Positions 1 to 64,000 of a stretch of DNA of 64,000 bases are shown one piece after another. The stretch is taken from positions 3,436 to 67,435 of the forward strand of contig DUQX01000004.1 in the NCBI GenBank assembly GCA_012837615.1. The letters run 5' to 3'. The stretch is from Bacillota bacterium (GTDB lineage: Bacteria > Bacillota > Dethiobacteria > DTU022 > UBA8154). How positions within the stretch are numbered: the first letter of the stretch is position 1; each line of letters begins with the position of its first letter. The notes under the pieces are model-generated. The model was not told where the DNA came from, did no database searches, and was given only the letters and a program-made list of their open reading frames with translations. The position numbers and the translations under genes are program-made.

Positions 1-183
1 TTGCCTTCTATTTCAGTTCAAAGCAATGTTTTTTCTAAAAAAGAAAAAAAGGTAATAGAAAAAATAAAAAATCTCAATCTCGTTGATATAACACCGCTGG
101 AAGCGCTCAACATGCTTTTTTCTTTGCAATCCAGGCTCCTATCAAAAAAGAAAAAAGAAAACTTTATCGAAAAGGATAGTTAA
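1..183 (+). CDS. mutS: DNA mismatch repair protein MutS, C-terminal fragment (gene begins upstream of window)
   Basis: The frame is open from base 1. The tail ...NLVDITPLEALNMLFSLQSRL resembles the MutS C-terminus, and it lies directly upstream of mutL. Confidence 0.6.
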   Translation: MPSISVQSNVFSKKEKKVIEKIKNLNLVDITPLEALNMLFSLQSRLLSKKKKENFIEKDS

Positions 184-188
184 GCAAT

Positions 189-2069
189 ATGCCTATTTAT
201 AAACTCGATAATTCTACTGCAGAAAAAATAGCTGCTGGGGAAGTGGTGGAAAACCCGGCTTCAATCGTAAAGGAGCTTGTGGAAAACGCCCTCGATGCAG
301 ATGCAAAGCGAATCAAGGTTATCCTTAAAAAAGGTGGACTCCAGGAAATTACCGTAATTGATGACGGTTCAGGAATACATGCAAACGAGTTACGTCTGGC
401 AATGGCAAGACATGCGACCAGTAAGATAAAAGGCATTGAGGATTTAGAATATATTTCCACACTTGGTTTCCGTGGTGAAGCTTTGCCGAGCATAGCTTCT
501 GTCTCAAAAATGTCTATAACTTCCCGGCATAAAAATGAAAATACCGGAGCATCCGTGTATTTAGAGGGTAACAAAGAAAAAAAATTTGAAGAGGTAGGAT
601 TCCCTACCGGAACCAGGGTTACAGTAACAGATCTCTTTTATAATACGCCGGCACGATTGAAGTTTTTAAAAAGCACTTCTGCAGAAACTGCTAAGGTATC
701 GCGAATAATTCACTTGTTGGCCCTTTCAAGGCCCGATGTTTCCTTTTCATTCATTAAGGAATCCGGGACTGCGCTGGAAACATCCGGTGATGGGCAATTA
801 ATCAACGTTATTATTCAGCTCTACGGAACGAACCTCGCTCTCGAGCTTGTACCCTTAAATTTTCAGGAGGAAGATCTTACCCTAAAAGGTTATATTAGCA
901 ATCCCTCCTTTTCGCACAATAGCAGGATTTACCAGGTTTTTTTTGTCAATAACCGTTATGTACACAATCAAATAATTAAAACCGCCCTGGATAGAAGTTA
1001 TGCAGGAATTGTTACTTCGCGTAAGTACCCGGCCGCCTTTTTATTTCTTTCAATTGACCCAAGGAAAATTGATGTGAACGTTCACCCTTCAAAAACTGAA
1101 ATTCGTTTTCATCAAGAAAACGTGGTGCAAAAATTTTTGGAACAGAGCCTTAGGCTTGCCTTTTCTCCACATTACTTTATACCCAAAATACAAAATTCAA
1201 TTAAATTGCAACCCGGCAAGGAAGGAAAGACACTGCCGGCGTCGGCGGTAAAAGAAGAAGTAGAAAAAGCAAAAAAGGATATAAAGGTAAAAAAAGTCAT
1301 AAAGGGCAATAAAACGGATGAAAGGGGAAATTTCAGCAAAAGAGAAAAAGGAGCAACTGCTCGTACCAATAATAACGTTTTTCCTGAAGAAGTTAAGGAA
1401 AACGCAACCGATAAGCATTACGGTTTACTTCAAGGCGATCAAATAAAAAAAACACCTTTAGTCTCAAATTTATCTGCAGAACTCTTTACTGGCAAATCCT
1501 TTTCCGGATCCGTAAAAGGACAGATTTTTGGAACATATATACTTTTAGAAGAAAACGATGATCTTGTTATTATTGATCAACACGCTGCACATGAAAGAAT
1601 CTTATGGGAAAAGTTGTTAGAAAGCGAGAAAAACAAAGAACATTACCGGCAGGAAATCATTCCTTTTCCCCTGGAAGTTCCATCTTTTATAGCCGAAGGA
1701 TTAAAAGATAAGATTGAATTACTTCAGGAAATTGGGTTAGAAATGGAGCAATTTGGTAATAATACTTTTATTATAAGAGCAGTTCCTTTTTTCCTCAAAG
1801 ACGTTTTTACTGCAAGTAAAATATTCTCTATCATAGAAGATCTTTTAGGGCTGGCGGCAACAGGAAGGGAATACCAAAAAGAAACGCTATTAAAGCTATC
1901 CTGCAGGGCAGCTGTTAAGGCAAACCATTTATTGACGGCGGAGGAAATTAACTCTCTGCTGGCGCAGCTCGTTCAATGCAAAAATCCCTATTATTGCCCA
2001 CACGGAAGACCCGTTATGATTAAACTTGGAAAAAATGAAATTGAAAAATATTTCAAAAGGCAGGGTTGA
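189..2069 (+). CDS. mutL: DNA mismatch repair protein MutL
   Basis: N-terminal GHKL ATPase motifs (AAGEVVENPASIVKELVENALDA, DDGSGI), a C-terminal CPHGRP motif, and a 626-aa length. Confidence 0.95.
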   Translation: MPIYKLDNSTAEKIAAGEVVENPASIVKELVENALDADAKRIKVILKKGGLQEITVIDDGSGIHANELRLAMARHATSKIKGIEDLEYISTLGFRGEALPSIASVSKMSITSRHKNENTGASVYLEGNKEKKFEEVGFPTGTRVTVTDLFYNTPARLKFLKSTSAETAKVSRIIHLLALSRPDVSFSFIKESGTALETSGDGQLINVIIQLYGTNLALELVPLNFQEEDLTLKGYISNPSFSHNSRIYQVFFVNNRYVHNQIIKTALDRSYAGIVTSRKYPAAFLFLSIDPRKIDVNVHPSKTEIRFHQENVVQKFLEQSLRLAFSPHYFIPKIQNSIKLQPGKEGKTLPASAVKEEVEKAKKDIKVKKVIKGNKTDERGNFSKREKGATARTNNNVFPEEVKENATDKHYGLLQGDQIKKTPLVSNLSAELFTGKSFSGSVKGQIFGTYILLEENDDLVIIDQHAAHERILWEKLLESEKNKEHYRQEIIPFPLEVPSFIAEGLKDKIELLQEIGLEMEQFGNNTFIIRAVPFFLKDVFTASKIFSIIEDLLGLAATGREYQKETLLKLSCRAAVKANHLLTAEEINSLLAQLVQCKNPYYCPHGRPVMIKLGKNEIEKYFKRQG

Positions 2070-3034
2070 TGGTGAGCGATAAAACAGATTTACAGCAGGA
2101 AGAGTTAATTCCTCTTTTAGTCTTGGTTGGTCCGACAGCTGTTGGCAAAACAGAAATATCAATCTCTTTATGTAAAAAACTTGGAGGTGAGGTTGTCTCT
2201 GCCGATTCCGTCCAGGTTTATCGTTACCTGGATATAGGTTCGGCAAAACCCACAATAGAGGAAAGACAGGGGATACCCCATTATTTAATCGATATCGTGG
2301 ATCCTACAGTGAATTTTACCGTTTTCGATTATCAAAATCTAGCCCGGCAATCTATCTCTGATATTTACAAAAGGGGAAAGTTGCCCGTCCTGACGGGCGG
2401 TACCGGATTATATATTAAAGCCGTAGTGGATGAATATAATTTTAGAAGCGGAAAGGTAAATCCATTAATCAGGAAACGTCTGGAAGAGATACTGGAGCTA
2501 AGAGGTAAAGAATATCTTTACCGTTTTTTACAGCAAATCGATCCTATTACCGCACAAAAAGTCCACCCAAACGATATCCGGCGTATCATGAGAGCTTTTG
2601 AATTTTACTATCTAACCGGAGAACCTATCTCACTGCAACAAAAACTCACCAAAACAAAAAAAAGCAGATACAACCTGATAATGATAGGTTTAACCACAAA
2701 AAGAAATATTCTATATGAACGGATAAATGAAAGGGCGGATCTGATGATAAAGCGGGGCTTTCTGGAAGAAGTAAAAGGATTGCTGGAAAAAGGATATAGC
2801 AGCGACTTAAAATCTCTCCAGTCCCTGGGGTACAGTCATATGATCAAATATCTGCAGGGAAAATGGGACTGGGAAAATGCGATAACCAATTTTAAAAGAG
2901 ACACAAGGCGTTTTGCAAAAAGACAATTGACCTGGTTCCGTGCTGATAAAAGAATTTTTTGGTATGAAATAGACGAACAAAGGGATTTAAATCCAATTTT
3001 GGAGAGTATTTGTTCCAGGGTAGAAGGATATTGA
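2066..3034 (+). CDS. miaA: tRNA dimethylallyltransferase MiaA (true start probably ATG at 2069)
   Basis: P-loop GPTAVGKT, the SADSVQVYRYLDIGSAKPT motif, and a 4-nt overlap with the mutL stop. Confidence 0.95.
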   Translation: MMVSDKTDLQQEELIPLLVLVGPTAVGKTEISISLCKKLGGEVVSADSVQVYRYLDIGSAKPTIEERQGIPHYLIDIVDPTVNFTVFDYQNLARQSISDIYKRGKLPVLTGGTGLYIKAVVDEYNFRSGKVNPLIRKRLEEILELRGKEYLYRFLQQIDPITAQKVHPNDIRRIMRAFEFYYLTGEPISLQQKLTKTKKSRYNLIMIGLTTKRNILYERINERADLMIKRGFLEEVKGLLEKGYSSDLKSLQSLGYSHMIKYLQGKWDWENAITNFKRDTRRFAKRQLTWFRADKRIFWYEIDEQRDLNPILESICSRVEGY

Positions 3035-3080
3035 TATCTTATAGCGAATAGAATAAACAAACCGTAGGAGGCGATAGACA

Positions 3081-3332
3081 ATGTCGAAAGGATCTTTCAA
3101 CCTTCAGGATAGCTTTCTAAATCAAATCCGAAAAGAGAATATGCTGACGACGATCTTCCTGATTAATGGATATCAAATTAAGGGAAATATCCGCAGTTTT
3201 GATAACTTTACTATTTTGCTAGATGTGGACGGAAAACAGCAGCTGGTGTACAAACACGCCGTATCAACCATTATACCCGTAAGAAATATTACAATTAATA
3301 TGGCATCTGCCGAACAACAAGGTATTTCTTAA
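3081..3332 (+). CDS. hfq: RNA chaperone Hfq
   Basis: Sm1/Sm2 motifs (FLINGYQIKGNIRSFDNFTILL ... YKHAVSTIIP) and a GGAGG RBS upstream. Confidence 0.95.
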   Translation: MSKGSFNLQDSFLNQIRKENMLTTIFLINGYQIKGNIRSFDNFTILLDVDGKQQLVYKHAVSTIIPVRNITINMASAEQQGIS

Positions 3333-3352
3333 GCTTATTCAGGGGACGCACT

Positions 3353-4612
3353 ATGGAATGGTGGCAAATAATAGAGGTAAAACCCCAAATAGTAGACATA
3401 ATATTGGCTGCAGAAGAAAAAACTGCTGAAATACATAAGGAATTTCTTGCTACTTGTTTGTTCAATCAAGCCCGGGTTTTGAAGGCCTTTCAGAAACTAA
3501 AAATTTCCGATGAGTGTTTTAACTCAAATGAGGGGTATGGTTATAACGATTATGGAAGGGAAAAGCTAGAGGAGCTTTTTGCCGAGATCTTTCAGGGTGA
3601 AGAGGCTATTGTTCGACCCCATTTGGTCTCCGGAACACATACGATCTTTTCCTGTTTTAGAGGTTTATTGCGGCCCGGAGACCGTTTAATCTCCATAACA
3701 GGAAAACCCTATGATACCCTTTTCCATGCGATAGAAACAGAAAGGGGAGGAGGGAGCTTACAGGAATGGGGCATCTCCTTTGACAGTATTGAACAGGATG
3801 ATTTTATTCTTCTAGAGGATAAGAATAAATTAAAAAAATTGCTGAGTGAACCTACCAGTGTGATATATATTCAGCGCTCAAAAGGATATAATCCTTATCG
3901 TTCATCATTAACTGTTGAAAATATCGGTAAGTTAATTAAAAAAGTTCGCCGCTTTAATCCGGAAGTAACAATATTTGTTGATAACTGTTATGGGGAATTT
4001 GTGGAAAGACAGGAGCCGCTAGAAATTGGAGCTGATGTAATCGCAGGTTCATTAATAAAAAATGTGGGAGGAGGGCTGGCTCCTACAGGAGGTTATATAG
4101 TAGGAAATAAAAAATGTATCGAAAAAATTAGTAATGCCATATCGGCTCCCGGATTGGGAAAAGAACTGGGAGCGTTTATTTATAACAAAAGGCTCTTTTT
4201 CCAGGGATTATTTATGGCACCGCACCTCACCGCCGAAGCTTTAAAGGGGGCATCTCTATTTGCCGCTGCCTTTGAAAGCTTAGGCTATAAAGTAGATCCG
4301 CGTTATGATCAAACTAGAGGGGATATAATCCAATCAATATCCCTAAAAAATAAAGAGGAACTGCAAAAAATCTGCCGAGCCGTCCAAAGCGCTTCTCCTA
4401 TTAACGCCCATATAACACCTGTGCCCGGCAGAACTGCAGGTTACGATGATCTGATATACATGGCAGCCGGGACCTTTGTGCAGGGCGCTTCGGGAGAATT
4501 TAGCGCCGATGCGCCTCTGCGTGAGCCTTATACTGTTTATATCCAGGGAGGGCTTACCTATGAGCATGTTCTTTTGGGACTGGCCGCTGTTCTTCAATCT
4601 ATCCTGGATTAA
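3353..4612 (+). CDS. Aluminium-resistance / YnbB-family PLP-dependent (Cys/Met-metabolism-like) protein
   Basis: A 419-aa protein recognised at family level (EGYGYNDYGREKLEELFAEIF..., VSGTHTI), in the typical position after hfq in Clostridia. Confidence 0.7.
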   Translation: MEWWQIIEVKPQIVDIILAAEEKTAEIHKEFLATCLFNQARVLKAFQKLKISDECFNSNEGYGYNDYGREKLEELFAEIFQGEEAIVRPHLVSGTHTIFSCFRGLLRPGDRLISITGKPYDTLFHAIETERGGGSLQEWGISFDSIEQDDFILLEDKNKLKKLLSEPTSVIYIQRSKGYNPYRSSLTVENIGKLIKKVRRFNPEVTIFVDNCYGEFVERQEPLEIGADVIAGSLIKNVGGGLAPTGGYIVGNKKCIEKISNAISAPGLGKELGAFIYNKRLFFQGLFMAPHLTAEALKGASLFAAAFESLGYKVDPRYDQTRGDIIQSISLKNKEELQKICRAVQSASPINAHITPVPGRTAGYDDLIYMAAGTFVQGASGEFSADAPLREPYTVYIQGGLTYEHVLLGLAAVLQSILD

Positions 4613-4613
4613 T

Positions 4614-5231
4614 TTAATCAATAACCCTCACCAAGCCGATTACCTTTCCCAATAAACGAACATCACTGGCAATTAGCGGTTCATAATCAGGGTTTTCCGG
4701 CTGAAGCCGCACGTAGCCAGTTTCGAGATAAAACCGTTTTACTGTTGCCTCATCACCAAGCAGAGCTACCACAATTTCACCGTTCTCCGCGGAGGGTTGC
4801 TGTCTGACGACCACAAGGTCTCCATGGAGAATACCCGCATTTTTCATGCTATCTCCTTTTACCCGCAGCAAAAAAACAGAGTCGCCTTTTACAATCTCCT
4901 CCGGAAGCGCTAGATAATTTTCGATGTTCTCTTCAGCAAATACCGGCGCTCCTGCTGTCACCTGACCTACCAGGGGAATAAGCCGCATTTTCTTTTTTGT
5001 GTTTTCAGGATGATCCAATATTTCAATTGCACGGGGTTTAGCCGGATCCCTTTTAATATAACCCTTTTTCTCCAGTGCCTTTAAATGTGCATGAACTGTA
5101 GAACTTGAACTAAGGCCCATTTTATTACATATTTCGCGAACTGAGGGGGGATAGTTTTTATGCATAACTTCTTCGGTTATATAATTCAGTATTTCCTTTT
5201 GTCGTAAAGTCAATTTTTTCAATGGAATCAT
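4614..5231 (-). CDS. lexA: LexA SOS repressor
   Basis: An N-terminal wHTH (PPSVREICNKMGLSSSSTVHAHLKALEKKGYI), the AG cleavage site (VTAGAP), and a Ser/Lys peptidase domain (GDSM ... KRF). Confidence 0.95.
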   Translation of the reverse strand: MIPLKKLTLRQKEILNYITEEVMHKNYPPSVREICNKMGLSSSSTVHAHLKALEKKGYIKRDPAKPRAIEILDHPENTKKKMRLIPLVGQVTAGAPVFAEENIENYLALPEEIVKGDSVFLLRVKGDSMKNAGILHGDLVVVRQQPSAENGEIVVALLGDEATVKRFYLETGYVRLQPENPDYEPLIASDVRLLGKVIGLVRVID

Positions 5232-5285
5232 CTACCTTTACTGTAAGCACTATTAAAATTATTATAGCATAGAAAAATAAATTAG

Positions 5286-5299
5286 CAAACATTAGTTTG
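5286..5299. promoter_or_regulatory. Candidate SOS (LexA) box, CAAACATTAGTTTG
   Basis: A palindromic AAAC-N4-GTTT about 55 nt upstream of the lexA start. It is a variant of the Firmicutes GAAC-N4-GTTC box, and a similar box lies upstream of recA. Confidence 0.45.
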
Positions 5300-5332
5300 A
5301 AGGGAACATGGATTCCTATTCATTTAGGTTAT

Positions 5333-6871
5333 TTATTTATTATTATTGTTGTAAGCAACCATATTAATCAGCTTATTAATAGCATCAAGGTAAGCTTTAA
5401 CACTAGCCTCTATTATATCCGTGCTGACTCCCCTGCCTATAATATTCTTATCTTCATGGTTAATTTTAATGGATACTTCGCCCAGGGCATCAACCCCACG
5501 AGTGACAGCTCTCAAGTTATAATTCTCCAAGCGTATATTTATTTGGGTTATTTTATCAATTGCTTTGTATGCAGCATCGATTGGCCCGGCACCGCTGCTT
5601 ATTTCCTCAAGTTTTTCCTCTCCTTTACGCAGTCGCACTACCGCTGCAGGTACAGTTTTTGTGCCGCTGATTGTTTGCAAATAATCCAATTCGTAGGTTG
5701 GTTCCGCAAATGATACATCAATAAGCAACGCTTCCAGATCTTCTTTATAGACTTCTTTCTTTTTGTCACTCAACTCTATAAACCGTTCGTAAAGCCTTTT
5801 AAATTCCTCATCGTTTAGGTTGTAACCCATGCTTTCCAATTGGTGGCGTACAGCATGCCGCCCCGATCGTGCGGTCAACACCATTTGTGCTGCCTGGCCC
5901 CCTATTAGTTCGGCATTAATTATTTCATAAGTACGCTTATCCTTAATAATTCCGTCCTGGTGTATCCCCGAAGAATGAGTAAAGGCATTCGTGCCAATAA
6001 CAGCTTTATTTATCGGTATGGGTATCCCGCTTAGTTTACTGACAGTACGACTTGTGCGATATATCTCCTGCAAGTTGATACCTGTCTCAAAGGGATAGTG
6101 ATCCTCTCTTATTTTCATAGCAACAACAATTTCCTCCAGCGAGGCGTTTCCAGCCCTCTCACCGATACCATTAATATTGCATTCTATCTGCCTGGCGCCA
6201 TTTTCCACGGCGGTAAGTGAATTAATAACGGCTAGGCCTAGATCATTATGGCAATGAACGCTGATTGTAGCTTTATTGATATTAGGAACTCTAGTATTAA
6301 TGAGATGAATTAAACGACCAAATTCCTGGGGAACAGCATATCCCACGGTGTCCGGAATATTTACAACAGTAGCACCGGCATCTATTACAGCCTCAACAAC
6401 ACGTAAAATATAATCTTCACGGGCTCTAGTAGCATCCTCCAGCGAATATTCAACATCTTGTGTTAAACTTTTGGCATACCTGACAGCCTGAACAGCCTCC
6501 TGCAGGCAAGTATCAGGATCCTTGCGCAACTTTTTCTGCATATGGATATCAGAAGCTGCAAGGAAAACATGAAGACGCGGTTTTTCGGAATCTTTTATTG
6601 AATCCCAAGCACAATCAATATCCTCTTTTACAGCCCGCGCAAGAGCCGCTATAACAGGGCCCTTAACTTTTCTTGATATTTGCTGCACAGCGCGAAAATC
6701 CCCCGGAGAAGAAATGGGAAAACCTGCTTCAATAACATCAACATTTAAACGGGCAAGCTGAAGTGCAATTTTTAATTTTTCACTGGCGTTTAGTTTGGCT
6801 CCAGGCGTTTGTTCCCCATCTCTTAAAGTACTGTCAAAAATCATTATTCTTTCTTTCTTCATTCCATCCAC
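5333..6871 (-). CDS. leuA: 2-isopropylmalate synthase (start may be the ATG at 6862)
   Basis: The FDSTLRDGEQ HMGL-like TIM barrel, HCHNDLGLA, the C-terminal LeuA dimerisation/regulatory domain, and a preceding T-box leader. Confidence 0.85.
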   Translation of the reverse strand: MDGMKKERIMIFDSTLRDGEQTPGAKLNASEKLKIALQLARLNVDVIEAGFPISSPGDFRAVQQISRKVKGPVIAALARAVKEDIDCAWDSIKDSEKPRLHVFLAASDIHMQKKLRKDPDTCLQEAVQAVRYAKSLTQDVEYSLEDATRAREDYILRVVEAVIDAGATVVNIPDTVGYAVPQEFGRLIHLINTRVPNINKATISVHCHNDLGLAVINSLTAVENGARQIECNINGIGERAGNASLEEIVVAMKIREDHYPFETGINLQEIYRTSRTVSKLSGIPIPINKAVIGTNAFTHSSGIHQDGIIKDKRTYEIINAELIGGQAAQMVLTARSGRHAVRHQLESMGYNLNDEEFKRLYERFIELSDKKKEVYKEDLEALLIDVSFAEPTYELDYLQTISGTKTVPAAVVRLRKGEEKLEEISSGAGPIDAAYKAIDKITQINIRLENYNLRAVTRGVDALGEVSIKINHEDKNIIGRGVSTDIIEASVKAYLDAINKLINMVAYNNNNK

Positions 6872-6893
6872 CTTCTCTCTTAATTAATCCACT

Positions 6894-6930
6894 AAAAAAC
6901 CTTTCGTCAAAATAACATAGAGACGAAAGG
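6894..6930 (-). terminator. Intrinsic terminator of the T-box leader
   Basis: A 9-bp stem, CCTTTCGTC / GACGAAAGG, followed by TTTTTT on the minus strand. The 5' arm overlaps the antiterminator/T-box region. Confidence 0.8.
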
Positions 6931-7150
6931 TTTTCCCTCGCGGTACCACTCTACTTGACAGCACAGATCTACTGTCCTCTTTAAGTGTTCTTTTTTTTAA
7001 CGGTAAAGAACCGTCCTGACCTATTCTCACTACCAAGTGATTTCAGCAGGCTCCTCACAGGGGAGTTTCAGAAAAAAGAAGGGTTGCACTTTCACCTTTC
7101 AGCAACTCTCTGCACACTTCTTAATTTTCCTACTGGTCCTGTTCATCGTA
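6894..7150 (-). promoter_or_regulatory. T-box leader RNA (tRNA-sensing riboswitch), probable Leu specifier
   Basis: On the minus strand I see GATGA (K-turn), AGTA, the AGAGAG bulge, a specifier region GAAACUCC (CUC at 7063-7065), and the T-box AGAGTGGTACCGCGAG (core at 6939-6949). A terminator follows. Confidence 0.85.
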
Positions 7151-7261
7151 TTTGATTTATACCAATTTAATTTACATCAATTTAAAATATAGCATATACA
7201 TTTTTTTTATTCCTGTCAACCCCATCAGAGAAATTTAAATTAAAACACAGCAAAATTAATA

Positions 7262-7289
7262 ACGTCCGATAATATATATTATGTAAACT
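7262..7289 (+). other. dif: dif site (XerC/XerD = CodV/RipX chromosome-dimer resolution site)
   Basis: ACGTCCGATAA-TATATA-TTATGTAAACT matches 25/28 of the B. subtilis dif ACTTCCTAGAATATATATTATGTAAACT (from memory). It also shares the ATAAT-N-TATATTATGT-AA core with E. coli dif, and the gene-strand bias switches here. Confidence 0.8.
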
Positions 7290-7736
7290 AAAAGAAGGGG
7301 CACAATAAATACCGCTTAAATAGCGGAATCCGACCAAACCGAATAGTTTACGTTTTGTATATCACTTGCCCGGCCCTGTATAAATATGCTTATGTTGCTG
7401 TACGGTTTTTGAGTAATATTATAAACCGTTCCCATGTATAATTGATTTTTTTGCTCCGGGCCTTCGCTAAGGGTTAATACTCAAGCATCAAGCAATTTCA
7501 TTCAAAACCATCATGGGATCATTTTAAAATTTCCGTCTATATTTTATACTGCCTGTGATTATAGTTGCTACATTATCAATGAATAAACCAAAAATATTGA
7601 TGCTTTGCTTACAATAAATATTACTATAAGGTTCAGGTGCTCATATGTTACTAAATTCTTTCTGCATCTGAAACAAAAAAGCAAGCAGCATAAAAACTAC
7701 TAAAGCACCCCTCTCCCCCTATTTCCTTTTTCCACG

Positions 7737-7749
7737 ATATTATGTAAAC
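7737..7749 (+). repeat. Truncated dif copy (3 nt of central region + 10 nt of XerD-side arm), direct repeat of 7276-7288
   Basis: An exact 13-nt repeat, ATATTATGTAAAC. The XerC-arm position is unrelated (TTCCTTTTTCC). Confidence 0.6.
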
Positions 7750-7788
7750 AAGTATCTTTTACGTAAATATATACTTGATAACCATTTT

Positions 7789-9162
7789 TTACTGTACTGC
7801 AGCCTGCAACACTTTTGCCGCGATCGGCCCGGCAACACTGGCTCCCGAGCCGCCGTTTTCAATAACCACAACAAAAGCAAGGGGATAATCATCCCTATCC
7901 AAAAAGCCGGCGAACCAAGCATGGGGCTTCTTATCCCCGCCCACCTGAGCAGTACCTGACTTGGCACAGAGCTCAAGGCCTCTGAAATTATCCTCACCGT
8001 ACTCACTAATAGTATTGTTCCTCATCATCCTTTTCAGCCTTTGGGCTGTTTCAGACGAAAGCACCCTTTTTTTTTCAACGGCGGAAAAGTTTATCAATGA
8101 GAATATTCCCTTATCCTTCACTATCCTCGGTGTTATACGGACGCCATCATTTGCGATGGCACCCATATACGCCATAAAATTCAAAGGATTGGCCGTATTG
8201 GTATATTGTCCTATTCCGGACCAGGCCAGATCTGCCCCCACTGCATCCGATGCATCGAATCTACCCACCGCGGTTCTAATACCATCCACCTCCAAACTTG
8301 TATTAAATCCTGCTGCATGGGCATATTCCTGCAGTATTCCGGCTCCAAGATCAGAGGCGATCTGTGCAAAGGCCGCATTACACGAACAGGCAAGTGCCCT
8401 CTCCAGGTTAACCGAACCGTGGACCGTATGGCAGGTTACCACATCCCCCCCTACCTGCAGCCCCCCTTCACAATGGTAAAGGATATGTTCGATGTTATCA
8501 AAATGCTCAATCGCCGCAGCAGCGGTCACCAATTTAAACACCGAGCCGGGCGTATAAGTCGCGGACAGAAAACGGTTAATATATACTCCCTGATATTTTT
8601 CAGGTTCCGCCTCTATGTCGGGGGGGGTCTCCGGATCAAAAGATGGCGAACTTACCATACAAAGAATCTCTCCTGTCCGATAGTTATACACCCCCACCGC
8701 TCCCTTGCGACCGCTCAGTTCTCCATACGCAACAGAGCACAAATCGGCATCCAGGTTCAGGGTCAGATCTCTGCCTGCCCCCGCCTGCTTATGAAAACTA
8801 TAAACCCCGTTTATCATGTCCCAGCCGCTCAATCGTTCCCTGAAGGCCACCCGGGCCCCGGTCATCACATTGCCATACAAGTCCCCCGTGGCATGCATAA
8901 CGGCGGTGCGCACTGCCCTGTCAGTATGGAATTTTACCTCCCCATCCTTTACCTGACAAAGAATACTGCCCCTGCGGTCATAAATATTTCCACATGACAC
9001 TAATTTTCCTTCTGCATAAAGATGCTGGTTTGTGGGATAATGCGCCCAGGCAGAAGCATTGCTTACATACTTTGCCGTGAAGATAAAAAGGCCAAACACA
9101 AACAGCAGAGCAAAAAAAAGCAGTACAGAGGCACGGCCCAGCAACAGTTTCAAATTATTCAC
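7789..9162 (-). CDS. Class B penicillin-binding protein (PbpA/PBP2-like transpeptidase)
   Basis: An N-terminal TM anchor, plus SxxK (S207-VFK), SxN (S260-CN) and KSG (K401-SGT) motifs at canonical spacing. Confidence 0.9.
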   Translation of the reverse strand: MNNLKLLLGRASVLLFFALLFVFGLFIFTAKYVSNASAWAHYPTNQHLYAEGKLVSCGNIYDRRGSILCQVKDGEVKFHTDRAVRTAVMHATGDLYGNVMTGARVAFRERLSGWDMINGVYSFHKQAGAGRDLTLNLDADLCSVAYGELSGRKGAVGVYNYRTGEILCMVSSPSFDPETPPDIEAEPEKYQGVYINRFLSATYTPGSVFKLVTAAAAIEHFDNIEHILYHCEGGLQVGGDVVTCHTVHGSVNLERALACSCNAAFAQIASDLGAGILQEYAHAAGFNTSLEVDGIRTAVGRFDASDAVGADLAWSGIGQYTNTANPLNFMAYMGAIANDGVRITPRIVKDKGIFSLINFSAVEKKRVLSSETAQRLKRMMRNNTISEYGEDNFRGLELCAKSGTAQVGGDKKPHAWFAGFLDRDDYPLAFVVVIENGGSGASVAGPIAAKVLQAAVQ

Positions 9163-9167
9163 CTCAT

Positions 9168-10976
9168 TCAGAAACGATTATCGGCAGATTTTATCAGCGC
9201 CAGCAGCCCCCAGGAGGCCACCATAGAGGAGCCCCCCCTGGAAACGAAGGGCACGGTTATCCCCGTCAGAGGAATTATATCTACGGAGCCCAAAACATTC
9301 AAGGCTATCTGGATCAGGAAGATGGAAGCTGCTCCGCAAGCCGTAATGGCATAAAAAGAGGAGCGGCAATCCTTTGTCAGAAACACGGCATAAAAGGCTA
9401 GAAACACAGGAACTAAAATCGCAGTTAGGGCTACCAGCAAACCCCATTCCTCTGCGAGCAATCCAAAAATCAGGTCGGTATCAGCCGCTGCAACCTGGGC
9501 CAAATATCCTTCTCCGCCGCCTACTCCCAAAAGGCCACCACTGGCAGCGGCAATCATGGTACGGGTCTGCTGGTAGCCAGAGGTGCTGGCATGCTCCCAT
9601 ACCTTTCCCCATACAGCAAAACGGGAGGCAATATACGGCAAAAAAGACACCGCCGCTACAGTTCCCAATGCAGCTCCTGTTACAGCCAGAGCAATGGTCC
9701 GCATATCCCCGGAACGCATGAAAGCGATGACAATAAAGGTGCCGAAAAAAACCACCACCGTGCCAAAATCCCTCATCAGGACCAGAGCCCCGATGCACAC
9801 CGCTGAAAAGCCGATAAACGCGCTCATATCTCGGGTTGTAAGGAGCTTATCCAGAGTTGCTGTACCGACCAGTACAAAAGCAATCTTGACAAACTCAGAC
9901 GGTTGGAAAGTAACAAAACCCAGGTCAAGCCAGTTCTTTGCCCCGAAATGCGTTTCCCCCATAGCCAGATTCAATATCAGAAGCACCAAAGCAACTGCTG
10001 CCAGGAAATGCTTAAGTCTCTCCGCCCGCTCCAGGTCGTGAAGTATCACTAGCAGAACAGTATACGCCGCAAACCCTAGGAGAATTGCTGTCAGCTGCGT
10101 TAAAAGCGAATCCGAAGCCGCCGAGGCAGTAACGGAAAGGCTTAAACCGCAGAGAAAATAGCAGAGTAGCTCAAGTTCCAGGTGTTTCCAGCCGCACCAA
10201 CTCATGATACTGTAATGTACACATTCGGCAAGAATGAAAAGGAAAAAGCTCAGCGGCACCACTGGGTTGGCTTCTACTCCCATGGAAAAGAAAAGCTGAA
10301 GCCCCCCCAAGACTTGAAAAAGCAGAATCAAAAAGAAGGTCTGCCTGGAGCCGGACCGTCTCATGGCCAATGGAGCTCTTACAGCATTACTATTCTGAGA
10401 AATTTCGTGGAAGTAACCCGCTCCTACGTCCTGCCGCAAGGGCGCTTCGAAACTATTCTGCTGCTGCGGCAACCCACCTTTCTCTCTATTTGCCAGAACA
10501 AGCTCCATCTTCACCCCCCCGATGGAGATGATATCTCCGTTCCTGAGAATCTCCGTCGCTTCTATCCTCCTCCCGTTCACCTCTACCCCATTCTTTGATT
10601 TCAGATCAGCAATAGACCATTTCCCGTTGCGAAATGTCAGCACAGCGTGACTTCGGGATACAAAGGGCAGGTCGATAACGATATCCGCTAATCTGCTTCT
10701 TCCAATGGAGTTTTCCCAGTGTTGCAAAGGGACGCTTGTGCCGTCCTGCATATGCAGATGTCCCCAAACAATCTTTCTTCCCCTATTTTGCAAAAGAGGG
10801 AGAATGCATCTCAAAAAAATGGTAATAGCCAAAACCGGAAAAATCCATCTCACTAAAAAAGTATATAAATCCGTTACCAGCCCGAAATGGGTAAAAAAGC
10901 TCCCTGCGCTGCATGAAAGCTCTTCAAATAGTATCCAGATCCTTTTCAATTTTTCCAAAAAAACAACACTGCTCAT
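9168..10976 (-). CDS. FHA-domain-fused SEDS protein (FtsW/RodA/SpoVE-family peptidoglycan polymerase)
   Basis: An N-terminal TM hairpin and an FHA domain at aa ~68-160 (nt 10497-10775; GRSRLADIVIDLPFVSRSHAVL...NGVEVNGRRI). The polytopic SEDS core ends ...PLTGITVPFVSRGGSSM. A 5-nt gap separates it from the PBP gene. Confidence 0.85.
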   Translation of the reverse strand: MSSVVFLEKLKRIWILFEELSCSAGSFFTHFGLVTDLYTFLVRWIFPVLAITIFLRCILPLLQNRGRKIVWGHLHMQDGTSVPLQHWENSIGRSRLADIVIDLPFVSRSHAVLTFRNGKWSIADLKSKNGVEVNGRRIEATEILRNGDIISIGGVKMELVLANREKGGLPQQQNSFEAPLRQDVGAGYFHEISQNSNAVRAPLAMRRSGSRQTFFLILLFQVLGGLQLFFSMGVEANPVVPLSFFLFILAECVHYSIMSWCGWKHLELELLCYFLCGLSLSVTASAASDSLLTQLTAILLGFAAYTVLLVILHDLERAERLKHFLAAVALVLLILNLAMGETHFGAKNWLDLGFVTFQPSEFVKIAFVLVGTATLDKLLTTRDMSAFIGFSAVCIGALVLMRDFGTVVVFFGTFIVIAFMRSGDMRTIALAVTGAALGTVAAVSFLPYIASRFAVWGKVWEHASTSGYQQTRTMIAAASGGLLGVGGGEGYLAQVAAADTDLIFGLLAEEWGLLVALTAILVPVFLAFYAVFLTKDCRSSFYAITACGAASIFLIQIALNVLGSVDIIPLTGITVPFVSRGGSSMVASWGLLALIKSADNRF

Positions 10977-11020
10977 GCTATCTTCCCTCTATAGAAGTAC
11001 TGTCTCTGCTAGCATATCTC

Positions 11021-12229
11021 TTACACATACTTTTTTTCTATTTGGTTTTTACCATTGAATTTTGCCTTATATAAAAGCCTGTCAACTTCCCTTAACAGTT
11101 CAGTTAAATTATTACTTCCCAATTCAGTAACACCGCCGCTAATCGTTACTTTTAAGTTGTTCCGCCACTTTAATTCCCAAATTTTACCTCGAATTCGCTC
11201 CACAATAGAGTATGCATCTTTCAAACTTGTATCAGGAAGCACAATTAAAAATTCCTCACCTCCAAAGCGTCCTGCTATATCATTCTGCCTCAAATTATTG
11301 TTTATTGATTCACCTACCCTCTTGAGCACGTAATCCCCATATAAATGTCCATATGTATCGTTGATCATCTTGAAGTTGTCAATATCAATCAAAGCTACGG
11401 CAAGCTTTCCTTTGTTCTCTTGAGATATTTCAATCTCATCCTCCAGGCGAGCTGTAATATACATTTTATTATAAGTACCTGTCAAAACATCGGTAATAGA
11501 TAATTTTTCCAGCTTTTGTTTTTCTTCATATAGTAATTTGTTTAAACCTTCTACCTTTTCCTTCGATTTTTTAAGTTCCGCATTATTCTTTTCCAATATT
11601 TTGTTCTTGGCCTCAATCTCCTTTTTTTGTTCCTCCAGCTTAGAAAAGTACTGGTCTGACCGTTGACGTTCCTTGAAATAACTATCTACAAAAACAGCAA
11701 AAAATACCGCATTGGAAACCAGGCAAACAAAAAACCCAAAGGATGAATCTAAACACCTTGTCAGTTGCGAACCATACCCCACAACAAAATTCGGCGCTTG
11801 ATATTCAATAGCTATAAGGGTAGCGGCAAGCACTGCAAAAAATACAAAAACAATACCTCTTTTGAATCCGTCAAGCAATATCGCGATGATCCCTGCATTG
11901 ATAATCATATAGTATGGGATGCTGCCATAAGACCCTCCATTAATAATCCACAAAGCAGGGAATAGAATAAAACTCAACATTAATACGGTTATCAAAGCCG
12001 GGAGCTCGTACTTTTTACCAATAATAGAAAACAGGTATAGCACTATTGATATAACACCGCACCCAATAGTCAAAACTACGGTAACTACACCTAATCCAAG
12101 AATATAGTTTATTATACTCGCAGAAAATGACATGCAAATTCCTACCAGGGCTATTACATTAAATAGCCGATGCCTGAAGGAAAATTCATTTTCATCACCG
12201 ATAAGGGTTGAGATTATTTTAGCCTTCAT
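11021..12229 (-). CDS. Membrane-anchored diguanylate cyclase (GGDEF domain, GGEEF active site, RxxD I-site)
   Basis: About six N-terminal TM helices and a coiled coil. The GGDEF domain carries RQND-IAGRF-GGEEF. Confidence 0.9.
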   Translation of the reverse strand: MKAKIISTLIGDENEFSFRHRLFNVIALVGICMSFSASIINYILGLGVVTVVLTIGCGVISIVLYLFSIIGKKYELPALITVLMLSFILFPALWIINGGSYGSIPYYMIINAGIIAILLDGFKRGIVFVFFAVLAATLIAIEYQAPNFVVGYGSQLTRCLDSSFGFFVCLVSNAVFFAVFVDSYFKERQRSDQYFSKLEEQKKEIEAKNKILEKNNAELKKSKEKVEGLNKLLYEEKQKLEKLSITDVLTGTYNKMYITARLEDEIEISQENKGKLAVALIDIDNFKMINDTYGHLYGDYVLKRVGESINNNLRQNDIAGRFGGEEFLIVLPDTSLKDAYSIVERIRGKIWELKWRNNLKVTISGGVTELGSNNLTELLREVDRLLYKAKFNGKNQIEKKYV

Positions 12230-12421
12230 AAATTTTCTCCTGGTTATCTTGCAATTTTATTACTACTTCTGAAGACTGGGAATTAGGATACAATCTATAC
12301 AAAAAGAATGCAAGGTTTATTTGAGGATCGAGATATCGTTAGTTTTATCTCAAATGCCATTAAACTGTTGTTGTTGTTAATTCTGTAAATATGCTACCGG
12401 AGGATGGGCTGATGATTGTTT

Positions 12422-12616
12422 CAATTGTGGTAACTGCTCAGCTATACGCAGGATTGTCACCCTGAGCGTTAGCAAAGAATCCTTTGCCTTTAGAGGAGCG
12501 AAGGATCTTCACTCTTCATTACGTTCAGAGTAACAAGTCACTTTCATATGTGACTTTTCAGACACCTGCCGTTCCCTACGCCCTGTTTATGTTTTGCTCT
12601 GAGTAGTTACCAATTG
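12422..12616. repeat. Nested inverted-repeat element (MITE/REP-like)
   Basis: The outer IR is CAATTGTGGTAACTGCTCAG (12422-12441) paired with CTGAGTAGTTACCAATTG (12599-12616). The inner imperfect palindrome is TTGTCACCCTGAGCG...GCGAAGGATC...CGTTCAGAGTAACAAG (12453-12537). There is also a hairpin at 12535-12556. Confidence 0.5.
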
Positions 12617-12690
12617 CGAATGTATTCCAAAACATGCTTCATACCCTTTAGAAAGCCATAATCTTGTCAATAAACCCATATAGCTTGCCA

Positions 12691-13272
12691 TTAAAGTTCA
12701 CCCTTTAAGCCCAGCTCTTCCGCTGCCCTTTGCATTCCCCGGATGGTTTCCTCAATAACTTCAGTTAAATCCATCCCCAGGAGTTTTGCACCTTCTTCAA
12801 TAATCCCCCGATCAACTCCGGCCGCAAAACTCTTCTGTTTCATTTTCTTTTTTACCGACTTGGCGGTCAAGTCCATAATACTCCGGCTCGGACGCATGAG
12901 AACCGTAGCCACAATTAGACCCGTTAACTCGTCAATGGTATAGAGAACCTTCTCCATTCTTTCTTGCGGTTCTACGTCGGAACAGATCTTCCAGCCGTGG
13001 CTCTGTATTGCCCTAATGTAATCTTCCGGCCAGCCCTCATCGGTAAGAATCTCCCGCACTTTGCTGCAATGTTCTTCGGGATATTTTTCATAATCCAAAT
13101 CATGCGTAAGCCCGATTACACGCCATTTTTCCAGATCTTCTTCGCCAAATTTTTCAGCAAAATGCACCATAACCGCTTCTACCGCCAGGGCATGCTTGAG
13201 CAATGCATCGTTTTTGTTGTACTTCTTTAATAACGCCAGCGCCTCTTCTCTGGTAGGTTTTTTCTTTTCCAT
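12691..13272 (-). CDS. HD-domain hydrolase (COG2316-like HD superfamily protein)
   Basis: The HD motif (LTHDLDY) and a conserved 193-aa family architecture. Confidence 0.8.
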   Translation of the reverse strand: MEKKKPTREEALALLKKYNKNDALLKHALAVEAVMVHFAEKFGEEDLEKWRVIGLTHDLDYEKYPEEHCSKVREILTDEGWPEDYIRAIQSHGWKICSDVEPQERMEKVLYTIDELTGLIVATVLMRPSRSIMDLTAKSVKKKMKQKSFAAGVDRGIIEEGAKLLGMDLTEVIEETIRGMQRAAEELGLKGEL

Positions 13273-13545
13273 ATTGCCACCCTTTCTTTTTTTTCTATCG
13301 ATTTACACCAATATTTCATTAAGCAAAAAATCCGCATAATCTATCAATACCATCTTTACAATACGATATTCATTTTATTGCTCCCTTTACTTTATTCATA
13401 GCAACCGCAAGCCTCCATTCTCCAACCTTCCTCGGCAAGCTATTCCCGAGATTGTAATTTATTAAATTATAGCTCTTATCTTTTCATCTAGCAAGCCGGC
13501 AAAAGTCAACCGAAGAAGCAGGAGTAGAATTCTTATATTTAATTC

Positions 13546-13576
13546 TTGACATTAACGTAACGTAAAGGTTTATACT
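13546..13576 (+). promoter_or_regulatory. MerR-type promoter: TTGACA - 19-bp spacer - TATACT
   Basis: A consensus -35 at 13546-13551 and a -10 at 13571-13576 with a suboptimal 19-bp spacer typical of MerR-family-controlled promoters. It lies 24 nt upstream of the merR-family ATG. Confidence 0.55.
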
Positions 13577-13599
13577 ATAAAGAGCAGGGAGGAAAAGTT

Positions 13600-14364
13600 A
13601 TGGAATATACAGTGCAAAAACTTGCCAGATTAGCTGGTGTCAGCCCGAGAACACTTAGATATTATGATGAAATTGGACTTCTTAAGCCGGCTAGAATCAA
13701 TTCATCAGGTTATCGTATTTATGGTGGAAAAGAAGTTGATAGATTGCAACAAATTTTATTTTATCGCGAGCTTGGTGTGAACTTGGATGAGATTAGAATT
13801 ATCCTGGACTCTACATCTTTTAATAAAGCCAGGGCTCTGCGAAAACATCGCTTTAGACTCCTGGCAAAAAAGAAACAGATTGAATTATTAATTGCTAATG
13901 TCGAAAAAACAATAGCAATGACAGAAGGGAGAATAACAATGAGCGATAAGGAAAAATTTGAGGGTTTTAAACAAAAGATAATCGATGACAATGAGCTGAA
14001 GTACGGCAAAGAAATCAGGGAAAAATATGGAGATGATGCCGTTGACCGTTCAAATCAAAAGATAAAGCAAATGACCGAAAAACAGTATACAGCTGTTGAA
14101 AAGTTGTCAAATGAGGTAAATAATGCAATAAAGATAGCCTTTGAAAACGGGGATCCTTCTGCTGAATTAGCACAGAAAGCATGCGAACTGCATAGGCAGT
14201 GGTTACTGTATTTTTGGGATGAATACTCAAAAGAGGCACATATGGCACTTGTTCAGGGATATGTAGATGATGAGAGATTTACAGCATATTATGATAAAAT
14301 TGCACCTGGGTGTACAGCGTTTCTACGTGATGCAATGAGAATTTATACCGGTATTAAAGCATAA
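13600..14364 (+). CDS. MerR-family transcriptional regulator with TipAS/Mta-type C-terminal sensor domain
   Basis: An N-terminal MerR HTH (YTVQKLARLAGVSPRTLRYYDEIGLL) and a C-terminal TipAS-like domain (YVDDERFTAYYDKIAPGCTAFLRDAM). Confidence 0.9.
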   Translation: MEYTVQKLARLAGVSPRTLRYYDEIGLLKPARINSSGYRIYGGKEVDRLQQILFYRELGVNLDEIRIILDSTSFNKARALRKHRFRLLAKKKQIELLIANVEKTIAMTEGRITMSDKEKFEGFKQKIIDDNELKYGKEIREKYGDDAVDRSNQKIKQMTEKQYTAVEKLSNEVNNAIKIAFENGDPSAELAQKACELHRQWLLYFWDEYSKEAHMALVQGYVDDERFTAYYDKIAPGCTAFLRDAMRIYTGIKA

Positions 14365-14382
14365 GGCAAGCTGGTATCCATT

Positions 14383-14411
14383 AAAAAAAACAGAAATCCA
14401 AAAGATTTCTG
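14383..14411 (-). terminator. Intrinsic terminator (reads as hairpin + T8 on minus strand)
   Basis: An 8-bp stem, CAGAAATC / GATTTCTG, flanked by A8 on the plus strand, downstream of the 14456-14764 gene. Confidence 0.65.
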
Positions 14412-14455
14412 CTATGATTAACCCTTATTACATTATTAATATTAATATAATGGGA

Positions 14456-14764
14456 TTAATGAGAACCGGGCCTTTTTCTCACTGGCTTAACCTTATGGTA
14501 ATTGCTATTTGAATTGCCTCCAAGGTTTTCAATAGTATTTTTTGCTCCTGAGAATAATCCAATTGCAGAAAGGCCAACTACTATACCCAAAAAAATTGCT
14601 TTTGGGGGGTCATCGGGAGCCAGATAATAAAAACCTGCTAGAATACCCAGGATAATCGCTACAATTGGGGAAAACTTTTTGGGTATACCCACTCTTTTTA
14701 ATAACTCTACCATTGCCATTACCACAGGCACCAGAGCTATACCATAAACATTAATCGCCTCCAT
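14456..14764 (-). CDS. Small 3-TM membrane protein, holin-like (uncertain)
   Basis: A 102-aa protein with three predicted TM helices and a basic C-terminal tail (KVKPVRKRPGSH). It loosely resembles phage holin families, and there is no lysin nearby. Confidence 0.4.
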   Translation of the reverse strand: MEAINVYGIALVPVVMAMVELLKRVGIPKKFSPIVAIILGILAGFYYLAPDDPPKAIFLGIVVGLSAIGLFSGAKNTIENLGGNSNSNYHKVKPVRKRPGSH

Positions 14765-14917
14765 TTTTTTGCCTCCCTGATCATTAAGTGCTTATTAAAG
14801 GAATATTCAGGGATAAAAGCAAAAAGAACAATTTCTTGCAAACTACTATACTGATACAAGGCATATAACCTTAATTATCAATAATTTACACCTTTTCCAC
14901 CGATCAATTTATTATCC

Positions 14918-15217
14918 TTACACTTTTTTATCAAGGGGAATACTGCGGTTTCCATCATTAAAAGGTTCGTAAGAACGTTCCAGCACTTTAAAAAGATGCT
15001 TTTCCCCATGAAGCCCCTTAAATTGCAATAAAAGGTACTCTCCTTTTTTAACCGGTATATCCACTTTGGCAAGAATATCCCGTCCCTGCATATTCAAAAG
15101 AGCATATCCCTTTTTAATATCCTTTACCAGGGCCAATATTTTACGAGAATTATTGTGAAACACCTGTTGATCCCGGCGTAAATATTTTTTAATTTTTCTG
15201 ATTAGATCACTTAACAT
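14918..15217 (-). CDS. Hypothetical protein (99 aa)
   Basis: An ORF 43 nt downstream of the HD-GYP gene on the same strand. I recognise no family. Confidence 0.5.
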   Translation of the reverse strand: MLSDLIRKIKKYLRRDQQVFHNNSRKILALVKDIKKGYALLNMQGRDILAKVDIPVKKGEYLLLQFKGLHGEKHLFKVLERSYEPFNDGNRSIPLDKKV

Positions 15218-15260
15218 TCATAGACTTCCTTATACCATAAACTTCCTTCATTTTCTAACA

Positions 15261-16403
15261 TTATACTGTTGATCTGTTTAGGATCTCTTCAGGTAATTGG
15301 TTATCAGCAAATACCGTGTCTATTACTATGTTCCTTTTTTCTATAAGGTCAATCTCATACGGTGTTAAAGGTTCAAAATCCTCTTTGGAGCATAGAACGC
15401 GCACCCTGGGCCTCTTGGGGAACCCAACCGTATTCTTAACAACTATTCCTACTTCTCCACTGCTCAAGCCCAGAAAAGTACCTATAGGATAAGCAGCGAT
15501 ATGCTGGATAAAATTATGCAGTACTTTCAGATCAAATTGCTCGCCGGAAGATTCCAGAATCTCAATAGCTTTATGAGGCGGGAAAGCCAACCGGTAAGGA
15601 CGATCAGCTACCAGGGCATCATAAACATCTGCAACGGCACTTATCCTGGAAAATAAATGAATCTGTTCAGACCTAAGGCCTTCCGGGTACCCCTCACCGT
15701 TCATGCGTTCATGATGCTGGTAAATAACCATGGCAGAGGAGCCGGGAATTAGATCTTGCGCTTTTACCATCTCATATCCAAAACCGGGATGTTTTTTTAT
15801 TTCAAGATATTCATCCGCAGAGAGTTTACCCTTTTTGTTTAAAATGCTGGAGGGTATCTTTACTTTTCCAAGATCATGGAGCAAAGATCCAAGGCCGACT
15901 TTTGTAAGCTGGGAACGCGACAAGCCCAGGGATATTCCCAACGTCAGCGCCAACACGGCGACATTAACAGAATGGGCAAAGGTGTAATTATCAGCAGTTC
16001 TAATATCGGACAAATTTACTATCAAATTATTATTGTTTAACAACTGATCGATAATGTCCTGAAGCACATTGCAAATGTTTTGCCTTTTAAATAGCAACTT
16101 AGGAACCGGTTTTTCCGGCTGTCTTTTTATATCAAACATTATATCCCTAACTATTTCAGTGGTTTTATGCCTTGTTTCATCCAGTATTACATCTTCAATA
16201 TCAATATCGGGTATAATATTATCGAAGATATAAACCGAACTAATATTGAGTTTTCTTAAACTATGTATATATTCTCTTTTTAGTTCCACACCGGTATTAA
16301 GAAGTAAAAAGCCCATCTTATCGTAAATTGCTCTTGCCAGCTTCATTCCTGGCTGAAGAGAAGAGATCGGCACTTTGCGCATTTGACCATCTCCTAAGAA
16401 CAC
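15261..16403 (-). CDS. HD-GYP domain c-di-GMP phosphodiesterase
   Basis: HDLGKVKIP (HD) and HHERMNGEGYPEGL (GYP) motifs. Confidence 0.9.
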   Translation of the reverse strand: MFLGDGQMRKVPISSLQPGMKLARAIYDKMGFLLLNTGVELKREYIHSLRKLNISSVYIFDNIIPDIDIEDVILDETRHKTTEIVRDIMFDIKRQPEKPVPKLLFKRQNICNVLQDIIDQLLNNNNLIVNLSDIRTADNYTFAHSVNVAVLALTLGISLGLSRSQLTKVGLGSLLHDLGKVKIPSSILNKKGKLSADEYLEIKKHPGFGYEMVKAQDLIPGSSAMVIYQHHERMNGEGYPEGLRSEQIHLFSRISAVADVYDALVADRPYRLAFPPHKAIEILESSGEQFDLKVLHNFIQHIAAYPIGTFLGLSSGEVGIVVKNTVGFPKRPRVRVLCSKEDFEPLTPYEIDLIEKRNIVIDTVFADNQLPEEILNRSTV

Positions 16404-16527
16404 GCTTTTTCCGATAGAAATAATTCAAATTAAATTATAACATAAATCGATAATATTCTTAAAGAGCAACAGGCAGGAAAAAGGATTAACAATCATTTAA
16501 TCTCCCATTCCCGGGCATAATAGAAAA

Positions 16528-17709
16528 ATGAACAAGATAAACACTGAAAAAGACAATTTAAAGGTCGGTATATTTACCGACAGCTATTACCCTTATATAA
16601 GCGGAGTTGTCCGCTCTATTGAACTTCTAAAAAAGGAATTGGAAAGCCGTGGGCATGGAACATTTATCTTCGCTCCAAATTACCCAACGGCATGGCAATT
16701 TCAAGAAAAAAATGTTTTTCGTTTTTTTTCTATACCCGCACCAACTCAAAAAAATTTCTTTCTACCCGTTCCCTTTTCTCCGCGATTACCTTTTCTAGTC
16801 CAAAATTTGAAACTGGATGTTATCCACGTCCATTCTCCCTTTTTATTGGGCTCATTGGGTGCAGCAACAGCCAAGCGATTTAAACTGCCGTTAATATTTA
16901 CCTTCCACACTCTCTATCACTTCTATGTTCATTACACACCATTTGGAAGGAATATTTCCGCCGCAATAATAAAAAAATGGAATAAAAAGTTTTGCAATAG
17001 GTGCGACCTTATCATTGCTCCTTCATTATTTGTAAAAAAGCTTATTACGGAATACGGCGTTTCAAAACCTGTTGACGTTATTCCTACAGGCATAGATGAT
17101 TCTTATTACTTAATAAACAATGATAACAAAGAGTGGATTAAAAAACATTTTCATTTAGATGAGAAAGATAAGATATTACTGCATGTTGGCCGGTTGAGCA
17201 AAGAAAAGAATATCGATTACTTAATAGAAGCTATGGGAGAGATACAAAAAACCATATCCCATGTAAAACTAATCATTGTTGGAACAGGGCCTGAGGAAAC
17301 AAACCTGAGAAGACTTGCTCATCAAAAAAACCTCGAATCATCTGTTTTTTTCAGCGGCCAGATCAACCACAGCGAACTGCTAAAGTGTTATGCCGGGGCA
17401 GATATTTTTACTTTCGCTTCCCGAAGCGAAACCCAGGGTCTTGTCGTTGGGGAAGCAAAAGCTGCAGGACTTCCTGTGGTGTGCTCTTTCTCCCCTTGCT
17501 TATCAGAAACAATCTTTCACGGCAAAGACGGGTTTCTTGTCCATACCTTACAGGATTTTGTTGAAAAGATAAAATACCTGCTTGAAAATGAACCATTGAG
17601 AAAAAATATGGGAAAAAGGGCGAAAATCAATGCTCTCAGGTACTCCTCTAATCTTCTGGCAAATAAAATGCTGCAAAGATATCAAAAAGCTATCCAAGAT
17701 AAAAATTAG
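16528..17709 (+). CDS. Glycosyltransferase family 4 (GT-B, group 1)
   Basis: GT4 N-terminal domain (FTDSYYPYISGV) and the C-terminal E-x7-E region (SRSETQGLVVGEAKAAGLPVV). Confidence 0.85.
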   Translation: MNKINTEKDNLKVGIFTDSYYPYISGVVRSIELLKKELESRGHGTFIFAPNYPTAWQFQEKNVFRFFSIPAPTQKNFFLPVPFSPRLPFLVQNLKLDVIHVHSPFLLGSLGAATAKRFKLPLIFTFHTLYHFYVHYTPFGRNISAAIIKKWNKKFCNRCDLIIAPSLFVKKLITEYGVSKPVDVIPTGIDDSYYLINNDNKEWIKKHFHLDEKDKILLHVGRLSKEKNIDYLIEAMGEIQKTISHVKLIIVGTGPEETNLRRLAHQKNLESSVFFSGQINHSELLKCYAGADIFTFASRSETQGLVVGEAKAAGLPVVCSFSPCLSETIFHGKDGFLVHTLQDFVEKIKYLLENEPLRKNMGKRAKINALRYSSNLLANKMLQRYQKAIQDKN

Positions 17710-17725
17710 ATAATATAAAAACCCT

Positions 17726-19189
17726 TTAGCTTAATTCAAATAACTCCCTTGCTTTTTTCAGCCTGTTTATAACCCTGTCTTTCCCTAACAAAGATATTAT
17801 ATCAAATAATTCAGGACCCATTGTTCGGCCTGTAAGGGCAAGCCTGGTCGGAAGGTTAATCCGGGACAACGAAACATTCAACTTCCGGCCCAAATCATGC
17901 AGTTCATCCCTTATTTTTTCCGCCTCAAAAGGCTCCACCCTTTGCAATACATGAGACACCTCGGTTAAAACCTCTCCTACCCCCTCTTTGCGAAAGTGCT
18001 TTTTCACTCCCTTTTCATCGTACTGGAAATCATCTTCAAAAAAATAATTGGAAGCATCGGCCATTTCTTGAAGTGTTTTAACTCTGTCCCGGACAAGATC
18101 AATAATTCTTTCAATTTCTTTATACTTTGCGGTATTTCTTTCTGTATTGATATTGAACTTTCTTTGCATAAAAGGCAATGCTCTTTCCGTTATCTTTTCC
18201 AATTTCAGGGTCCTCAAGTAATAGCCGTTAAGCCAGGTTAATTTCTTTATATCGTAAATTGCAGGATTTTTGCTAACCCTTTCCAGAGAAAACAAATCGA
18301 CAATTTCTTTAATATCCATAATTTCTTTATCTTCTCCCGGAGACCAACCCAAAAGGGCAAGGTAATTTACCAACGCTTCAGGCAAAATTCCCATATCCCT
18401 GTATTCCTGTACAGACGTGGCCCCATGTCTTTTGCTAAGCTTGCTGTGGTCAGGGGCGAGTATCATTGGTACATGAGCGTATAACGGCACCTGAAAACCC
18501 AGACTATGTGCGATAATTATTTGACGCGGTGTATTGGAGAGATGTTCCTCAGCCCTGATAACATGACTAATTGCCATATTATGATCATCGATTACGGATG
18601 CAAAATTATAAGTAGGCAAACCGTCGGATTTAATAATGATAAAATCATCAAATATTTTGTTTTCAAAAGCAACCCGTCCCCTGATTATATCTTCTACTAC
18701 TGTTTCGCCTTCTCGGGGCGTTATAAAGCGGATTACATAACTTTCGTTAAGTTTCCTTCTTTCCCTTTCCTCTTCAGATAATAATCTACAGCGACCACTA
18801 TACCTGGGTGGTTGTCCCTTTTGACGTTGCTTCTCCTTTTCTGCCTCCAGCTGCTCAGCGGTACAAAAACAGTAATAGGCTTTACCATCACGAACAAGCT
18901 GCTCTGCCAGCTCCCTGTATTTATGTAAATTCTCGGACTGGATATACGGGCCGTAGTCCCCGCCGATATCAGGACCCTCGTCCCAGGTTAAACCCAACCA
19001 TTTCATTGATTCAAGAATCGAAGAAAAGTACTCCTGAGATGAGCGCTGGCGGTCCGTATCATCAATTCTCAGGATCATTTTCCCGCCGCTGTGACGCGCA
19101 AAAAGCCAGTTAAAAAGAGCTGTTCTGGCTCCTCCGATATGAAGCTCTCCAGTAGGGCTGGGAGCAAACCTTACTCTGATCTTTTCCAT
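17726..19189 (-). CDS. gltX: Glutamate--tRNA ligase
   Basis: HIGH-type motif (PSPTGELHIGGART) and the KLSKR motif. Confidence 0.95.
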   Translation of the reverse strand: MEKIRVRFAPSPTGELHIGGARTALFNWLFARHSGGKMILRIDDTDRQRSSQEYFSSILESMKWLGLTWDEGPDIGGDYGPYIQSENLHKYRELAEQLVRDGKAYYCFCTAEQLEAEKEKQRQKGQPPRYSGRCRLLSEEERERRKLNESYVIRFITPREGETVVEDIIRGRVAFENKIFDDFIIIKSDGLPTYNFASVIDDHNMAISHVIRAEEHLSNTPRQIIIAHSLGFQVPLYAHVPMILAPDHSKLSKRHGATSVQEYRDMGILPEALVNYLALLGWSPGEDKEIMDIKEIVDLFSLERVSKNPAIYDIKKLTWLNGYYLRTLKLEKITERALPFMQRKFNINTERNTAKYKEIERIIDLVRDRVKTLQEMADASNYFFEDDFQYDEKGVKKHFRKEGVGEVLTEVSHVLQRVEPFEAEKIRDELHDLGRKLNVSLSRINLPTRLALTGRTMGPELFDIISLLGKDRVINRLKKARELFELS

Positions 19190-19268
19190 CCTTTAACACC
19201 TCTATTTATATAATCAATTTACACTTATGCTATTATCTTCTGGTTCAGTTAAAATAAATCCTGCCTGT

Positions 19269-20186
19269 TTATTCCTTTATCTCCTCTGCCGTAAGAATTT
19301 GATTTTTGAGTTCCGCAAGCATTGAACCTGTCTGTTCTGCATATTGAGAAAAAAGGGCACTGGTTTCTTCATTGTCTGTTTCCCTTGAAAAAATATCCAA
19401 TTCAGCATGAATCTTTTGTAATGTTGTGATTAACTCCCTTTCTTTCGTTGAACGCGGCCTATCCTTTTTGTCATCATACAGATCTACATAGAGATTGCCA
19501 TGTGAATCCAGCTGAGCCACGGACACTGCTGCCGGGTCTTCCACTCCCATTTCATATAGTTTATCCCTCAGCCAGTTCTCAGTAAACCCTTTAAGATCGA
19601 GGCTTTTCTGCAGTATTTTTCCGTTAATGATCACTATGGTCGGCATCCCCTGGTATTCAGTGATTATTTTCAAATCCTCAGGCGTCAGGCTTTGTTTCTG
19701 GCTTTTTTTAATTACGCTGATTTCTCCCTTTGGCTCCAGTACGGCAAATTCCACATCTTCCAAAAGCGGAGCATCCTTTATACGCAGGGCGGACATAAGA
19801 TCATCAAAATTCATCTTGGCACGAAATAGGTTCTTTTCCAGTACTTTGCCGTTCCGTACCAAAACCAGCGGTCCACCGACAATAATTCGCCTAATATTAG
19901 GGAACCTTATACCGAGCAGATTTAACGACACCAACAAAAATGCCCATAATACCATATTTAAAATACTTGAAAAAAAATGCACCTGGCTATCTACCAGCGC
20001 CGCGCTGGCAATACTCCCTATCGTAATTGCAACGATAAAATCAAGTGTCGTGAACTCACCCACCTCTGTCGGCCCCATTACCCTGGATAGAAATGCCAAA
20101 ATAGCAAAGGCAAGCACCCCTCGCAGTATAAACCCTACAATGTGTAATTCCTGTGTACTTAAAAATAATTGCTCCCAAAATGTCAT
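19269..20186 (-). CDS. DUF421 (YetF-like) membrane protein with C-terminal DUF1657-like domain ('2Duf'-like)
   Basis: An N-terminal TM region plus a YetF-like core. The C-terminal ~55 aa align by eye with the adjacent DUF1657 protein (F..ET.......FSQ[FY]A.QT......L...I). Confidence 0.75.
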   Translation of the reverse strand: MTFWEQLFLSTQELHIVGFILRGVLAFAILAFLSRVMGPTEVGEFTTLDFIVAITIGSIASAALVDSQVHFFSSILNMVLWAFLLVSLNLLGIRFPNIRRIIVGGPLVLVRNGKVLEKNLFRAKMNFDDLMSALRIKDAPLLEDVEFAVLEPKGEISVIKKSQKQSLTPEDLKIITEYQGMPTIVIINGKILQKSLDLKGFTENWLRDKLYEMGVEDPAAVSVAQLDSHGNLYVDLYDDKKDRPRSTKERELITTLQKIHAELDIFSRETDNEETSALFSQYAEQTGSMLAELKNQILTAEEIKE

Positions 20187-20241
20187 TTTTTATAACTCCT
20201 TAAATATGAAAAAACCTCTCTCTTAGAGAGGTTTTCCCGAA

Positions 20242-20448
20242 TCAGCGGCCTTTATACTGCGGCTCTTCCTCTTCTATTTCTTGAATTCTGGTTTGTAGGC
20301 CGTCCACGATACTTTTTGTTTGATTGGCAAATTGGGAAAAAGCATCTTTTGCAATCTGGCTTTCGGTTTCCAGCGCAAAAGTTTCCAAATCTGCCTGTGC
20401 GCTTTTCAGATTTGAAAGGCAGGTTTTTAATTTTTTACCGACTGTCAT
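20242..20448 (-). CDS. DUF1657 family small protein
   Basis: A 68-aa helical protein, recognised as the family associated with spore/spoVA2mob operons. Confidence 0.7.
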   Translation of the reverse strand: MTVGKKLKTCLSNLKSAQADLETFALETESQIAKDAFSQFANQTKSIVDGLQTRIQEIEEEEPQYKGR

Positions 20449-20534
20449 GACGGCATCCCTCCTCTGTTTATGCTGGTAATCAATTTATAGTATTACCATT
20501 CACCCGCATAAAATACTTTATAAATTTGTAACCA

Positions 20535-21902
20535 CTATTCGTCGGAGAGAATCCCCACCGCACAGATTTCCGGAAGTGGGGCATAATAATCCCTTCCCAA
20601 GCTTTCCCTGGAAATCTCCATCCCATTTTTTAAAAAAATGCGCATCGTCTCTACAGTATAGCCTTCCCTTCCTTTCTGTAAAACTTCACGGTAGGAAGGC
20701 GGTTTATCGCTCAATTCACGGTAATGTACCGGTGGGGGTATCTTATTAAAATCTCCCGTTATCAGCTCTACTTCAGGGCACTTATTTGGATCCCCAAAAA
20801 AAATTGCTCTTAATTCGTTTTCCAGTACCTGCATATGAATTAAAATGTAAAAGGTCAAGTCGTTTATAAATTTTAAATCCAGGTAGTTATACGAAATAGT
20901 TGCATCAAAACCTGGGGGGAGATATGCTACTGGAAGACTGTGATTGTGACGTTCCACTACCGCCAGGCCTGATAAAAGCGCAGCATTATAAATTGTTGAC
21001 GATACCTGGCAGATCCCCCCCCCGGGCCCCATTTCTATCTGTTCATTAACGATAATGGGAGCTTCCTTGTAGCCATTTTCCAGACTCGCTTCGCCAACGA
21101 GGTCATTAAAGGAAAACATTTCCCCGGGACCCAGCAGTAGATTATCCAGCGCTTTTGCGGCAAGTGAAATATTATAATTTCTACCCGGTAAAGAATCATC
21201 GAAAAAGGTGCTGAACGATACTATTTTATCTTTAATACCCATATTAATAATATCTGATACTTTTCTTGCAGGATAAATCATCTCAGTTTCAAGCTTAAAC
21301 GGCTGGGGAAAAGAAGGCCAGTAATATAAGCGCTGCAGGATCTCTGCAAATAGTTTTTCTTCTTTTAAGCCTTTACCGTTTTTATGCGGTCTATACTTTA
21401 ACACTCCCCCTTCTGCCTTTACTTCCGCATTCTCAGGTGGATAACACCTTTCTTTTTTTATCGCAGCCAATGCATTTTCAAAACGCTCTTTTTTTACCGT
21501 AAATAAACCCGGTATAATAACGCCGTTCCTATAGGTTTGAAGCTTATGAAAGTAATTAAATGGCCGATTTAAATTATTTATTTCCTTTATAATCCGTTCC
21601 CTTTCAAGAACAATCCCCATATCAATCAATGAGTAGTAAAAAAATTTTTCTTCCTCTAATAAATAAAGGCATATCCTTTCCCTCTCTAAACTCTCGCTTA
21701 TCTCTTCCAAAATCGTATCAATTTCTTCATAAGTTTTTCCGCCAACATATCTTTTCCCAATAAAAGTTCCCAGCGGAGCCCTTCCTTTAAAATAAAAGTA
21801 CTCAATTACCGCCAGGATCAAAAAGATTAATGCTATTACAGCGATTATTTTATAAATCCTCGCCTGCATTTTCTTAAAATCATGCCATTTAATTATCATC
21901 AC
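20535..21902 (-). CDS. VanW-family protein
   Basis: An N-terminal TM helix and the VanW core GGGICQVSSTIYNAALLSGL...ERHNHS. Confidence 0.85.
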   Translation of the reverse strand: MMIIKWHDFKKMQARIYKIIAVIALIFLILAVIEYFYFKGRAPLGTFIGKRYVGGKTYEEIDTILEEISESLERERICLYLLEEEKFFYYSLIDMGIVLERERIIKEINNLNRPFNYFHKLQTYRNGVIIPGLFTVKKERFENALAAIKKERCYPPENAEVKAEGGVLKYRPHKNGKGLKEEKLFAEILQRLYYWPSFPQPFKLETEMIYPARKVSDIINMGIKDKIVSFSTFFDDSLPGRNYNISLAAKALDNLLLGPGEMFSFNDLVGEASLENGYKEAPIIVNEQIEMGPGGGICQVSSTIYNAALLSGLAVVERHNHSLPVAYLPPGFDATISYNYLDLKFINDLTFYILIHMQVLENELRAIFFGDPNKCPEVELITGDFNKIPPPVHYRELSDKPPSYREVLQKGREGYTVETMRIFLKNGMEISRESLGRDYYAPLPEICAVGILSDE

Positions 21903-22034
21903 CGCCGGAAACCGGCAGGCCCGTTAAATATTTTTCTGCCGGGAAACCGTTTGGAAAGCCCCGACTTCTTTAACCGGACAGCAATACCATATTTATAATA
22001 TGCTTATGTATCCCCCAGGGATAATATGCAAAGC

Positions 22035-22063
22035 AAAAAAAAACTGTGAGTAAACACTCACAG
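22035..22063 (-). terminator. Intrinsic terminator downstream of decarboxylase beta-subunit gene
   Basis: An 8-bp stem, CTGTGAGT / ACTCACAG, followed by T9 on the minus strand. Confidence 0.7.
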
Positions 22064-22155
22064 GCGCATTATCATTATTATAATATATACCGGCTATGCC
22101 GGTTCCTCGTAAACTATTATCCAAAGACTTACTCAGAAGCTCCACTTAAGGTTAA

Positions 22156-23265
22156 TTAAAGCAGTGAAAGGAAAACCCCGGCAGCCACGGCTGAGCCGAT
22201 AACCCCTGCCACGTTAGGCCCCATAGCATGCATTAATAAATAATTATTGGGATTGGCTTGCTTGCCGACTACCTGCGAAACCCTGGCGGCCATAGGCACC
22301 GCAGAAACTCCCGCCGAGCCGATTAGAGGGTTAACTTTGCCGTTAGTAAGCTTGCACATAAGTTTTCCCATAAGCACGCCTCCTGCCGTTCCGATTGAAA
22401 AGGCAATCAAGCCCAGAATAACTATCATTATGGTTTGTGGCGTCAGGAAGTATTCGGCGCTTGCTTTAGCCCCTACTGTAAGCCCCAGGAAGATAACCAC
22501 GATATTGTTCAGCTCATTCTGTGCAGCTTTACTCAGCCGCTCTGTTACCCCGCATTCCCTCAAGAGGTTTCCAAACATCAGCATCCCCAAAAGGGGTATG
22601 GCATCAGGCAAAAAGAGCCCGGTAAGGATGATCACAATAATGGGAAAAATTATGCGCTCAGTTTTGGAAACCGGCCTGAGCTGCTGCATAACAATTTCCC
22701 GCTCCTTTTTGGTAGTCAAAGCTTTCATAATCGGGGGCTGGATAATCGGTACCAGGGCCATATAAGAGTAGGCGGCGATGGCTATTGCCCCAAGAAGGTC
22801 AGGTGCCAGTTTAGATGTCACAAAGATCGCCGTAGGGCCATCGGCACCGCCGATAATGCCTATTGAACCCGCCTGCTGGGGCGTAAATCCAAGCAGCATG
22901 GCCCCAAGAAACGTGACAAAAATACCAAACTGAGCTGCTGCCCCCAGAAGCAAGGTCATTGGATTGGAGATAAGCGGCCCAAAATCCGTCAACGCTCCCA
23001 CTCCCAAGAAGATTAAGGGAGGGTATATACCCAGTTCCACACCCTGGTAAAGATAATAAAGAAGCCCTCCGGGGTCCATCAGAGCGCCCAAAGGCAAGTT
23101 TACTAAAAGCATCCCAAAACTGATCGGCACTAGCAATAGAGGTTCGTATTGTTTGGCAATGCCCAGGTATAAAAGAAAAAGGGCAATAACTATCATAATG
23201 ATTTGGGTAACTTCTAAGTTTGCAAATCCCGTCGATCCTAAAAAATCCAAAAGCTGAATAAGCAT
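22156..23265 (-). CDS. Na+-translocating decarboxylase beta subunit (OadB/GcdB/MmdB family)
   Basis: A polytopic 369-aa protein with characteristic family sequence throughout (e.g. [22 protein letters not shown]). Confidence 0.9.
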
Positions 23266-23279
23266 TTTACCCCTCTCCT

Positions 23280-23702
23280 TTATTCTATGACTACCATGAT
23301 ATCCCCTGTGTTAACGGATGCACCCTTTTGAATAGCTATTGATTTGATAACTCCGGAGACAGGAGCGGTTACCTCATTCTCCATCTTCATCGCTTCCAGA
23401 AGGACCAGCACATCGCCTTCATTGACACTGTCCCCAATATTTACTTTAATGTCGATGATGGAGCCGGGCATCGGCGCAGCTACCGGGAAACCTTCCCCAC
23501 TTTTTGATTGCGTTTTTTCCATTGGAGAGGGACTGGTAACAGTTGCGGATTGAGGGACAGGAGCTTTTTGCACTTCCGATGACGGCGCTGTTGGCTGAAC
23601 TATTGTAACAGCCGGTGGAGGCGAAGAAGTCTTTTGTTCGTTCATCTCTTCAACAACAACCTCATAAGGTTGTCCATTAACATACACTCTGTATTTTTTC
23701 AT
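23280..23702 (-). CDS. Biotin carboxyl carrier subunit of Na+-translocating decarboxylase
   Basis: A C-terminal biotinyl domain with the EAMKMENEV motif and a Pro/Ala-rich linker. Confidence 0.85.
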
Positions 23703-24094
23703 CTATTTTTCCCCCTTCTCAATAATGCAAAATCCTGTCTTAAATTCAACAGCCTTGTCCGGCCGACTTGGGCCCACATATTATTTTGTTGTTCTATTGC
23801 ATTGATTTGATTGATTACAGGATTTTTAAAAGCTTGTTCCCCGGTATCAAAAGCAAAAAGTAGCGCCCCCATTGTAGCTGCAATTACTTCCGGTTTTACA
23901 TCATTAGCACTTTCAGGGGTGCTGATGGCTGCTGCTACGCGATCCGCAGCTTTTCTCACTTCCTTATTAGCTTTTTCCTGGGGTGTAAATATTTTGCTAA
24001 AGCATATTAAAAGTAACGCTAGTATAAATAACGTAACCATAACAACTATTAAGCCAATAACCAATATTTCAAATCCAAAAACAAGGTTTTCCAT
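23699..24094 (-). CDS. OadG/GcdD-like small membrane subunit of Na+-translocating decarboxylase
   Basis: A single N-terminal TM helix. It has a 4-nt overlap with the carrier gene and sits first in the D-C-B order. Confidence 0.6.
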   Translation of the reverse strand: MENLVFGFEILVIGLIVVMVTLFILALLLICFSKIFTPQEKANKEVRKAADRVAAAISTPESANDVKPEVIAATMGALLFAFDTGEQAFKNPVINQINAIEQQNNMWAQVGRTRLLNLRQDFALLRRGKNR

Positions 24095-24237
24095 TTCCCA
24101 ATCCTCCTACCCTATTAATATTATTTATATTGTACTAGCTCCACCTCCTGAAATGAGAAGTTCTGGGATAACGTAAAGGTTTACGCACCAGCACTATAAT
24201 TCTTTATAAACGCGTTAAAACCCTTTTTTCCTATTAT

Positions 24238-25095
24238 TTAAAAATAATTTTTATCCTGTTTATATTTTTTCATCTTTTCCAGATGCTGTGAATCCACAGT
24301 CACATATCCAAGAAAAGGAGATGAACCGGCCCCCGCTCCATGAAAGTCCGATCCTCCTGTAACAAGAAGATTATATTTACTAGCCATTTTTTTATACCTG
24401 AAAATATCAAAAAGCAGGTGGTCGGGGTGAAAAACTTCAATTCCCACCAGGCCTGTTCTTGCCAGGTCAGGAATAATCTCATCAGCATTGTAGAGGCCGG
24501 GGTGAGCAAGCACGGGAATCCCACCTGACTTTATAATTAAATTTACTGCCTTAGCGGTTGTTATTTTAAAACGTTTCACGTATGCCGGAGCATTGGAACC
24601 AATATACTTAGAAAAGGCCTCCGCAGTTGTTTTACAGTAACCCTTTCGGCAGAGCGCAAGGGCCAGGTGAGGCCTTCCCAGTATCTTCCCTTTTGTTAGT
24701 TTTTGTACTTCGTCGAGATTAACATCCAAATTCAATCTGTTTAACTTTTGAACCATCCTGGTCATTCTTTCCAGACGGCTTCTTTTAAGATCCCGGAGTG
24801 TTTGTTTTAATTCTCTCGATTCCCGATCACAATAATAGCCCAGAATATGTACCTCTTTACCATTGTGGTCAGCGCTGAACTCGATCCCGGGGACCACTTC
24901 GATCCCGCACATTTTTCCCGCCCTCTCAGCAGATGATACTCCATCCATTGTATCGTGATCAGTAATGCCTATGGCAACAATATTCTTTTTTAAAGCTTCT
25001 TGAACTACTGCAAAAGGGTCCATAATGCCATCAGAATAATTAGTATGAACATGCAGATCTACTCTACCCAATTCAAACCTCCACACTATCATCAT
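24238..25095 (-). CDS. PHP-domain phosphoesterase (TrpH/YciV-like); likely start TTG at 25071
   Basis: VDLHVHTNYSDG and ITDHDT motifs. GGAGG lies 6 nt upstream of the TTG at 25071, next to the upstream gene's stop. Confidence 0.85.
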   Translation of the reverse strand: MMIVWRFELGRVDLHVHTNYSDGIMDPFAVVQEALKKNIVAIGITDHDTMDGVSSAERAGKMCGIEVVPGIEFSADHNGKEVHILGYYCDRESRELKQTLRDLKRSRLERMTRMVQKLNRLNLDVNLDEVQKLTKGKILGRPHLALALCRKGYCKTTAEAFSKYIGSNAPAYVKRFKITTAKAVNLIIKSGGIPVLAHPGLYNADEIIPDLARTGLVGIEVFHPDHLLFDIFRYKKMASKYNLLVTGGSDFHGAGAGSSPFLGYVTVDSQHLEKMKKYKQDKNYF

Positions 25096-26113
25096 TACAT
25101 ATTTTTCTAATTACACGTAAAAAGTTTCCATACAATATCTTTTGCAGATCTTTTTCTTTGAATCCCCTTGCGAACAACCCCGCGATAAGAGCGGGAAGGC
25201 AGGAAACATCGGTTAAACCTTTAAGCATTTTTCCCCCCATACCATCAAAATCCGAACCAATACCCAGGTGATCTATCCCGGCTACTTCTGAAATATGTTC
25301 AAAGTGATCGAGCAAAATATTTAAATCCGGATTCTTATCATGAATAAAGTCAGGGTAAAAAGTTAAACCAACAACCCCACCGTTTTCACGCAAGGCTTTT
25401 AACTGATCATCCGTTAAATTTCTATAATGATCGCAAATTTTCTTGGCGTTTGCATGAGATACAACTACCGGGCAAACGGTTGTCTTCAGCACATCCCAAA
25501 AACCTTTGGGACTGATATGGGACAGGTCGATGATCATACCCATGCGGTTCATTTCTTTTACAACTTTTTTCCCAAATCGTGTAAGACCTCCACCGGTTTC
25601 CCTTTCCCCAACACCATCGGCAATCTCATTTCTCTGGTTCCAGGTTAGACCCAAACCCCTTATCCCGAGGCGGTAGAGCATTCTTAAAACGCCCAGATCA
25701 CCTTCGAGCACTTCCCCCCCTTCAACAGTAAGTATTGCCGCAATTTTGCCTTCATTATTTACCCTGAGAAGATCATCATAATTAAAAACTGCCTCTATCC
25801 TTTCTTCACAGGTTTCAATCGTTTGATAAAACAAATCAAGCAGTTGCATACACCTTTTTAACGCATTGCCGTATTTATATTCCGGCTCTATATACAAAGC
25901 AAAAAACTGAACCTTGATCCCTGCAGCTTCCATGCGCGGAAGATCTAGCTGCGCTATAGTATTTTTCTGCGCAAAGTTATATACATCCTTCATTTCCGCA
26001 AATAAATGAACAGTATCACAATGAGCATCGATAATTCCCCCGTTATATTGCATCTTCTGACCTGACTCCATTTCCGACTCCCTTTCTTGATATTTTTTTA
26101 TATAAAAAAACAC
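25073..26113 (-). CDS. Membrane-dipeptidase-family (peptidase M19) protein
   Basis: IIDAHCDT, GLTWNQRNE and DLSH motifs. Confidence 0.85.
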   Translation of the reverse strand: MFFYIKKYQERESEMESGQKMQYNGGIIDAHCDTVHLFAEMKDVYNFAQKNTIAQLDLPRMEAAGIKVQFFALYIEPEYKYGNALKRCMQLLDLFYQTIETCEERIEAVFNYDDLLRVNNEGKIAAILTVEGGEVLEGDLGVLRMLYRLGIRGLGLTWNQRNEIADGVGERETGGGLTRFGKKVVKEMNRMGMIIDLSHISPKGFWDVLKTTVCPVVVSHANAKKICDHYRNLTDDQLKALRENGGVVGLTFYPDFIHDKNPDLNILLDHFEHISEVAGIDHLGIGSDFDGMGGKMLKGLTDVSCLPALIAGLFARGFKEKDLQKILYGNFLRVIRKICNDDSVEV

Positions 26114-26151
26114 ACCTGTTAAAAGAGAGGTGTTCCATAAGAAGGCATTCT

Positions 26152-26209
26152 TGTCATTCTGAACTTAGTGAAGAATATTCTTAATAACTTCGCTTCACTC
26201 AGTATGACG
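26152..26209. repeat. Second copy of the TGTCAYYCTGA...GCGAAG palindromic element
   Basis: TGTCATTCTGAACTTAGTGAAGAATATTC ... CTTCGCTTCACTCAGTATGACG forms an imperfect inverted repeat. It belongs to the same family as 12453-12537. Confidence 0.45.
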
Positions 26210-26216
26210 GCTTCCT

Positions 26217-26246
26217 AAAAAACACCCACCTAAAGGGTGTATTTTT
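26217..26246 (-). terminator. Intrinsic terminator downstream of spoVS (bidirectional-looking)
   Basis: Stem ACACCC / GGGTGT, flanked by an A-run and a T-run. Confidence 0.65.
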
Positions 26247-26285
26247 CAAAGGTTAAACAATCCAAAATTTTTTATTATAATAATT

Positions 26286-26546
26286 TTAACGGGGTTCAAT
26301 TATTAACTTAATCGCAGTTCTTTCTTCTCCATCGATTTGAATATCTGTAAAAGCAGGAATACATATTAAATCCATACCGCTGGGAGCGACAAATCCCCTG
26401 GCAATAGCAACAGCTTTTACAGCCTGGTTCAGTGCTCCTGCTCCAATGGCTTGAATTTCAGCCCCCCCTCTCTCGCGTAGAACTCCAGCTAGGGCCCCAG
26501 CAACAGAATTAGGATTAGATTTTGCTGAAACTTTTAATACTTCCAT
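26286..26546 (-). CDS. spoVS: Stage V sporulation protein S
   Basis: MEVLKVSAKSNPNSVAGALAGVLRE... is near-canonical SpoVS. AAAGGAGGT lies upstream of the ATG at 26546, so the 108-aa track ORF is an upstream extension. Confidence 0.9.
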   Translation of the reverse strand: MEVLKVSAKSNPNSVAGALAGVLRERGGAEIQAIGAGALNQAVKAVAIARGFVAPSGMDLICIPAFTDIQIDGEERTAIKLIIEPR

Positions 26547-26781
26547 TAATGAATCGCTACCTCCTTTAAATACTACTTTAATTATTGTTAATTTATTATA
26601 TTCTCCAGCCATTGGAAATTTCCTTCTTCTAACTTAAAAAAATTTTATCATTCTTTCAAATATTTACGTTATAACTGCTCCCTGCAATATTATTAAACTA
26701 TTATGCCCTCCCTGCTCTTTACTTACTTTCTTTCCCAGGAGAATATTAGAGCATTAAATTCAAAGGGATATTTATACCGTC

Positions 26782-27294
26782 TTATTTGTCATATATGTAA
26801 ACTTTTCCGGATTCGCGAAAGGCAATTAAATTTTCCTCCTCATTTTTCTTTTTCCGGGGTAGCAAGTACTCAATTAATTCTTCTCTATCAATTGTTTTGT
26901 TATCAAAGTAGCTTTTGCCACGGGTATCGAAAACCAATCCGTCTTTATATTCATTCACCACTAAACTGCTGATAAGATTTACCTCTTCCAAAGAAATTCT
27001 CTCTTTTCTTAATGTTACCTGTAACAGCGTCCACGGCTTAATAAACTTCTTAGAAATCCTCGGAGATGAATGATTGAAACCTGAAAGCTCATTATATGCC
27101 CTAAAAGATGCTAAAAATCCTTTTTTAAAGCGTATGTACTGATCGTTTTCAATTTTTATTTTTAACAGGAACGAAAGCCTAAATTTAGATTGAGCTAGAT
27201 TATAATTTATGGTAAAAATTTCAGGAAAGCGAACAAGTAAATATATTAAAAGATCAACATTAGACAGCTCTTCCGATACCTGCTTTAATTTCAT
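26782..27294 (-). CDS. Hypothetical protein (171 aa from ATG 27294)
   Basis: GGAGTGAAG lies 8 nt upstream of the ATG at 27294. I recognise no family. It occupies the slot between rny and spoVS. Confidence 0.5.
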   Translation of the reverse strand: MKLKQVSEELSNVDLLIYLLVRFPEIFTINYNLAQSKFRLSFLLKIKIENDQYIRFKKGFLASFRAYNELSGFNHSSPRISKKFIKPWTLLQVTLRKERISLEEVNLISSLVVNEYKDGLVFDTRGKSYFDNKTIDREELIEYLLPRKKKNEEENLIAFRESGKVYIYDK

Positions 27295-27412
27295 GTAATC
27301 TTCACTCCTGTCCTTGGTACAAGTTGGTAAAAGAAAAAAATCCTTACAGGAAAAAAACAATAAAGCTAAATTGATAAGTTATTCAATAATAACCCCTTGA
27401 AATCCTTCTAAT

Positions 27413-27435
27413 AAAAAAAAGTGCCTTACGGCACT
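27413..27435 (-). terminator. Intrinsic terminator downstream of rny
   Basis: Stem AGTGCC / GGCACT with a TTAC loop, followed by T8 on the minus strand. Confidence 0.75.
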
Positions 27436-27464
27436 TTTTACCAGATTGCCCTGCCCTTATCGCG

Positions 27465-29003
27465 TTACTTTGCATATTCAATCGCTCTGGTTTCTCTAAT
27501 AACAGTAACTTTTATTTGACCGGGGTATTCCAGCTCTTTTTCTATCTTTTTAGTAATATTCCTCGCCACCTGCACTGCAGCGAGATCGTCAATTTTTTCC
27601 GGTTTTACCATAATACGTATTTCTCGCCCCGCTTGAATAGCATAAGCTTTTTCGACTCCATCGAAGGAATCCGCAATTTCTTCAAGTTTTTCCAACCGCT
27701 TTATATAAGCCTCCAGTGTTTCTCTCCTAGCACCGGGCCTGGCAGCCGAAATTGCATCCGCTGCCTGGACTAACACCGCCTCGAGAGTTTGCGGTTCGAT
27801 ATCACCATGATGGGCGCCGATAGCGTTAATAACCTCGGGAGATTCATGGTACTTTTTAGCCAGTTCTGCCCCGCTTACCACATGGGGGCCGTCAGTTTCA
27901 TGGTTAAGTGCCTTCCCAATATCATGAAGCAGTCCTGCCCTCTTGGCCAGCTTAACATCCAGCCCCAGCTCTGAAGCCATAATCCCTGCAAGGTGAGCGA
28001 CTTCCAGGGAATGTTTAAGAACATTTTGCCCGTAACTCGTACGGAATTTCAAACGACCGAGCATTTTCACCAGTTCTGGATGAAGGCCGTGAATGTTTGC
28101 TTCAAAAGTGGCCTGCTCTCCCTCTTCCCTAATCTGGACCTCAACTTCCTGGCGGGCTTTTTCCACCATGTCTTCTATACGGGCAGGATGAATACGCCCA
28201 TCGATAATGAGCTTCTCTAAGGCCAAACGCGCAACTTCCCTGCGAATAGGGTCAAATCCGGATAGAATTACCGCTTCCGGTGTATCATCAATAATTAAAT
28301 CTATTCCTGTCAATGTTTCTAAAGTTCGGATATTCCTGCCTTCCCTGCCTATGATTCGACCTTTCATTTCATCGTTGGGTAAGTTCACCACAGACACCGT
28401 TGATTCTGAGACATGATCGGCCGCGCACCGTTGGATACCTTGTGTAATAATTTCCCTCGCCCTCTTTTCCGCTTCTTCCCTCGCCTGTTGCTCAACATCT
28501 TTAATCATCTGGGCAATTTCGTGTTGTATTTCATCCTTAACCCTTTGAAGGATCATTTCTTTCGCTTCTGCAGTAGATAATTCGGATATTTTCTCCAGCT
28601 CATTAATCTGCTGCTTATAAATATCCGTTAGCCTTTGCTGAATACGATCGTTTTCTTCAACTCGTTTTTTTAATTCATCTTCTCTCTTTTCAAATTGAGA
28701 AATTTTTTTATCCAGGTTTTCTTCTTTTTGTAAGATGCGCCTTTCCATGCGCTGTAGCTCAAGACGCCGTTCCTTCGTTTCTTTATCAAGCTCATTCCTT
28801 AACCGGTGAACCTCTTCTTTAGCTTCCAAGACTTTTTCTTTCTTTAATGATTGAGCCTTTTCATCTGCTTCGCTGATTATCCTTTTTGCCGCTTCCTCAG
28901 CAGATGCTATTTTCGCCTCTGCAACATATTTACGTATTAAATAACCGGCACCAAATCCTAAAATTAAGCCGATTATTAAAATTATTACTGTTAAAGCTTC
29001 CAA
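27465..29003 (-). CDS. rny: Ribonuclease Y
   Basis: An N-terminal TM helix, a coiled coil, a KH domain ([12 protein letters not shown]) and an HD domain (LLHDIGKA). Confidence 0.95.
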
Positions 29004-29378
29004 CTATTTTTTTCACCTCCTGTATTATTTTAGTTTTTTCAAGCTCGATCAATAAAAATAAGCTGTATATTACAGCTTAAAATAGAATGGCCATACTTAT
29101 CCTTTTAAATTGATCATGAAAAAATGATCAAAATATATATTTCAAATATATCAAATATATATTAATTAAAGGTTTTATATTAAATGCCGTTAATATTTTT
29201 CTGGCATCTATCATGGTCAAATCTATTTTAAGTAATAATACTAACTAGCCTTAAGGACGGTATTACAGCCGATATTACAATTGATCCCGCTCAAAAACAA
29301 TTCTATCCCCTTCACAGGCTTATGTCAAGTAATTATTACGATTACTGTTTCATTATCAAAGGATTATCAGCGTTATTA

Positions 29379-30422
29379 TTATTTTGCTTCTTTTATTCCT
29401 TCTTTTTCTTTTCCTTCTTTCTTTTCTGCTGTATTATTTGCCTTAATATTATATAGAACACGGATTTGCTCCTCAATTTCTCTGCAGATATCGGGTTTTT
29501 GTTTAAGGAATTCTTTGGCATTATCCCTGCCCTGTCCCAGTCTGTCTTCTCCATAAGAATACCATGTTCCGCTTTTTTTGATAATATCTTTTTCAATTGC
29601 CAGATCAAGGACACACCCTTCCCGGGAAATGCCTTCACCGTAAATAATGTCAAATTCCGCCTGTTTAAAAGGTGGAGCCACTTTATTCTTGACTACTTTT
29701 GCCCTGGTCCGGCTCCCGATCACGTCATTACCGCGCTTTAAAGCCTCCAACCTCCTGATATCCAGCCGTACAGAAGCATAGAACTTTAATGCCCTTCCCC
29801 CGGGAGTCGTTTCCGGATTACCAAACATAACACCTACTTTTTCTCTGATTTGATTAATAAAAACTGCCGACGTATTTGATTTGCTAATGGCACCGGAAAG
29901 TTTTCTCATTGCCTGTGACATCAGGCGCGCCTGCAGGCCAACATGTACGTCTCCCATTTCACCATCAATCTCCGCCCTCGGCACCAGGGCGGCCACAGAA
30001 TCAACAACAAGAACATCAATTGCGCCACTACGAACCAGCGATTCTGCAATTTCCAAGGCCTGCTCACCAGTATCCGGCTGGGAAACCAGCAATTCATCAA
30101 TGTTAACGCCGAGCTTCTCTGCATAAACCGGATCAAGAGCATGCTCGGCATCTATGAAAGCGGCAAAACCGCCATTTTTCTGAGCTTCAGCAATTACATG
30201 TAAAGCCACCGTGGTTTTACCAGACGACTCCGGCCCAAAAATTTCGATAATCCTCCCTCTAGGTAGCCCTCCTACTCCCAGCGCAATATCCAGCGGCAGC
30301 GCCCCTGTAGAAATGACATCGATATTAGCTTTTGACTCAGAACCCAGTATCATAATTGAGCCCTTGCCGAACTGTTTTTCTATTTGCATCAAAGCCATTT
30401 CCAACGCTTTTTTCTTCTCCAT
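29379..30422 (-). CDS. recA: Recombinase RecA
   Basis: GPESSGKTT Walker A and canonical RecA sequence throughout. Confidence 0.97.
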
Positions 30423-30469
30423 AGTTCCAAACCTCCTCAGGCTCGATAGTCAACATAATGAAAAATATA

Positions 30470-30483
30470 CTAACATTTGTTTG
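30470..30483. promoter_or_regulatory. Candidate SOS (LexA) box upstream of recA (minus-strand reading CAAACAAATGTTAG)
   Basis: An AAC-N4-GTT dyad 48-61 nt upstream of the recA start. It shares CAAAC-NAAT-GTT with the lexA box. Confidence 0.45.
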
Positions 30484-30490
30484 GTTATGA

Positions 30491-31093
30491 TTAAATATTC
30501 TCTTTTGTCCGGGAATATCCTGCCTGTTTATAGTTTTTTAACAAAAATTTTTTTAACGGTGTGTAAACTGGCCCGGACGGGTAAAGAGTGCTTTGCATTA
30601 AATAAAACCCCCTTACCGCCATGATATTTTTACAAACCCAGCGTTCATCAAAAACACGTTTATTCAAATAAAATCCTTCACGTTTGTTTCTTCTTCCGAG
30701 CGTTAAGTGTGGTTTAAATTTTGATTTCTCCGGCTTGTTAAAAATTGTATGAACAAGGAGCAGCTTATCTATCTCCCGGGCCAGATTGTACAGCTCCCCT
30801 GCGCCTTTATCTACTCCTAGCCAGATAACACGGGGATCTCCCCGATGAGGAAAAGCCCCAAGCGATGAAAAAGAAATATTAAAAGAAGCTGTCAGGCTTC
30901 CCAACTCCCTTAAAGGTTGTTCCAAAAGCTCAATGTCTTCCTCCCTTATCTCACCAAGAAATTTCAAAGTAAGATGCAAAAGTTCGGGCTTAACCCACCT
31001 TACACCCTTTATCTCGGACCTAAGCTCCTGCTGTATTTGAGCAAGCTCATCGATGACTTTTGAATCCAATCTGATTGCTATAAAAGCCCGCAT
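30491..31093 (-). CDS. thpR: RNA 2',3'-cyclic phosphodiesterase / 2'-5' RNA ligase family (ThpR/LigT)
   Basis: Two H-x-T-x motifs (HLTLKFLG and HLTLGR). Confidence 0.85.
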   Translation of the reverse strand: MRAFIAIRLDSKVIDELAQIQQELRSEIKGVRWVKPELLHLTLKFLGEIREEDIELLEQPLRELGSLTASFNISFSSLGAFPHRGDPRVIWLGVDKGAGELYNLAREIDKLLLVHTIFNKPEKSKFKPHLTLGRRNKREGFYLNKRVFDERWVCKNIMAVRGFYLMQSTLYPSGPVYTPLKKFLLKNYKQAGYSRTKENI

Positions 31094-31198
31094 AAAAATC
31101 CTTATCCTCTATCCAATAAATATTCTTATACTCTATTATTTCCATTAATAACATTAAACTCCTGCTAAAAAAATGCTCCTGTCACCTATTCCTTACAA

Positions 31199-32590
31199 TT
31201 AATCATCATCAAAAACAAAGTGTTCAAAACTGTAATTCAGGGGGAATTGTTTAACCTCAATCAGATCCGCGCTCAAGGGGGAATAAGCATCTTTCTTTTC
31301 CGAATACTGCATCCTTAAAAGCACAAGGCTGAAATTAATATCCATGTTTTGTATACCCCTTATACCTGAGGCTCCGGTAGTTCCGGCATTAATTTCAATA
31401 TAATTGCCCTCGTCTTTTACATATGGCGTATGCAGGTGGCCTGAAAGAAGCAAATGATCATTGTTTCGCACGTATTTTAAATAAGCTGGATTATGTACAG
31501 CAATTAGATCTACTCGATCAGCAAAGGAAACCGTTTCCGCTAACTTTCTTGCATTATCCTCGATCATATCCTCGCTCTCAACAGTCATTGCAGCAACGCG
31601 CGATGAGGAGTCGGCTAAGCCGGCTATACGCAGCCCTGCCGTTTCCATTATCCCTTCTTCCAAAACAGAAACGTTTTCGCTCATTTTTAGCTTTTCAATC
31701 ACCAAGGGGGAATCGTGATTTCCGGGGATAAATACGCAAGGAACATCAATTCCATCCATACTATGGGCAAGAAATTCCATCTCCAGCACTGTCCCGTAAT
31801 CTACCCTGTCCCCGGTATCGATAATCAAATCGATATTATAAATGTCTGTAATCCGCCGGATAAAATCAAAGGCAGCGGGATTATTGTGAATATCCGAGAT
31901 ATGGAGAATGTTTATAATACCGCTGTTTTTCTCCACCGCCGCACTTGTTTTCATTTTCTTTTGCATAAGCGAAATATTCTCGACAATATCCGTAAATTGT
32001 AACCCAATCTCTTCAATAATTCCTATTCCTTCCTCTTCCAGGACACTAAAAACCCAGGGCGCTGCCTCCAGTATCCCTTCATATTCAGCATGCGAGAAAG
32101 CCTTGGGATTATAAGAAAAAACCGCCACAGAAATAAGCAGGGATAATACCAGAAAATTTATTAGCCCGCTGTAAAGCATCTCTAATTTGTTATTTTTGTA
32201 ACTTGGCCATAACAAACAGCAGACAGCCCCCGAAATAAAGGCAAGTAGTGATAGCAAAAGAAAATATTTTATAACGTTTGTTTTTAGCTGGCCATAAATA
32301 TTATCCGACCACGAATCTGCTCGGGAGATGGTGGAGGCAAATTCAGACAATTCCTCCAAGTTTATATTTCTCAATGTAAGGCAGATATTAAGAGGTCCGC
32401 TGTGCGTAGACGCTGTTATGTTACCCAGCGGAGGAAAACAGACCTGTGTTTTACCGCTGCCTAATACTTTGATGCTTGTTTCAAATTCAAATGCCCCTGT
32501 TGAAATACTAATCGGACTGAGAAACTGTATGATAACGATCATTATTGCCAAACTAAAAACGATCTTGAGACATCTATTAAATATTTTCAT
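31199..32590 (-). CDS. Membrane-bound calcineurin-like metallophosphoesterase (start taken as ATG 32590)
   Basis: An N-terminal multi-TM region followed by the DIHNN, DTGD, GNHD and GHLH motifs. Confidence 0.75.
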   Translation of the reverse strand: MKIFNRCLKIVFSLAIMIVIIQFLSPISISTGAFEFETSIKVLGSGKTQVCFPPLGNITASTHSGPLNICLTLRNINLEELSEFASTISRADSWSDNIYGQLKTNVIKYFLLLSLLAFISGAVCCLLWPSYKNNKLEMLYSGLINFLVLSLLISVAVFSYNPKAFSHAEYEGILEAAPWVFSVLEEEGIGIIEEIGLQFTDIVENISLMQKKMKTSAAVEKNSGIINILHISDIHNNPAAFDFIRRITDIYNIDLIIDTGDRVDYGTVLEMEFLAHSMDGIDVPCVFIPGNHDSPLVIEKLKMSENVSVLEEGIMETAGLRIAGLADSSSRVAAMTVESEDMIEDNARKLAETVSFADRVDLIAVHNPAYLKYVRNNDHLLLSGHLHTPYVKDEGNYIEINAGTTGASGIRGIQNMDINFSLVLLRMQYSEKKDAYSPLSADLIEVKQFPLNYSFEHFVFDDD

Positions 32591-34088
32591 CTCCGACCTC
32601 ATTTTTTTTATCCCTGCTAAGCAATTCACGCAAATATTTACCGCTGATCCTTTCCTTTTCCAGCAGATACTGCGCGGCCTGTTCAATAATATCCCTGTAT
32701 TTAATAATTATGACACGAACCCTTTCTTCCTGTACGCTGATTATTTCTTTGATACTTTTGTGAAGAACCCCTCCCGGAAGATCCTTTGAGCTGATTACGC
32801 CGAGAGATGACATTCCGGAGCTGATAATTTTTTTTGCCAGTTCAACAGCCTGCTGAAAGTCATTCAAAGCACCCGTGCTGCGGCTTCCAAGAAGCTCCTC
32901 CTCGCTTACTGCTCCGCCAAGCAAAACAGCTATTTGTCCTTCCAGATAATCTTTTGTATGGACATAGCTATCTTTTTCCGGTCTTTGCCGTATATAACCC
33001 ATGGCTTTTCCCCGGGGAACAATCGTAATCGTTGAGATGGAACAAGGTGTAATATACTCGCTGATCAGAGCATGGCCCATTTCATGAATGGCGATACGCC
33101 TTATTTCTTCTTCACTGGGGCGGCGGTCTAATTTTTCCCCCATGATTACTTTGTCAATCGCCTCATTAAAATGTTTTCTTTCCAAGTATTTGCTTTTCTC
33201 CCGCAAGGCTGCAATTGCAGCTTCATTCGCTAAACTTTCCAGATGTGCTCCTGAAAATCCGAAAGTTTCTGCAGCAATTGCTTCCAGCTGGACATCTTTA
33301 GCCAGCGGTTTATTGCGGGTGTGAAGTTTTAATATCTGCTGCCTTCCTTCAAAATCGGGAAGCTCTACCTGGACAATTCGATCAAAACGTCCAGGACGCA
33401 TCAAAGCGCTATCCAAAAGATCGGCTCTGTTCGTTGCACCGATTAACAGTACCCTAATTTCATCATCTGTACCAAGACCATCCATCTCTACCAGGAGTTG
33501 GTTCAAAGTCTGGTCATACTCCAGATGTGAACTATGGCTGCCTCTTTTGGCACCCAGGATTTCTATCTCATCGATGAAGATAATTGCGCTCTGCTTATTC
33601 TTTTTCCTGGCCAGGTTTCTTGCCTGTTGAAATATTTTTCTTACCCTCTGGGCACCTACTCCGGCATACATTTCTATAAATTCACTTCCCGCTGCTGAAA
33701 CAAAAACTGAATCAGTATAAGAAGCAGCTGCTTTGGCCAGCAGCGTTTTCCCCGTTCCCGGAGGTCCAGCCAATAAAATTCCCTTTAATGGCCTGATACC
33801 CATTAACTCAATTTTTTCTGGTATTTTAATAAAATCGAGCGCTTCCAGGAGCTCTTTTTTCGCAATATTTTGCCCCCCGATATCTTCAAATGAAATGGCT
33901 GTGCTTGCTTGATTTTTATTATGTTTTAAAGAAGAAAATTCCTTTATCCCTCCTCTAACATCTAAAACCCTATACAGCAGAAAAAAAATCCCCAGAAAAA
34001 ATAGTAAAGGATATACATTAAATCCCAACCAGACCAAGCCAATTATTACTCCCAGGGCGACCCCTACGCCTACTTCTTTAAGCATCAA
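32577..34088 (-). CDS. Short FtsH-like AAA+ zinc metalloprotease
   Basis: An N-terminal TM pair without a large extracytoplasmic domain. It has Walker A GPPGTGKT, Walker B IIFIDEIE, SRH TNRADLLDSALMRPGRFD, and HEMGHAL. Confidence 0.85.
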   Translation of the reverse strand: MMLKEVGVGVALGVIIGLVWLGFNVYPLLFFLGIFFLLYRVLDVRGGIKEFSSLKHNKNQASTAISFEDIGGQNIAKKELLEALDFIKIPEKIELMGIRPLKGILLAGPPGTGKTLLAKAAASYTDSVFVSAAGSEFIEMYAGVGAQRVRKIFQQARNLARKKNKQSAIIFIDEIEILGAKRGSHSSHLEYDQTLNQLLVEMDGLGTDDEIRVLLIGATNRADLLDSALMRPGRFDRIVQVELPDFEGRQQILKLHTRNKPLAKDVQLEAIAAETFGFSGAHLESLANEAAIAALREKSKYLERKHFNEAIDKVIMGEKLDRRPSEEEIRRIAIHEMGHALISEYITPCSISTITIVPRGKAMGYIRQRPEKDSYVHTKDYLEGQIAVLLGGAVSEEELLGSRSTGALNDFQQAVELAKKIISSGMSSLGVISSKDLPGGVLHKSIKEIISVQEERVRVIIIKYRDIIEQAAQYLLEKERISGKYLRELLSRDKKNEVGDENI

Positions 34089-34624
34089 CTAACCTCCGTG
34101 GATGTATTTATAGGAATTATCTCGTATAAATATTTCTCTTCAGAAGATAACTGCAGGTATATTCTTTTTTGATCTACCCGGAGATGATAATTCTTCAAGC
34201 TTGTCTCGTTGTCAAGCAATAAAGAGACCTCTTTATTCATATTGTTATAATTGCCCCTTCTTTCACCTTCCATTAAGGCATAATGAATTCTATTGTAAAG
34301 TGATTCCAAATATGAGTCTCTTTTGTCCAAAATTACAATTCGATAGGAATCCTGCGCATAAGCCAAATCCAGTATTCCTTCAATTTCTTTGTACGTCTTG
34401 GAAAGGTCCTCTACTTCTTGAAGTAAAATCGAAACTTCCGTTACACTGTTTTTCTGCTTTTTATTGTTTATCTCAACATCCTCTACACCGTTAACATTCA
34501 AAAGCGACTCCCTTAAAGGTTCATCTATAAACCGTTGTTGACGCCAGTAATTTACTCCATATATACATGAAACGGTAAGCACCAGTGCAACCAATACAAC
34601 AGGCCATCTCAAATCTATTTTCAA
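34085..34624 (-). CDS. Hypothetical membrane-anchored protein (179 aa)
   Basis: A single N-terminal TM helix, and a 4-nt ATGA overlap with the FtsH-like gene. I recognise no family. Confidence 0.5.
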   Translation of the reverse strand: MKIDLRWPVVLVALVLTVSCIYGVNYWRQQRFIDEPLRESLLNVNGVEDVEINNKKQKNSVTEVSILLQEVEDLSKTYKEIEGILDLAYAQDSYRIVILDKRDSYLESLYNRIHYALMEGERRGNYNNMNKEVSLLLDNETSLKNYHLRVDQKRIYLQLSSEEKYLYEIIPINTSTEVS

Positions 34625-34757
34625 AACAAATCACCCGCTTTTTGGTTAACATAACATATTTACATAATACATTATAACAAATTTTTTTACCCATGGGAAA
34701 TAAAAAAAACCCTTTTTCGGGTTATTGAGGAAGATATACTGCTCTGGGGTTTACTTT

Positions 34758-36086
34758 TTACCGGAAAGAAATGCTTCCCATCAGATCATATGTTCCTACC
34801 CCACTGATTTTTACTTCTAGAAGATCCCCCGGGCGAACTCCCGTAACCCCGGATATCACTACTTTTCCATCTACCTCCGGGGCCTGTGAAGCCAATCTTC
34901 CATAAGCGTTCTTTCTTTCGGGATGGAAAGAATCAACGAGTACTTTTGTTTTTTTCCCCAACAAGTACCTGTTGTATTTTCTGGAAATTACTTCCTGCTG
35001 TTCCACTAGTTTATTTATTCGTTGATTTATAATCGCCGTTTGAACTCGATGCTTGTGCTTGTAAGCACGCGTCCCCTTTTCCGGTGAGAAAGGAAACACA
35101 CCGAGTCTCTCAAAGGGACACTCCTGTAAAAAACTGAGGAGCTCATAAAATTCTCTCTCTCCCTCTCCGGGATAGCCAACCATTACTGTTGTCCGCAAAG
35201 CGACCTCCGGTATCATATCCCGAATGTCGTTATAAAGAGATATAATTTCTTTTTGGCTGGACATCCTTCCCATCTTTCGGAGAATCTTTTCACTTATATG
35301 CTGAATAGGTAGATCTAAATAATTACATATCCTGGGCTCATCTCTAATAATAGTTAATAGATCCTTCGTCACCCTTGCTGGATGAGTATATAAGAGCCTG
35401 ATCCAGTAAATGCCCTTTATTACACACAAACGCTTCAACAATTCAACTATCATATTCTTTCCGTAATAGTCCAGGCCATAAGCGGTTGTGTCCTGGGCAA
35501 TCAGGCAAATTTCCTTGGCTCCCAGCTTTTGGACAGCCTTAACCTCTTCAAGGATATCTTCCATTGGCCTGCTGCGCAGCCTGCCCCTCAGGGTAGGAAT
35601 TAAACAATAGGAGCAACTGTTATTGCATCCATCGGCGATTTTTATATAGACACTGTGGGGAGAACCGCTTAAAAAGCGCCTTTTAATATGCCGGGTTTCT
35701 TTTACTTTTTTCTGAGGAGAGACCAACTTCTCCAGGAGAAAGGGAATATCGCGGTAACTGTCAATAGTAACAACCAAATCTACTCCGGGAACCAGCTTTT
35801 TAATTTGAGATTCATGAAAATACTGGGCTAGACATCCGACAACTACGATTTTTTGCAGTTGATTTTTGGGGTTTTTTTTAATCAGCGTAGTTTCCTTAAT
35901 TGTCTCCAGCGCTTCAGAGCGCGCCTCTTTTAAAAAAGCGCATGTATTGATAATCGCAAAAGAGGCCTTTTCGATATTCTGCTGCAACCGGAAACCTGCG
36001 CCTTGAAGGCTACCTATAATTTTCTCCGAATCCACCAAATTTTTTGCACAGCCTAGGGAAATAAAAGCAAAAGTTTTTTTAAGCAT
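34758..36086 (-). CDS. rimO: Ribosomal protein S12 methylthiotransferase RimO
   Basis: The ISLGCAKNLVDSE N-terminal motif, radical-SAM CNNSCSYC, and a C-terminal TRAM domain. Confidence 0.85.
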   Translation of the reverse strand: MLKKTFAFISLGCAKNLVDSEKIIGSLQGAGFRLQQNIEKASFAIINTCAFLKEARSEALETIKETTLIKKNPKNQLQKIVVVGCLAQYFHESQIKKLVPGVDLVVTIDSYRDIPFLLEKLVSPQKKVKETRHIKRRFLSGSPHSVYIKIADGCNNSCSYCLIPTLRGRLRSRPMEDILEEVKAVQKLGAKEICLIAQDTTAYGLDYYGKNMIVELLKRLCVIKGIYWIRLLYTHPARVTKDLLTIIRDEPRICNYLDLPIQHISEKILRKMGRMSSQKEIISLYNDIRDMIPEVALRTTVMVGYPGEGEREFYELLSFLQECPFERLGVFPFSPEKGTRAYKHKHRVQTAIINQRINKLVEQQEVISRKYNRYLLGKKTKVLVDSFHPERKNAYGRLASQAPEVDGKVVISGVTGVRPGDLLEVKISGVGTYDLMGSISFR

Positions 36087-36219
36087 TTATTATCAACAAT
36101 TATCCTCCAAAAAACAACACTATAATATTATATATAGCATAATCCTAGCATAACCGATATTCAGCATCCGGTATTCGGCACCCGGCTATTAAATACCGCA
36201 GGGCCAGCTCCGGTTTCAA

Positions 36220-37047
36220 TTAGTTCGCTTTCCTGACAATAATATTAATAGGATTGCCTATACCCTTCAGGTCTTCAAGCTCAATGCCGTTTATCCCGAT
36301 TTTTACTACAGATGGACATCCCAGTCGAATGCGGGTTTCCAGTGCATCGCTTAGCTGTTTGGTATCACCGTTGACGTAAGTAGCCTCTTCAATAAGAGTA
36401 CCGTCCTGTTCTATCCTAACCCAGCATCTCCCGGAAAAAGCCAAGTGCACCTGTTTTTCCTCCGCTTTGCTTAACGTATATACTATTTCATTTGAGCTAG
36501 AGCTAACGATGGCGATCTCCGGCTCCTCCGGTTCAGGGAAGAGCTCTTCCTCCGGTAAATCAAAGTTGTTATCATCCCCGCCGTTTTCTTCCGGAGCCGG
36601 TTCGCCGGCGTACGGAATCCCGGCATTTTCGCCTGGAGGCTGCTGAGAAAGGTACCAGAGGCTCCCTACAACAACAATTGCCAGCAAGGTTATCCAGATT
36701 AACGCGGCTGGTGGAAAGATTTTTTTCTTGTTCCTGGCAACCACCGGCCTATTATCCTCTATCCTTTTTGTATGCGTCCTTTGCCCTCTTTTTTCGTTTT
36801 CATATTTTTTTTCCTTCTTCAGCAAAAGTTCATAACCGGAAATTATTTCCCTGGGGTTGAGGCCCACTGCATCGGCATAGTGTCTCAGTGCGCCTTTAAG
36901 ATATACTTCTCCGGAAAAACAAGAAAAGTCTCCTTCTTCAAGAGAACGCAAATACCTTTTGGGGATTTTTGTTGAGTTACTAATATCATCCAAACTTATT
37001 CCTTTTTCCTCACGGGCACTTTTTAAAAATTCACCAATCTCTTTCAA
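36220..37047 (-). CDS. rodZ: RodZ-like cytoskeleton-associated protein (HTH + TM + DUF4115-like)
   Basis: An N-terminal XRE-type HTH, a central TM helix, an acidic linker and a C-terminal beta domain. Its position corresponds to ymfM. Confidence 0.7.
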   Translation of the reverse strand: MKEIGEFLKSAREEKGISLDDISNSTKIPKRYLRSLEEGDFSCFSGEVYLKGALRHYADAVGLNPREIISGYELLLKKEKKYENEKRGQRTHTKRIEDNRPVVARNKKKIFPPAALIWITLLAIVVVGSLWYLSQQPPGENAGIPYAGEPAPEENGGDDNNFDLPEEELFPEPEEPEIAIVSSSSNEIVYTLSKAEEKQVHLAFSGRCWVRIEQDGTLIEEATYVNGDTKQLSDALETRIRLGCPSVVKIGINGIELEDLKGIGNPINIIVRKAN

Positions 37048-37077
37048 AAATTTCCCCCCTTTCTGTATCCAAGATGC

Positions 37078-39444
37078 TTACTCCCCATTGTTAACCGGTT
37101 TAAATTTTTTTTCCTTTAAAAGAAGAGCAGCCTGCTCCATATTCATTAATACTTTTCGGGGTTTACTGCCCTCATATTTACCGACTACCCCTAAACGTTC
37201 CAGATCATCAATAAGCCTGGCCGCCCTTGTATAGCCGACCCTGAACCTCCTTTGAATGAGAGATATGGAGGCGTGCCCGGTCTGTATGATTAGTTCTACT
37301 GCTTCGGGCAATATAGGATCAAATATTTCTTCCTCCTCGGCTTTCTCCTCAGGCACTTCTTCTGTAAAAAAAGACTGCTGATAAAGGGGGCTTTCCTGTT
37401 GTCTGATAAACTCCACAAGTTTATATATATCCCTTTCACTTAAAAATGCTCCCTGAACACGTAAAGGTTTATGAGCGCCAATAGGATAATAGAGCATATC
37501 GCCCCTGCCCAAAAGCTTTTCTGCCCCTCCCATATCCAATATTGTTCTGGAATCGATCTGTGAAGACACTGCAAAAGCAATTCGCGATGTAATGTTCGCT
37601 TTAATCAATCCGGTGATAATATCGACTGATGGCCGTTGGGTTGCAATTACAAGGTGTATCCCTGCAGCTCTGGACATCTGGGATAACCTGACAATTGAAT
37701 CCTCAACTTCAGCGGGAGCAACCATCATCAAATCCGCCAGTTCATCTATTACAACAACAATATACGGTAGGAGATCCTCATCTCCGGCAGAATTATGATC
37801 ATTTCCAATACTGCTCTTAATTAGTTCATTATAACGGCTTATGTCACGAACACCCTGCCGGGCAAAAAGGTCATATCTCCTCTCCATCTCCTTTACCATA
37901 CTCCGCAAAGCCATAGAAGCTTTTTTCGGTTCGGTGATTACCGGCGAGATCAAATGGGGAATTCCGTTATATATACTTAGTTCAACCATCTTGGGATCGA
38001 CTAGCAACATTTTTACTTCCCAGGGAGTAGCTTTAAAAAGAATACTGCAAATAAGGCCATTAATGCATACACTTTTTCCCGACCCGGTCGAACCGGCAAT
38101 TAATAGATGGGGCATTTTCAAAAGGTCAGCAAAAACAGCAGAACCGGCGATATCTTTTCCCAGGCCAATAGTCAGAGGGGAAGCGGAGTTTTGGAAAAAA
38201 GGATCTTCCAATACTTCTCTTAAATATACTAGGGAAACTATTTTATTGGGAACCTCAATTCCTATAGCTGCTTTTCCGGGTATTGGTGCTTCAATCCGTA
38301 CATCAGGAGCTGCAAGATTTAGAGCGAGGTCATCGCTTAGGCTTAAAATCTTACTGACCTTTACCCCGGTTTCAGGTTGTATCTCAAAACGTGTAACCGC
38401 CGGGCCAGCCTGGATCTCTTTAATTTTTACATTTACACCAAAGCTTTCAAAGGTATTCTCTAAAGATCGCGCCCTTTCCTGAATAACTTTCTGCTGTTGG
38501 TTATCGCGCAGTTTATTTACTTTAACCAAAAGGCTCAAGGGTGGGATCTGGTAGTCTAGCAGTGCCTTATTACCTTCGGTGAGATTATCTGGGGAAACGG
38601 TTTCTTGGATACTTTGCGGATCATTTTCAAATAATTCATCTGCGTTCGAGATTATTGTTTGCTGTACGGCAATATTACTGTAGTCATTATATGTTTTTTC
38701 CGAATATCCTTCTATTTTTTCTTCTTTCTCTTCAATTGAAGGGATCATTTCATAGTCTTCGTATTTCTTAACCGGATACTTTTCTTCCGAAAGGTTAGAG
38801 CTTTTTTCCCTCTGGGGGAAAACACCGATAATACTTTTACCTGAACGGGCACAAAAAGACAGGATGATTTTGCTGCACCTGAAGATGCCGGTAATAATTT
38901 CAATTAAAGAACTGTTTGTAATTAGCAGCAAGGCAAGGACACCAAAAGCGCTAATTACTATATAACTGCCTATATCCTTAAATAAGAATAATAGGATAAC
39001 GGTTAAGAGAGCTCCCAGCAGACCCCCGCCCTGCCGCTGCAAACCGAGATGAATAATCGAGATATAAAAATCACCTTTGGAAAGAACATCCAGCTCATCT
39101 AATGATAATGTTAAATGCAAAGATATCGTCAGGAGTAAAAAAAGAATAGCCAGTCCCAGAAAACGGTATTGAATATTTTCAATTTCCAACGGCCAGAGGC
39201 GGGTGAGCGCAAAAATAGCCAGTAAAAATGGCAATGCCAGAGCCGCATCCCCCAGTAGAGTCCTAAAGATATTATTCAGTATAATGCCAAAATACCCGGT
39301 TTGTGAAGTAAATTTTATCCCGGCAAACATGAAGGCCGCTAAGGCCGCCAATAAAACAGCAATAATCTGTCTATTGATAACTTCGTTCTTGAAAACCATC
39401 GCTTTTTTTAGATTTTTATTATTTTCCTTTTTTTTTGATGCCAT
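37078..39444 (-). CDS. ftsK: DNA translocase FtsK/SpoIIIE
   Basis: An N-terminal polytopic domain, a motor domain (GSTGSGKS, VVVIDELADLM), and a C-terminal gamma wHTH. Confidence 0.95.
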   Translation of the reverse strand: MASKKKENNKNLKKAMVFKNEVINRQIIAVLLAALAAFMFAGIKFTSQTGYFGIILNNIFRTLLGDAALALPFLLAIFALTRLWPLEIENIQYRFLGLAILFLLLTISLHLTLSLDELDVLSKGDFYISIIHLGLQRQGGGLLGALLTVILLFLFKDIGSYIVISAFGVLALLLITNSSLIEIITGIFRCSKIILSFCARSGKSIIGVFPQREKSSNLSEEKYPVKKYEDYEMIPSIEEKEEKIEGYSEKTYNDYSNIAVQQTIISNADELFENDPQSIQETVSPDNLTEGNKALLDYQIPPLSLLVKVNKLRDNQQQKVIQERARSLENTFESFGVNVKIKEIQAGPAVTRFEIQPETGVKVSKILSLSDDLALNLAAPDVRIEAPIPGKAAIGIEVPNKIVSLVYLREVLEDPFFQNSASPLTIGLGKDIAGSAVFADLLKMPHLLIAGSTGSGKSVCINGLICSILFKATPWEVKMLLVDPKMVELSIYNGIPHLISPVITEPKKASMALRSMVKEMERRYDLFARQGVRDISRYNELIKSSIGNDHNSAGDEDLLPYIVVVIDELADLMMVAPAEVEDSIVRLSQMSRAAGIHLVIATQRPSVDIITGLIKANITSRIAFAVSSQIDSRTILDMGGAEKLLGRGDMLYYPIGAHKPLRVQGAFLSERDIYKLVEFIRQQESPLYQQSFFTEEVPEEKAEEEEIFDPILPEAVELIIQTGHASISLIQRRFRVGYTRAARLIDDLERLGVVGKYEGSKPRKVLMNMEQAALLLKEKKFKPVNNGE

Positions 39445-39531
39445 AAATTACATATACCCCTCGTATTAAAACTTCAACATTTATTTAACAATCCCTCTTA
39501 GAAATAAACAGCCTATATTTTCTTTTGTGCC

Positions 39532-40317
39532 TTAGAGAGTGAAAATAATAGTTAATAAACCTACCAACCAGCAATAACAGGCGATATAATAGAATTTTCC
39601 CCTCACTAGCAGCTTAATAAAGACATGAATAGCAAAAATCCCCGATAAAAAAGCTATAAAAGCAGCTAAGAAGTGATAAGGTAAAAAGACGTTCTCCAAA
39701 CCGCCATTTTGGAAAAGGCTAAGAATCTCCAGAAATGAAGCCCCCGCAATAGCAGGCAGGGCCAGCAAAAAAGAATACCTGATCGCAGACTCTCTCCTCA
39801 ATCCTCTCCACAGGGCCCCCATTATAGTAGATCCGGACCTGCTTATACCGGGGATAATTGCAATTCCCTGAAACACGCCGATTAGCACCGCATCCCAGGC
39901 GTTCATTTCTTTAATCTCTTTTCCCTTAATCGTAATTTTTTGGATTGCAATTACGATCAATCCGGTTACTAGCAGCATCAATCCTGCAAAAAAAGGCCTG
40001 TCAAATATTTCAAGAAAGAACGAACTAAAGAAAAGCCCCATAAGACCTGTTGGAATTGTACCGATAATTAATAGGAGAAAAAGCTTTTTTTGTTCAGCGT
40101 CATATAAAAATCGCGTTATCAGATAATAGAGGTCCTTGCGGAATACCCAGATAACGGACAGCAAAGTACCAAAATGAACCAATACTTCAAAAGTAACCCC
40201 CGGCAATGTTAACCCCATAAAATACTGTGCTATAACCAGGTGTCCCGAACTGCTCACGGGTAAAAATTCTGTTAGCCCTTGCAACAAACCTAGTAAAACT
40301 GCCTTCAAAGCCCCCAT
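39532..40317 (-). CDS. uppP: Undecaprenyl-diphosphatase
   Basis: EFLPVSSSGHL and SRSG motifs. Confidence 0.9.
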   Translation of the reverse strand: MGALKAVLLGLLQGLTEFLPVSSSGHLVIAQYFMGLTLPGVTFEVLVHFGTLLSVIWVFRKDLYYLITRFLYDAEQKKLFLLLIIGTIPTGLMGLFFSSFFLEIFDRPFFAGLMLLVTGLIVIAIQKITIKGKEIKEMNAWDAVLIGVFQGIAIIPGISRSGSTIMGALWRGLRRESAIRYSFLLALPAIAGASFLEILSLFQNGGLENVFLPYHFLAAFIAFLSGIFAIHVFIKLLVRGKFYYIACYCWLVGLLTIIFTL

Positions 40318-40338
40318 TAGCTATAGACCTCCAAAAAT

Positions 40339-41292
40339 TCAATAGTTCTTATCACGTTTTGTTCCTGTTATTATATATTCCAATAAAGATGCATATTTGT
40401 CAACAAGAGGGATAAATACAATTACGCCAACCAGATTGTAAATAGCGTGGGCATTGGCAACCTGGCGGGCAAAATCTTCTGCCGTGATACTGATGAGCCA
40501 TAAAAAGTACTGCCAAAAGGGTAGCAGAATCAATAAGGATGCTATATTAAAAAAAAGATGCCCCCAGGCTACTTGTCTCGCCGGTAAAATAGTGCCATAA
40601 GAAGCAATCATCGCTGTAATGCACGTTCCCAGGTCTGCACCGAGGATTATGGCCAGAGCCTCGGGCAGGGATAATAAATTTTCCCTGCATAACAACACAA
40701 CCATGCCTATAGTAACGCTGCTGCTCTGCAGAATTGCAGCTACAAGAGCCCCGGTGAAAATACCTTTCCATAGAGCTCCTCTACTAAACCTGTATAATTC
40801 CTGATAAAACAATATGTCCGCTAGCGGTTCCAGGGCCACGATCATCAGTTCAATCCCTCCTAGAACCACCGCTATCCCCAGTAATACTTTACCTCCATAA
40901 TTTTTTTTCAATACCCCTTCAACTAGATAAGCAATTATTCCGGCAGCAATAAGGGGCAGGAGCAACTTCCCGGTTTCCAGCGAAAAAACCTGGGAAGTGA
41001 CAGCCGTTCCCAGGTTGGCGCCGAGTACTATCGCCAGCCCTTGCTTTAAACTTAAAACACCCCCGTTAATAAAACCTACTACCATTACCGTAATCAGGCT
41101 GCTGCTTTGTAAAAATGCAGTAGAAACCGCTCCCAATAAAAAGCCCTTCAGCGGTGTAGAGGTATAGCTTTTTAAAAGAGTGTGTAGTATGCCACCTGTA
41201 ACCTGGCGCAAACTTATGCTTATAACTCTAATACCTCTCAGGAGCAGAAGAAGCGCAAAAAGAAATTTTACAACAGCAACAATAACTATCAA
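40339..41292 (-). CDS. Na+/phosphate cotransporter family protein (PNaS, short form)
   Basis: A polytopic protein with duplicated QSSS-containing repeats (LQSSSLITV / LQSSSVTIG). Confidence 0.8.
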
Positions 41293-41419
41293 TATTACCC
41301 CCCTCTTTGATTTTTATTTAAATAGGAAACAAATAGAACTGGTTATCAAAACAAAGAGGCCAATATTGATAATTATAAGTAGTTTGGAGAAAATAAAGTG
41401 CAGAAAGGAGCGGTTATCT

Positions 41420-42214
41420 ATGTTCGATCCTGAATACCATTCACAAACGGAAGAGCCGAAAAAAGAAAATCCGGAACAGCCTGCAGGAAGGGGGGAGGAA
41501 CCATCAAACAAAACAATTACACAGTTAGGGCAGTTGACTTTGCCAAAACCGGACAATGATATTTTTACTTTAACTATAATTGGACAGATAGAAGGGCATG
41601 TGGTGCTTCCACCCCAAAACAAAACAACAAAATATGAGCATGTAATACCTCAGCTGGTTGCGGTGGAGCAAAACCCCAAAATTAAAGGCGCCTTAATTAT
41701 CCTAAATACGGTAGGCGGCGATGTAGAAGCAGGGCTGGCCATAGCAGAAATGATCAACACCCTTTCTAAACCTACCGTATCATTGGTTTTGGGTGGAGGC
41801 CATTCCATCGGAGTGGTTATTTCCTGCGGCTGTCAATATTCGCTAATAGCTGAAACCGCCACCATGACCATTCATCCAATCAGGTTGACCGGCCTGATAG
41901 TGGGAGTCAGCCAGGTGTTTGAGTACCTGGACAAAATGCAAGAAAGAATCATCGATTTTGTATCCAGCCATTCTAAAGTATCAAAAGAAAAATTTAAAGA
42001 GCTAATGTTTAATACCGGCCAACTGGGAAGAGATATAGGTACTGTTCTGGTAGGCCATGAAGCTGTAGATGTTGGATTAATTGACGAGGTGGGAGGACTC
42101 TCAAGGGCGGTAATTAAACTCAGGGAAATGATAGATGAACAAGAAAAGGAGAAAAAGATCCAAAATGATACTCTACACCCCGTTACCACCGGAAATCATC
42201 ATGAAGGGCAGTGA
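41420..42214 (+). CDS. tepA: ClpP-fold TepA/YmfB-like protease (start ATG 41420 after AAAGGAG)
   Basis: GQIEGH...[17 protein letters not shown]...TMTIHPIR is typical of TepA-like proteins. The track ORF's 80-aa upstream extension overlaps the divergent gene. Confidence 0.8.
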
Positions 42215-42392
42215 AGAACACAAACCCGCCTATTTTCAAATACCTTACAGCGGAGGATTTATCGAGGTTGAAATCATTTCGCCTAACAGGGCTAAAATAG
42301 TCCGTATAAACAGCCGTGATTTAAATGATTATCTCCACCCCAATTTACAGCCCGGCAGAGAAATAAAACTTAAATGGGATATTGGGGATTAA
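42165..42392 (+). CDS. ylzJ: YlzJ-like small protein (start uncertain: 42135 or 42165)
   Basis: [10 protein letters not shown]... follows tepA as in B. subtilis and overlaps the tepA 3' end. Confidence 0.55.
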
Positions 42393-42405
42393 GTATTTCA
42401 GCATA

Positions 42406-43788
42406 TTATATCCCTTTCTTATACTTTTGAAGATCTTCAGGTGTATCAATATCGATAAGTATTCCCGGAAAAGGGGTATCCACACTGCTTTTTTCTTTTT
42501 CCGGAATAGAGGAAAAAACCTGCCGGCCTCCCTTATCCCCCTCCAGAAGCATAAGCTGCGGCCAGGCGCGGCGGTCAAAAAGCACAGGGTTACCCCGTCT
42601 GCCCTTAAATAAAGGAAAAGTAAGCATACTAAGATCAGCAGCATATTTTTTGATCAACAAATCGTATACCTCAGGAGGTATAAAGGGCTGATCGGCCAGC
42701 GTAAAGATAATCCCCTGTGTTCCCGGATAAGAAGCGGCAATGCCGGTTTTTAAAGATGAGGCAATCCCTTTCAGGTAGTTTTTGTTTGTTACTATTTTTA
42801 CCCTTGGATCATTTAATAGTTCCTGAGTCTGCGGTAAAAAAATAGTTCCGGGCCTGGTTACCAGGATTACCTCATTTACCCGGGATTTAAGGACGTTTTT
42901 TAAAGAAAGATCGAGGACTGTCTGATCTTTTATTTTAAGAAATAGCTTATTATCCCCCATTCGGGTGGAAGAGCCTGCAGCAAGAACAACGCAGGTAATG
43001 AAAGGCATGGAGGAATGACTGGATAGGTCAAAAATATATTGAAGTGCAATTTTTTCCTTTAAAGATGTAAACAAAAAAAGCTCGATTCCGGGTTCGCCCC
43101 GAAAAGCTTTGGCTATAATCTTGAGCGTCTTTTTTTCCCGGAGAAGATCAACTTTGTTCATGAGGGGAATAATCCGTGCCCGGGGAGACATATTGCGACC
43201 CAGGTTGACCATGAATTTTAAACAGCGAAGGAGATGTTCTGCAGTTAAAGGTACCCCGGGGAGCGACCCCGTTATCTTTAGAAGAAGTTCCGGCCTGTGT
43301 ACAAATCTTGAATTCGGAATTAACCCAAGGGCATCTATTCCTAAAAGGGGAATGATGAGCGTTGAAGATGAAGGTATTACGGGTTCATGGGGAGCATAAC
43401 CTTTTACTGGCTTTCCTGCGGAACCGTCAGCCTCTACAAGAATATAGGAGATAACACCACTTGCCAGAAGTTTTCCAGTCCATGACGGATCGATTCCTGT
43501 TAATTTGTTGTTCGGCATAAGGGAACTGCCGAGGGCAACTACATCGTGATTTTGAAGATTCCGCCGCAGGCTTAACAAAGCCCCCTCAAATTCTGAATTA
43601 ATAACACAGGGTATGTTGTCAGGTTTAAAAATCTTGGTTGTTGTCGTAAAAATTACTTTCTTTTTTAACCCGGCCAATTCTCGGGCCAAGCGACAAAGTA
43701 GAGAGGTTTTGCCTCCACCACCGTAAACTGCAATAATTTCTTTTTCACCGAGCTGCATGCTACCCGTCAGGCTTAACGGATCCATCAT
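42406..43788 (-). CDS. Fusion protein: YqeC-like selenium-dependent hydroxylase accessory protein + MobA/MocA-like molybdenum cofactor nucleotidyltransferase
   Basis: The N-terminal half has P-loop GGGGKTS (YqeC family). The C-terminal half has VVLAAGSSTRMG..K (the MobA-like NTP-transferase signature). Confidence 0.8.
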   Translation of the reverse strand: MMDPLSLTGSMQLGEKEIIAVYGGGGKTSLLCRLARELAGLKKKVIFTTTTKIFKPDNIPCVINSEFEGALLSLRRNLQNHDVVALGSSLMPNNKLTGIDPSWTGKLLASGVISYILVEADGSAGKPVKGYAPHEPVIPSSSTLIIPLLGIDALGLIPNSRFVHRPELLLKITGSLPGVPLTAEHLLRCLKFMVNLGRNMSPRARIIPLMNKVDLLREKKTLKIIAKAFRGEPGIELFLFTSLKEKIALQYIFDLSSHSSMPFITCVVLAAGSSTRMGDNKLFLKIKDQTVLDLSLKNVLKSRVNEVILVTRPGTIFLPQTQELLNDPRVKIVTNKNYLKGIASSLKTGIAASYPGTQGIIFTLADQPFIPPEVYDLLIKKYAADLSMLTFPLFKGRRGNPVLFDRRAWPQLMLLEGDKGGRQVFSSIPEKEKSSVDTPFPGILIDIDTPEDLQKYKKGI

Positions 43789-43795
43789 TTACTCC

Positions 43796-44134
43796 TTACC
43801 TGTTAAAATGCTTTTTAAATAGTATTTCCAACTTTTCCAGGGCCTCCCGGCGGAATTGAGCATATTTCCCCGCAAACTCTTCACCTTCTTCAGTAAGCAC
43901 GGAACCCCCTCCTGCATGCCCCCCTGCTCTCTTATGGAGCAATGAAAAACCCAGTTTGCTTTCTAAATCATCTATTAGTTTCCAGGCCTGACTGTACGAC
44001 ATATTCATTTCTGCTGCGGCCATACGCAGAGAACCGGTTTGCTTTACTCTCTGTAAAATTTCACAAGGACCGTCACCAAACACTTTTTTGCCATCGCTTT
44101 CTATCCAAATTTTACAGTTAAGAGATAAAGCCAT
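43796..44134 (-). CDS. ModE-N-terminal-like winged-helix transcriptional regulator (no TOBE domains)
   Basis: GSLRMAAAEMNMSYSQAWKLIDDLESKLG...RAGGHAGGGSVLTEEG is characteristic of the ModE/LysR-type HTH family. Confidence 0.75.
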   Translation of the reverse strand: MALSLNCKIWIESDGKKVFGDGPCEILQRVKQTGSLRMAAAEMNMSYSQAWKLIDDLESKLGFSLLHKRAGGHAGGGSVLTEEGEEFAGKYAQFRREALEKLEILFKKHFNR

Positions 44135-44159
44135 TACAAAGCCTCCTGTCTGCTATCAA

Positions 44160-44177
44160 GATAAGGCGCGCCTTATC
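44160..44177. promoter_or_regulatory. 18-bp perfect palindrome GATAAGGCGCGCCTTATC (candidate operator or hairpin)
   Basis: It lies 26-43 nt upstream of the ModE-like gene start and downstream of the rnj stop. Confidence 0.35.
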
Positions 44178-44275
44178 CCTAGCAAAAGCTTAAAATAACA
44201 AGAAATCATTTTGAACGCTTCTTCAACTATGAAACAAAATACCCCTGAAGCAGTTGGAATCATAAAACCAGTTAA

Positions 44276-45943
44276 TCATACTTCCATAATTATTGGCAAG
44301 ATCATCGGTTTCCTGCCGGTCTTTTCCCAAAGCAACTTACCCACCGAATCTTTGATAGTATTCTTTATAGTAGGCCAGTCACTAATTTTCTTTTGTAATA
44401 AAGTGTCCAGGACAAAGGATACATTTTCTTTTGCCTCTTCCAGCAATTCCTCCGATTCTTTTACATAGACGAACCCCCTGGAAACGATATCCGGGCCGGA
44501 TACTATTCTTTTTCCCTTCGTATCGATAATCATGACGATAATAAAAATACCATCCCTGGACAATACCTTCCTATCCCTTAACACAATGTTTCCTACATCA
44601 CCAACACCGAGACCATCAACAAAAACCCCTCCCGCCTGGACCGTTGCTGCAATTCTCCCCGAAGTAGGCGTGAATTCCAATACAGTCCCGTTTTCCACGA
44701 TAAAAATATTCTCTTTATCCATGCCAAGTTTTTGCGCCAACTCCGCATGATGAATTAAATGACGGAACTCGCCATGAACAGGTATTAAATAACGGGGGCG
44801 AAGCAAACTTAACATTAATTTCAACTCTTCCTGGCTGGCATGACCTGAAACATGAATACCTGAAACAGCATCGTATACGACTTCGGCACCTCTCCGGAAA
44901 AGATTATCTATTGTCCTGGAAACCAGCTTTTCATTGCCGGGTATAGGGGTAGCAGCAATTACCACCGTATCCTGGGGAATAATTTCCAGTTTTCTGTGGT
45001 TAGCGGTGGCCAGCCTCGCAAGTGCAGACATCGGTTCTCCCTGTGTACCTGTAGTCAGTATCGCAACCTGTCTTTTGGGAACTTTATTCACTTCATCAAT
45101 GTCCAGGAGAAGCCCCTTCGGAATGTTTAGATAGCCGAGCTTTTGTGAGATCTCCACCACATTAACCATACTCCAGCCGTCTACAACAAGTTTTCTTCCG
45201 GAAAAAACGGCAGCATTAACAATCTGCTGTATACGGTGGACATTGGAGGCAAAAGTAACAGTAATAATTCTCCCTTCGGCAGAACAAAAAATATCTATTA
45301 ATTTTTCTCCCAGTTCCTTTTCTGAGCGGGTATAACCGGGGCGCTCGGCATTGGTGCTGTCAGATAAAGCAACCAACACACCTTCTTTACCTATCCGGGC
45401 CAGGCTGTCAAAGTCGGTATTTTTACCCTGAACCGGAGTATGGTCAAACTTGAAATCACTGGTATAGACAACATTTCCCACAGGGGTATTCAAGACAATA
45501 CCTACAGAGTCCGGGATACTGTGATTTGTCGTAAAAAAGCTTATTTTTATCCGGCCTATTTCAATTACATCGTCGGACTTTATTTCGATTAATGTTGTCT
45601 CCTGAAGCAGGCCGAACTCTTCCAGTTTTATTTTCAAGAGACCTAGCGTGAGCTTAGTTCCGTAAACCGGAACGTTTATTTTCGGTAAAATATATGGCAA
45701 TCCCCCAATATGATCTTCGTGACCGTGGGAGAGAAAAATAGCCTTTATTTTATCCTTGTGTTCTAATAGATAAGTAATATCCGGTATTACTATATCTACC
45801 CCCAACATCTCTTCCTCTGGGAACATTAAACCGGCATCCAGAATAATAATATCCTGGTCGTAGTTAATGGCAAACATATTCTTTCCTATTTCACCTATAC
45901 CACCAAGTGGTATAATAAATAGTTTGTCTGCCATTTTTTTCAT
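44276..45943 (-). CDS. rnj: Ribonuclease J (start ATG 45943)
   Basis: Metallo-beta-lactamase HGHEDHIG, a beta-CASP domain, and the N-terminus MKKMADKLFIIPLGGIGEIGKNM. Confidence 0.95.
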   Translation of the reverse strand: MKKMADKLFIIPLGGIGEIGKNMFAINYDQDIIILDAGLMFPEEEMLGVDIVIPDITYLLEHKDKIKAIFLSHGHEDHIGGLPYILPKINVPVYGTKLTLGLLKIKLEEFGLLQETTLIEIKSDDVIEIGRIKISFFTTNHSIPDSVGIVLNTPVGNVVYTSDFKFDHTPVQGKNTDFDSLARIGKEGVLVALSDSTNAERPGYTRSEKELGEKLIDIFCSAEGRIITVTFASNVHRIQQIVNAAVFSGRKLVVDGWSMVNVVEISQKLGYLNIPKGLLLDIDEVNKVPKRQVAILTTGTQGEPMSALARLATANHRKLEIIPQDTVVIAATPIPGNEKLVSRTIDNLFRRGAEVVYDAVSGIHVSGHASQEELKLMLSLLRPRYLIPVHGEFRHLIHHAELAQKLGMDKENIFIVENGTVLEFTPTSGRIAATVQAGGVFVDGLGVGDVGNIVLRDRKVLSRDGIFIIVMIIDTKGKRIVSGPDIVSRGFVYVKESEELLEEAKENVSFVLDTLLQKKISDWPTIKNTIKDSVGKLLWEKTGRKPMILPIIMEV

Positions 45944-46171
45944 TTTTCCTTTGTTCCGCAAAAAAAAATAGCACCTCTCTTCCAAACATTATTTGCCGTT
46001 CCTTTTCATTATTAATATTATACTTTAATTTACTACTAAGGGCAAATTAAAAAAGCCCCTTTAAAAGGAGCACTGCAGAAAACGATTCAAGAACTATCTT
46101 AAGCAATATGTATTCTTCCGGGGAATGTTTTTACATAGCTGGTAGATAGAAGCTTAAACTTTGGCGTTTAT

Positions 46172-47062
46172 TCATACAATACCGTAGCTCCTCAGCAAAT
46201 CTTGCAGCTCCGCTGCCATTTTCTGCGGCATAGCACTTAAAGGCAACCTGGTTCCCCCTGCAGCAACACCTGCCATGTTGAGTGCAGTTTTGACCGGAAT
46301 GGGATTGGTTATAGCAAACATAGCTTTAAATAAAGGCATTAAATATTGGTGTTTTTTTAATGCCTCTTCGGTCTTCCCTTCAAAATAAGAATTTATCATT
46401 CCTTTAATTTCCGGGCCAACAAGATGGGAAGCAACGCTGACTACCCCTTTTCCACCTACACTTAAAACGGGGAGGGTCAGTGAATCATCACCGCTATAAA
46501 CATCAAAACCCTCAGGAGCCTCCTTACAAATATATGTAATTTGTTCTAGATCCCCACTTGCTTCCTTGATCGCAACTATGTTGTCAATTTCCGCTAATTT
46601 TAAAGTTGTTGCCGCAGAAAGATTAACGGCAGTTCTGCCCGGAACATTATATAACATTATCGGTAGTGAAACTGCAGCGGCAATATTTTTAAAATGCTGG
46701 TAGAGACCTTCTTGGGGAGGCTTATTATAATAGGGAACAACCAGCATTAAACCATCTACACCAATTTTTTCAGCTTTTTTACTCATTTCGATAGCTGATA
46801 GGGTTGAATTGCTGCCGGTACCGGCAATAACTTTAAGTTTTCCTTTAACCTCTTTTATTACTGTTTCATAAATACGAAGTTTTTCTTCTTCAGAAAGAGC
46901 TGGAGATTCCCCTGTAGTTCCTGTAATAACCAGACCATCGGAACCTCTGTCTGCAAGGTATTTTGCCAGTTTTGCAACTTGCTCATAATCTACCTTCTGC
47001 TGCCGGTCAAAAGGAGTAATCATCGCTGTAAGTAAAGATCCAAAATTATTCCGCAAGGGCAA
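46172..47062 (-). CDS. dapA: 4-hydroxy-tetrahydrodipicolinate synthase
   Basis: GTTGESP and YNVPGRT motifs, with an active-site Lys context (IVAIKEASG). Confidence 0.95.
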   Translation of the reverse strand: MPLRNNFGSLLTAMITPFDRQQKVDYEQVAKLAKYLADRGSDGLVITGTTGESPALSEEEKLRIYETVIKEVKGKLKVIAGTGSNSTLSAIEMSKKAEKIGVDGLMLVVPYYNKPPQEGLYQHFKNIAAAVSLPIMLYNVPGRTAVNLSAATTLKLAEIDNIVAIKEASGDLEQITYICKEAPEGFDVYSGDDSLTLPVLSVGGKGVVSVASHLVGPEIKGMINSYFEGKTEEALKKHQYLMPLFKAMFAITNPIPVKTALNMAGVAAGGTRLPLSAMPQKMAAELQDLLRSYGIV

Positions 47063-47166
47063 ATACCTCCCTCCGTTTTCCCTTAGCCATTATATCAAAA
47101 TGGAAGATGATGATCAATTATTTGTCGTTAAATCGTTAAATAAGCACATCCTGGCTTTTCTTCTTT

Positions 47167-47772
47167 CTATGAATAGGAGGAGTTGCAAACCAAAATGGGC
47201 TGAATTTGTTCCTTTTTTAATGCCTTTTCTATGGTAAGCCGAAGCAGTTTCGTTTGAGAAACAAGCGAATTGGGTTTTTGGACAGGATCATCCTGCCCAA
47301 AGGGTACTAGAAATATATTTTTTGTGGACAGCAAAATCCCGATATTTTTAGCATTTAAACCAAGCCCGTCATTGGTTGCTATGCATAAAACAACGGGGCG
47401 CTGGTTTCTTAATTGCGCTTTTGCAGCCATCAAAACAGCGGTATCGCTTATTCCGTTGGCCAGTTTAGCCAGTGTATTCCCTGTACAGGGCATAATGGTA
47501 ATTACATCAAAAAGTTTTTGAGGACCAATCGGTTCTGCATCTGCTATCTCTTCAATAATACTCTTCCCGGTAATCGCCTCTACCCTTTCCCTGAGCATTT
47601 TTGCTTCACCATAGCGAGTACTGGTATCCCGAACCGCAGGGGATATGATGGGGAAAATTTCAGCTCCGGCCAATTTCAGGTTTTCCAGCTCCACAAACAT
47701 TCTATCCATTGTACAATGAGAACCGGTTATCGCAAAACCTATATTAATCCCTTGAAGGCTCAAATTTTTCAC
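47167..47772 (-). CDS. dpaB: Dipicolinate synthase subunit B (flavoprotein)
   Basis: GFAITGSHCT and MPCTGNTLAKLANGI motifs, directly after dpaA. Confidence 0.9.
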   Translation of the reverse strand: MKNLSLQGINIGFAITGSHCTMDRMFVELENLKLAGAEIFPIISPAVRDTSTRYGEAKMLRERVEAITGKSIIEEIADAEPIGPQKLFDVITIMPCTGNTLAKLANGISDTAVLMAAKAQLRNQRPVVLCIATNDGLGLNAKNIGILLSTKNIFLVPFGQDDPVQKPNSLVSQTKLLRLTIEKALKKEQIQPILVCNSSYS

Positions 47773-48664
47773 CCCTTTTCATTGAGGAGACAATTATATC
47801 CGGATAAACCTTACATAAAATATCAGCTGCAGTTTTTGGCGCAACCTTACCTGGCAAACCCGGCAGCGGAATCGCCTTAATATTCAATCTTTCTGCTGCT
47901 GCAAAATCAACCCCCCCTGGTGAAGTAGCGATATCAAGAATAAGGGTACTTTTTTTGATGCGATACAGAACTTCAGCATCTATAACGAGGGCAGGAATAG
48001 TATTGAAGATAATATCGAACTTTGCAACCTCTTCTGCAATTAAATTTAGCGGTATAGGCTTCATTTTATAAGCCTCAATCCAGGAAAGAACTTTTTTTCT
48101 TCGGACAGCTACAGCCACCTCTGCTCCCAGGGCTTTTAATGTATGAGCTAAAATCGATCCGCAGCGTCCAAAACCAAAAACCAAAACCTTACTGTTGTGG
48201 ATTGTTTTGTCCGTATTTTCCATAGCAACCTGGATAGCCCCTTCAGCAGTTGGTATAGCGCCGGGGACCGATATCTCATCCATTTCCCTTGTTTCACAAA
48301 CCAGCACGTTGTTTTGAATCAATATCTCTTTTAATGCCGGCCAGATATGTCCTGCAATAAACAATGTTTTTGGATTTATTGCCTTTAATATTTTAGGATC
48401 ATTGATAAATACTTTATCTTTTGCATAAGGGGTATATACTTCTCCGTTAGAATCGATTCCCATAAGAGGTGTTATAATAACCTGTGATAGTTTGATTGAC
48501 TCAATTAAATTGTCGCTAACATATATATTTTCTAAATCCGGATACCTTTCAAATCCATATAAATGTACATTTGCTCCAGTTTTTTTCAGATGCAAGTAAA
48601 GCTCAATCTCTCTTCTATCCCCACCAATTATCAGAATATTCAGCCCGAGGAGGATAATATCCAT
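47744..48664 (-). CDS. dpaA: Dipicolinate synthase subunit A
   Basis: IIGGDRRE at the N-terminus and a Rossmann GFGRCG motif, in the spoVFA position. Confidence 0.9.
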   Translation of the reverse strand: MDIILLGLNILIIGGDRREIELYLHLKKTGANVHLYGFERYPDLENIYVSDNLIESIKLSQVIITPLMGIDSNGEVYTPYAKDKVFINDPKILKAINPKTLFIAGHIWPALKEILIQNNVLVCETREMDEISVPGAIPTAEGAIQVAMENTDKTIHNSKVLVFGFGRCGSILAHTLKALGAEVAVAVRRKKVLSWIEAYKMKPIPLNLIAEEVAKFDIIFNTIPALVIDAEVLYRIKKSTLILDIATSPGGVDFAAAERLNIKAIPLPGLPGKVAPKTAADILCKVYPDIIVSSMKRGEKFEPSRD

Positions 48665-48755
48665 TTTATCACACCTCTCTTCCGCCTAAAAATCTCCTCA
48701 TTTTCTATTATGATATGTAAGTATAGATAATTATGTGAACGGGGCAAAACCAAAT

Positions 48756-48784
48756 AAAAAACGCGCTAATATAACGCGTTTTTT
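48756..48784 (-). terminator. Bidirectional-looking intrinsic terminator
   Basis: Stem AACGCG / CGCGTT, flanked by an A-run and a T-run, downstream of the YflT-like gene. Confidence 0.65.
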
Positions 48785-48869
48785 GTAAAAAAGATACACC
48801 TGTTTTTTTAAAAAAGGCAAAACCTGGGATAATCCTTGCATTATAAATAAACTGTCGGCCGATATTATG

Positions 48870-49367
48870 TTAATGGATCTCTACATCTTCAGCCCCATTG
48901 TCTTCTAAAATAGAAGCAATTTCCGGCACTTCATCGTTACTTGCTTTAATAGTAACCAGAATATCGCCTTCTTTTACTCTCTCTTCAAAATACCGGCCTC
49001 TTTCTTCAGGGATACCAAAATCAACAAGGCCGCCAGCAAGGCCGCCCCCTACTACGCCGGTAAGAAAAGCCGCCAGCGGACCGGCCGCAATAATGGGACC
49101 AACGCCCGGTATAAGCAGAGCTCCTGCACCGGCGAGCAATCCCGCTATACCTCCCAGGGCACCTCCGGTAAATACCCCCTCACCTAAATTTTGATTTTCC
49201 ATTGTTAAACGCTGGTCGGGTTCAGATTGCCCGCTGTTTCCCTGTCTCTTGTTATCCTTGGCAACCAGGGAGATTTCTCTTTCATCAAAGCCATTTCTTT
49301 TCAGTTCGCTAATAGCTTCCCTGGCGCGATCTTCGCTGCGAAAAACGCCTATTACGGCTTTTGCCAT
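48870..49367 (-). CDS. YflT / general stress protein 17M-like protein with glycine-zipper membrane segment
   Basis: The N-terminus VIGVFRSEDRAREAISELKRNGFDEREISLVAKD resembles YflT. The central region is Gly/Ala-rich and hydrophobic. Confidence 0.7.
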   Translation of the reverse strand: MAKAVIGVFRSEDRAREAISELKRNGFDEREISLVAKDNKRQGNSGQSEPDQRLTMENQNLGEGVFTGGALGGIAGLLAGAGALLIPGVGPIIAAGPLAAFLTGVVGGGLAGGLVDFGIPEERGRYFEERVKEGDILVTIKASNDEVPEIASILEDNGAEDVEIH

Positions 49368-49471
49368 ATAATTACCTCCTCAAATTGATTGTCTTCCGTA
49401 GGTATATTATTTCCTAGGCGTTTTCTTCTATACATACATTACAAGGTTTTTAGGAAACACGATATGAAATG

Positions 49472-49939
49472 CTAGAATTTTCCGCTGTGACCAAAGCCTC
49501 TACTGCCCCTATCGGTAGCGGGCAATTTTTCCACCGCAATTATTTTTACCCTTGCCAATTCATTAACAACCAGCTGGGCTATACGTTCCCCTCTTTGAAT
49601 ACGATAATTTTCCCTGCCCAGGTTAATCATTATTACCTGTATTTCACCCCTGTAATCAGCGTCAATTGTACCCGGCGCATTTAAAACAGTTAGGCCATAA
49701 TTTAACGCCAATCCGCTCCTGGGCCTTATTTGTCCCTCATAACCCGCCGGCAACGCAACAGCTATTCCAGTTGGAATTAATTTGAATTCACCCGGAGCAA
49801 TCAAGATATCCCTATCCACAGCTGCGAGAAGATCCAATCCCGAAGCTCCTTCGCTGGCATAGGCGGGGAGGGGTAAATCTTTTGCATGTTCCATTTTTTT
49901 AAATAGCACATTTATTTGTTTTAACAATTCATAACACAC
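49472..49939 (-). CDS. dut: dUTP diphosphatase
   Basis: [23 protein letters not shown] and [10 protein letters not shown] motifs. Confidence 0.9.
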
Positions 49940-50099
49940 TCCGTAGGTACAGCATAATAGGGACTGTTTTTAAGGGCTGGGTTCTTTTGAGGCATCCTTG
50001 CAGGCATAGAATCGCAATTAAAAACACCATTTTATACTCTATTCCAATTGCTGCTATTTGTCAACACTGTTGTTGCTGTCTGGCAATGCCCGTACTATT

Positions 50100-50936
50100 T
50101 TATTCCCAGATTTCCACTACTAAGCGATAGCCCCAGCACGATGTTTTCACCATAATGAAATTGTCCCTGTTGTTACGAAATTTAAAGTCGAGATGATACG
50201 ATACCGTGGCGTCCATTCCTCTTGGAACATAATCAACCGGCATGCTATGCGGATGGCGTTCAACTATTTCCAGATCCGCATTTTTTACAGCATTATATAA
50301 TGTAGTTGCAACCTGACAGATACCCCCCCCGTAGCCGGGGACAATAGAATCTCCAACGATAATCGGAGCCAGGCCGTAATCCCTCTTATCTAGCTTACGC
50401 GGTGTTGTCTTCCTGTTGAATGAAAAAACTTCTCCGGGTGCTACCGGAGTGTTATTAATGAGATATGCAGCCAGCCTGATATTTTCCCCCCTGTTGCCGC
50501 CCCCGAAACCCGTCATGAAAGAACCTATTTTTTTATTGATACCCCGGTATAGATCCACTGTAATTTCCGGATCGAGAACAACATAGACGGGATCATGACA
50601 GGTATAAGGCTCCGCTTCCATTATTAACTGAACAGTTGCCCGGACATCTATTTTTTTACCGCAAACCTCTGGAAGCGTTGTGCCGGTAGAAAAATCCAAA
50701 TAAGCATTACGGGGCTTTGTGAAGTTATCCTGGTTCAGAGAAAGAACATAGGCATATACTTCGTGCTCTAACATTTTTTCCAGAAGAGTACCCTCAAGGT
50801 ATACTCCCCTAGAAACGCCATACTTTAAGCGATTATAGTTATCCCTGATATTAAAGGCTAAACAGCCGGTCATGATTAATATAACTATTAAAGAAAATGT
50901 TGTCCCCTTGATGCTGAATAAAATTAACTTCTTCAT
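50100..50936 (-). CDS. VanW-family protein (second paralog)
   Basis: GGGICQVATTLYNAVKNADLEIVERHPHS, with an N-terminal signal or anchor. Confidence 0.85.
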   Translation of the reverse strand: MKKLILFSIKGTTFSLIVILIMTGCLAFNIRDNYNRLKYGVSRGVYLEGTLLEKMLEHEVYAYVLSLNQDNFTKPRNAYLDFSTGTTLPEVCGKKIDVRATVQLIMEAEPYTCHDPVYVVLDPEITVDLYRGINKKIGSFMTGFGGGNRGENIRLAAYLINNTPVAPGEVFSFNRKTTPRKLDKRDYGLAPIIVGDSIVPGYGGGICQVATTLYNAVKNADLEIVERHPHSMPVDYVPRGMDATVSYHLDFKFRNNRDNFIMVKTSCWGYRLVVEIWE

Positions 50937-51934
50937 TTGATTTCTATCCGGTCATAATCCGGATCAAGTAATTTCTCCATGGTCACAATTTGAAAACCTT
51001 GATCCTTAATTACGGGAATAATTTCCCTTAACAATACTACAGTATCATCAGTAGGATGCATGAGTACTATGGCCCCTCCATGAATATTATCCAGCACCCT
51101 GGATTTCATCGCCTCGACCCCCGGCTCCATCCAATCCACAGTATCAAGAGACCATAAAACAGTACGCATATTTAAGCGGGATACTGTTTCCAGAACAAGA
51201 TCGTTATATTCTCCTTTATGAGGGGTATAATACATCGGCCTCCGGCCGGTAGCGGCAAAAACTATACTGTTCACCCTTTCCAGGCCGCTTTTAATCTCTT
51301 CAGGGGAAAAATCGGTATAAACTTCTGCATCTGTATGACCATGATTTTCTACGGTATGGCCGCCCTCAGCAATTTGTTTTAACAAATCTATATTATTTTC
51401 AGCCCAGCTACCTACAACGAAGAAGCTGGTGGAAACATCTTCATCGGCCAAGATATTTAGCATCGGACCAATAAACTCGGTTCCCCAGGCAACATTTATC
51501 ATGAAAGAAACTTCCTTTTTTAGGGGATTCCCCTGTTGAATATAGGCCCAGGGATAATCTTTTATCGATATATCAGGCAATCGCGTTTCCAAAACCGGAT
51601 ATACCGCTTCATCCGGAAGGGCCTGCATGATTTTATCCACTGTTTTTGGAATGTTTACTTCATAACCCCACAACTCAGGAATGATAGAACTGTATTGTTC
51701 ATCATAAACAGCATCAACGGGGCTGATAACCCATTCACCGTATTTTGCGGCAATCAGCTCTGTCACTTCATCCCTGGAATATCCCCCTACATTATGTTCA
51801 AGGAACGTCACACCCGGTTTTACCCCTTTAAAATACATTACCGCTGTATCTTTGAAAAATAACACACTTCCGATAACAAGTAACAAAACCAAAGCAACAA
51901 TTTTTGTTTTTGAGGATATAAAAAGAATAAACAA
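50933..51934 (-). CDS. Polysaccharide deacetylase (NodB homology domain), TTG start
   Basis: An N-terminal TM helix and NodB motifs (TFFVVGSW, ENHGHTD, LMHP). Confidence 0.85.
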   Translation of the reverse strand: MFILFISSKTKIVALVLLLVIGSVLFFKDTAVMYFKGVKPGVTFLEHNVGGYSRDEVTELIAAKYGEWVISPVDAVYDEQYSSIIPELWGYEVNIPKTVDKIMQALPDEAVYPVLETRLPDISIKDYPWAYIQQGNPLKKEVSFMINVAWGTEFIGPMLNILADEDVSTSFFVVGSWAENNIDLLKQIAEGGHTVENHGHTDAEVYTDFSPEEIKSGLERVNSIVFAATGRRPMYYTPHKGEYNDLVLETVSRLNMRTVLWSLDTVDWMEPGVEAMKSRVLDNIHGGAIVLMHPTDDTVVLLREIIPVIKDQGFQIVTMEKLLDPDYDRIEIK

Positions 51935-51958
51935 GTCCTCACTTCCCCGTATAAAATA

Positions 51959-52573
51959 TTACCTGAGCTCTGATATTTCTTCCGGAGTACCTATTGAATA
52001 TCCCTTCCACTTAATGAATTCGATAATATCCGGCAATATTTCAGCTGTTCCAGGATGCACAGTATGGAAAAGCAGAATAGCCCCGTTATGTAAACGTTCT
52101 TCGAGGCGGCTGATGATTAATTCCTTTTCGATATTCGAAAGCATCAATACATTTATACTCCATAGTAAGGTGACACAATCCTGTTCCGCAGCAATTCGGA
52201 CTGTTCCGGCGTTATATTCACCGAAAGGAGGACGAAAAAATAAGGGATAAAATCCCAGTAGCTCCCGGCATAAACCGTTAAACTTCTTTATCTCAGCAAC
52301 TATTTCTTCCTCCGGCATTGTCAAAAGCCTTGCCCCGGAATAAGTACTATTACCGAGCTCATGCCCGTTTTCAATAATTTTTTTTGCTTCAAGGGGGTTT
52401 CTTTCTAACCATTCCCCGGTAATAAAAAATATCGCCCGAATATCATGCTCATCCAAAATATCCAAAATATAACAAAGATGTTCTTTTTCCCAGAGAACAT
52501 TAAAAGTAAAAAAAACAGACGCTTCCGATCCCTCAACCTGATATATAGCCTCAGGCCGGTTTGGTTCCTTCAA
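51959..52573 (-). CDS. Polysaccharide deacetylase (NodB domain); N-terminal signal peptide encoded out of frame upstream
   Basis: NodB motifs (FFITGEW, GHELGNSTYS, LFHT). The track ORF starts at a TTG with no RBS and no signal peptide. See feature 52574-52644. Confidence 0.8.
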   Translation of the reverse strand: MKEPNRPEAIYQVEGSEASVFFTFNVLWEKEHLCYILDILDEHDIRAIFFITGEWLERNPLEAKKIIENGHELGNSTYSGARLLTMPEEEIVAEIKKFNGLCRELLGFYPLFFRPPFGEYNAGTVRIAAEQDCVTLLWSINVLMLSNIEKELIISRLEERLHNGAILLFHTVHPGTAEILPDIIEFIKWKGYSIGTPEEISELR

Positions 52574-52644
52574 AGTTACTATGGCATTAACGGCAACGAC
52601 GGCAAATAAAAGGCAAAGAGGTAAAAAAAAAGAGGTTTTTTCAT
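52574..52644 (-). other. Out-of-frame signal-peptide-coding leader with T9 slippery/homopolymer tract
   Basis: ATG 52644 (GAGGT upstream) is followed by AAAAAACCTC-T9 (A9 on the plus strand, 52623-52631). One extra T, or a -1 slip, gives MKKPLFFLPLCLLFAVVAVNAIVTL in frame with KEPNRP.... Confidence 0.6.
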
Positions 52645-52765
52645 TTGCTATTCTAACCTCATTTATTAATTTATATTTAATTTGTATTTATATATTAAGC
52701 CAAATATTCCTGAACAGGAAAGGAAAAACGTACAAAAAAAAACATAAACCCTAAGCGGGTCTATG

Positions 52766-54943
52766 TTAGTCCTTTTTAAAGCGCCTATTAGATCGGGCTC
52801 TCTTTCTGTTTCCATGAACCCCTTCGTCTTTGTTGTTATGTTTACCGCGGACTGCCGGTTCAGCCGGATCTTGGGGCAAAGCTTCCTTCCTCGACAGGTT
52901 GATTCTACCCTTATCATCAATATCAAGCACTTTAACCATTATCTGATCTCCAACGTTAACGACACTTTCGGTTTTATCCACGCGAAATCTATCCAGATGG
53001 GATATATGGACCAATCCTTCCTTTCCGGGGAGGATTTCAACAAAAGCTCCGTATTTTTCCGTCCGGGTTACTTTGCCCAGGTAAATCCTTCCCGGTTCAA
53101 CGTCTTCGGTCAGGTCCTCAATCATTTCCTGTGCTTTCTGCCCTACTTCCGCATCAGCAGCAACAATAAAAATTTTACCGTCAGGTTCGATATCAATTTC
53201 TGCCCCCGTTTCGGCAATAATTTTGTTAATTATCCTGCCTCCCGGGCCAATAACATCGCGTATCTTATCGGGTTCAATCTGAATTGTAATAATTCGTGGT
53301 GCAAAAACTGAAAGGTTGGGTCTGGGTTCTTTAATTGTTTCAAGCATTTTATCCATAATAAAAAGGTAGCCTTCTTTTGCACGGTGTAAGGCCTCCCTTA
53401 GTATCTCGCTTGAAAGACCCTGTATTTTAATATCCATTTGTAAAGCGGTTATACCTGATCGCGTTCCTGCTACCTTAAAGTCCATATCCCCTAAAAAATC
53501 TTCTATTCCCTGGATATCTGATAAAATAACATACTTTTCTCCTTCTTTAATTAAACCCATCGCTATTCCCGCTACCGGTGCTTTAATAGGGACACCGGCA
53601 TCCATCAGAGAAAGGGTCCCGGCGCAGACACTGCCCATGGAAGTTGACCCGTTCGATTCCACAACCTCGGATACGAGACGAATGGTATAGGGGAAATCGT
53701 CCTCCCCGGGAATTAACGGCTCAAGCGCTTTTTCAGCCAGTGCACCGTGGCCAATTTCCCTTCTTCCCGGCCCACGCATGAAACCCACCTCACCCACACT
53801 GTAAGGCGGAAAATTATAATGGTGCATAAACCTTTTCGATTCCTCGATGCCGAGGCCATCAAGCCTTTGCATATCCCTTAAAGCGCCCAGGGTACAAATA
53901 TTTAAAACCTGGGTTTGACCTCTGGTAAAAAGTGAGGAGCCATGGGTTCTTTTAAAAAGCTGAACTTCGGAAGAAATAGGGCGTATTTCATCTGCAACCC
54001 TGCCGTCGGGACGCCTGTTTTCGTTAATAATCATTGAGCGGAAAATGTTTTTCATCATTTTCTCAACCGCTATTTTTATATCCGGTTCATTCTCAGGATA
54101 CTGCTCTAAAAAATGCTGAATTGTATCGCTCTTCACCTGGTCTAGGGCAGCTTCCCTCTCCAGCTTTTCTTCCACTTTAAAAGCTTCTTTAAATTTGTCT
54201 TCACAGTAACTTTCTACTTCTTCTGATATCCCGGGATCAGCTTCAAAGAGGACTGCTTCCATTTTTTCCCGGCCAATTCGTCTCACCATCTCGTTCTGAA
54301 GCTGAATAATCTTTTTAATCTCCTCATGCCCCGCTAAAAGGGCAGCAATTATCTGCTCCTCTGAAACCTCTTTTGCCTTGGCCTCAACCATCAAGATAGC
54401 CTCATTTGTACCTGCAACAACCAAGTTTAGTCTGCTTACTTCAGCTTGCTCAACAGTTGGATTTATTATTGGCTCCCCATCGATCAGCCCCACATTAACC
54501 GCTGCAATCGGACCGTCAAAGGGGATCTCCGAGATTGAAAGGGCGGCAGATGCACCGATAATGGCCAAGGGTTCAGGGGGACAATCCTGATCAACAGAAA
54601 ACACTGTTACAACAACATGAACAGCATTTCGAAACCCTTTTGGAAATAAAGGCCTCAATGGTCTATCTGTCAACCTGGCTGCCAAAATTGCCTTTTCCGT
54701 TGGCCTTCCCTCGCGCTTAATAAATCCTCCCGGTATTCTACCAACTGCATAAAGCCGCTCTTCAAAATCAACAGTTAACGGAAAAAAGTCTACACCTTCG
54801 CGTGGTTCTTTAGATACGGTAGCGGTCACCAAAAGTGCCGTATCGCCATAACGTATCAAAACCGAACCGTTGGCCTGTTTTGCAATTTTACCTGTTTCTA
54901 TAGTTAGAATCCTGCCTGCAAGATTCATCTCAAAATTCTCCAA
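52766..54943 (-). CDS. pnp: Polyribonucleotide nucleotidyltransferase (PNPase)
   Basis: Two RNase PH domains, KH and S1 domains, and canonical sequence throughout. Confidence 0.97.
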
Positions 54944-54990
54944 AAAGCAAACACCTCTATTTTTTCGGGGAGACCCGCTTTGTCACAAAA

Positions 54991-55260
54991 TTATTTTCTT
55001 AAACCAAGTTTTTCAATAAGCAGTCGGTACCTGTTTGGTTCATTCTTTTTCAGGTAATTTAATAAGCCTCTTCTTTTACCTACCATCTTGAGCAATCCTC
55101 TTCTGGAATGAAAATCTTTCTTGTGTATTTTAAGGTGTTCGGTTAACTGGTTTATCTTTTTCGATAAGATTGCAATTTGTACTTCAGGAGAACCTGTATC
55201 GGTTTCATGTACCTTAAATTGATTAATAATACTACCTTTAATTTCACTGGATAGAGCCAC
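54991..55260 (-). CDS. rpsO: 30S ribosomal protein S15
   Basis: Canonical S15 sequence (TGSPEVQIA...[16 protein letters not shown]). Confidence 0.97.
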
Positions 55261-55373
55261 TTAATTCACCTCCTTTATCTCTATTAAGACATCACTTAGC
55301 ATAATAAAACCTTATTCGAGACTAAGCAAAATTCTATCATATAGATAAACCTTTGTAAACATAAGGCACGTCT

Positions 55374-56348
55374 TTAAATATGCTGTTTCTCAAGTAAATG
55401 TCCATATTTCTGATCTATTAATTTTTGAGCTGTAATAAGATCATCCCTTATCTGCTTAATCAAAGATTGACCGTCTTTAAAAGCTATCTCATCTCTAATT
55501 CTGTGCAAAAAACGAATTGTTAATTCCTCACCATAAATGTCTTTGTCAAATTCCAGCAAAAAAGCTTCGACATGGGTTTCATCACCCTTGCAGAAGGTCG
55601 GTTTTCTTCCGACATTAGTAAGGGCAAACATTTCTTTATCCCTATACTTGACAAGGTTTAAATAAACACCATTTGCAGGTAACAGAAGATCCCCTGGAAT
55701 CTGCAAGTTGGCCGTTGGAAATCCGAGCGTCGTCCCTCTGCCTTCACCATGAATCACCTTTCCCTTTCTCTCAAAGAAGGTGCCCAGGTACTCCGAAGCC
55801 TTTTGAACTTCTCCCCTTGCAACCAGTTCCCTAATAAGCGAGCTGCTGATTACTTTGCCCCCGATCATAACGGGAGGAATAATCTCCACCTGAAAACCAA
55901 ATTTTTTACTTAACTCCGCCAAGGTATAGGTTGTCCCTTTCCCCCGGTACCCAAAAGTATAATCATAACCGACAACGATCTGAGCAACATTTAATGAATG
56001 AACCAGGTAATCCCGGATAAAACTAGAAGGAGAAAACAACGCCATCTCCTCTGTAAATTGTTCGATTATCAGATAATCTATCCCTATGCTATCTATTATT
56101 GCCGCCCTTTCTTCTAATGAGGAAAGCAATCGAAAAGATTTTTGCGGAAACAATACACGTATCGGATGAGGGTTCAAAAGAAACACAGCGCTCTTTAGCC
56201 CCAACCTTTTTGCATTATCTTTTGTCTTCTCAAGAATTTTTCTATGAGCAAGGTGTATGCCGTCAAAATTTCCGAGGGCGACAACCAGACCGCTGTTTTT
56301 CCCTTTGCTTTTTACTTTATAGTTATCTACATTATATATTACCTTCAT
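55374..56348 (-). CDS. ribF: Bifunctional riboflavin kinase / FMN adenylyltransferase
   Basis: GNFDGIHLAH and GFPTAN motifs, 324 aa. Confidence 0.93.
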   Translation of the reverse strand: MKVIYNVDNYKVKSKGKNSGLVVALGNFDGIHLAHRKILEKTKDNAKRLGLKSAVFLLNPHPIRVLFPQKSFRLLSSLEERAAIIDSIGIDYLIIEQFTEEMALFSPSSFIRDYLVHSLNVAQIVVGYDYTFGYRGKGTTYTLAELSKKFGFQVEIIPPVMIGGKVISSSLIRELVARGEVQKASEYLGTFFERKGKVIHGEGRGTTLGFPTANLQIPGDLLLPANGVYLNLVKYRDKEMFALTNVGRKPTFCKGDETHVEAFLLEFDKDIYGEELTIRFLHRIRDEIAFKDGQSLIKQIRDDLITAQKLIDQKYGHLLEKQHI

Positions 56349-57282
56349 GGTAACTCCCTTTGTTCTTAATGGTTTGAAATACTTTTTCGGGTTTTAAAAA
56401 AAAACCTGAGCCGTGATTGCATTTCCAGCGGGCTAATACCGCAAACTCCTTTTTGGGAGTATATACCGGCACAATTTTATCGTCAGCAGGTTCTGAAAAA
56501 ACATTTATCGCTCTATTAGAAACCTCTTTAAATGATAAAAAGCTTCCCTGTGATAGAAATCTGATATCTTCATAACCAAGCATTAAATAATCCATCTTCT
56601 GAAAAAGAAAATCGAGCGGCAATAACAGGTGACCGTAAGATTCCCTGCCGGAGAACTCCTCTAGAATATGGGATTCTGAGAGGACAAAGGGACCTACTTC
56701 CTTTCTAAGGAGAAATGCCATATGCCCACCACAACCAAGCGCGTCCCCGATCTGTGAACAAAGAGTCCTGATATAGGTACCTTTAGAGCATTTTACCTCG
56801 AAATATATCCTTTGTGGGGGGAAATAATCTAATATTTTAATGTAATAAATATGTACCGCTTTCGGATTGCGTTCAACAGTTGTCCCCTGTCGCGCATACT
56901 CATATAGTTTTTTTCCCCTGTGTTTCACCGCTGCAAACATCGGGGGAATTTGCATAATTTCCCCTTCGAAGGAGCAAAATACCTCTTCAATATCCTTGAA
57001 GTTAAACCTGAAGGAAGATGCCCGCCTAATAATTTTACCAGAGGCATCGGCGGTATCTGTAGATAAGCCGAGAAACAACTCCGCCCTGTAGATTTTTGGA
57101 AAGTCAACCAGATAAGAAGATAGCCGGGTTGCTTTACCCAAAAGAACAGGCAAAACCCCGGCTGCTCCGGGGTCTAAAGTGCCGCCATGACCAACTTTGA
57201 CCTTTATCCTCCCGCGTATATATTCCACGACATCGTGTGAAGTTAAACCGGGAGGCTTTAATATATTTAAAAAACCGTTCAA
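56332..57282 (-). CDS. truB: tRNA pseudouridine(55) synthase
   Basis: GHGGTLDPGAAGVLPV catalytic Asp motif and a PUA-like C-terminus. Confidence 0.93.
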   Translation of the reverse strand: MNGFLNILKPPGLTSHDVVEYIRGRIKVKVGHGGTLDPGAAGVLPVLLGKATRLSSYLVDFPKIYRAELFLGLSTDTADASGKIIRRASSFRFNFKDIEEVFCSFEGEIMQIPPMFAAVKHRGKKLYEYARQGTTVERNPKAVHIYYIKILDYFPPQRIYFEVKCSKGTYIRTLCSQIGDALGCGGHMAFLLRKEVGPFVLSESHILEEFSGRESYGHLLLPLDFLFQKMDYLMLGYEDIRFLSQGSFLSFKEVSNRAINVFSEPADDKIVPVYTPKKEFAVLARWKCNHGSGFFLKPEKVFQTIKNKGSYHEGNI

Positions 57283-57287
57283 GTAAA

Positions 57288-58259
57288 TTACCCCTTGCTA
57301 ATTAGCCTTGATACGCTCTGTAATACAATTTTTACCACTTCCTCCGGCCGGCCCTTTATAGTACATCCAGCAGCGCGGGGGTGACCGCCTCCACCGAGAG
57401 CATGGGCAACAGAAGCGATATCAACCGTTTTTGAACGAAATCCCACTTTTGTTTCCTCGAAATCTGTATGATGAAAAAATATCCCAACCTCTACGCTTTC
57501 AATATTTTTAACGTAATTAACAAATCCGTCCAGCTCCGCCGAATTTGCCTGCCGTTTTCTCAGCAATGCATCATCAACTGCCATCCATGCTATTTTCCCT
57601 GTTTCATCAAACTGCAATGTTCCCAGCGCGTCACGCAATAAAAATATAGTAGACACCGGATATTCATCAAATATTTTCTGGCTGACATAAAAAGGGTTTA
57701 CGCCTTTTTCCAGGAGCCTAGCGGCGATCTCCATCGTTTGAGGTGTTGTGTTTTCATATTTAAAAGATCCGGTATCGGAACTGATTGCAACATACAGACA
57801 AAGGCTGATCTCATAATTGAGCTCATAATCATTCTGCAGTATCCGATAAATAATTTCTCCTGTTGATGCCGCTGAAGAATCAATAAGGTTTAAATCACCG
57901 AATTTTTCGTTGGTCACATGGTGATCAATGTTTACGATTCTATCGAGCCTCAGTACTTTCTCCCCCATATATTCAAGTCGCCTTAAATCACTGCAATCCA
58001 GAATAAAGGCCATACCTTTTCCTTCTTTAGGAATGAAAGAGTCCTGGAAAGTTTCCACCCCTGGAAGAAAAGAATACCTGGACGGTATTACATCCGGGCA
58101 AAATACCTCCACATTTTTATGCTCGGTTTTTAAAGCATTCGCCAGAGCCAGTGAAGAACCGATAGCATCGCCATCCGGCCTTACGTGGGTAAAGATATAA
58201 ATATTATCATAACAGCCGGCGAGCAAAGAACTTAAGTTAAACGGTTTAGAACCACTCAT
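57288..58259 (-). CDS. nrnA: DHH/DHHA1 phosphoesterase (NrnA-like nanoRNase / pAp phosphatase)
   Basis: HVRPDGDAIGS, DHH (NIDHHVTN) and GGGHPRAAG motifs. Confidence 0.85.
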   Translation of the reverse strand: MSGSKPFNLSSLLAGCYDNIYIFTHVRPDGDAIGSSLALANALKTEHKNVEVFCPDVIPSRYSFLPGVETFQDSFIPKEGKGMAFILDCSDLRRLEYMGEKVLRLDRIVNIDHHVTNEKFGDLNLIDSSAASTGEIIYRILQNDYELNYEISLCLYVAISSDTGSFKYENTTPQTMEIAARLLEKGVNPFYVSQKIFDEYPVSTIFLLRDALGTLQFDETGKIAWMAVDDALLRKRQANSAELDGFVNYVKNIESVEVGIFFHHTDFEETKVGFRSKTVDIASVAHALGGGGHPRAAGCTIKGRPEEVVKIVLQSVSRLISKG

Positions 58260-58639
58260 TTTTGTTCTTCGGCCCCCTGTTCCGGCCTTATTTGCTTGAG
58301 GACACTTTCTATACGGGCGCCGTAATCCAAAGAGCTGTCAAGGTAAAATTCTATCTCCGGCACATACCTCAACCGGATACGTTTGCCAATCTCCGACCGT
58401 ATAAAACCAGATGCCTTATGGAGAACTTTTAAGACTTTTTCCTGTTCTTCCTTACCCGCAAAAACGCTCACGAATATTTTTGTATAACGCAAATCTCCGG
58501 AGACCTCAACATCGGTAATGCTTGTCATTTTCTCTAAACCCGGATCTTTAAGCTCAAAGCATATAATCTCACTTACTTCTTTCTTTATTTCTTCTGCAAC
58601 TCTTTGGCGGCGCTGCTTTCCCATCATTAAAACCCCCAA
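58256..58639 (-). CDS. rbfA: Ribosome-binding factor A
   Basis: Canonical RbfA sequence in the position after infB. Confidence 0.93.
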   Translation of the reverse strand: MGVLMMGKQRRQRVAEEIKKEVSEIICFELKDPGLEKMTSITDVEVSGDLRYTKIFVSVFAGKEEQEKVLKVLHKASGFIRSEIGKRIRLRYVPEIEFYLDSSLDYGARIESVLKQIRPEQGAEEQK

Positions 58640-58661
58640 GAAGCTTTTTTAACAAATCTTA

Positions 58662-60755
58662 TTAAATTGCGTTTACCTTCGTTATTTCAAACGCTTCCAG
58701 AATATCCTTTTCCTTTAAATCATTAAAGTTTTCCAGAACAATACCGCATTCGAACCCCGTGTTAACTTCTTTAACATCGTCCTTAAAACGCTTTAAGGAT
58801 TCAATTTTCCCTTCATGAATAATTGTACCATCTCTAATAACCCGCATATTGGCATTACGGGTGATTTTTCCATCCAGCACATATGAACCCGCCACAGTCC
58901 CTATTCTGGATACTTTGAAAATCTGCCTGATTTCCGCCTGACCCAAAACCTTTTCTTCATATTCAGGTTCGAGCAATCCGTGGATAGCTGCTTTAACATC
59001 TTCAATAACTTCATAAATTACCCGATAAAGCCTTATATCAACCTGCTCTTTTTCCGCCAATTTTCTTGCATTTGCCTCTGGGCGAATATTAAACCCAATA
59101 ATGATCGCGTTAGAAGCGGAAGCGAGCATGACATCGGATTCGGTAATTGCCCCCACCCCGTTATGAATTATTTTGATTTTCACCTGTTCGCTTTCAATTT
59201 TCAGCAATGATTCTTGCAGGGCTTCAGCCGAACCCTGTACATCGGCTTTAATAATAATATTCAAATCGATTTCATTATCCTTAATCTGGCTAAAAAAATC
59301 CTCCAGCGACACTCTTTGTACTTTACGTAGGGTGGCCTCTCTTAATTTTTCCCCTCTTTTAGCAGCTATTTGCCTGGCAAACTTTTCATCATTGATCACA
59401 AAAAAAGTGTCTCCAGCCTGGGGAACCTCGGCTAATCCCAGAATTTCCACCGGAGTTGAGGGATAAGCTTTCTTAATTCTTTTTCCCTTATCATCAATCA
59501 TCGCCCTTACTTTTCCATAAATATTGCCACAAATAATCGGATTGCCTACAGCTATTACACCATCTTGAACAAGCACCGTGGCCACAGGTCCCCTGCCCTT
59601 ATCAAGCTTTGCTTCTATAACAGTTCCTTTAGCATTGCATGAATAATTAGCTTTCAGCTCAGCCATTTCAGCAACCAGCAAGATCATTTCCAGCAGTTCA
59701 TCGAGCCCTTCCCTTTTCAGAGCGCTTACATTTACAATAATCGTATCCCCGCCCCATTCTTCCGGTATCAGGTTTACATCGGCTAGCTGCTTTTTCACCC
59801 TTTCGGGGTTGGCATTAGGCCTGTCAATTTTATTAATAGCAACAATAATTGGTACTCCTGCAGCTTTAGTATGGTTTATGGCCTCAATAGTCTGTGGCAT
59901 TACACCATCATCAGCAGCTACAACGAGTACGGCAATATCTGTTATCTGCGCTCCCCTGGCACGCATGGCAGTAAAAGCTTCATGTCCGGGAGTATCGAGG
60001 AACACTACTTTCTTATGATTAATCTCAACCGTATAAGCCCCAATATGCTGCGTAATCCCCCCGGCTTCGGTAGCTTGAACGTTAGTTTCCTTAATTGCAT
60101 CCAAAAGGGAGGTTTTTCCATGATCAACATGCCCTAAAACGGTAACAACCGGGGGCCTCGGCTTTATTACCCTGTTATCAAGCTCATCCTCTTCAATAAT
60201 GTTTAACAGTTCTTCTTCATCAGGGTCTGCTTTTACTTTGATATTGATTTTGTACTCTTCAGCCAAGATTTCCAATTGATCCTCTGTTAACCGCTGATTG
60301 ATATTGGATATTATCCCCAGTTCCAGTAGTTTTTGAAGAATATCCGATACCGGCACGTTAATTCTTCCTGCCAACTCCCCGACTGTAACTCTTCCTTCAA
60401 GGAGAAGGGTCTCAACCGCCATCTCCGGCTGTTTTTCCTGATTTAATTTTGCCGTTTTCCGGGCTTTTCTTCCCTCTTTTACAACTTTTTTATTAACTTG
60501 TTTTTTTGCGGGAGCTGTTTTTTTTGCAGGAGCAGTCTCAGGTGCCTTTTTAACATTATCACCCGCCTCCGCCTGGGCATCAATCGGTTTCTTTTCCCCT
60601 TTTGTTAACATATCCATTACCCTTTTGGCAACATCTTCTTCCATTGTACTCATATGATTTTTTACATCTACATTAAGCTCCCGGAGAACAGTAATTAACT
60701 TTTTACTGTTAATTCCCAAATTCCTGGCCAGTTCATATACTCTTACTTTAGCCAC
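58662..60755 (-). CDS. infB: Translation initiation factor IF-2 (GTG start)
   Basis: G domain [21 protein letters not shown], and the C-terminal domains. Confidence 0.97.
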
Positions 60756-60865
60756 TAAATTACACCTCCATTAGTATTTACCTCCTTAAGACGAGGAATG
60801 TCTCCTCCGGGGCAAGGCAAAACCTGTAACCTGTCGTCCTACAAGCTTTCCCGCCCCCTTTCATT

Positions 60866-61138
60866 TTAATCGGGTCTTTCCAGTTGATCCTTTAATAAAT
60901 CAACAATATCCTCAGGAATTTTCCGGCGCAAGCTTTTTTCAAGCCCTTTGGTGTTAATCGCCCTTAATAAACAATCAATATCGGGACAAATATAAGCACC
61001 CCTGCCGGCCCTTTTCCCGGTATTATCCAGTTCAATTTCCCCTTCGGGTGTTCTGACAATACGGATCAAATCCCTTTTATCTTTAATCTCACGGCAACCC
61101 AAGCACATCCTATGAGGAATTTTACGTTTACGTACCAT
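60866..61138 (-). CDS. ylxR: YlxR/RnpM (DUF448) RNA-binding protein
   Basis: RMCLGCREIKDKRDLIRIV and GRGAYIC motifs, located between nusA and infB. Confidence 0.85.
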   Translation of the reverse strand: MVRKRKIPHRMCLGCREIKDKRDLIRIVRTPEGEIELDNTGKRAGRGAYICPDIDCLLRAINTKGLEKSLRRKIPEDIVDLLKDQLERPD

Positions 61139-61219
61139 AATAACTCATCCCTTCAAATTTGCCAGCCTAACCAGCCTATCATGTAAGAAAATTAAATAGG
61201 TCTAACATTCGACTCTGGT

Positions 61220-62425
61220 TCATTCGCCTTGTGCGTGCTCATTATTAATTGGGCGCTCACCGATATTATCGCTAGTACCGTCATCTATACTATCAGCGCC
61301 ATCATCGATAGCGCTATCAGTACTATCATTAACAGGTTCATCATCAACAGGTTCATCCTCGTCTATTTGTCCTTCTTGATGTTCAAACTGTTCATTATAC
61401 TTCGATTCGCTAATGATATCTATCTTCCAACCCGAAAGCTTCGCGGCCAGACGAACATTTTGACCTTCTCTTCCAATAGCTAGAGACAGCTGGTAATCCG
61501 GTACTACCACCGATGCGGATTTGTTCTCCGGCTTTATTTCCACTTTTAAAGTTTTAGCAGGACTTAATGACCTGGCAACAAATATTTCGGGATCATCACT
61601 CCACTCTATAATATCAATCTTCTCGCCTTTTAGCTCATTGACAATAGATTGTACCCGGGAACCTTTTGGACCTACACAAGCCCCTACAGGGTCAACATCC
61701 TTATTTCTGGAATATACTGCAACCTTAGAACGGTTTCCCGGCTCGCGGGAAATAGATTTAATTTCCACAACACCATTAAATATTTCAGGGACTTCCAGTT
61801 CAAACAGGCGTTTTAAAAAACCTGGATGAGTTCTCGATACAAGAATTTGTGGACCCTTGGTTGTTTTCTTCACTTCTAAAATATAAGCCTTGATCCGATC
61901 CCCCTGATTATATGATTCTCCAGGAATTTGTTCAGTCAAAGCCAAAATGGCCTCCGTTTTTCCCAGATTAATTATAGCATTTTTTTGTTCAAAGCGCTGA
62001 ACTAAACCCGTTACAATATCTTCTTCCCGATCAACATATTCTTCATAAATGAGATCCCTTTCAGCCTCTCTAATTCGCTGAATAACAACTTGTTTTGCAG
62101 TTTGTGCTGCAATCCTCCCAAAATTTTTTGGGGTTACCTCAAACTCAACCGTATCACCCAGTTCATAGTGAGGATCTTTTTTCTTGGCCTCTTCCAAATG
62201 GATCTCCTGCTGCGGGTTCAAAACTTTATCAACAACTTGTAAGCATGAAAAGATCTCTATCTCTCCCGTTTCCCTGACAATATTTACCCTGACATTATGC
62301 GCAGAATTAAAATTTCGTTTATAAGCTGAAATCAAAGCTGCCTCTATCGCTTCAAATAACGTTTCCTTCTTAATACCTTTTTCTTTTTCAATTGCTTCAA
62401 GAGCCAGCATAAAATCTTGGTTCAT
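61220..62425 (-). CDS. nusA: Transcription termination/antitermination factor NusA (with acidic C-terminal tail)
   Basis: N-terminal domain, S1, KH1 and KH2 (GPKGSRVQ, IGREGQNVRLA), and an Asp/Glu-rich tail. Confidence 0.97.
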   Translation of the reverse strand: MNQDFMLALEAIEKEKGIKKETLFEAIEAALISAYKRNFNSAHNVRVNIVRETGEIEIFSCLQVVDKVLNPQQEIHLEEAKKKDPHYELGDTVEFEVTPKNFGRIAAQTAKQVVIQRIREAERDLIYEEYVDREEDIVTGLVQRFEQKNAIINLGKTEAILALTEQIPGESYNQGDRIKAYILEVKKTTKGPQILVSRTHPGFLKRLFELEVPEIFNGVVEIKSISREPGNRSKVAVYSRNKDVDPVGACVGPKGSRVQSIVNELKGEKIDIIEWSDDPEIFVARSLSPAKTLKVEIKPENKSASVVVPDYQLSLAIGREGQNVRLAAKLSGWKIDIISESKYNEQFEHQEGQIDEDEPVDDEPVNDSTDSAIDDGADSIDDGTSDNIGERPINNEHAQGE

Positions 62426-62444
62426 CTAGAATACCCCCTATATT

Positions 62445-62924
62445 TTATTTTAAAAAGAGGTTAGCTTTAGCAATATCCTTTAAGGAAAGATTTATTGTTT
62501 CACCTTCGTCTGTATGAAGAACGATGCTATCATTTTGTAAGCCTTTTAGCACCCCGGTAAACTTTTTTTGACCATTTATTTTTGTATAGGTTTTGATTCT
62601 GACATGATGCCCTTTGAAACGATCAAAATCTTCCTTTTTCATGAGGGGCCTTTCAACACCCGGTGAAGATACCTCCAGCGTATAGCTGCAAGGGATAGGA
62701 TCTTCCCTGTCAAGAAGCTCGCTGAGGGATCTGCTGACAAGCTCGCAATCTTCAAGATATACTCCACCCGGCTTATCAATATAAACAACAAGGTGGTCCC
62801 TTCCTCTATTAGACTTATATTCTATCCCAACCAATTCGAGATCCAGCTCACTTAGTACACGGGCAGCCAGGTCCTCAACGACTTTTTCCACACCCTGTTT
62901 ATTATTACTTTTATTTTTTTTCAT
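62445..62924 (-). CDS. rimP: Ribosome maturation factor RimP
   Basis: Canonical RimP sequence (EVSSPGVERPL), directly upstream of nusA. Confidence 0.93.
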   Translation of the reverse strand: MKKNKSNNKQGVEKVVEDLAARVLSELDLELVGIEYKSNRGRDHLVVYIDKPGGVYLEDCELVSRSLSELLDREDPIPCSYTLEVSSPGVERPLMKKEDFDRFKGHHVRIKTYTKINGQKKFTGVLKGLQNDSIVLHTDEGETINLSLKDIAKANLFLK

Positions 62925-62954
62925 AAAGATATCTCCTTAAATACTTTTTACGAA

Positions 62955-62978
62955 TAAAGAGTGGGTAAGCCCACTCTT
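62955..62978 (-). terminator. Hairpin + U-tract in the rimP-nusA leader (terminator/attenuator)
   Basis: Stem GAGTGGG / CCCACTC (extendable to 10 bp, AAAGAGTGGG / CCCACTCTTT), then TTTATT on the minus strand. It ends only ~30 nt upstream of the rimP RBS. Confidence 0.55.
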
Positions 62979-63066
62979 TACAAATAATCATTTCTTTTCT
63001 TAACATCCCCTGCAAAACAATTCCTAAAATATTCTATCACAGAAAAACGGTATATGCAAGAGATGC

Positions 63067-63708
63067 TTATTTTAATGAGTCTACCCGGGTAAAATATTTA
63101 ATAATTTCCCAGTACATTTTCATCCTGGCAGCCATTCCCTTCCATACCCCAAACTTCTCCTCCTTCATAACGTGAGACATATCGTATAAGAGCACTTCTT
63201 TTACCCTTACTTCTGATGATTCCATAAAACGATTTAAGGCAAGTTCAACGCCGAATCTTGCAACATCAAGATCGGAGATCTGTTCCAGCAGAGAAAACTT
63301 GAGTGCTCTTTGGCCCGAAAGGTAGGGTGCCATTTTCTGAGCTAAATCGGTAGCTATTCTACCTTTTTCAAATATGCCGATAGTCATATCCGCATGATCA
63401 TTAACAACCGGTTCAAGAAGATCCAGTACATGCTTTGGGGTCAAGCCAATCAAATCAGCATCAAGAAAGAGCACCACATCGGCTTTATTATTATCCAGAC
63501 CTGCTTTTATAGCGCCTCCTTTTCCGCGGTTTTCGCTTAATTCAATTACCTCAACTCCATAGCTTTTTGCCACTTGAACAGTATTATCGGTTGATCCGTC
63601 GCTTACAACAATGATTTTGTTTATTAAGGGAGTAACTTTAAGTACCGCCAGGACATGTCCAATTGTCTTTTCTTCGTTATAAGCAGGAATAATTGCGATA
63701 GACTTCAT
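63067..63708 (-). CDS. Glycosyltransferase family 2 (start ATG 63708 after GGAGGAAAGG)
   Basis: IIPAYNEE...VVSDGSTDNT...FLDADL GT-A motifs. Confidence 0.8.
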   Translation of the reverse strand: MKSIAIIPAYNEEKTIGHVLAVLKVTPLINKIIVVSDGSTDNTVQVAKSYGVEVIELSENRGKGGAIKAGLDNNKADVVLFLDADLIGLTPKHVLDLLEPVVNDHADMTIGIFEKGRIATDLAQKMAPYLSGQRALKFSLLEQISDLDVARFGVELALNRFMESSEVRVKEVLLYDMSHVMKEEKFGVWKGMAARMKMYWEIIKYFTRVDSLK

Positions 63709-63736
63709 GATGCCGCCTTTCCTCCGTTCTTTTTTG

Positions 63737-64000
63737 TTAATCGATAGCATTTTTCCGGTTTATTATTGCTGCGATCTCTCCTTTAAGGGCTTTCACAAGC
63801 TCATCTGCAGCAACCTTTTTGTAAACCTTACCCTTTTTAAAAATAATTCCAAATTTGTCGCCTCCAGATACTCCGATATCGGCCTCGCGCGCCTCACCGG
63901 GGCCGTTCACCGGACAACCCATAACTGCTATTTTAAGGGGACGTTCAATATCCCTAACCAACTCTTCAACTTTGTCCACCAGTTCAACAAGATTAATTTT
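63737..64000 (-). CDS. ispG: 4-hydroxy-3-methylbut-2-enyl-diphosphate synthase IspG, C-terminal part (gene continues beyond window)
   Basis: VMGCPVNGPGEAREADIGVSGG is the C-terminal Fe-S motif region. The frame is open to base 64000. Confidence 0.85.
   Translation of the reverse strand, partial: KINLVELVDKVEELVRDIERPLKIAVMGCPVNGPGEAREADIGVSGGDKFGIIFKKGKVYKKVAADELVKALKGEIAAIINRKNAID

Follow-up and report, generated by a model that had tools for sequence, protein, structure and literature searches.

A probable chromosomal dif site in the terminus region of a Dethiobacteria-class genome, with a truncated copy retaining the XerD arm nearby

Introduction

A 28-bp sequence in the spacer upstream of leuA in a draft genome of an uncultured Dethiobacteria-class Bacillota bacterium raises the question whether it is the chromosomal dif site of this organism and whether the DNA around it spans the replication terminus, both of which had been proposed in an initial annotation. 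Dif sites have reportedly been predicted by computation by Hendrickson and Lawrence in 2007 and by Carnoy and Roten in 2009, in surveys older than the Dethiobacteria metagenome-assembled genomes (MAGs). The experimentally defined dif of Bacillus subtilis is given in Kono et al. (2011; PMC3025954), and passages of PMC3025954 and PMC5357621 that refer to Sciochetti et al. (2001) describe this Bsdif as the site of CodV and RipX. The window analysed here is the whole stretch of 64,000 nucleotides, corresponding to positions 3436-67435 of an 80,082-bp contig (C123) of an assembly (G000) that is a draft of 151 contigs and 2.11 Mb, 89% complete.

Results

Sequence and anatomy of the site

The 28-mer ACGTCCGATAATATATATTATGTAAACT is present on the + strand at window positions 7262-7289 and, with up to 3 mismatches allowed, has no second match in the window; none of 100 shuffled sequences used as a control contained a match. 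Two 11-bp arms, showing partial dyad symmetry (inner ATAA/TTAT), are arranged about a 6-bp centre (Table 1). Alignment with the dif of B. subtilis gives 25 identities in 28 positions, and the three mismatches (positions 3, 7 and 9) all fall within the XerC/CodV arm, the centre and the XerD/RipX arm being identical. With the dif of Escherichia coli 19 of 28 positions are identical, and a core ATAAT-N-TATATTATGT-N-AA is common to both. The initial annotation had placed a 28-mer at this position, with a 25/28 match to B. subtilis dif and an ATAAT core in common with E. coli dif, and all of this is borne out by the window scan and the alignments; the B. subtilis sequence that it gave is the one printed in Kono et al. 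(2011; PMC3025954), from which the E. coli reference was taken as well. Single-strand folding at the site gave nothing beyond what was obtained with shuffled controls.

Table 1. Features at and around the site. Coordinates are window positions unless a contig (C) is named.
Feature	Position	Strand	Basis or remark
Terminus-type switch	4217..4614	.	GC-skew maximum and gene-strand switch
lexA	4614-5231	-	
leuA (2-isopropylmalate synthase)	5333..6871	-	Conserved left neighbour of dif across the family, 1.2-1.5 kb off
T-box leader of leuA	6916..7155	-	RF00230, 119.4 bits, E = 2e-27
Promoter-like site of the T-box/leuA transcript	7191..7219	-	TTGACA-17-TATGCT; consensus scan only; 43 bp from dif
dif site (very probable)	7262..7289	+	Sequence, uniqueness, identity with B. 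subtilis dif, single-copy conservation, position
XerC arm of dif	7262-7272	+	ACGTCCGATAA
6-nt centre of dif	7273-7278	+	TATATA
XerD arm of dif	7279-7289	+	TTATGTAAACT
Purine-rich tract abutting the XerD arm	7290..7302	+	AAAAGAAGGGGCA; conserved as aAaAagaaGgGG, family f1 only
Variable flank on the XerD-arm side	7290-14455		Not collinear among genomes
Terminator-like hairpin	7312..7326	-	Predicted; CCGCTATTTAAGCGG followed by a T-rich tail
28-nt frame of the half-site	7723-7750		461 bp downstream of dif, frame to frame
Truncated dif copy (half-site)	7737..7749	+	ATATTATGTAAAC; 3 nt of centre and 10 nt of XerD arm, no XerC arm; same orientation as dif
Class B PBP	7789-9162	-	First gene of the variable flank
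FHA-fused FtsW/RodA (SEDS)	9168-10976	-	Next after class B PBP
Small conserved gene	14456-14764		Distance from dif varies greatly among genomes
FtsK/SpoIIIE DNA translocase	37078..39444	-	Gamma (KOPS-reading) domain, PF09397, 97.8 bits; about 30 kb from dif
XerD	C126:6938-7804		TIGR02225, 399 bits (cut-off 329.6); adjoins phosphopentomutase (deoB)
XerC	C34:9147-10022		TIGR02224, 338.5 bits (cut-off 335.15); directly after trmFO

Uniqueness and conservation

The whole assembly was scanned at up to 8 mismatches with the window 28-mer and with B. subtilis dif as queries, and one copy of the 28-mer was found in the 2.11 Mb (89% complete), the next best sequences having 7-8 mismatches; a single full-length copy is what the initial annotation had expected from such a search. 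Exactly one copy at up to 3 mismatches was detected in 31 of 41 genomes (the present one and 40 relatives), and a reversed control pattern had no match in the same 41 genomes. The relatives included a Dethiobacter sp. (G017, DYEO01000085), a Dethiobacteria bacterium (G003, JBMNEO010000005), a Dethiobacter alkaliphilus MAG (G024, JAENYV010000002) and a Bacillota bacterium from an anaerobic digester set (G001, JAAYOY010000146). When the copies were aligned, information content was near maximal over the 28 positions and about zero on either side, which defines a sharply bounded block that has remained nearly unchanged in at least 17 genera, the flanks being free to vary. Such blocks are typical of functional protein-binding sites in non-coding DNA. 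Exceptions to the decay at the flanks are a TA immediately upstream and, in the family of the window only, the purine-rich tract immediately downstream; among 23 genomes the purine fraction is 0.85 at +1 to +14 of dif versus 0.56 upstream, and the tract is not conserved in sister families. This tract looks like the leading-strand-skewed G-rich words of the genome (GGAGGGG and others), yet it is directed away from dif.

With either A or T permitted at position 23, the exact 28-mer was found in genomes of 92 species. This exact dif variant is common to Dethiobacteria, Alicyclobacillaceae, Aneurinibacillus, Desulfobacterota, Myxococcota and Binatia, and in the other phyla that carry it the neighbouring genes are unrelated. 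The shared variant makes a handy anchor for locating termini in MAGs.

Two further observations were made on related sequences. Three related viral contigs from IMG/VR (L147, L149 and L150) each contain GATTCCGATAATATATATTATGTTAACT and a further viral contig (L148) contains ACTTCCGATAATATATATTATGTAAACT; the contigs could derive from Xer-exploiting phages or could be prophage calls that take in a host dif. In three deltaproteobacterial or Syntrophobacteraceae MAGs with the identical 28-mer (L077, L084 and L118), an inverted copy of the XerD arm is located 39-44 bp downstream of dif, a geometry of dif plus half-site different from the one described below.

Immediate neighbourhood and left flank

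The site is located 390 bp upstream of the start codon of leuA (6871), in the spacer to which the initial annotation had assigned it, and 107 bp past the 5' end of the leuA T-box leader; a search of positions 6500-8200 against Rfam gave nothing besides this T-box. On the leuA side the promoter-like site of the leader has its -35 element at 7219. On the other side a terminator-like hairpin is predicted, which is conserved between this genome and G003 and would end - strand transcription ahead of dif. The site is thus flanked by this hairpin and by the leader promoter-like site, and if both elements act as predicted, dif would be situated in an untranscribed gap.

The left flank, which comprises a mutS-like gene, mutL, miaA, a methionine gamma-lyase-like (MGL-like) gene, lexA and leuA, is collinear across the family. 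In the window, the + strand to the left of 4.6 kb carries a partial ORF (1-183), mutL, miaA, hfq and the MGL-like gene, the five + strand genes of the initial annotation. To the right of the site that annotation had counted 52 of 56 genes on the - strand; the bias towards this strand holds and the exact count differs, as a crude ORF call placed 51 of 54 there.

A half-site and variable DNA on the XerD-arm side

Downstream of dif and separated from it by a spacer of 447 bp, a truncated copy is present in the same orientation (Table 1). The same arrangement of dif plus half-site was found in 10 of 23 site-carrying family genomes, belonging to at least 6 genera, with the half-site lying 281-599 bp downstream, oriented like dif, and in every case consisting of the XerD arm and 2-3 bases of the centre without a XerC arm. 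Searches at up to 1 mismatch in 174 kb of sequence downstream and 249 kb of sequence upstream of dif yielded 12 half-sites downstream in the same orientation, none downstream in the opposite orientation and none upstream in either orientation; further half-sites within 10 kb were not found. The spacers between dif and half-site can be aligned within genera only and are unrelated between genera. Metagenomes were scanned for alternative or deletion forms, and neither the species-specific left flank plus dif nor the half-site junction gave any match. The 12-mer TATTATGTWAAC of the XerD arm occurs exactly three times in the 2.1-Mb genome. Its third copy is located 194 bp upstream of xerD (C126:6715-6726, equal to L032:1278-1289) and was considered as an element of autoregulation; this idea was rejected, as the copy shares bases with the stop codon of the preceding ORF and has no counterpart at that place in 24 relatives, so that it is probably due to chance.

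The flank on the XerD-arm side is not collinear but strain- or genus-variable, with 0.2-16.9 kb before the first shared gene. The distance between dif and the small conserved gene is 0.2 kb in two genomes of other families, 6.2 kb in G017, 7.3 kb in the present genome, 15.7 kb in G011 and 16.9 kb in G003. Contigs of relatives end at 7, 481, 554, 822, 962, 1144 and 1955 bp past the XerD-arm side of dif, breaks of the kind that strain-variable DNA would produce. The strain-variable cargo genes start right after the half-site. In the window the first genes of this flank are those for a class B PBP and an FHA-fused FtsW/RodA protein, a pair with a G+C content of up to 0.50 versus about 0.40 for the genome. 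The pair is common to the genus at differing distances from dif; in the other genera that were examined it did not turn up close to dif. From the half-site to these shared genes there are 35 bp in the present genome, one gene in G002 and about 5.4 kb in G003, where the cargo comprises a lipoprotein-like ORF, two ABC-transporter genes, a gene shared with G002 and a membrane-protein ORF. The flank was also considered as a classical Xer-exploiting mobile element (IMEX). The segment between the two sites has no long ORF and the ordinary cargo lies outside it; no integrase, phage, plasmid, replication or transfer genes were found in the DNA adjoining dif, nor was a distal dif-like site seen where the variable region ends, and because of these last two results the IMEX reading was not adopted.

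Recombinases, translocase and polar motifs

Genes for XerD and XerC were identified on two other contigs, and their neighbours are the same as those of ripX (deoB) and codV (trmFO) in B. subtilis. XerD was present in 25 of 25 family genomes searched and a second Xer paralogue in almost all, and the recombinase genes are taken to be intact across the family genomes that were searched. The FtsK/SpoIIIE-type translocase with a gamma domain, encoded on the same contig as dif, is the only one found in the genome, in distinction to B. subtilis with SpoIIIE and SftA.

Polar motifs were counted on the + and - strands at each side of dif, pooled over six contigs (that of the window and those of five relatives). 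The ratios (+:-) were 45:17 on the left and 13:52 on the right for GGGNAGGG, 43:11 and 16:79 for GAAGAAG, and 11:5 and 3:12 for GAGAAGGG, the SRS of B. subtilis. Genome-wide, GAGAAGGG is weakly skewed (49:27), and unbiased rankings of 7- and 8-mers contained many G-rich words with 84-91% leading-strand bias and no outstanding KOPS/SRS-like octamer. Of the octamer polarity suggested in the initial annotation, the strand reversal of motifs at dif was therefore observed and a distinct octamer was not. The direction in which these G- and A-rich motifs flip is consistent with that predicted for convergence on dif and is inseparable from base skew and gene orientation.

Position relative to the replication terminus

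The cumulative GC skew reaches its maximum at contig position 7652 (window 4217), about 3.0 kb to the left of dif, the skew being +0.05 to +0.13 before this point and -0.13 to -0.30 after it. The genes switch strand between the convergent MGL-like gene (+, ending at 4612) and lexA, 2.7-3 kb from dif. As only 7.6 kb of positive-skew sequence lies to the left of the switch on this contig, stronger evidence was sought in the rest of the assembly, in relatives and in complete chromosomes; taken by itself the local skew evidence is thin, and the support is carried by the relatives.

Of the 53 contigs that are 12 kb or longer (1.65 Mb in all), only two show a change in the sign of the skew. On C131 it is of the origin type, from - to + at 15.2 kb and about 0.4 kb from dnaA (15599-16933), and as this sole origin-type switch (region C131:15200-16933) lies beside dnaA, oriC can be placed on C131. 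On C123 it is of the terminus type, from + to - at about 7.7-8 kb of the contig, with dif at 10.7 kb. In five relatives with 19-60 kb of sequence on both sides of the site, the skew maximum is 73, 1479, 2929, 3303 and 3372 bp away from it, the skew is positive on the left and negative on the right, and long ORFs switch strand accordingly. Five complete chromosomes carry the identical 28-mer at 166-191 degrees (0.46-0.53 of the circle) from dnaA, namely at 0.515 in Aneurinibacillus (CP116887), 0.530 in Alicyclobacillus fastidiosus (CP104067), 0.462 in Alicyclobacillus sp. ALC3 (CP066784), 0.477 in Tumebacillus avium (CP021434) and 0.525 in a Binatia MAG (OY282432); the present genome being a draft, the antipodal position is judged on these other, complete chromosomes.

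The offset of 3 kb between dif and the skew maximum amounts to about 0.14% of the genome. Predicted dif sites scatter about the skew shift-point within 1.39% of the genome length at +/-1 sigma (Kono et al., 2011; PMC3025954), and the offset, being well inside this spread, is in the usual range. As dif lies 2.7-3 kb from the point at which both leading-strand composition and gene orientation are reversed, the window contains the terminus region. The initial annotation had the window span the terminus, a view supported by the switch on this contig, the skew maxima of the relatives and the five complete chromosomes; of the skew and strand switch that it wanted checked at this coordinate, the only terminus-type switch of the assembly is indeed on this contig, and its extremum is about 3 kb to the left of the site rather than at it.

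Discussion

The 28-mer is very probably the chromosomal dif of this Dethiobacteria-class genome, a reading based on its observed sequence, uniqueness, conservation and position and on the presence of the Xer and FtsK/SpoIIIE genes. Reasoning from the homologous systems of B. subtilis and E. coli, one would expect Xer binding, an order of cleavage and a dependence on FtsK at the site. XerC (CodV-like) would bind the left arm and XerD (RipX-like) the right arm; when homologous recombination has produced a dimer of sister chromosomes, its two dif sites would meet at the septum as it closes, presumably paired by the FtsK/SpoIIIE-type translocase, which would read polar motifs directed to dif, and XerC and XerD would then exchange strands across TATATA, by which monomers would be restored. 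A dif at this place is an ordinary, expected feature and tells nothing new about Xer recombination; what is new is the dif of this lineage, which had not been pointed out before, and a 19-nt core of this sequence was found in no paper of the literature collection that was searched.

Two other identities for the site have to be weighed. It might be an attachment site or junction of an IMEX, or a plasmid-type site, with the working dif elsewhere in the genome: a truncated dif copy followed by strain-variable DNA lies 461 bp away, the dif core occurs in four viral contigs, and 11% of the genome is absent from the assembly. Against this, the assembled 2.1 Mb contain no other dif-like site, the full site is single-copy and has the same left neighbour (leuA/lexA) across the family, it coincides with the region of the skew maximum in five relatives and is opposite dnaA in five complete genomes, and the adjoining DNA is devoid of integrase, phage or plasmid genes, so that this explanation is very improbable. 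It is hardly credible that the site is a former dif that has decayed and lost its function, or an AT-rich near-palindrome kept for another reason, for example because it serves the leuA promoter as an upstream operator. Its AT-richness and its place 43 bp upstream of the promoter-like -35 element of the leuA leader would fit an operator, but the near-invariance of the 28 bp in at least 17 genera between two variable flanks, the occurrence of the same 28-mer in other phyla beside unrelated genes, the recombinase genes, taken to be intact in the family genomes searched (XerD in all, a second Xer paralogue in almost all), and the lack of single-strand folding above that of shuffled controls all speak against it.

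Accepting the site as dif, replication might still end outside the window, with forks fusing elsewhere and the strand switch being an effect of gene orientation. The skew maximum does fall at a pair of convergent genes, 2.7 kb away from the site, the contig includes just 7.6 kb of the left arm, and dif marks the terminus region and need not coincide with the termination point (Kono et al., 2011; PMC3025954). This possibility is nevertheless unlikely, given that the switch on this contig is the only one of the terminus type in 1.65 Mb and has a single counterpart of the origin type, at dnaA, and that in relatives the skew to the left of this locus is opposite to that on its right over about 20-60 kb each way. 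Dif marks the terminus region here, by which fork fusion at that very base is not proven. The pinned site fixes the terminus on a fragmented MAG, gives the replichore orientation of the 80-kb contig and marks the adjoining DNA as terminus-proximal and strain-variable.

The half-site may be a site for XerD only, of the XDS kind, or a boundary left or used by an insertion linked to Xer. We tentatively consider, as a possibility that is open to considerable doubt, that dif, a fast-evolving spacer of 250-570 bp and a direct XerD half-site form one conserved unit in the Dethiobacteraceae, in which the half-site would function in binding XerD. Within such a unit, the half-site could serve as an XDS-like SMC unloader or roadblock beside dif; alternatively, it could delimit a spot of Xer-linked gene capture, which, if true, would explain why the cargo of congeneric genomes differs exactly from the half-site onwards and why many assemblies break there. 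A conserved half-site for XerD only could be useful as a natural case for the study of XerD functions apart from XerC.

Several known systems can be compared with this locus. IMEX at dif include the CTX and TLC phages at the dif of Vibrio cholerae and the gonococcal genetic island between difA and a degenerate difB. The present locus is similar in that a full dif is accompanied by a degenerate direct copy and in that strain-variable DNA is found at the junction. It differs in that the DNA between the copies is 250-570 bp long and without long ORFs, in that the cargo is located beyond the half-site and not between the copies, and in that this cargo is ordinary (ABC transporter and others), with no phage, replication or transfer genes. 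The XDS of B. subtilis, in the passages of PMC11840125, PMC11894783 and PMC10945525 that refer to Karaboja et al. (2021), are dif-like sites of the terminus region that are bound by XerD and unload Smc-ScpAB. As far as these passages describe the XDS, the half-site is like them in keeping the XerD arm only, in its location in the terminus region and in its conservation across genera within non-conserved surroundings, and unlike them in being single and in always lying a short way from dif with the same orientation.

Predicted dif sites from Firmicutes and other phyla have been compiled (Kono et al., 2011; PMC3025954), such surveys predating the Dethiobacteria MAG lineage. With the dif of B. 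subtilis the present site has in common the length of 28 bp, the 11-6-11 anatomy, the TATATA centre, the XerD/RipX arm TTATGTAAACT and the occurrence as a single copy near the terminus. It differs from it in the XerC/CodV arm, in which the three substitutions give the form ...CCGATAA, a form that is also seen in an actinobacterial dif prediction (F. alni CACGCCGATAA).

Follow-up and report, generated by a model that had tools for sequence, protein, structure and literature searches.

Comparative analysis of the 64-kb stretch of DNA studied here (hereafter the window) leads us to favour, at somewhat better than even confidence, a reading in which its chromosomal dif site serves as the anchor of a hypervariable flank, subject to lateral replacement among related species. 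The flank to the right of dif differs in content between closely related species, and under this reading the left crossover point would fall at dif plus about 10-40 nt. The window's version is a 5.4-kb segment (7300-12685) comprising a spacer, a lone half-site, an operon for an FHA-SEDS polymerase and a PbpA-type penicillin-binding protein (PBP), and a GGDEF gene; the sister species L194 carries an isochorismatase gene in its place, and the gene pair would coalesce with the copies found in a neighbouring clade within the genus. The hallmarks of a classical Xer-integrated element are missing from the segment. We infer both the direction of transfer and that XerCD, rather than RecA acting on a short conserved island, would make the left crossover.

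The dif site (7262-7289, plus strand; ACGTCCGATAATATATATTATGTAAACT) comprises a XerC arm (ACGTCCGATAA), the central region TATATA and a XerD arm (TTATGTAAACT), and is identical at 25 of 28 positions to the experimentally confirmed dif of Bacillus subtilis (ACTTCCTAGAATATATATTATGTAAACT). This similarity, together with its single occurrence in the window at up to 7 mismatches and the recurrence of this 28-mer ahead of leuA, at 1-5 mismatches, in some 30 related species, identifies it by sequence and synteny as a genuine chromosomal dif at the replication terminus, with a predicted role in dimer resolution; it lies 2.7 kb from the flip in GC skew and gene orientation at about 4.5 kb. As in B. subtilis, where CodV/RipX correspond to XerC/XerD, the site spans 28 bp (11+6+11) and is single-copy at a GC-skew switch, with a fully identical central region and XerD arm; it differs from B. 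subtilis dif at three XerC-arm positions and in being followed by a purine tract specific to the clade and, 448 nt further on, by a lone XerD arm. The conserved left flank holds leuA and its T-box leader (6916-7155, minus strand; Rfam RF00230, 119.4 bits, E 7e-27), near which a promoter-like TTGACA-17-TATGCT is found (7219-7191), and the GGDEF gene stands to the right. The purine tract (AAAAGAAGGG; 7290-7299, plus strand) adjoins the XerD arm, is conserved in relatives both with and without the half-site, and is the last stretch homologous to L194.

L194 is the closest relative found (leuA 95% identical in amino acids, core dS 0.32 and left core pN 0.039 to the window) and the only sister contig, from a short-read Logan assembly, with the gene order HD_5 - 102aa - HD193 - isochorismatase - dif - leuA. 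Window positions 2-7299 align to L194 -7298 to +38 at 90.3% identity; homology then ends, 10 nt past the XerD arm, and picks up again at 12686, which lies 5 nt below the stop of HD193 (blastn, window 12686-13573 against L194 +798 to +1685), leaving L194 without 5,386 nt (7300-12685) that include the spacer, half-site, PBP, FHA-SEDS and GGDEF genes. The right end of this segment (12230-12685) has no dif-like site. The isochorismatase gene of L194 is in turn absent from the window, so the event amounts to replacement and no mere insertion; the same presence/absence pattern would also arise if the L194 lineage had lost the segment and the window lineage had not gained it. L194 is not a chimera, its two flanks having diverged from the window to the same degree (dS 0.26-0.51). 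The empty site envisaged by a sequence-only reading of this DNA, namely leuA leader, dif and GGDEF, was recovered in its leader and dif, but isochorismatase and HD genes follow in place of GGDEF. The GGDEF diguanylate cyclase gene (11021-12229, minus strand) has a native-like GC of 0.36 and is not at this position in congeners; as no sampled putative donor clade has it there, the segment does not simply copy any of the relatives sampled. Genes to the right of the module differ in every lineage. A contig mis-join, which had been left as a caveat, is excluded by 12 contigs from independent assemblies (at least 7 different samples), which throughout their overlap with the window are colinear with it at 99.8% identity or more; 7 of them (at least 6 samples) span the whole region.

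The class B PBP (transpeptidase) gene (7789-9162, minus strand) encodes 457 aa (454 aa from the next start) matching PF00905 (3e-50), with the PbpA-type chains 4JBF and 3UN7/3LO7 as best PDB relatives. On the same strand and 5 nt upstream, the FHA-SEDS (FtsW/RodA/SpoVE) peptidoglycan polymerase gene (9168-10976) encodes 602 aa with PF00498 (1e-19, residues 90-153) and PF01098 (4.5e-59, residues 289-599), related in the PDB to FtsW (8P1U) and RodA (6BAR/6PL5). With 5,762 homologues at E<=1e-3, the fused architecture is common across Clostridia-like lineages and therefore not novel. The actinobacterial cell-wall cluster is ordered fhaA-fhaB-pstP-rodA-pbpA-pknA-pknB; as in this cluster and in RodA-PBP2 (PDB 6PL5), a SEDS polymerase adjoins a PbpA-type class B PBP together with an FHA (phosphothreonine-binding) module, and the best PDB matches of the pair are Mycobacterium tuberculosis PbpA and RodA/FtsW, its FHA domain being most like FhaB/FipA. 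In contrast to that cluster, FHA is here fused to SEDS, the operon contains no kinase or phosphatase, and all NCBIfam equivalog cut-offs are missed (the PBP scores under every one). As had been noticed, a GC-rich block (7789-10976) starts 39 nt to the right of the second repeat copy, with a GC of 0.47-0.52 in 500-nt windows against 0.33-0.37 in those centred in the adjoining flanks (6751-7750 and 10751-12250), and contains long antisense ORFs (172 and 263 aa). GC and GC3 are 0.500 and 0.505 for the PBP and 0.494 and 0.532 for the SEDS gene; the 49 ORFs of the window average 0.418 +/- 0.034 and 0.393 +/- 0.048, respectively.

The divergence of the pair is incongruent with that of the neighbouring core genes. 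Against the trio of the neighbouring clade (L019/L020/L026), the window's PBP and SEDS genes show a pN of 0.067-0.088 and a dS of 0.37-0.47, close to the values within the trio (0.069-0.080 and 0.29-0.32; ratio about 1.0-1.4), whereas left-flank core genes give a pN of 0.095-0.10 against 0.041-0.045 and a dS of 1.05-1.12 against 0.35-0.37 (ratios of 2.2 for pN to 3 for dS); the left core of L194 stands at about 1.0-1.1 from the trio, compared with 0.32 from the window. Judged by its dN and dS, the window copy thus groups with this clade and not outside it. Codon bias may account for part of the low dS: in the L194-L062 comparison, the GC3-rich HD193 gene likewise has a dS of 0.55 where the core has 1.0. 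A second, independent junction was found in L062, which is 99.2% and 98.8% identical to L026 and L135 up to the base before dif; from dif on it follows L019, at 100% identity over the first 1.9 kb, 93-100% as far as about +6.5 kb and 88-89% beyond, placing the ancestry switch between the last base before dif and +38.

The 13-nt repeat reported previously is exact, with ATATTATGTAAAC on the XerD side of dif (7276-7288) and again at 7737-7749 in direct orientation, and no third match at up to 1 mismatch in 64 kb (0.12 expected from shuffles). The XerC-arm position of the second copy is indeed unrelated (TTCCTTTTTCC, 1/11 identical to the dif arm), and its central-region position reads ACGATA (3/6 identical), leaving a lone XerD-arm half-site (7737-7750, plus strand; ATA followed by TTATGTAAAC(A)) with neither a XerC arm nor an inverted inner arm. 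Nine species of a single Dethiobacteria subclade conserve the motif TTATGT[A/T]AAC, oriented alike, 280-665 bp to the right of dif; its mean top-base frequency is 0.96, compared with 0.57 and 0.52 in its flanks, and 10-11 nt are intact in all nine while the interior of the spacer is saturated. In 8 of these 9 copies, 1-3 adjoining central-region bases are kept along with the XerD arm. Retention in nine species, four of them without SEDS-PBP beside it, indicates that the half-site is old and not the junction of a SEDS-PBP island. It is absent from about 118 other loci with the same dif 25-mer, and its absence from L021 and L027 marks it as dispensable. Our best reading is that it would be an older element, kept by selection and carried inside the exchanged DNA, and not a scar of this event.

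Conservation of the arm without a XerC partner suggests XerC-independent XerD binding; the half-site most likely binds XerD alone, and would then work like the XDS of B. subtilis, though built differently. As described in PMC9226527 and PMC11840125, which cite Karaboja et al. (2021), XDS are XerD-binding, SMC-unloading dif-like sites of B. subtilis and Staphylococcus aureus, whose degenerate centre of 5-6 bp is followed by a second XerD arm, inverted and reduced to its five innermost bp. The window half-site likewise lies in the terminus region and has a bona fide XerD arm without a XerC arm; unlike XDS, it reads TTTCC/TTCCA at the inverted-arm position (no such arm in 9/9 species), and stands as one copy 0.3-0.65 kb from dif, not several spread over ter. 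XDS-like matches elsewhere in the 64 kb are at chance level only.

The interval between the repeats, previously given as 447 bp without an ORF of 60 aa or more, measures 448 nt (7289-7736), and the longest ORF wholly inside it has just 39 aa. Its non-coding spacer (7300-7736), with which the segment missing from L194 begins, has no match in Rfam or among phages or plasmids, and folding it gives z-scores of -0.76 and -0.28. With the spacer of L135 it shares 92% identity (K 0.084), whereas L135 shares 64% with L019 and 47% with L063, the latter equal to the shuffled control, although both are closer to L135 than the window is and the T-box leaders are 93% identical in both pairs; spacer similarities therefore disagree with the species tree. 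The high-identity block shared with L135 runs from dif to 7755, 6 nt beyond the half-site, and constraint is an unlikely cause of this identity, because strain-level SNP density between dif and half-site (2-6/kb) is not below that of the flanks. A 26-nt junction filler follows (7756-7781), at the place where congeners have FTCD_C, with or without DUF554, ABC genes and a YolD-like gene, and PBP homology to L063/L062 starts at about 7782-7793; the pair abuts the half-site here since the FTCD_C(/DUF554) of congeners is missing (lost) in the window. A C-rich and then T-rich tract (CCCCTCTCCCCCTATTTCCTTTTT; 7706-7731, plus strand) precedes the half-site, as does a comparable pyrimidine tract in 8/8 relatives' copies; in the MFE structure of the minus strand, the window tract and the purine tract are paired with each other, though not significantly.

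Other histories were weighed against lateral replacement. Import of the pair from a distant GC-rich donor by another route, merely landing near dif, would accord with its GC3 residuals (z 2.4-3.2) and codon shift (CTG 0.35 vs 0.21, GTG 0.39 vs 0.18), but is very improbable: orthologues in L062, L063 and L187 are equally GC-rich (0.50-0.52) at the same locus, with shared HD_5/MerR/HD flanks; the PBP of Ca. Contubernalis is GC-rich (0.489 vs 0.40) at an unrelated locus; and two unrelated window genes (22156-23265 and 12691-13272) match the pair in GC3 richness. Moreover, homologue identities are graded (86-81% in congeners, 70-67% in soda-lake MAGs and Ca. Contubernalis, then 63-59%), and among the top 120 the closest named ones are Dethiobacteria and Ca. 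Contubernalis, other orders (e.g., Anaerovorax) reaching at most 61%. With nearest homologues in the same class, the reading of the composition as foreign cargo does not hold, and the predicted pair is an ordinary, resident-type FHA-RodA/FtsW plus PbpA-type PBP operon. That shared locus in three congeners also fits a wholly vertical history, with module and pair in the genus ancestor and loss in L194, as do the depressed dS general in GC3-rich genes (HD193) and the metagenome origin of dif-flanking contigs; distances would then reflect rate variation, codon constraint and chimeras, and the half-site, whose minus strand reads TTTACG-17-CATAAT, would be a decaying relic or a promoter/terminator look-alike. 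We regard this history as rather unlikely, although less so than the others rejected here. The pN ratio of 1.0 vs 2.2 is not attributable to codon bias; L062 switches from 99% (L026-type) to 100% (L019-type) within 38 nt and returns to 88-89% 6.5 kb on, and chimerism is hard to invoke there because its right side is itself a 93-100% mosaic and no copy of L019. A neutral relic, furthermore, would not hold 10-11 nt intact in nine lineages beside such variable neighbours, and the promoter-like -35 is not conserved in relatives, promoter counts being at chance level.

Integration of one or two circles (the 448-nt spacer and/or the SEDS-PBP block) at dif by XerCD, as in classical IMEX, was the proposal of the sequence-only reading; its expected products are one dif that still functions and one hybrid site that is degenerate. 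Its core survives insofar as the DNA to the right of dif has a history separate from that on the left (L194, pair divergence, L062 switch). The 13-nt direct repeat of dif, a segment missing from L194 from 10 nt past the XerD arm, and the bounded, tree-incongruent block shared with L135 all resemble the appearance expected of integrase-less elements. Insertion of this kind is nevertheless unlikely. In all described IMEX (CTX-phi, VGJ-phi and TLC-phi of Vibrio, the gonococcal genetic island and EludIMEX-1), the degenerate site retains the XerC arm together with the central region, and it is the XerD arm that has diverged (PMC5357621, PMC9226527), the reverse of the polarity seen here. The truncated copy is no fresh junction either: it lacks the XerC arm, predates the event in nine species (four without the pair), has a right flank unlike that of the empty site, and is crossed by the L062/L019 identity. 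As the earlier caveat stated, no dif-like site bounds the block at its right edge, the far boundary being without a third site in the window, L062 and L063 alike; 187 loci yielded neither an excision nor a circle junction, all 12 strain-level contigs are occupied, and the segment has no phage or plasmid relative and no phage, replication or transfer genes. Alternative segments are swapped between congeners, as the L194 isochorismatase gene attests, and no element is added. A mirror image of IMEX, in which the dif-to-half-site block or longer right-flank segments move by XerD-first exchange, would require of the second site no more than a XerD arm and homology in the XerD-side part of the central region. 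It fits the bases kept in 8/9 copies, the block bounded by dif and half-site, and its SNP density, but is without precedent; identity between L062 and L019 crosses the half-site, the right-hand break of the window is equally explained by FTCD_C deletion, and neither circles nor empty junctions occur in the 187 loci, making it quite unlikely, a shade more so than classical integration.

Gene modules delimited by Xer-type sites are also known from the pdif modules of Acinetobacter plasmids, which are bounded by complete XerC/D sites in alternating orientation and shuffled between replicons (PMC5790767); unlike these, the window has a single complete dif, on the chromosome, accompanied by a directly oriented half-site. 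The stretch of dif plus flank that is identical between species measures 36-38 nt and could also serve a RecA-mediated crossover, and non-homologous DNA just left of dif would make homologous-recombination tract ends pile up at dif anyway.

Gene calls place mutL, miaA, (hfq) and a Met-gamma-lyase-like gene on the forward strand in the left part of the window, and lexA and leuA on the reverse strand to the left of a candidate dif site at 7262-7289 (ACGTCCGATAATATATATTATGTAAACT), with a T-box leader (6916-7155) between leuA and dif. [quoted passage not shown] The window site has this architecture (XerC arm ACGTCCGATAA, centre TATATA, XerD arm TTATGTAAACT), agrees with the experimentally confirmed dif of B. 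subtilis at 25/28 positions, with all three differences in the XerC arm, and is the single 28-mer match at up to 7 mismatches in the 64-kb window. The cumulative GC skew reaches its maximum at about 4.0-4.5 kb and gene orientation converges at 4612/4614, which leaves 2.7 kb between dif and the apparent terminus. In species-representative genomes scanned with leuA as anchor, the window falls among Dethiobacteria-like Bacillota MAGs, and about 30 related species have the dif 28-mer, at 1-5 mismatches, upstream of leuA and on the side it takes in the window. More than 120 metagenome contigs, ranging in GC from 0.29 to 0.63, contain its 25-mer core. By sequence and distribution, 7262-7289 is thus assigned as a genuine, ancient chromosomal dif.

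Variable non-coding inserts abut the XerC arm on the left side of dif (window 7223-7261; positions -192 to -1 in L020 and -411 to -1 in L019 and L135, all loci of related species), the insert length rising from 0 nt in the window through some 30 nt (L021) and 150 nt (L020) to around 370 nt (L019 and L135). Each carries a G-rich tract of the GGAGGGAGGGG type, and those of L135 and L019 additionally contain an inverted TTATGTTAC.

Twelve conspecific contigs from independent assemblies are at least 99.8% identical to the window and colinear with it over the parts covered, which rules out the mis-join or mis-assembly considered earlier; the segment to the right of dif is occupied in all twelve. 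A different arrangement was found in the sister species L194 (SRR8925717), retrieved by protein search with leuA (95% identity), whose gene order is gltX, GT4, HD_5, a 102-aa gene, HD193, isochorismatase, dif, T-box, leuA and lexA. Homology to the window (90.3%) runs until ten bases past dif (window 7299) and restarts at 12686, 5 nt below the HD193 stop, leaving 5,386 nt in the window and 759 nt in L194 between the two ends; L194 has diverged from the window to the same degree on either flank, and its contig is therefore not chimeric. The sequence-only reading had proposed to look for empty sites in relatives, and L194 does lack the segment 7300-12685, with an isochorismatase gene in its stead.

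The divergence of the genes on the two sides of dif was compared with that of a neighbouring clade of three species (L019, L020 and L026). For left-flank core genes, pN was 0.095-0.10 and dS 1.05-1.12 between the window and the trio, against 0.041-0.045 and 0.35-0.37 within the trio; left-core dS was 0.32 between L194 and the window and 1.00 between L194 and L020. For the PBP and SEDS genes of the right flank, pN was 0.067-0.088 between the window and the trio and 0.069-0.080 within it, with dS of 0.37-0.47 and 0.29-0.32, respectively, so that the window copies are as near to the trio copies as these are to one another. The low dS of this pair is partly an effect of codon bias, since that of the GC3-rich HD193 gene is also low (HD193 dS is depressed between species); the pN ratio is unaffected by codon bias. 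The absence of the segment in the sister species, together with the shallow coalescence of the pair with the neighbouring clade, suggests that the window lineage acquired or replaced this DNA laterally, and loss in the L194 lineage would be the less likely alternative.

Another presence/absence difference lies on the same flank: window 13573-14384, comprising a MerR/TipAS-type regulator (13600-14364) and flanking intergenic DNA, is absent from L194, and a small ORF nearby (99 aa, 14918-15217) may also differ. The regulator is present in the congeners L062 and L186, with a dS of 0.64 to the window.

A second ancestry junction at dif was observed in the congener L062 (JGI 3300053716; 228 kb). 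Up to the last base before dif, L062 is 99.2% identical to L026 and 98.8% to L135, which groups with L026; to the right, starting at dif, its identity to L019 is 100% over 1.9 kb, 93-100% to about +6.5 kb, and 88-89% beyond, the left-side identity between L019 and L026 being 89.9%. The switch falls between -1 and +38 (locus ~17156-17260; dif 17200-17227). The introgressed stretch contains YolD-like, two ABC genes, FTCD_C, DUF554 and half of PBP. The tree of the spacer, i.e., the non-coding DNA at 7300-7736, is incongruent: the window and L135 are 92% identical in it (K 0.084), above their T-box leaders (88%), and the spacer of L135 is 64% identical to that of L019 and 47% to that of L063, though the leaders are 93% identical. 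Strain-level SNP density in this block (2-6/kb) is not below that of the flanks, which argues against constraint as the cause of the window-L135 identity. The genes immediately right of the module differ in every lineage.

The block at 7789-10976 encodes, on the reverse strand, a 457-aa transpeptidase (7789-9162; PF00905, 3.2e-50) and, 5 nt upstream, a 602-aa FHA and SEDS fusion (9168-10976; PF00498, and PF01098 at 4.5e-59); both domains of a SEDS-bPBP pair are thus encoded adjacently on one strand. All NCBIfam equivalog cut-offs were missed (ftsW 196.6 vs 337.5; pbp2_mrdA 193.6 vs 455). The PBP is of the PbpA type, and among solved structures it is nearest to 4JBF and to PbpA of M. tuberculosis (3UN7/3LO7); the SEDS part is similar to FtsW and RodA, and the FHA part comes closest to FhaB/FipA, below cut-off. 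The composition of the block, previously described as foreign, was confirmed as GC-rich (GC 0.50 and 0.494, GC3 0.505 and 0.532 for PBP and SEDS, against window means of 0.418 +/- 0.034 and 0.393 +/- 0.048), but a distant GC-rich donor was rejected on a graded series of homologues within the class, with identities of 86, 86, 84 and 81% among congeners, 70-67% for soda-lake MAGs and Ca. Contubernalis alkaliaceticus, and 63-59% for named Dethiobacteria and further Clostridia-like taxa. Nor is such a donor indicated by composition, since the pair is equally GC-rich in congeners (0.50-0.52) and a GC3 excess equal to that of the pair is seen in two further, unrelated genes of the window, namely 22156-23265 (OAD_beta-like) and 12691-13272 (HD-domain), with GC3 of 0.523 and 0.497 and residual z of 3.0 and 2.6.

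The pair occupies the same locus in the congeners L062, L063 and L187, in the order HD_5 ... (MerR in L062) ... AlaDH - FHA/SEDS - PBP - (DUF554) - FTCD_C - (ABC, ABC, YolD-like) - half-site - spacer - dif - leuA, where the half-site is a lone XerD arm and the AlaDH, FTCD_C and ABC genes are GC-rich too. In Ca. Contubernalis the pair lies at an unrelated locus, with no dif in the 21 kb retrieved, and its PBP is still GC-rich (0.489 vs 0.40). Window-L135 homology (90%) begins at dif and breaks off 6 nt beyond the half-site, and window-L063 homology restarts at the PBP 3' end; in the window the pair adjoins the half-site only because FTCD_C(/DUF554) is missing. By gene content and position, the pair is an ordinary, resident-type operon. 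In a more distant relative (L060 1-3847; leuA 64%), a FHA-SEDS/PBP pair (53%/61% aa identity) has native GC (0.42-0.44) and is likewise placed to the XerD side of dif, at a distance of about 1.1 kb, with a metallophosphoesterase gene between.

The 13-mer ATATTATGTAAAC, consisting of 3 central-region and 10 XerD-arm bases of dif, recurs in the same orientation at 7737-7749, 461 nt from dif and hence within the terminus region. This direct repeat had been noted from the sequence, together with the unrelated XerC-arm position of the second copy (TTCCTTTTTCC, 1/11; centre ACGATA, 3/6) and the ORF-less interval between copies, and all three observations hold, the longest ORF in the 448 nt being 39 aa. 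The 13-mer occurs twice in the 64 kb, 0.12 occurrences being expected, and has no further match at up to 1 mismatch, which rules out a common repeat. The half-site XerD arm (TTATGTAAAC(A), 7737-7750) matches that of dif at 10/11 positions in the window and 11/11 in several relatives, and nine species have TTATGT[A/T]AAC in the same orientation, 280-665 nt from dif towards its XerD side (the window, L135/L026, L019/L062, L020/L063/L187, L022, L023, L024, L028 and L093), of which L022, L023, L024 and L028 have no SEDS/PBP genes alongside. It was not found in L021, L027 and L194, in the more distant leuA-linked group, or in about 118 unrelated loci with the same dif core. No XerC-like arm was found at any half-site copy in the nine species. 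The 10-mer has a mean top-base frequency of 0.96 (flanks 0.57 and 0.52) and is intact while the spacer interior between genera is only 47-51% identical, against 46% in a shuffled control, which indicates that the half-site is kept by selection.

As a promoter the half-site was rejected: a minus-strand TTTACG-17-CATAAT can be read, but promoter-like sites are no more frequent than expected by chance and relatives do not conserve the -35. Apart from the T-box leader there was no Rfam match, and fold z-scores of -0.76 and -0.28 for the spacer gave no sign of a structured RNA. A small gene in the spacer was set aside, as a 16-aa ORF after the purine tract that follows dif is common to the nearest relatives only. 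In L023 two tandem half-sites 22 bp apart (4111-4144 of the locus; TTATGTAAACCAGTCATTTTTATTATGTAAACTAGTCATT) represent a local duplication of the XerD-arm unit, and an inverted XerD-arm-like TTATGT[A/T]AAC(C) lies within the 3' end of the FTCD_C coding sequence in L062 (12755-12765), L063 (11946-11956) and L135 (+540 from dif), about 46-50 nt from the half-site in the latter two.

XDS sites support XerC-independent occupancy by XerD and SMC unloading. In B. subtilis and S. aureus, as described in PMC9226527, they consist of a XerD arm, a 5-6-bp degenerate centre and part of a second, inverted XerD arm, of which the innermost five bp are present. The half-site resembles them in its bona fide XerD-binding arm sequence and its terminus location, but differs in that TTTCC stands at the position of the inverted inner arm if the centre is counted as 6 bp, or TTCCA if it is counted as 5 bp, and no [C/G/T]ATAA was found there in the nine species; a canonical XDS by this definition is thus not matched. 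XDS-like palindromes elsewhere in the window occur at near-chance frequency. The half-site would most plausibly be a target of XerD without XerC, its role resembling that of XDS or being related to FtsK/SpoIIIE. Lying off the published XDS architecture, it offers a conserved candidate sequence for XerD binding, FtsK/SpoIIIE stalling and SMC unloading outside Bacillus.

The sequence-only reading had instead taken the truncated dif for the scar of an IMEX-like, Xer-mediated insertion, with a foreign peptidoglycan-synthase island as possible cargo. In all described IMEX the degenerate site retains its XerC side and central region, and it is the XerD side that diverges (PMC5357621, PMC9226527), whereas the polarity of the half-site is reversed, and the relatives' half-sites likewise lack a retained XerC arm and central homology. 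With the copy conserved in nine species and the pair resident-type and at the same locus in congeners, neither the scar nor the cargo is upheld. The full dif and the 13-nt partial copy flank only the 448-nt spacer in direct orientation; a third dif-like junction, already sought in vain at the right edge of the island, was not found at up to 9/28 mismatches, nor was an arm-level dif match at the block boundaries of the window, L062 and L063. The junctions expected from precise excision (CCGATAATATATATTATGTAAACAAGTATC) and from a circle (CCACGATATTATGTAAACTAAAAGAAGG) were absent from 187 fetched loci, 7262-7790 had no match among 50,697 phage and 72,556 plasmid records, and neither a circular form nor phage or plasmid functions were found, the cargo being of housekeeping type.

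What stands from the earlier proposal is a separate history for the DNA right of dif, since a dif-anchored lateral history is supported by L194, the divergence of the pair and the L062 switch. The terminus flank of one related species would have been substituted for that of another, dif being the left crossover point, and XerCD action at dif combined with a homologous crossover farther right would be the most economical mechanism. RecA acting on the 36-38-nt identical island would yield the same junction, and tract ends would be trapped at dif by the non-homologous DNA immediately to its left whether XerCD or RecA was involved. On comparative metagenome evidence, the locus is best read as a variant of known dif-associated exchange. 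We consider it improbable that dif is the entry of an undescribed Xer-dependent route moving terminus-flanking segments, including the peptidoglycan pair, via a XerD-arm-only second site; such a site would mirror all known IMEX attachment sites, and the system would be the first of its kind in Bacillota-like bacteria. If the dif-anchored replacement is confirmed, the role of dif would extend beyond dimer resolution and the phage landing pad of Vibrio and Neisseria to that of a recurrent crossover point swapping chromosomal flanks among relatives in an anaerobic Bacillota-like lineage, with core cell-wall genes among the exchanged DNA. If the exchange reading fails, the locus would represent an ordinary terminus with a fast-evolving flank.

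Some further sequence features were recorded around dif. A purine tract (AAAAGAAGGGGCAC) follows it at 7290-7303 and a complementary C-rich tract precedes the half-site at 7706-7720; the two pair in the minus-strand MFE, and a compact terminator hairpin adjoining dif is made up of the same two halves in more distantly related loci such as L049. GAAGGGG elsewhere on this side of dif is biased 12:1 toward the bottom strand; purine-rich heptamers are leading-strand biased, a bias confounded with the coding strand for any KOPS/SRS-like reading. Palindromic dif-core look-alikes occur at 7379-7395 (TATAA-ATATGC-TTATGT), inside the spacer and common to L135, and at 21994-22009 (TATAA-TATGC-TTATGT), with about 0.7 such matches expected per window by chance. 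Four unrelated metagenome dif loci (L068, L072, L079 and L178) carry an inverted XerD arm 22-38 nt right of dif, a repeat different in kind from the window half-site. Finally, each of six IMG/VR viral contigs (L188-L193) contains one exact dif 23-mer (CCGATAATATATATTATGTWAAC), which could mark prophage-host junctions or Xer-dependent phages of other hosts.
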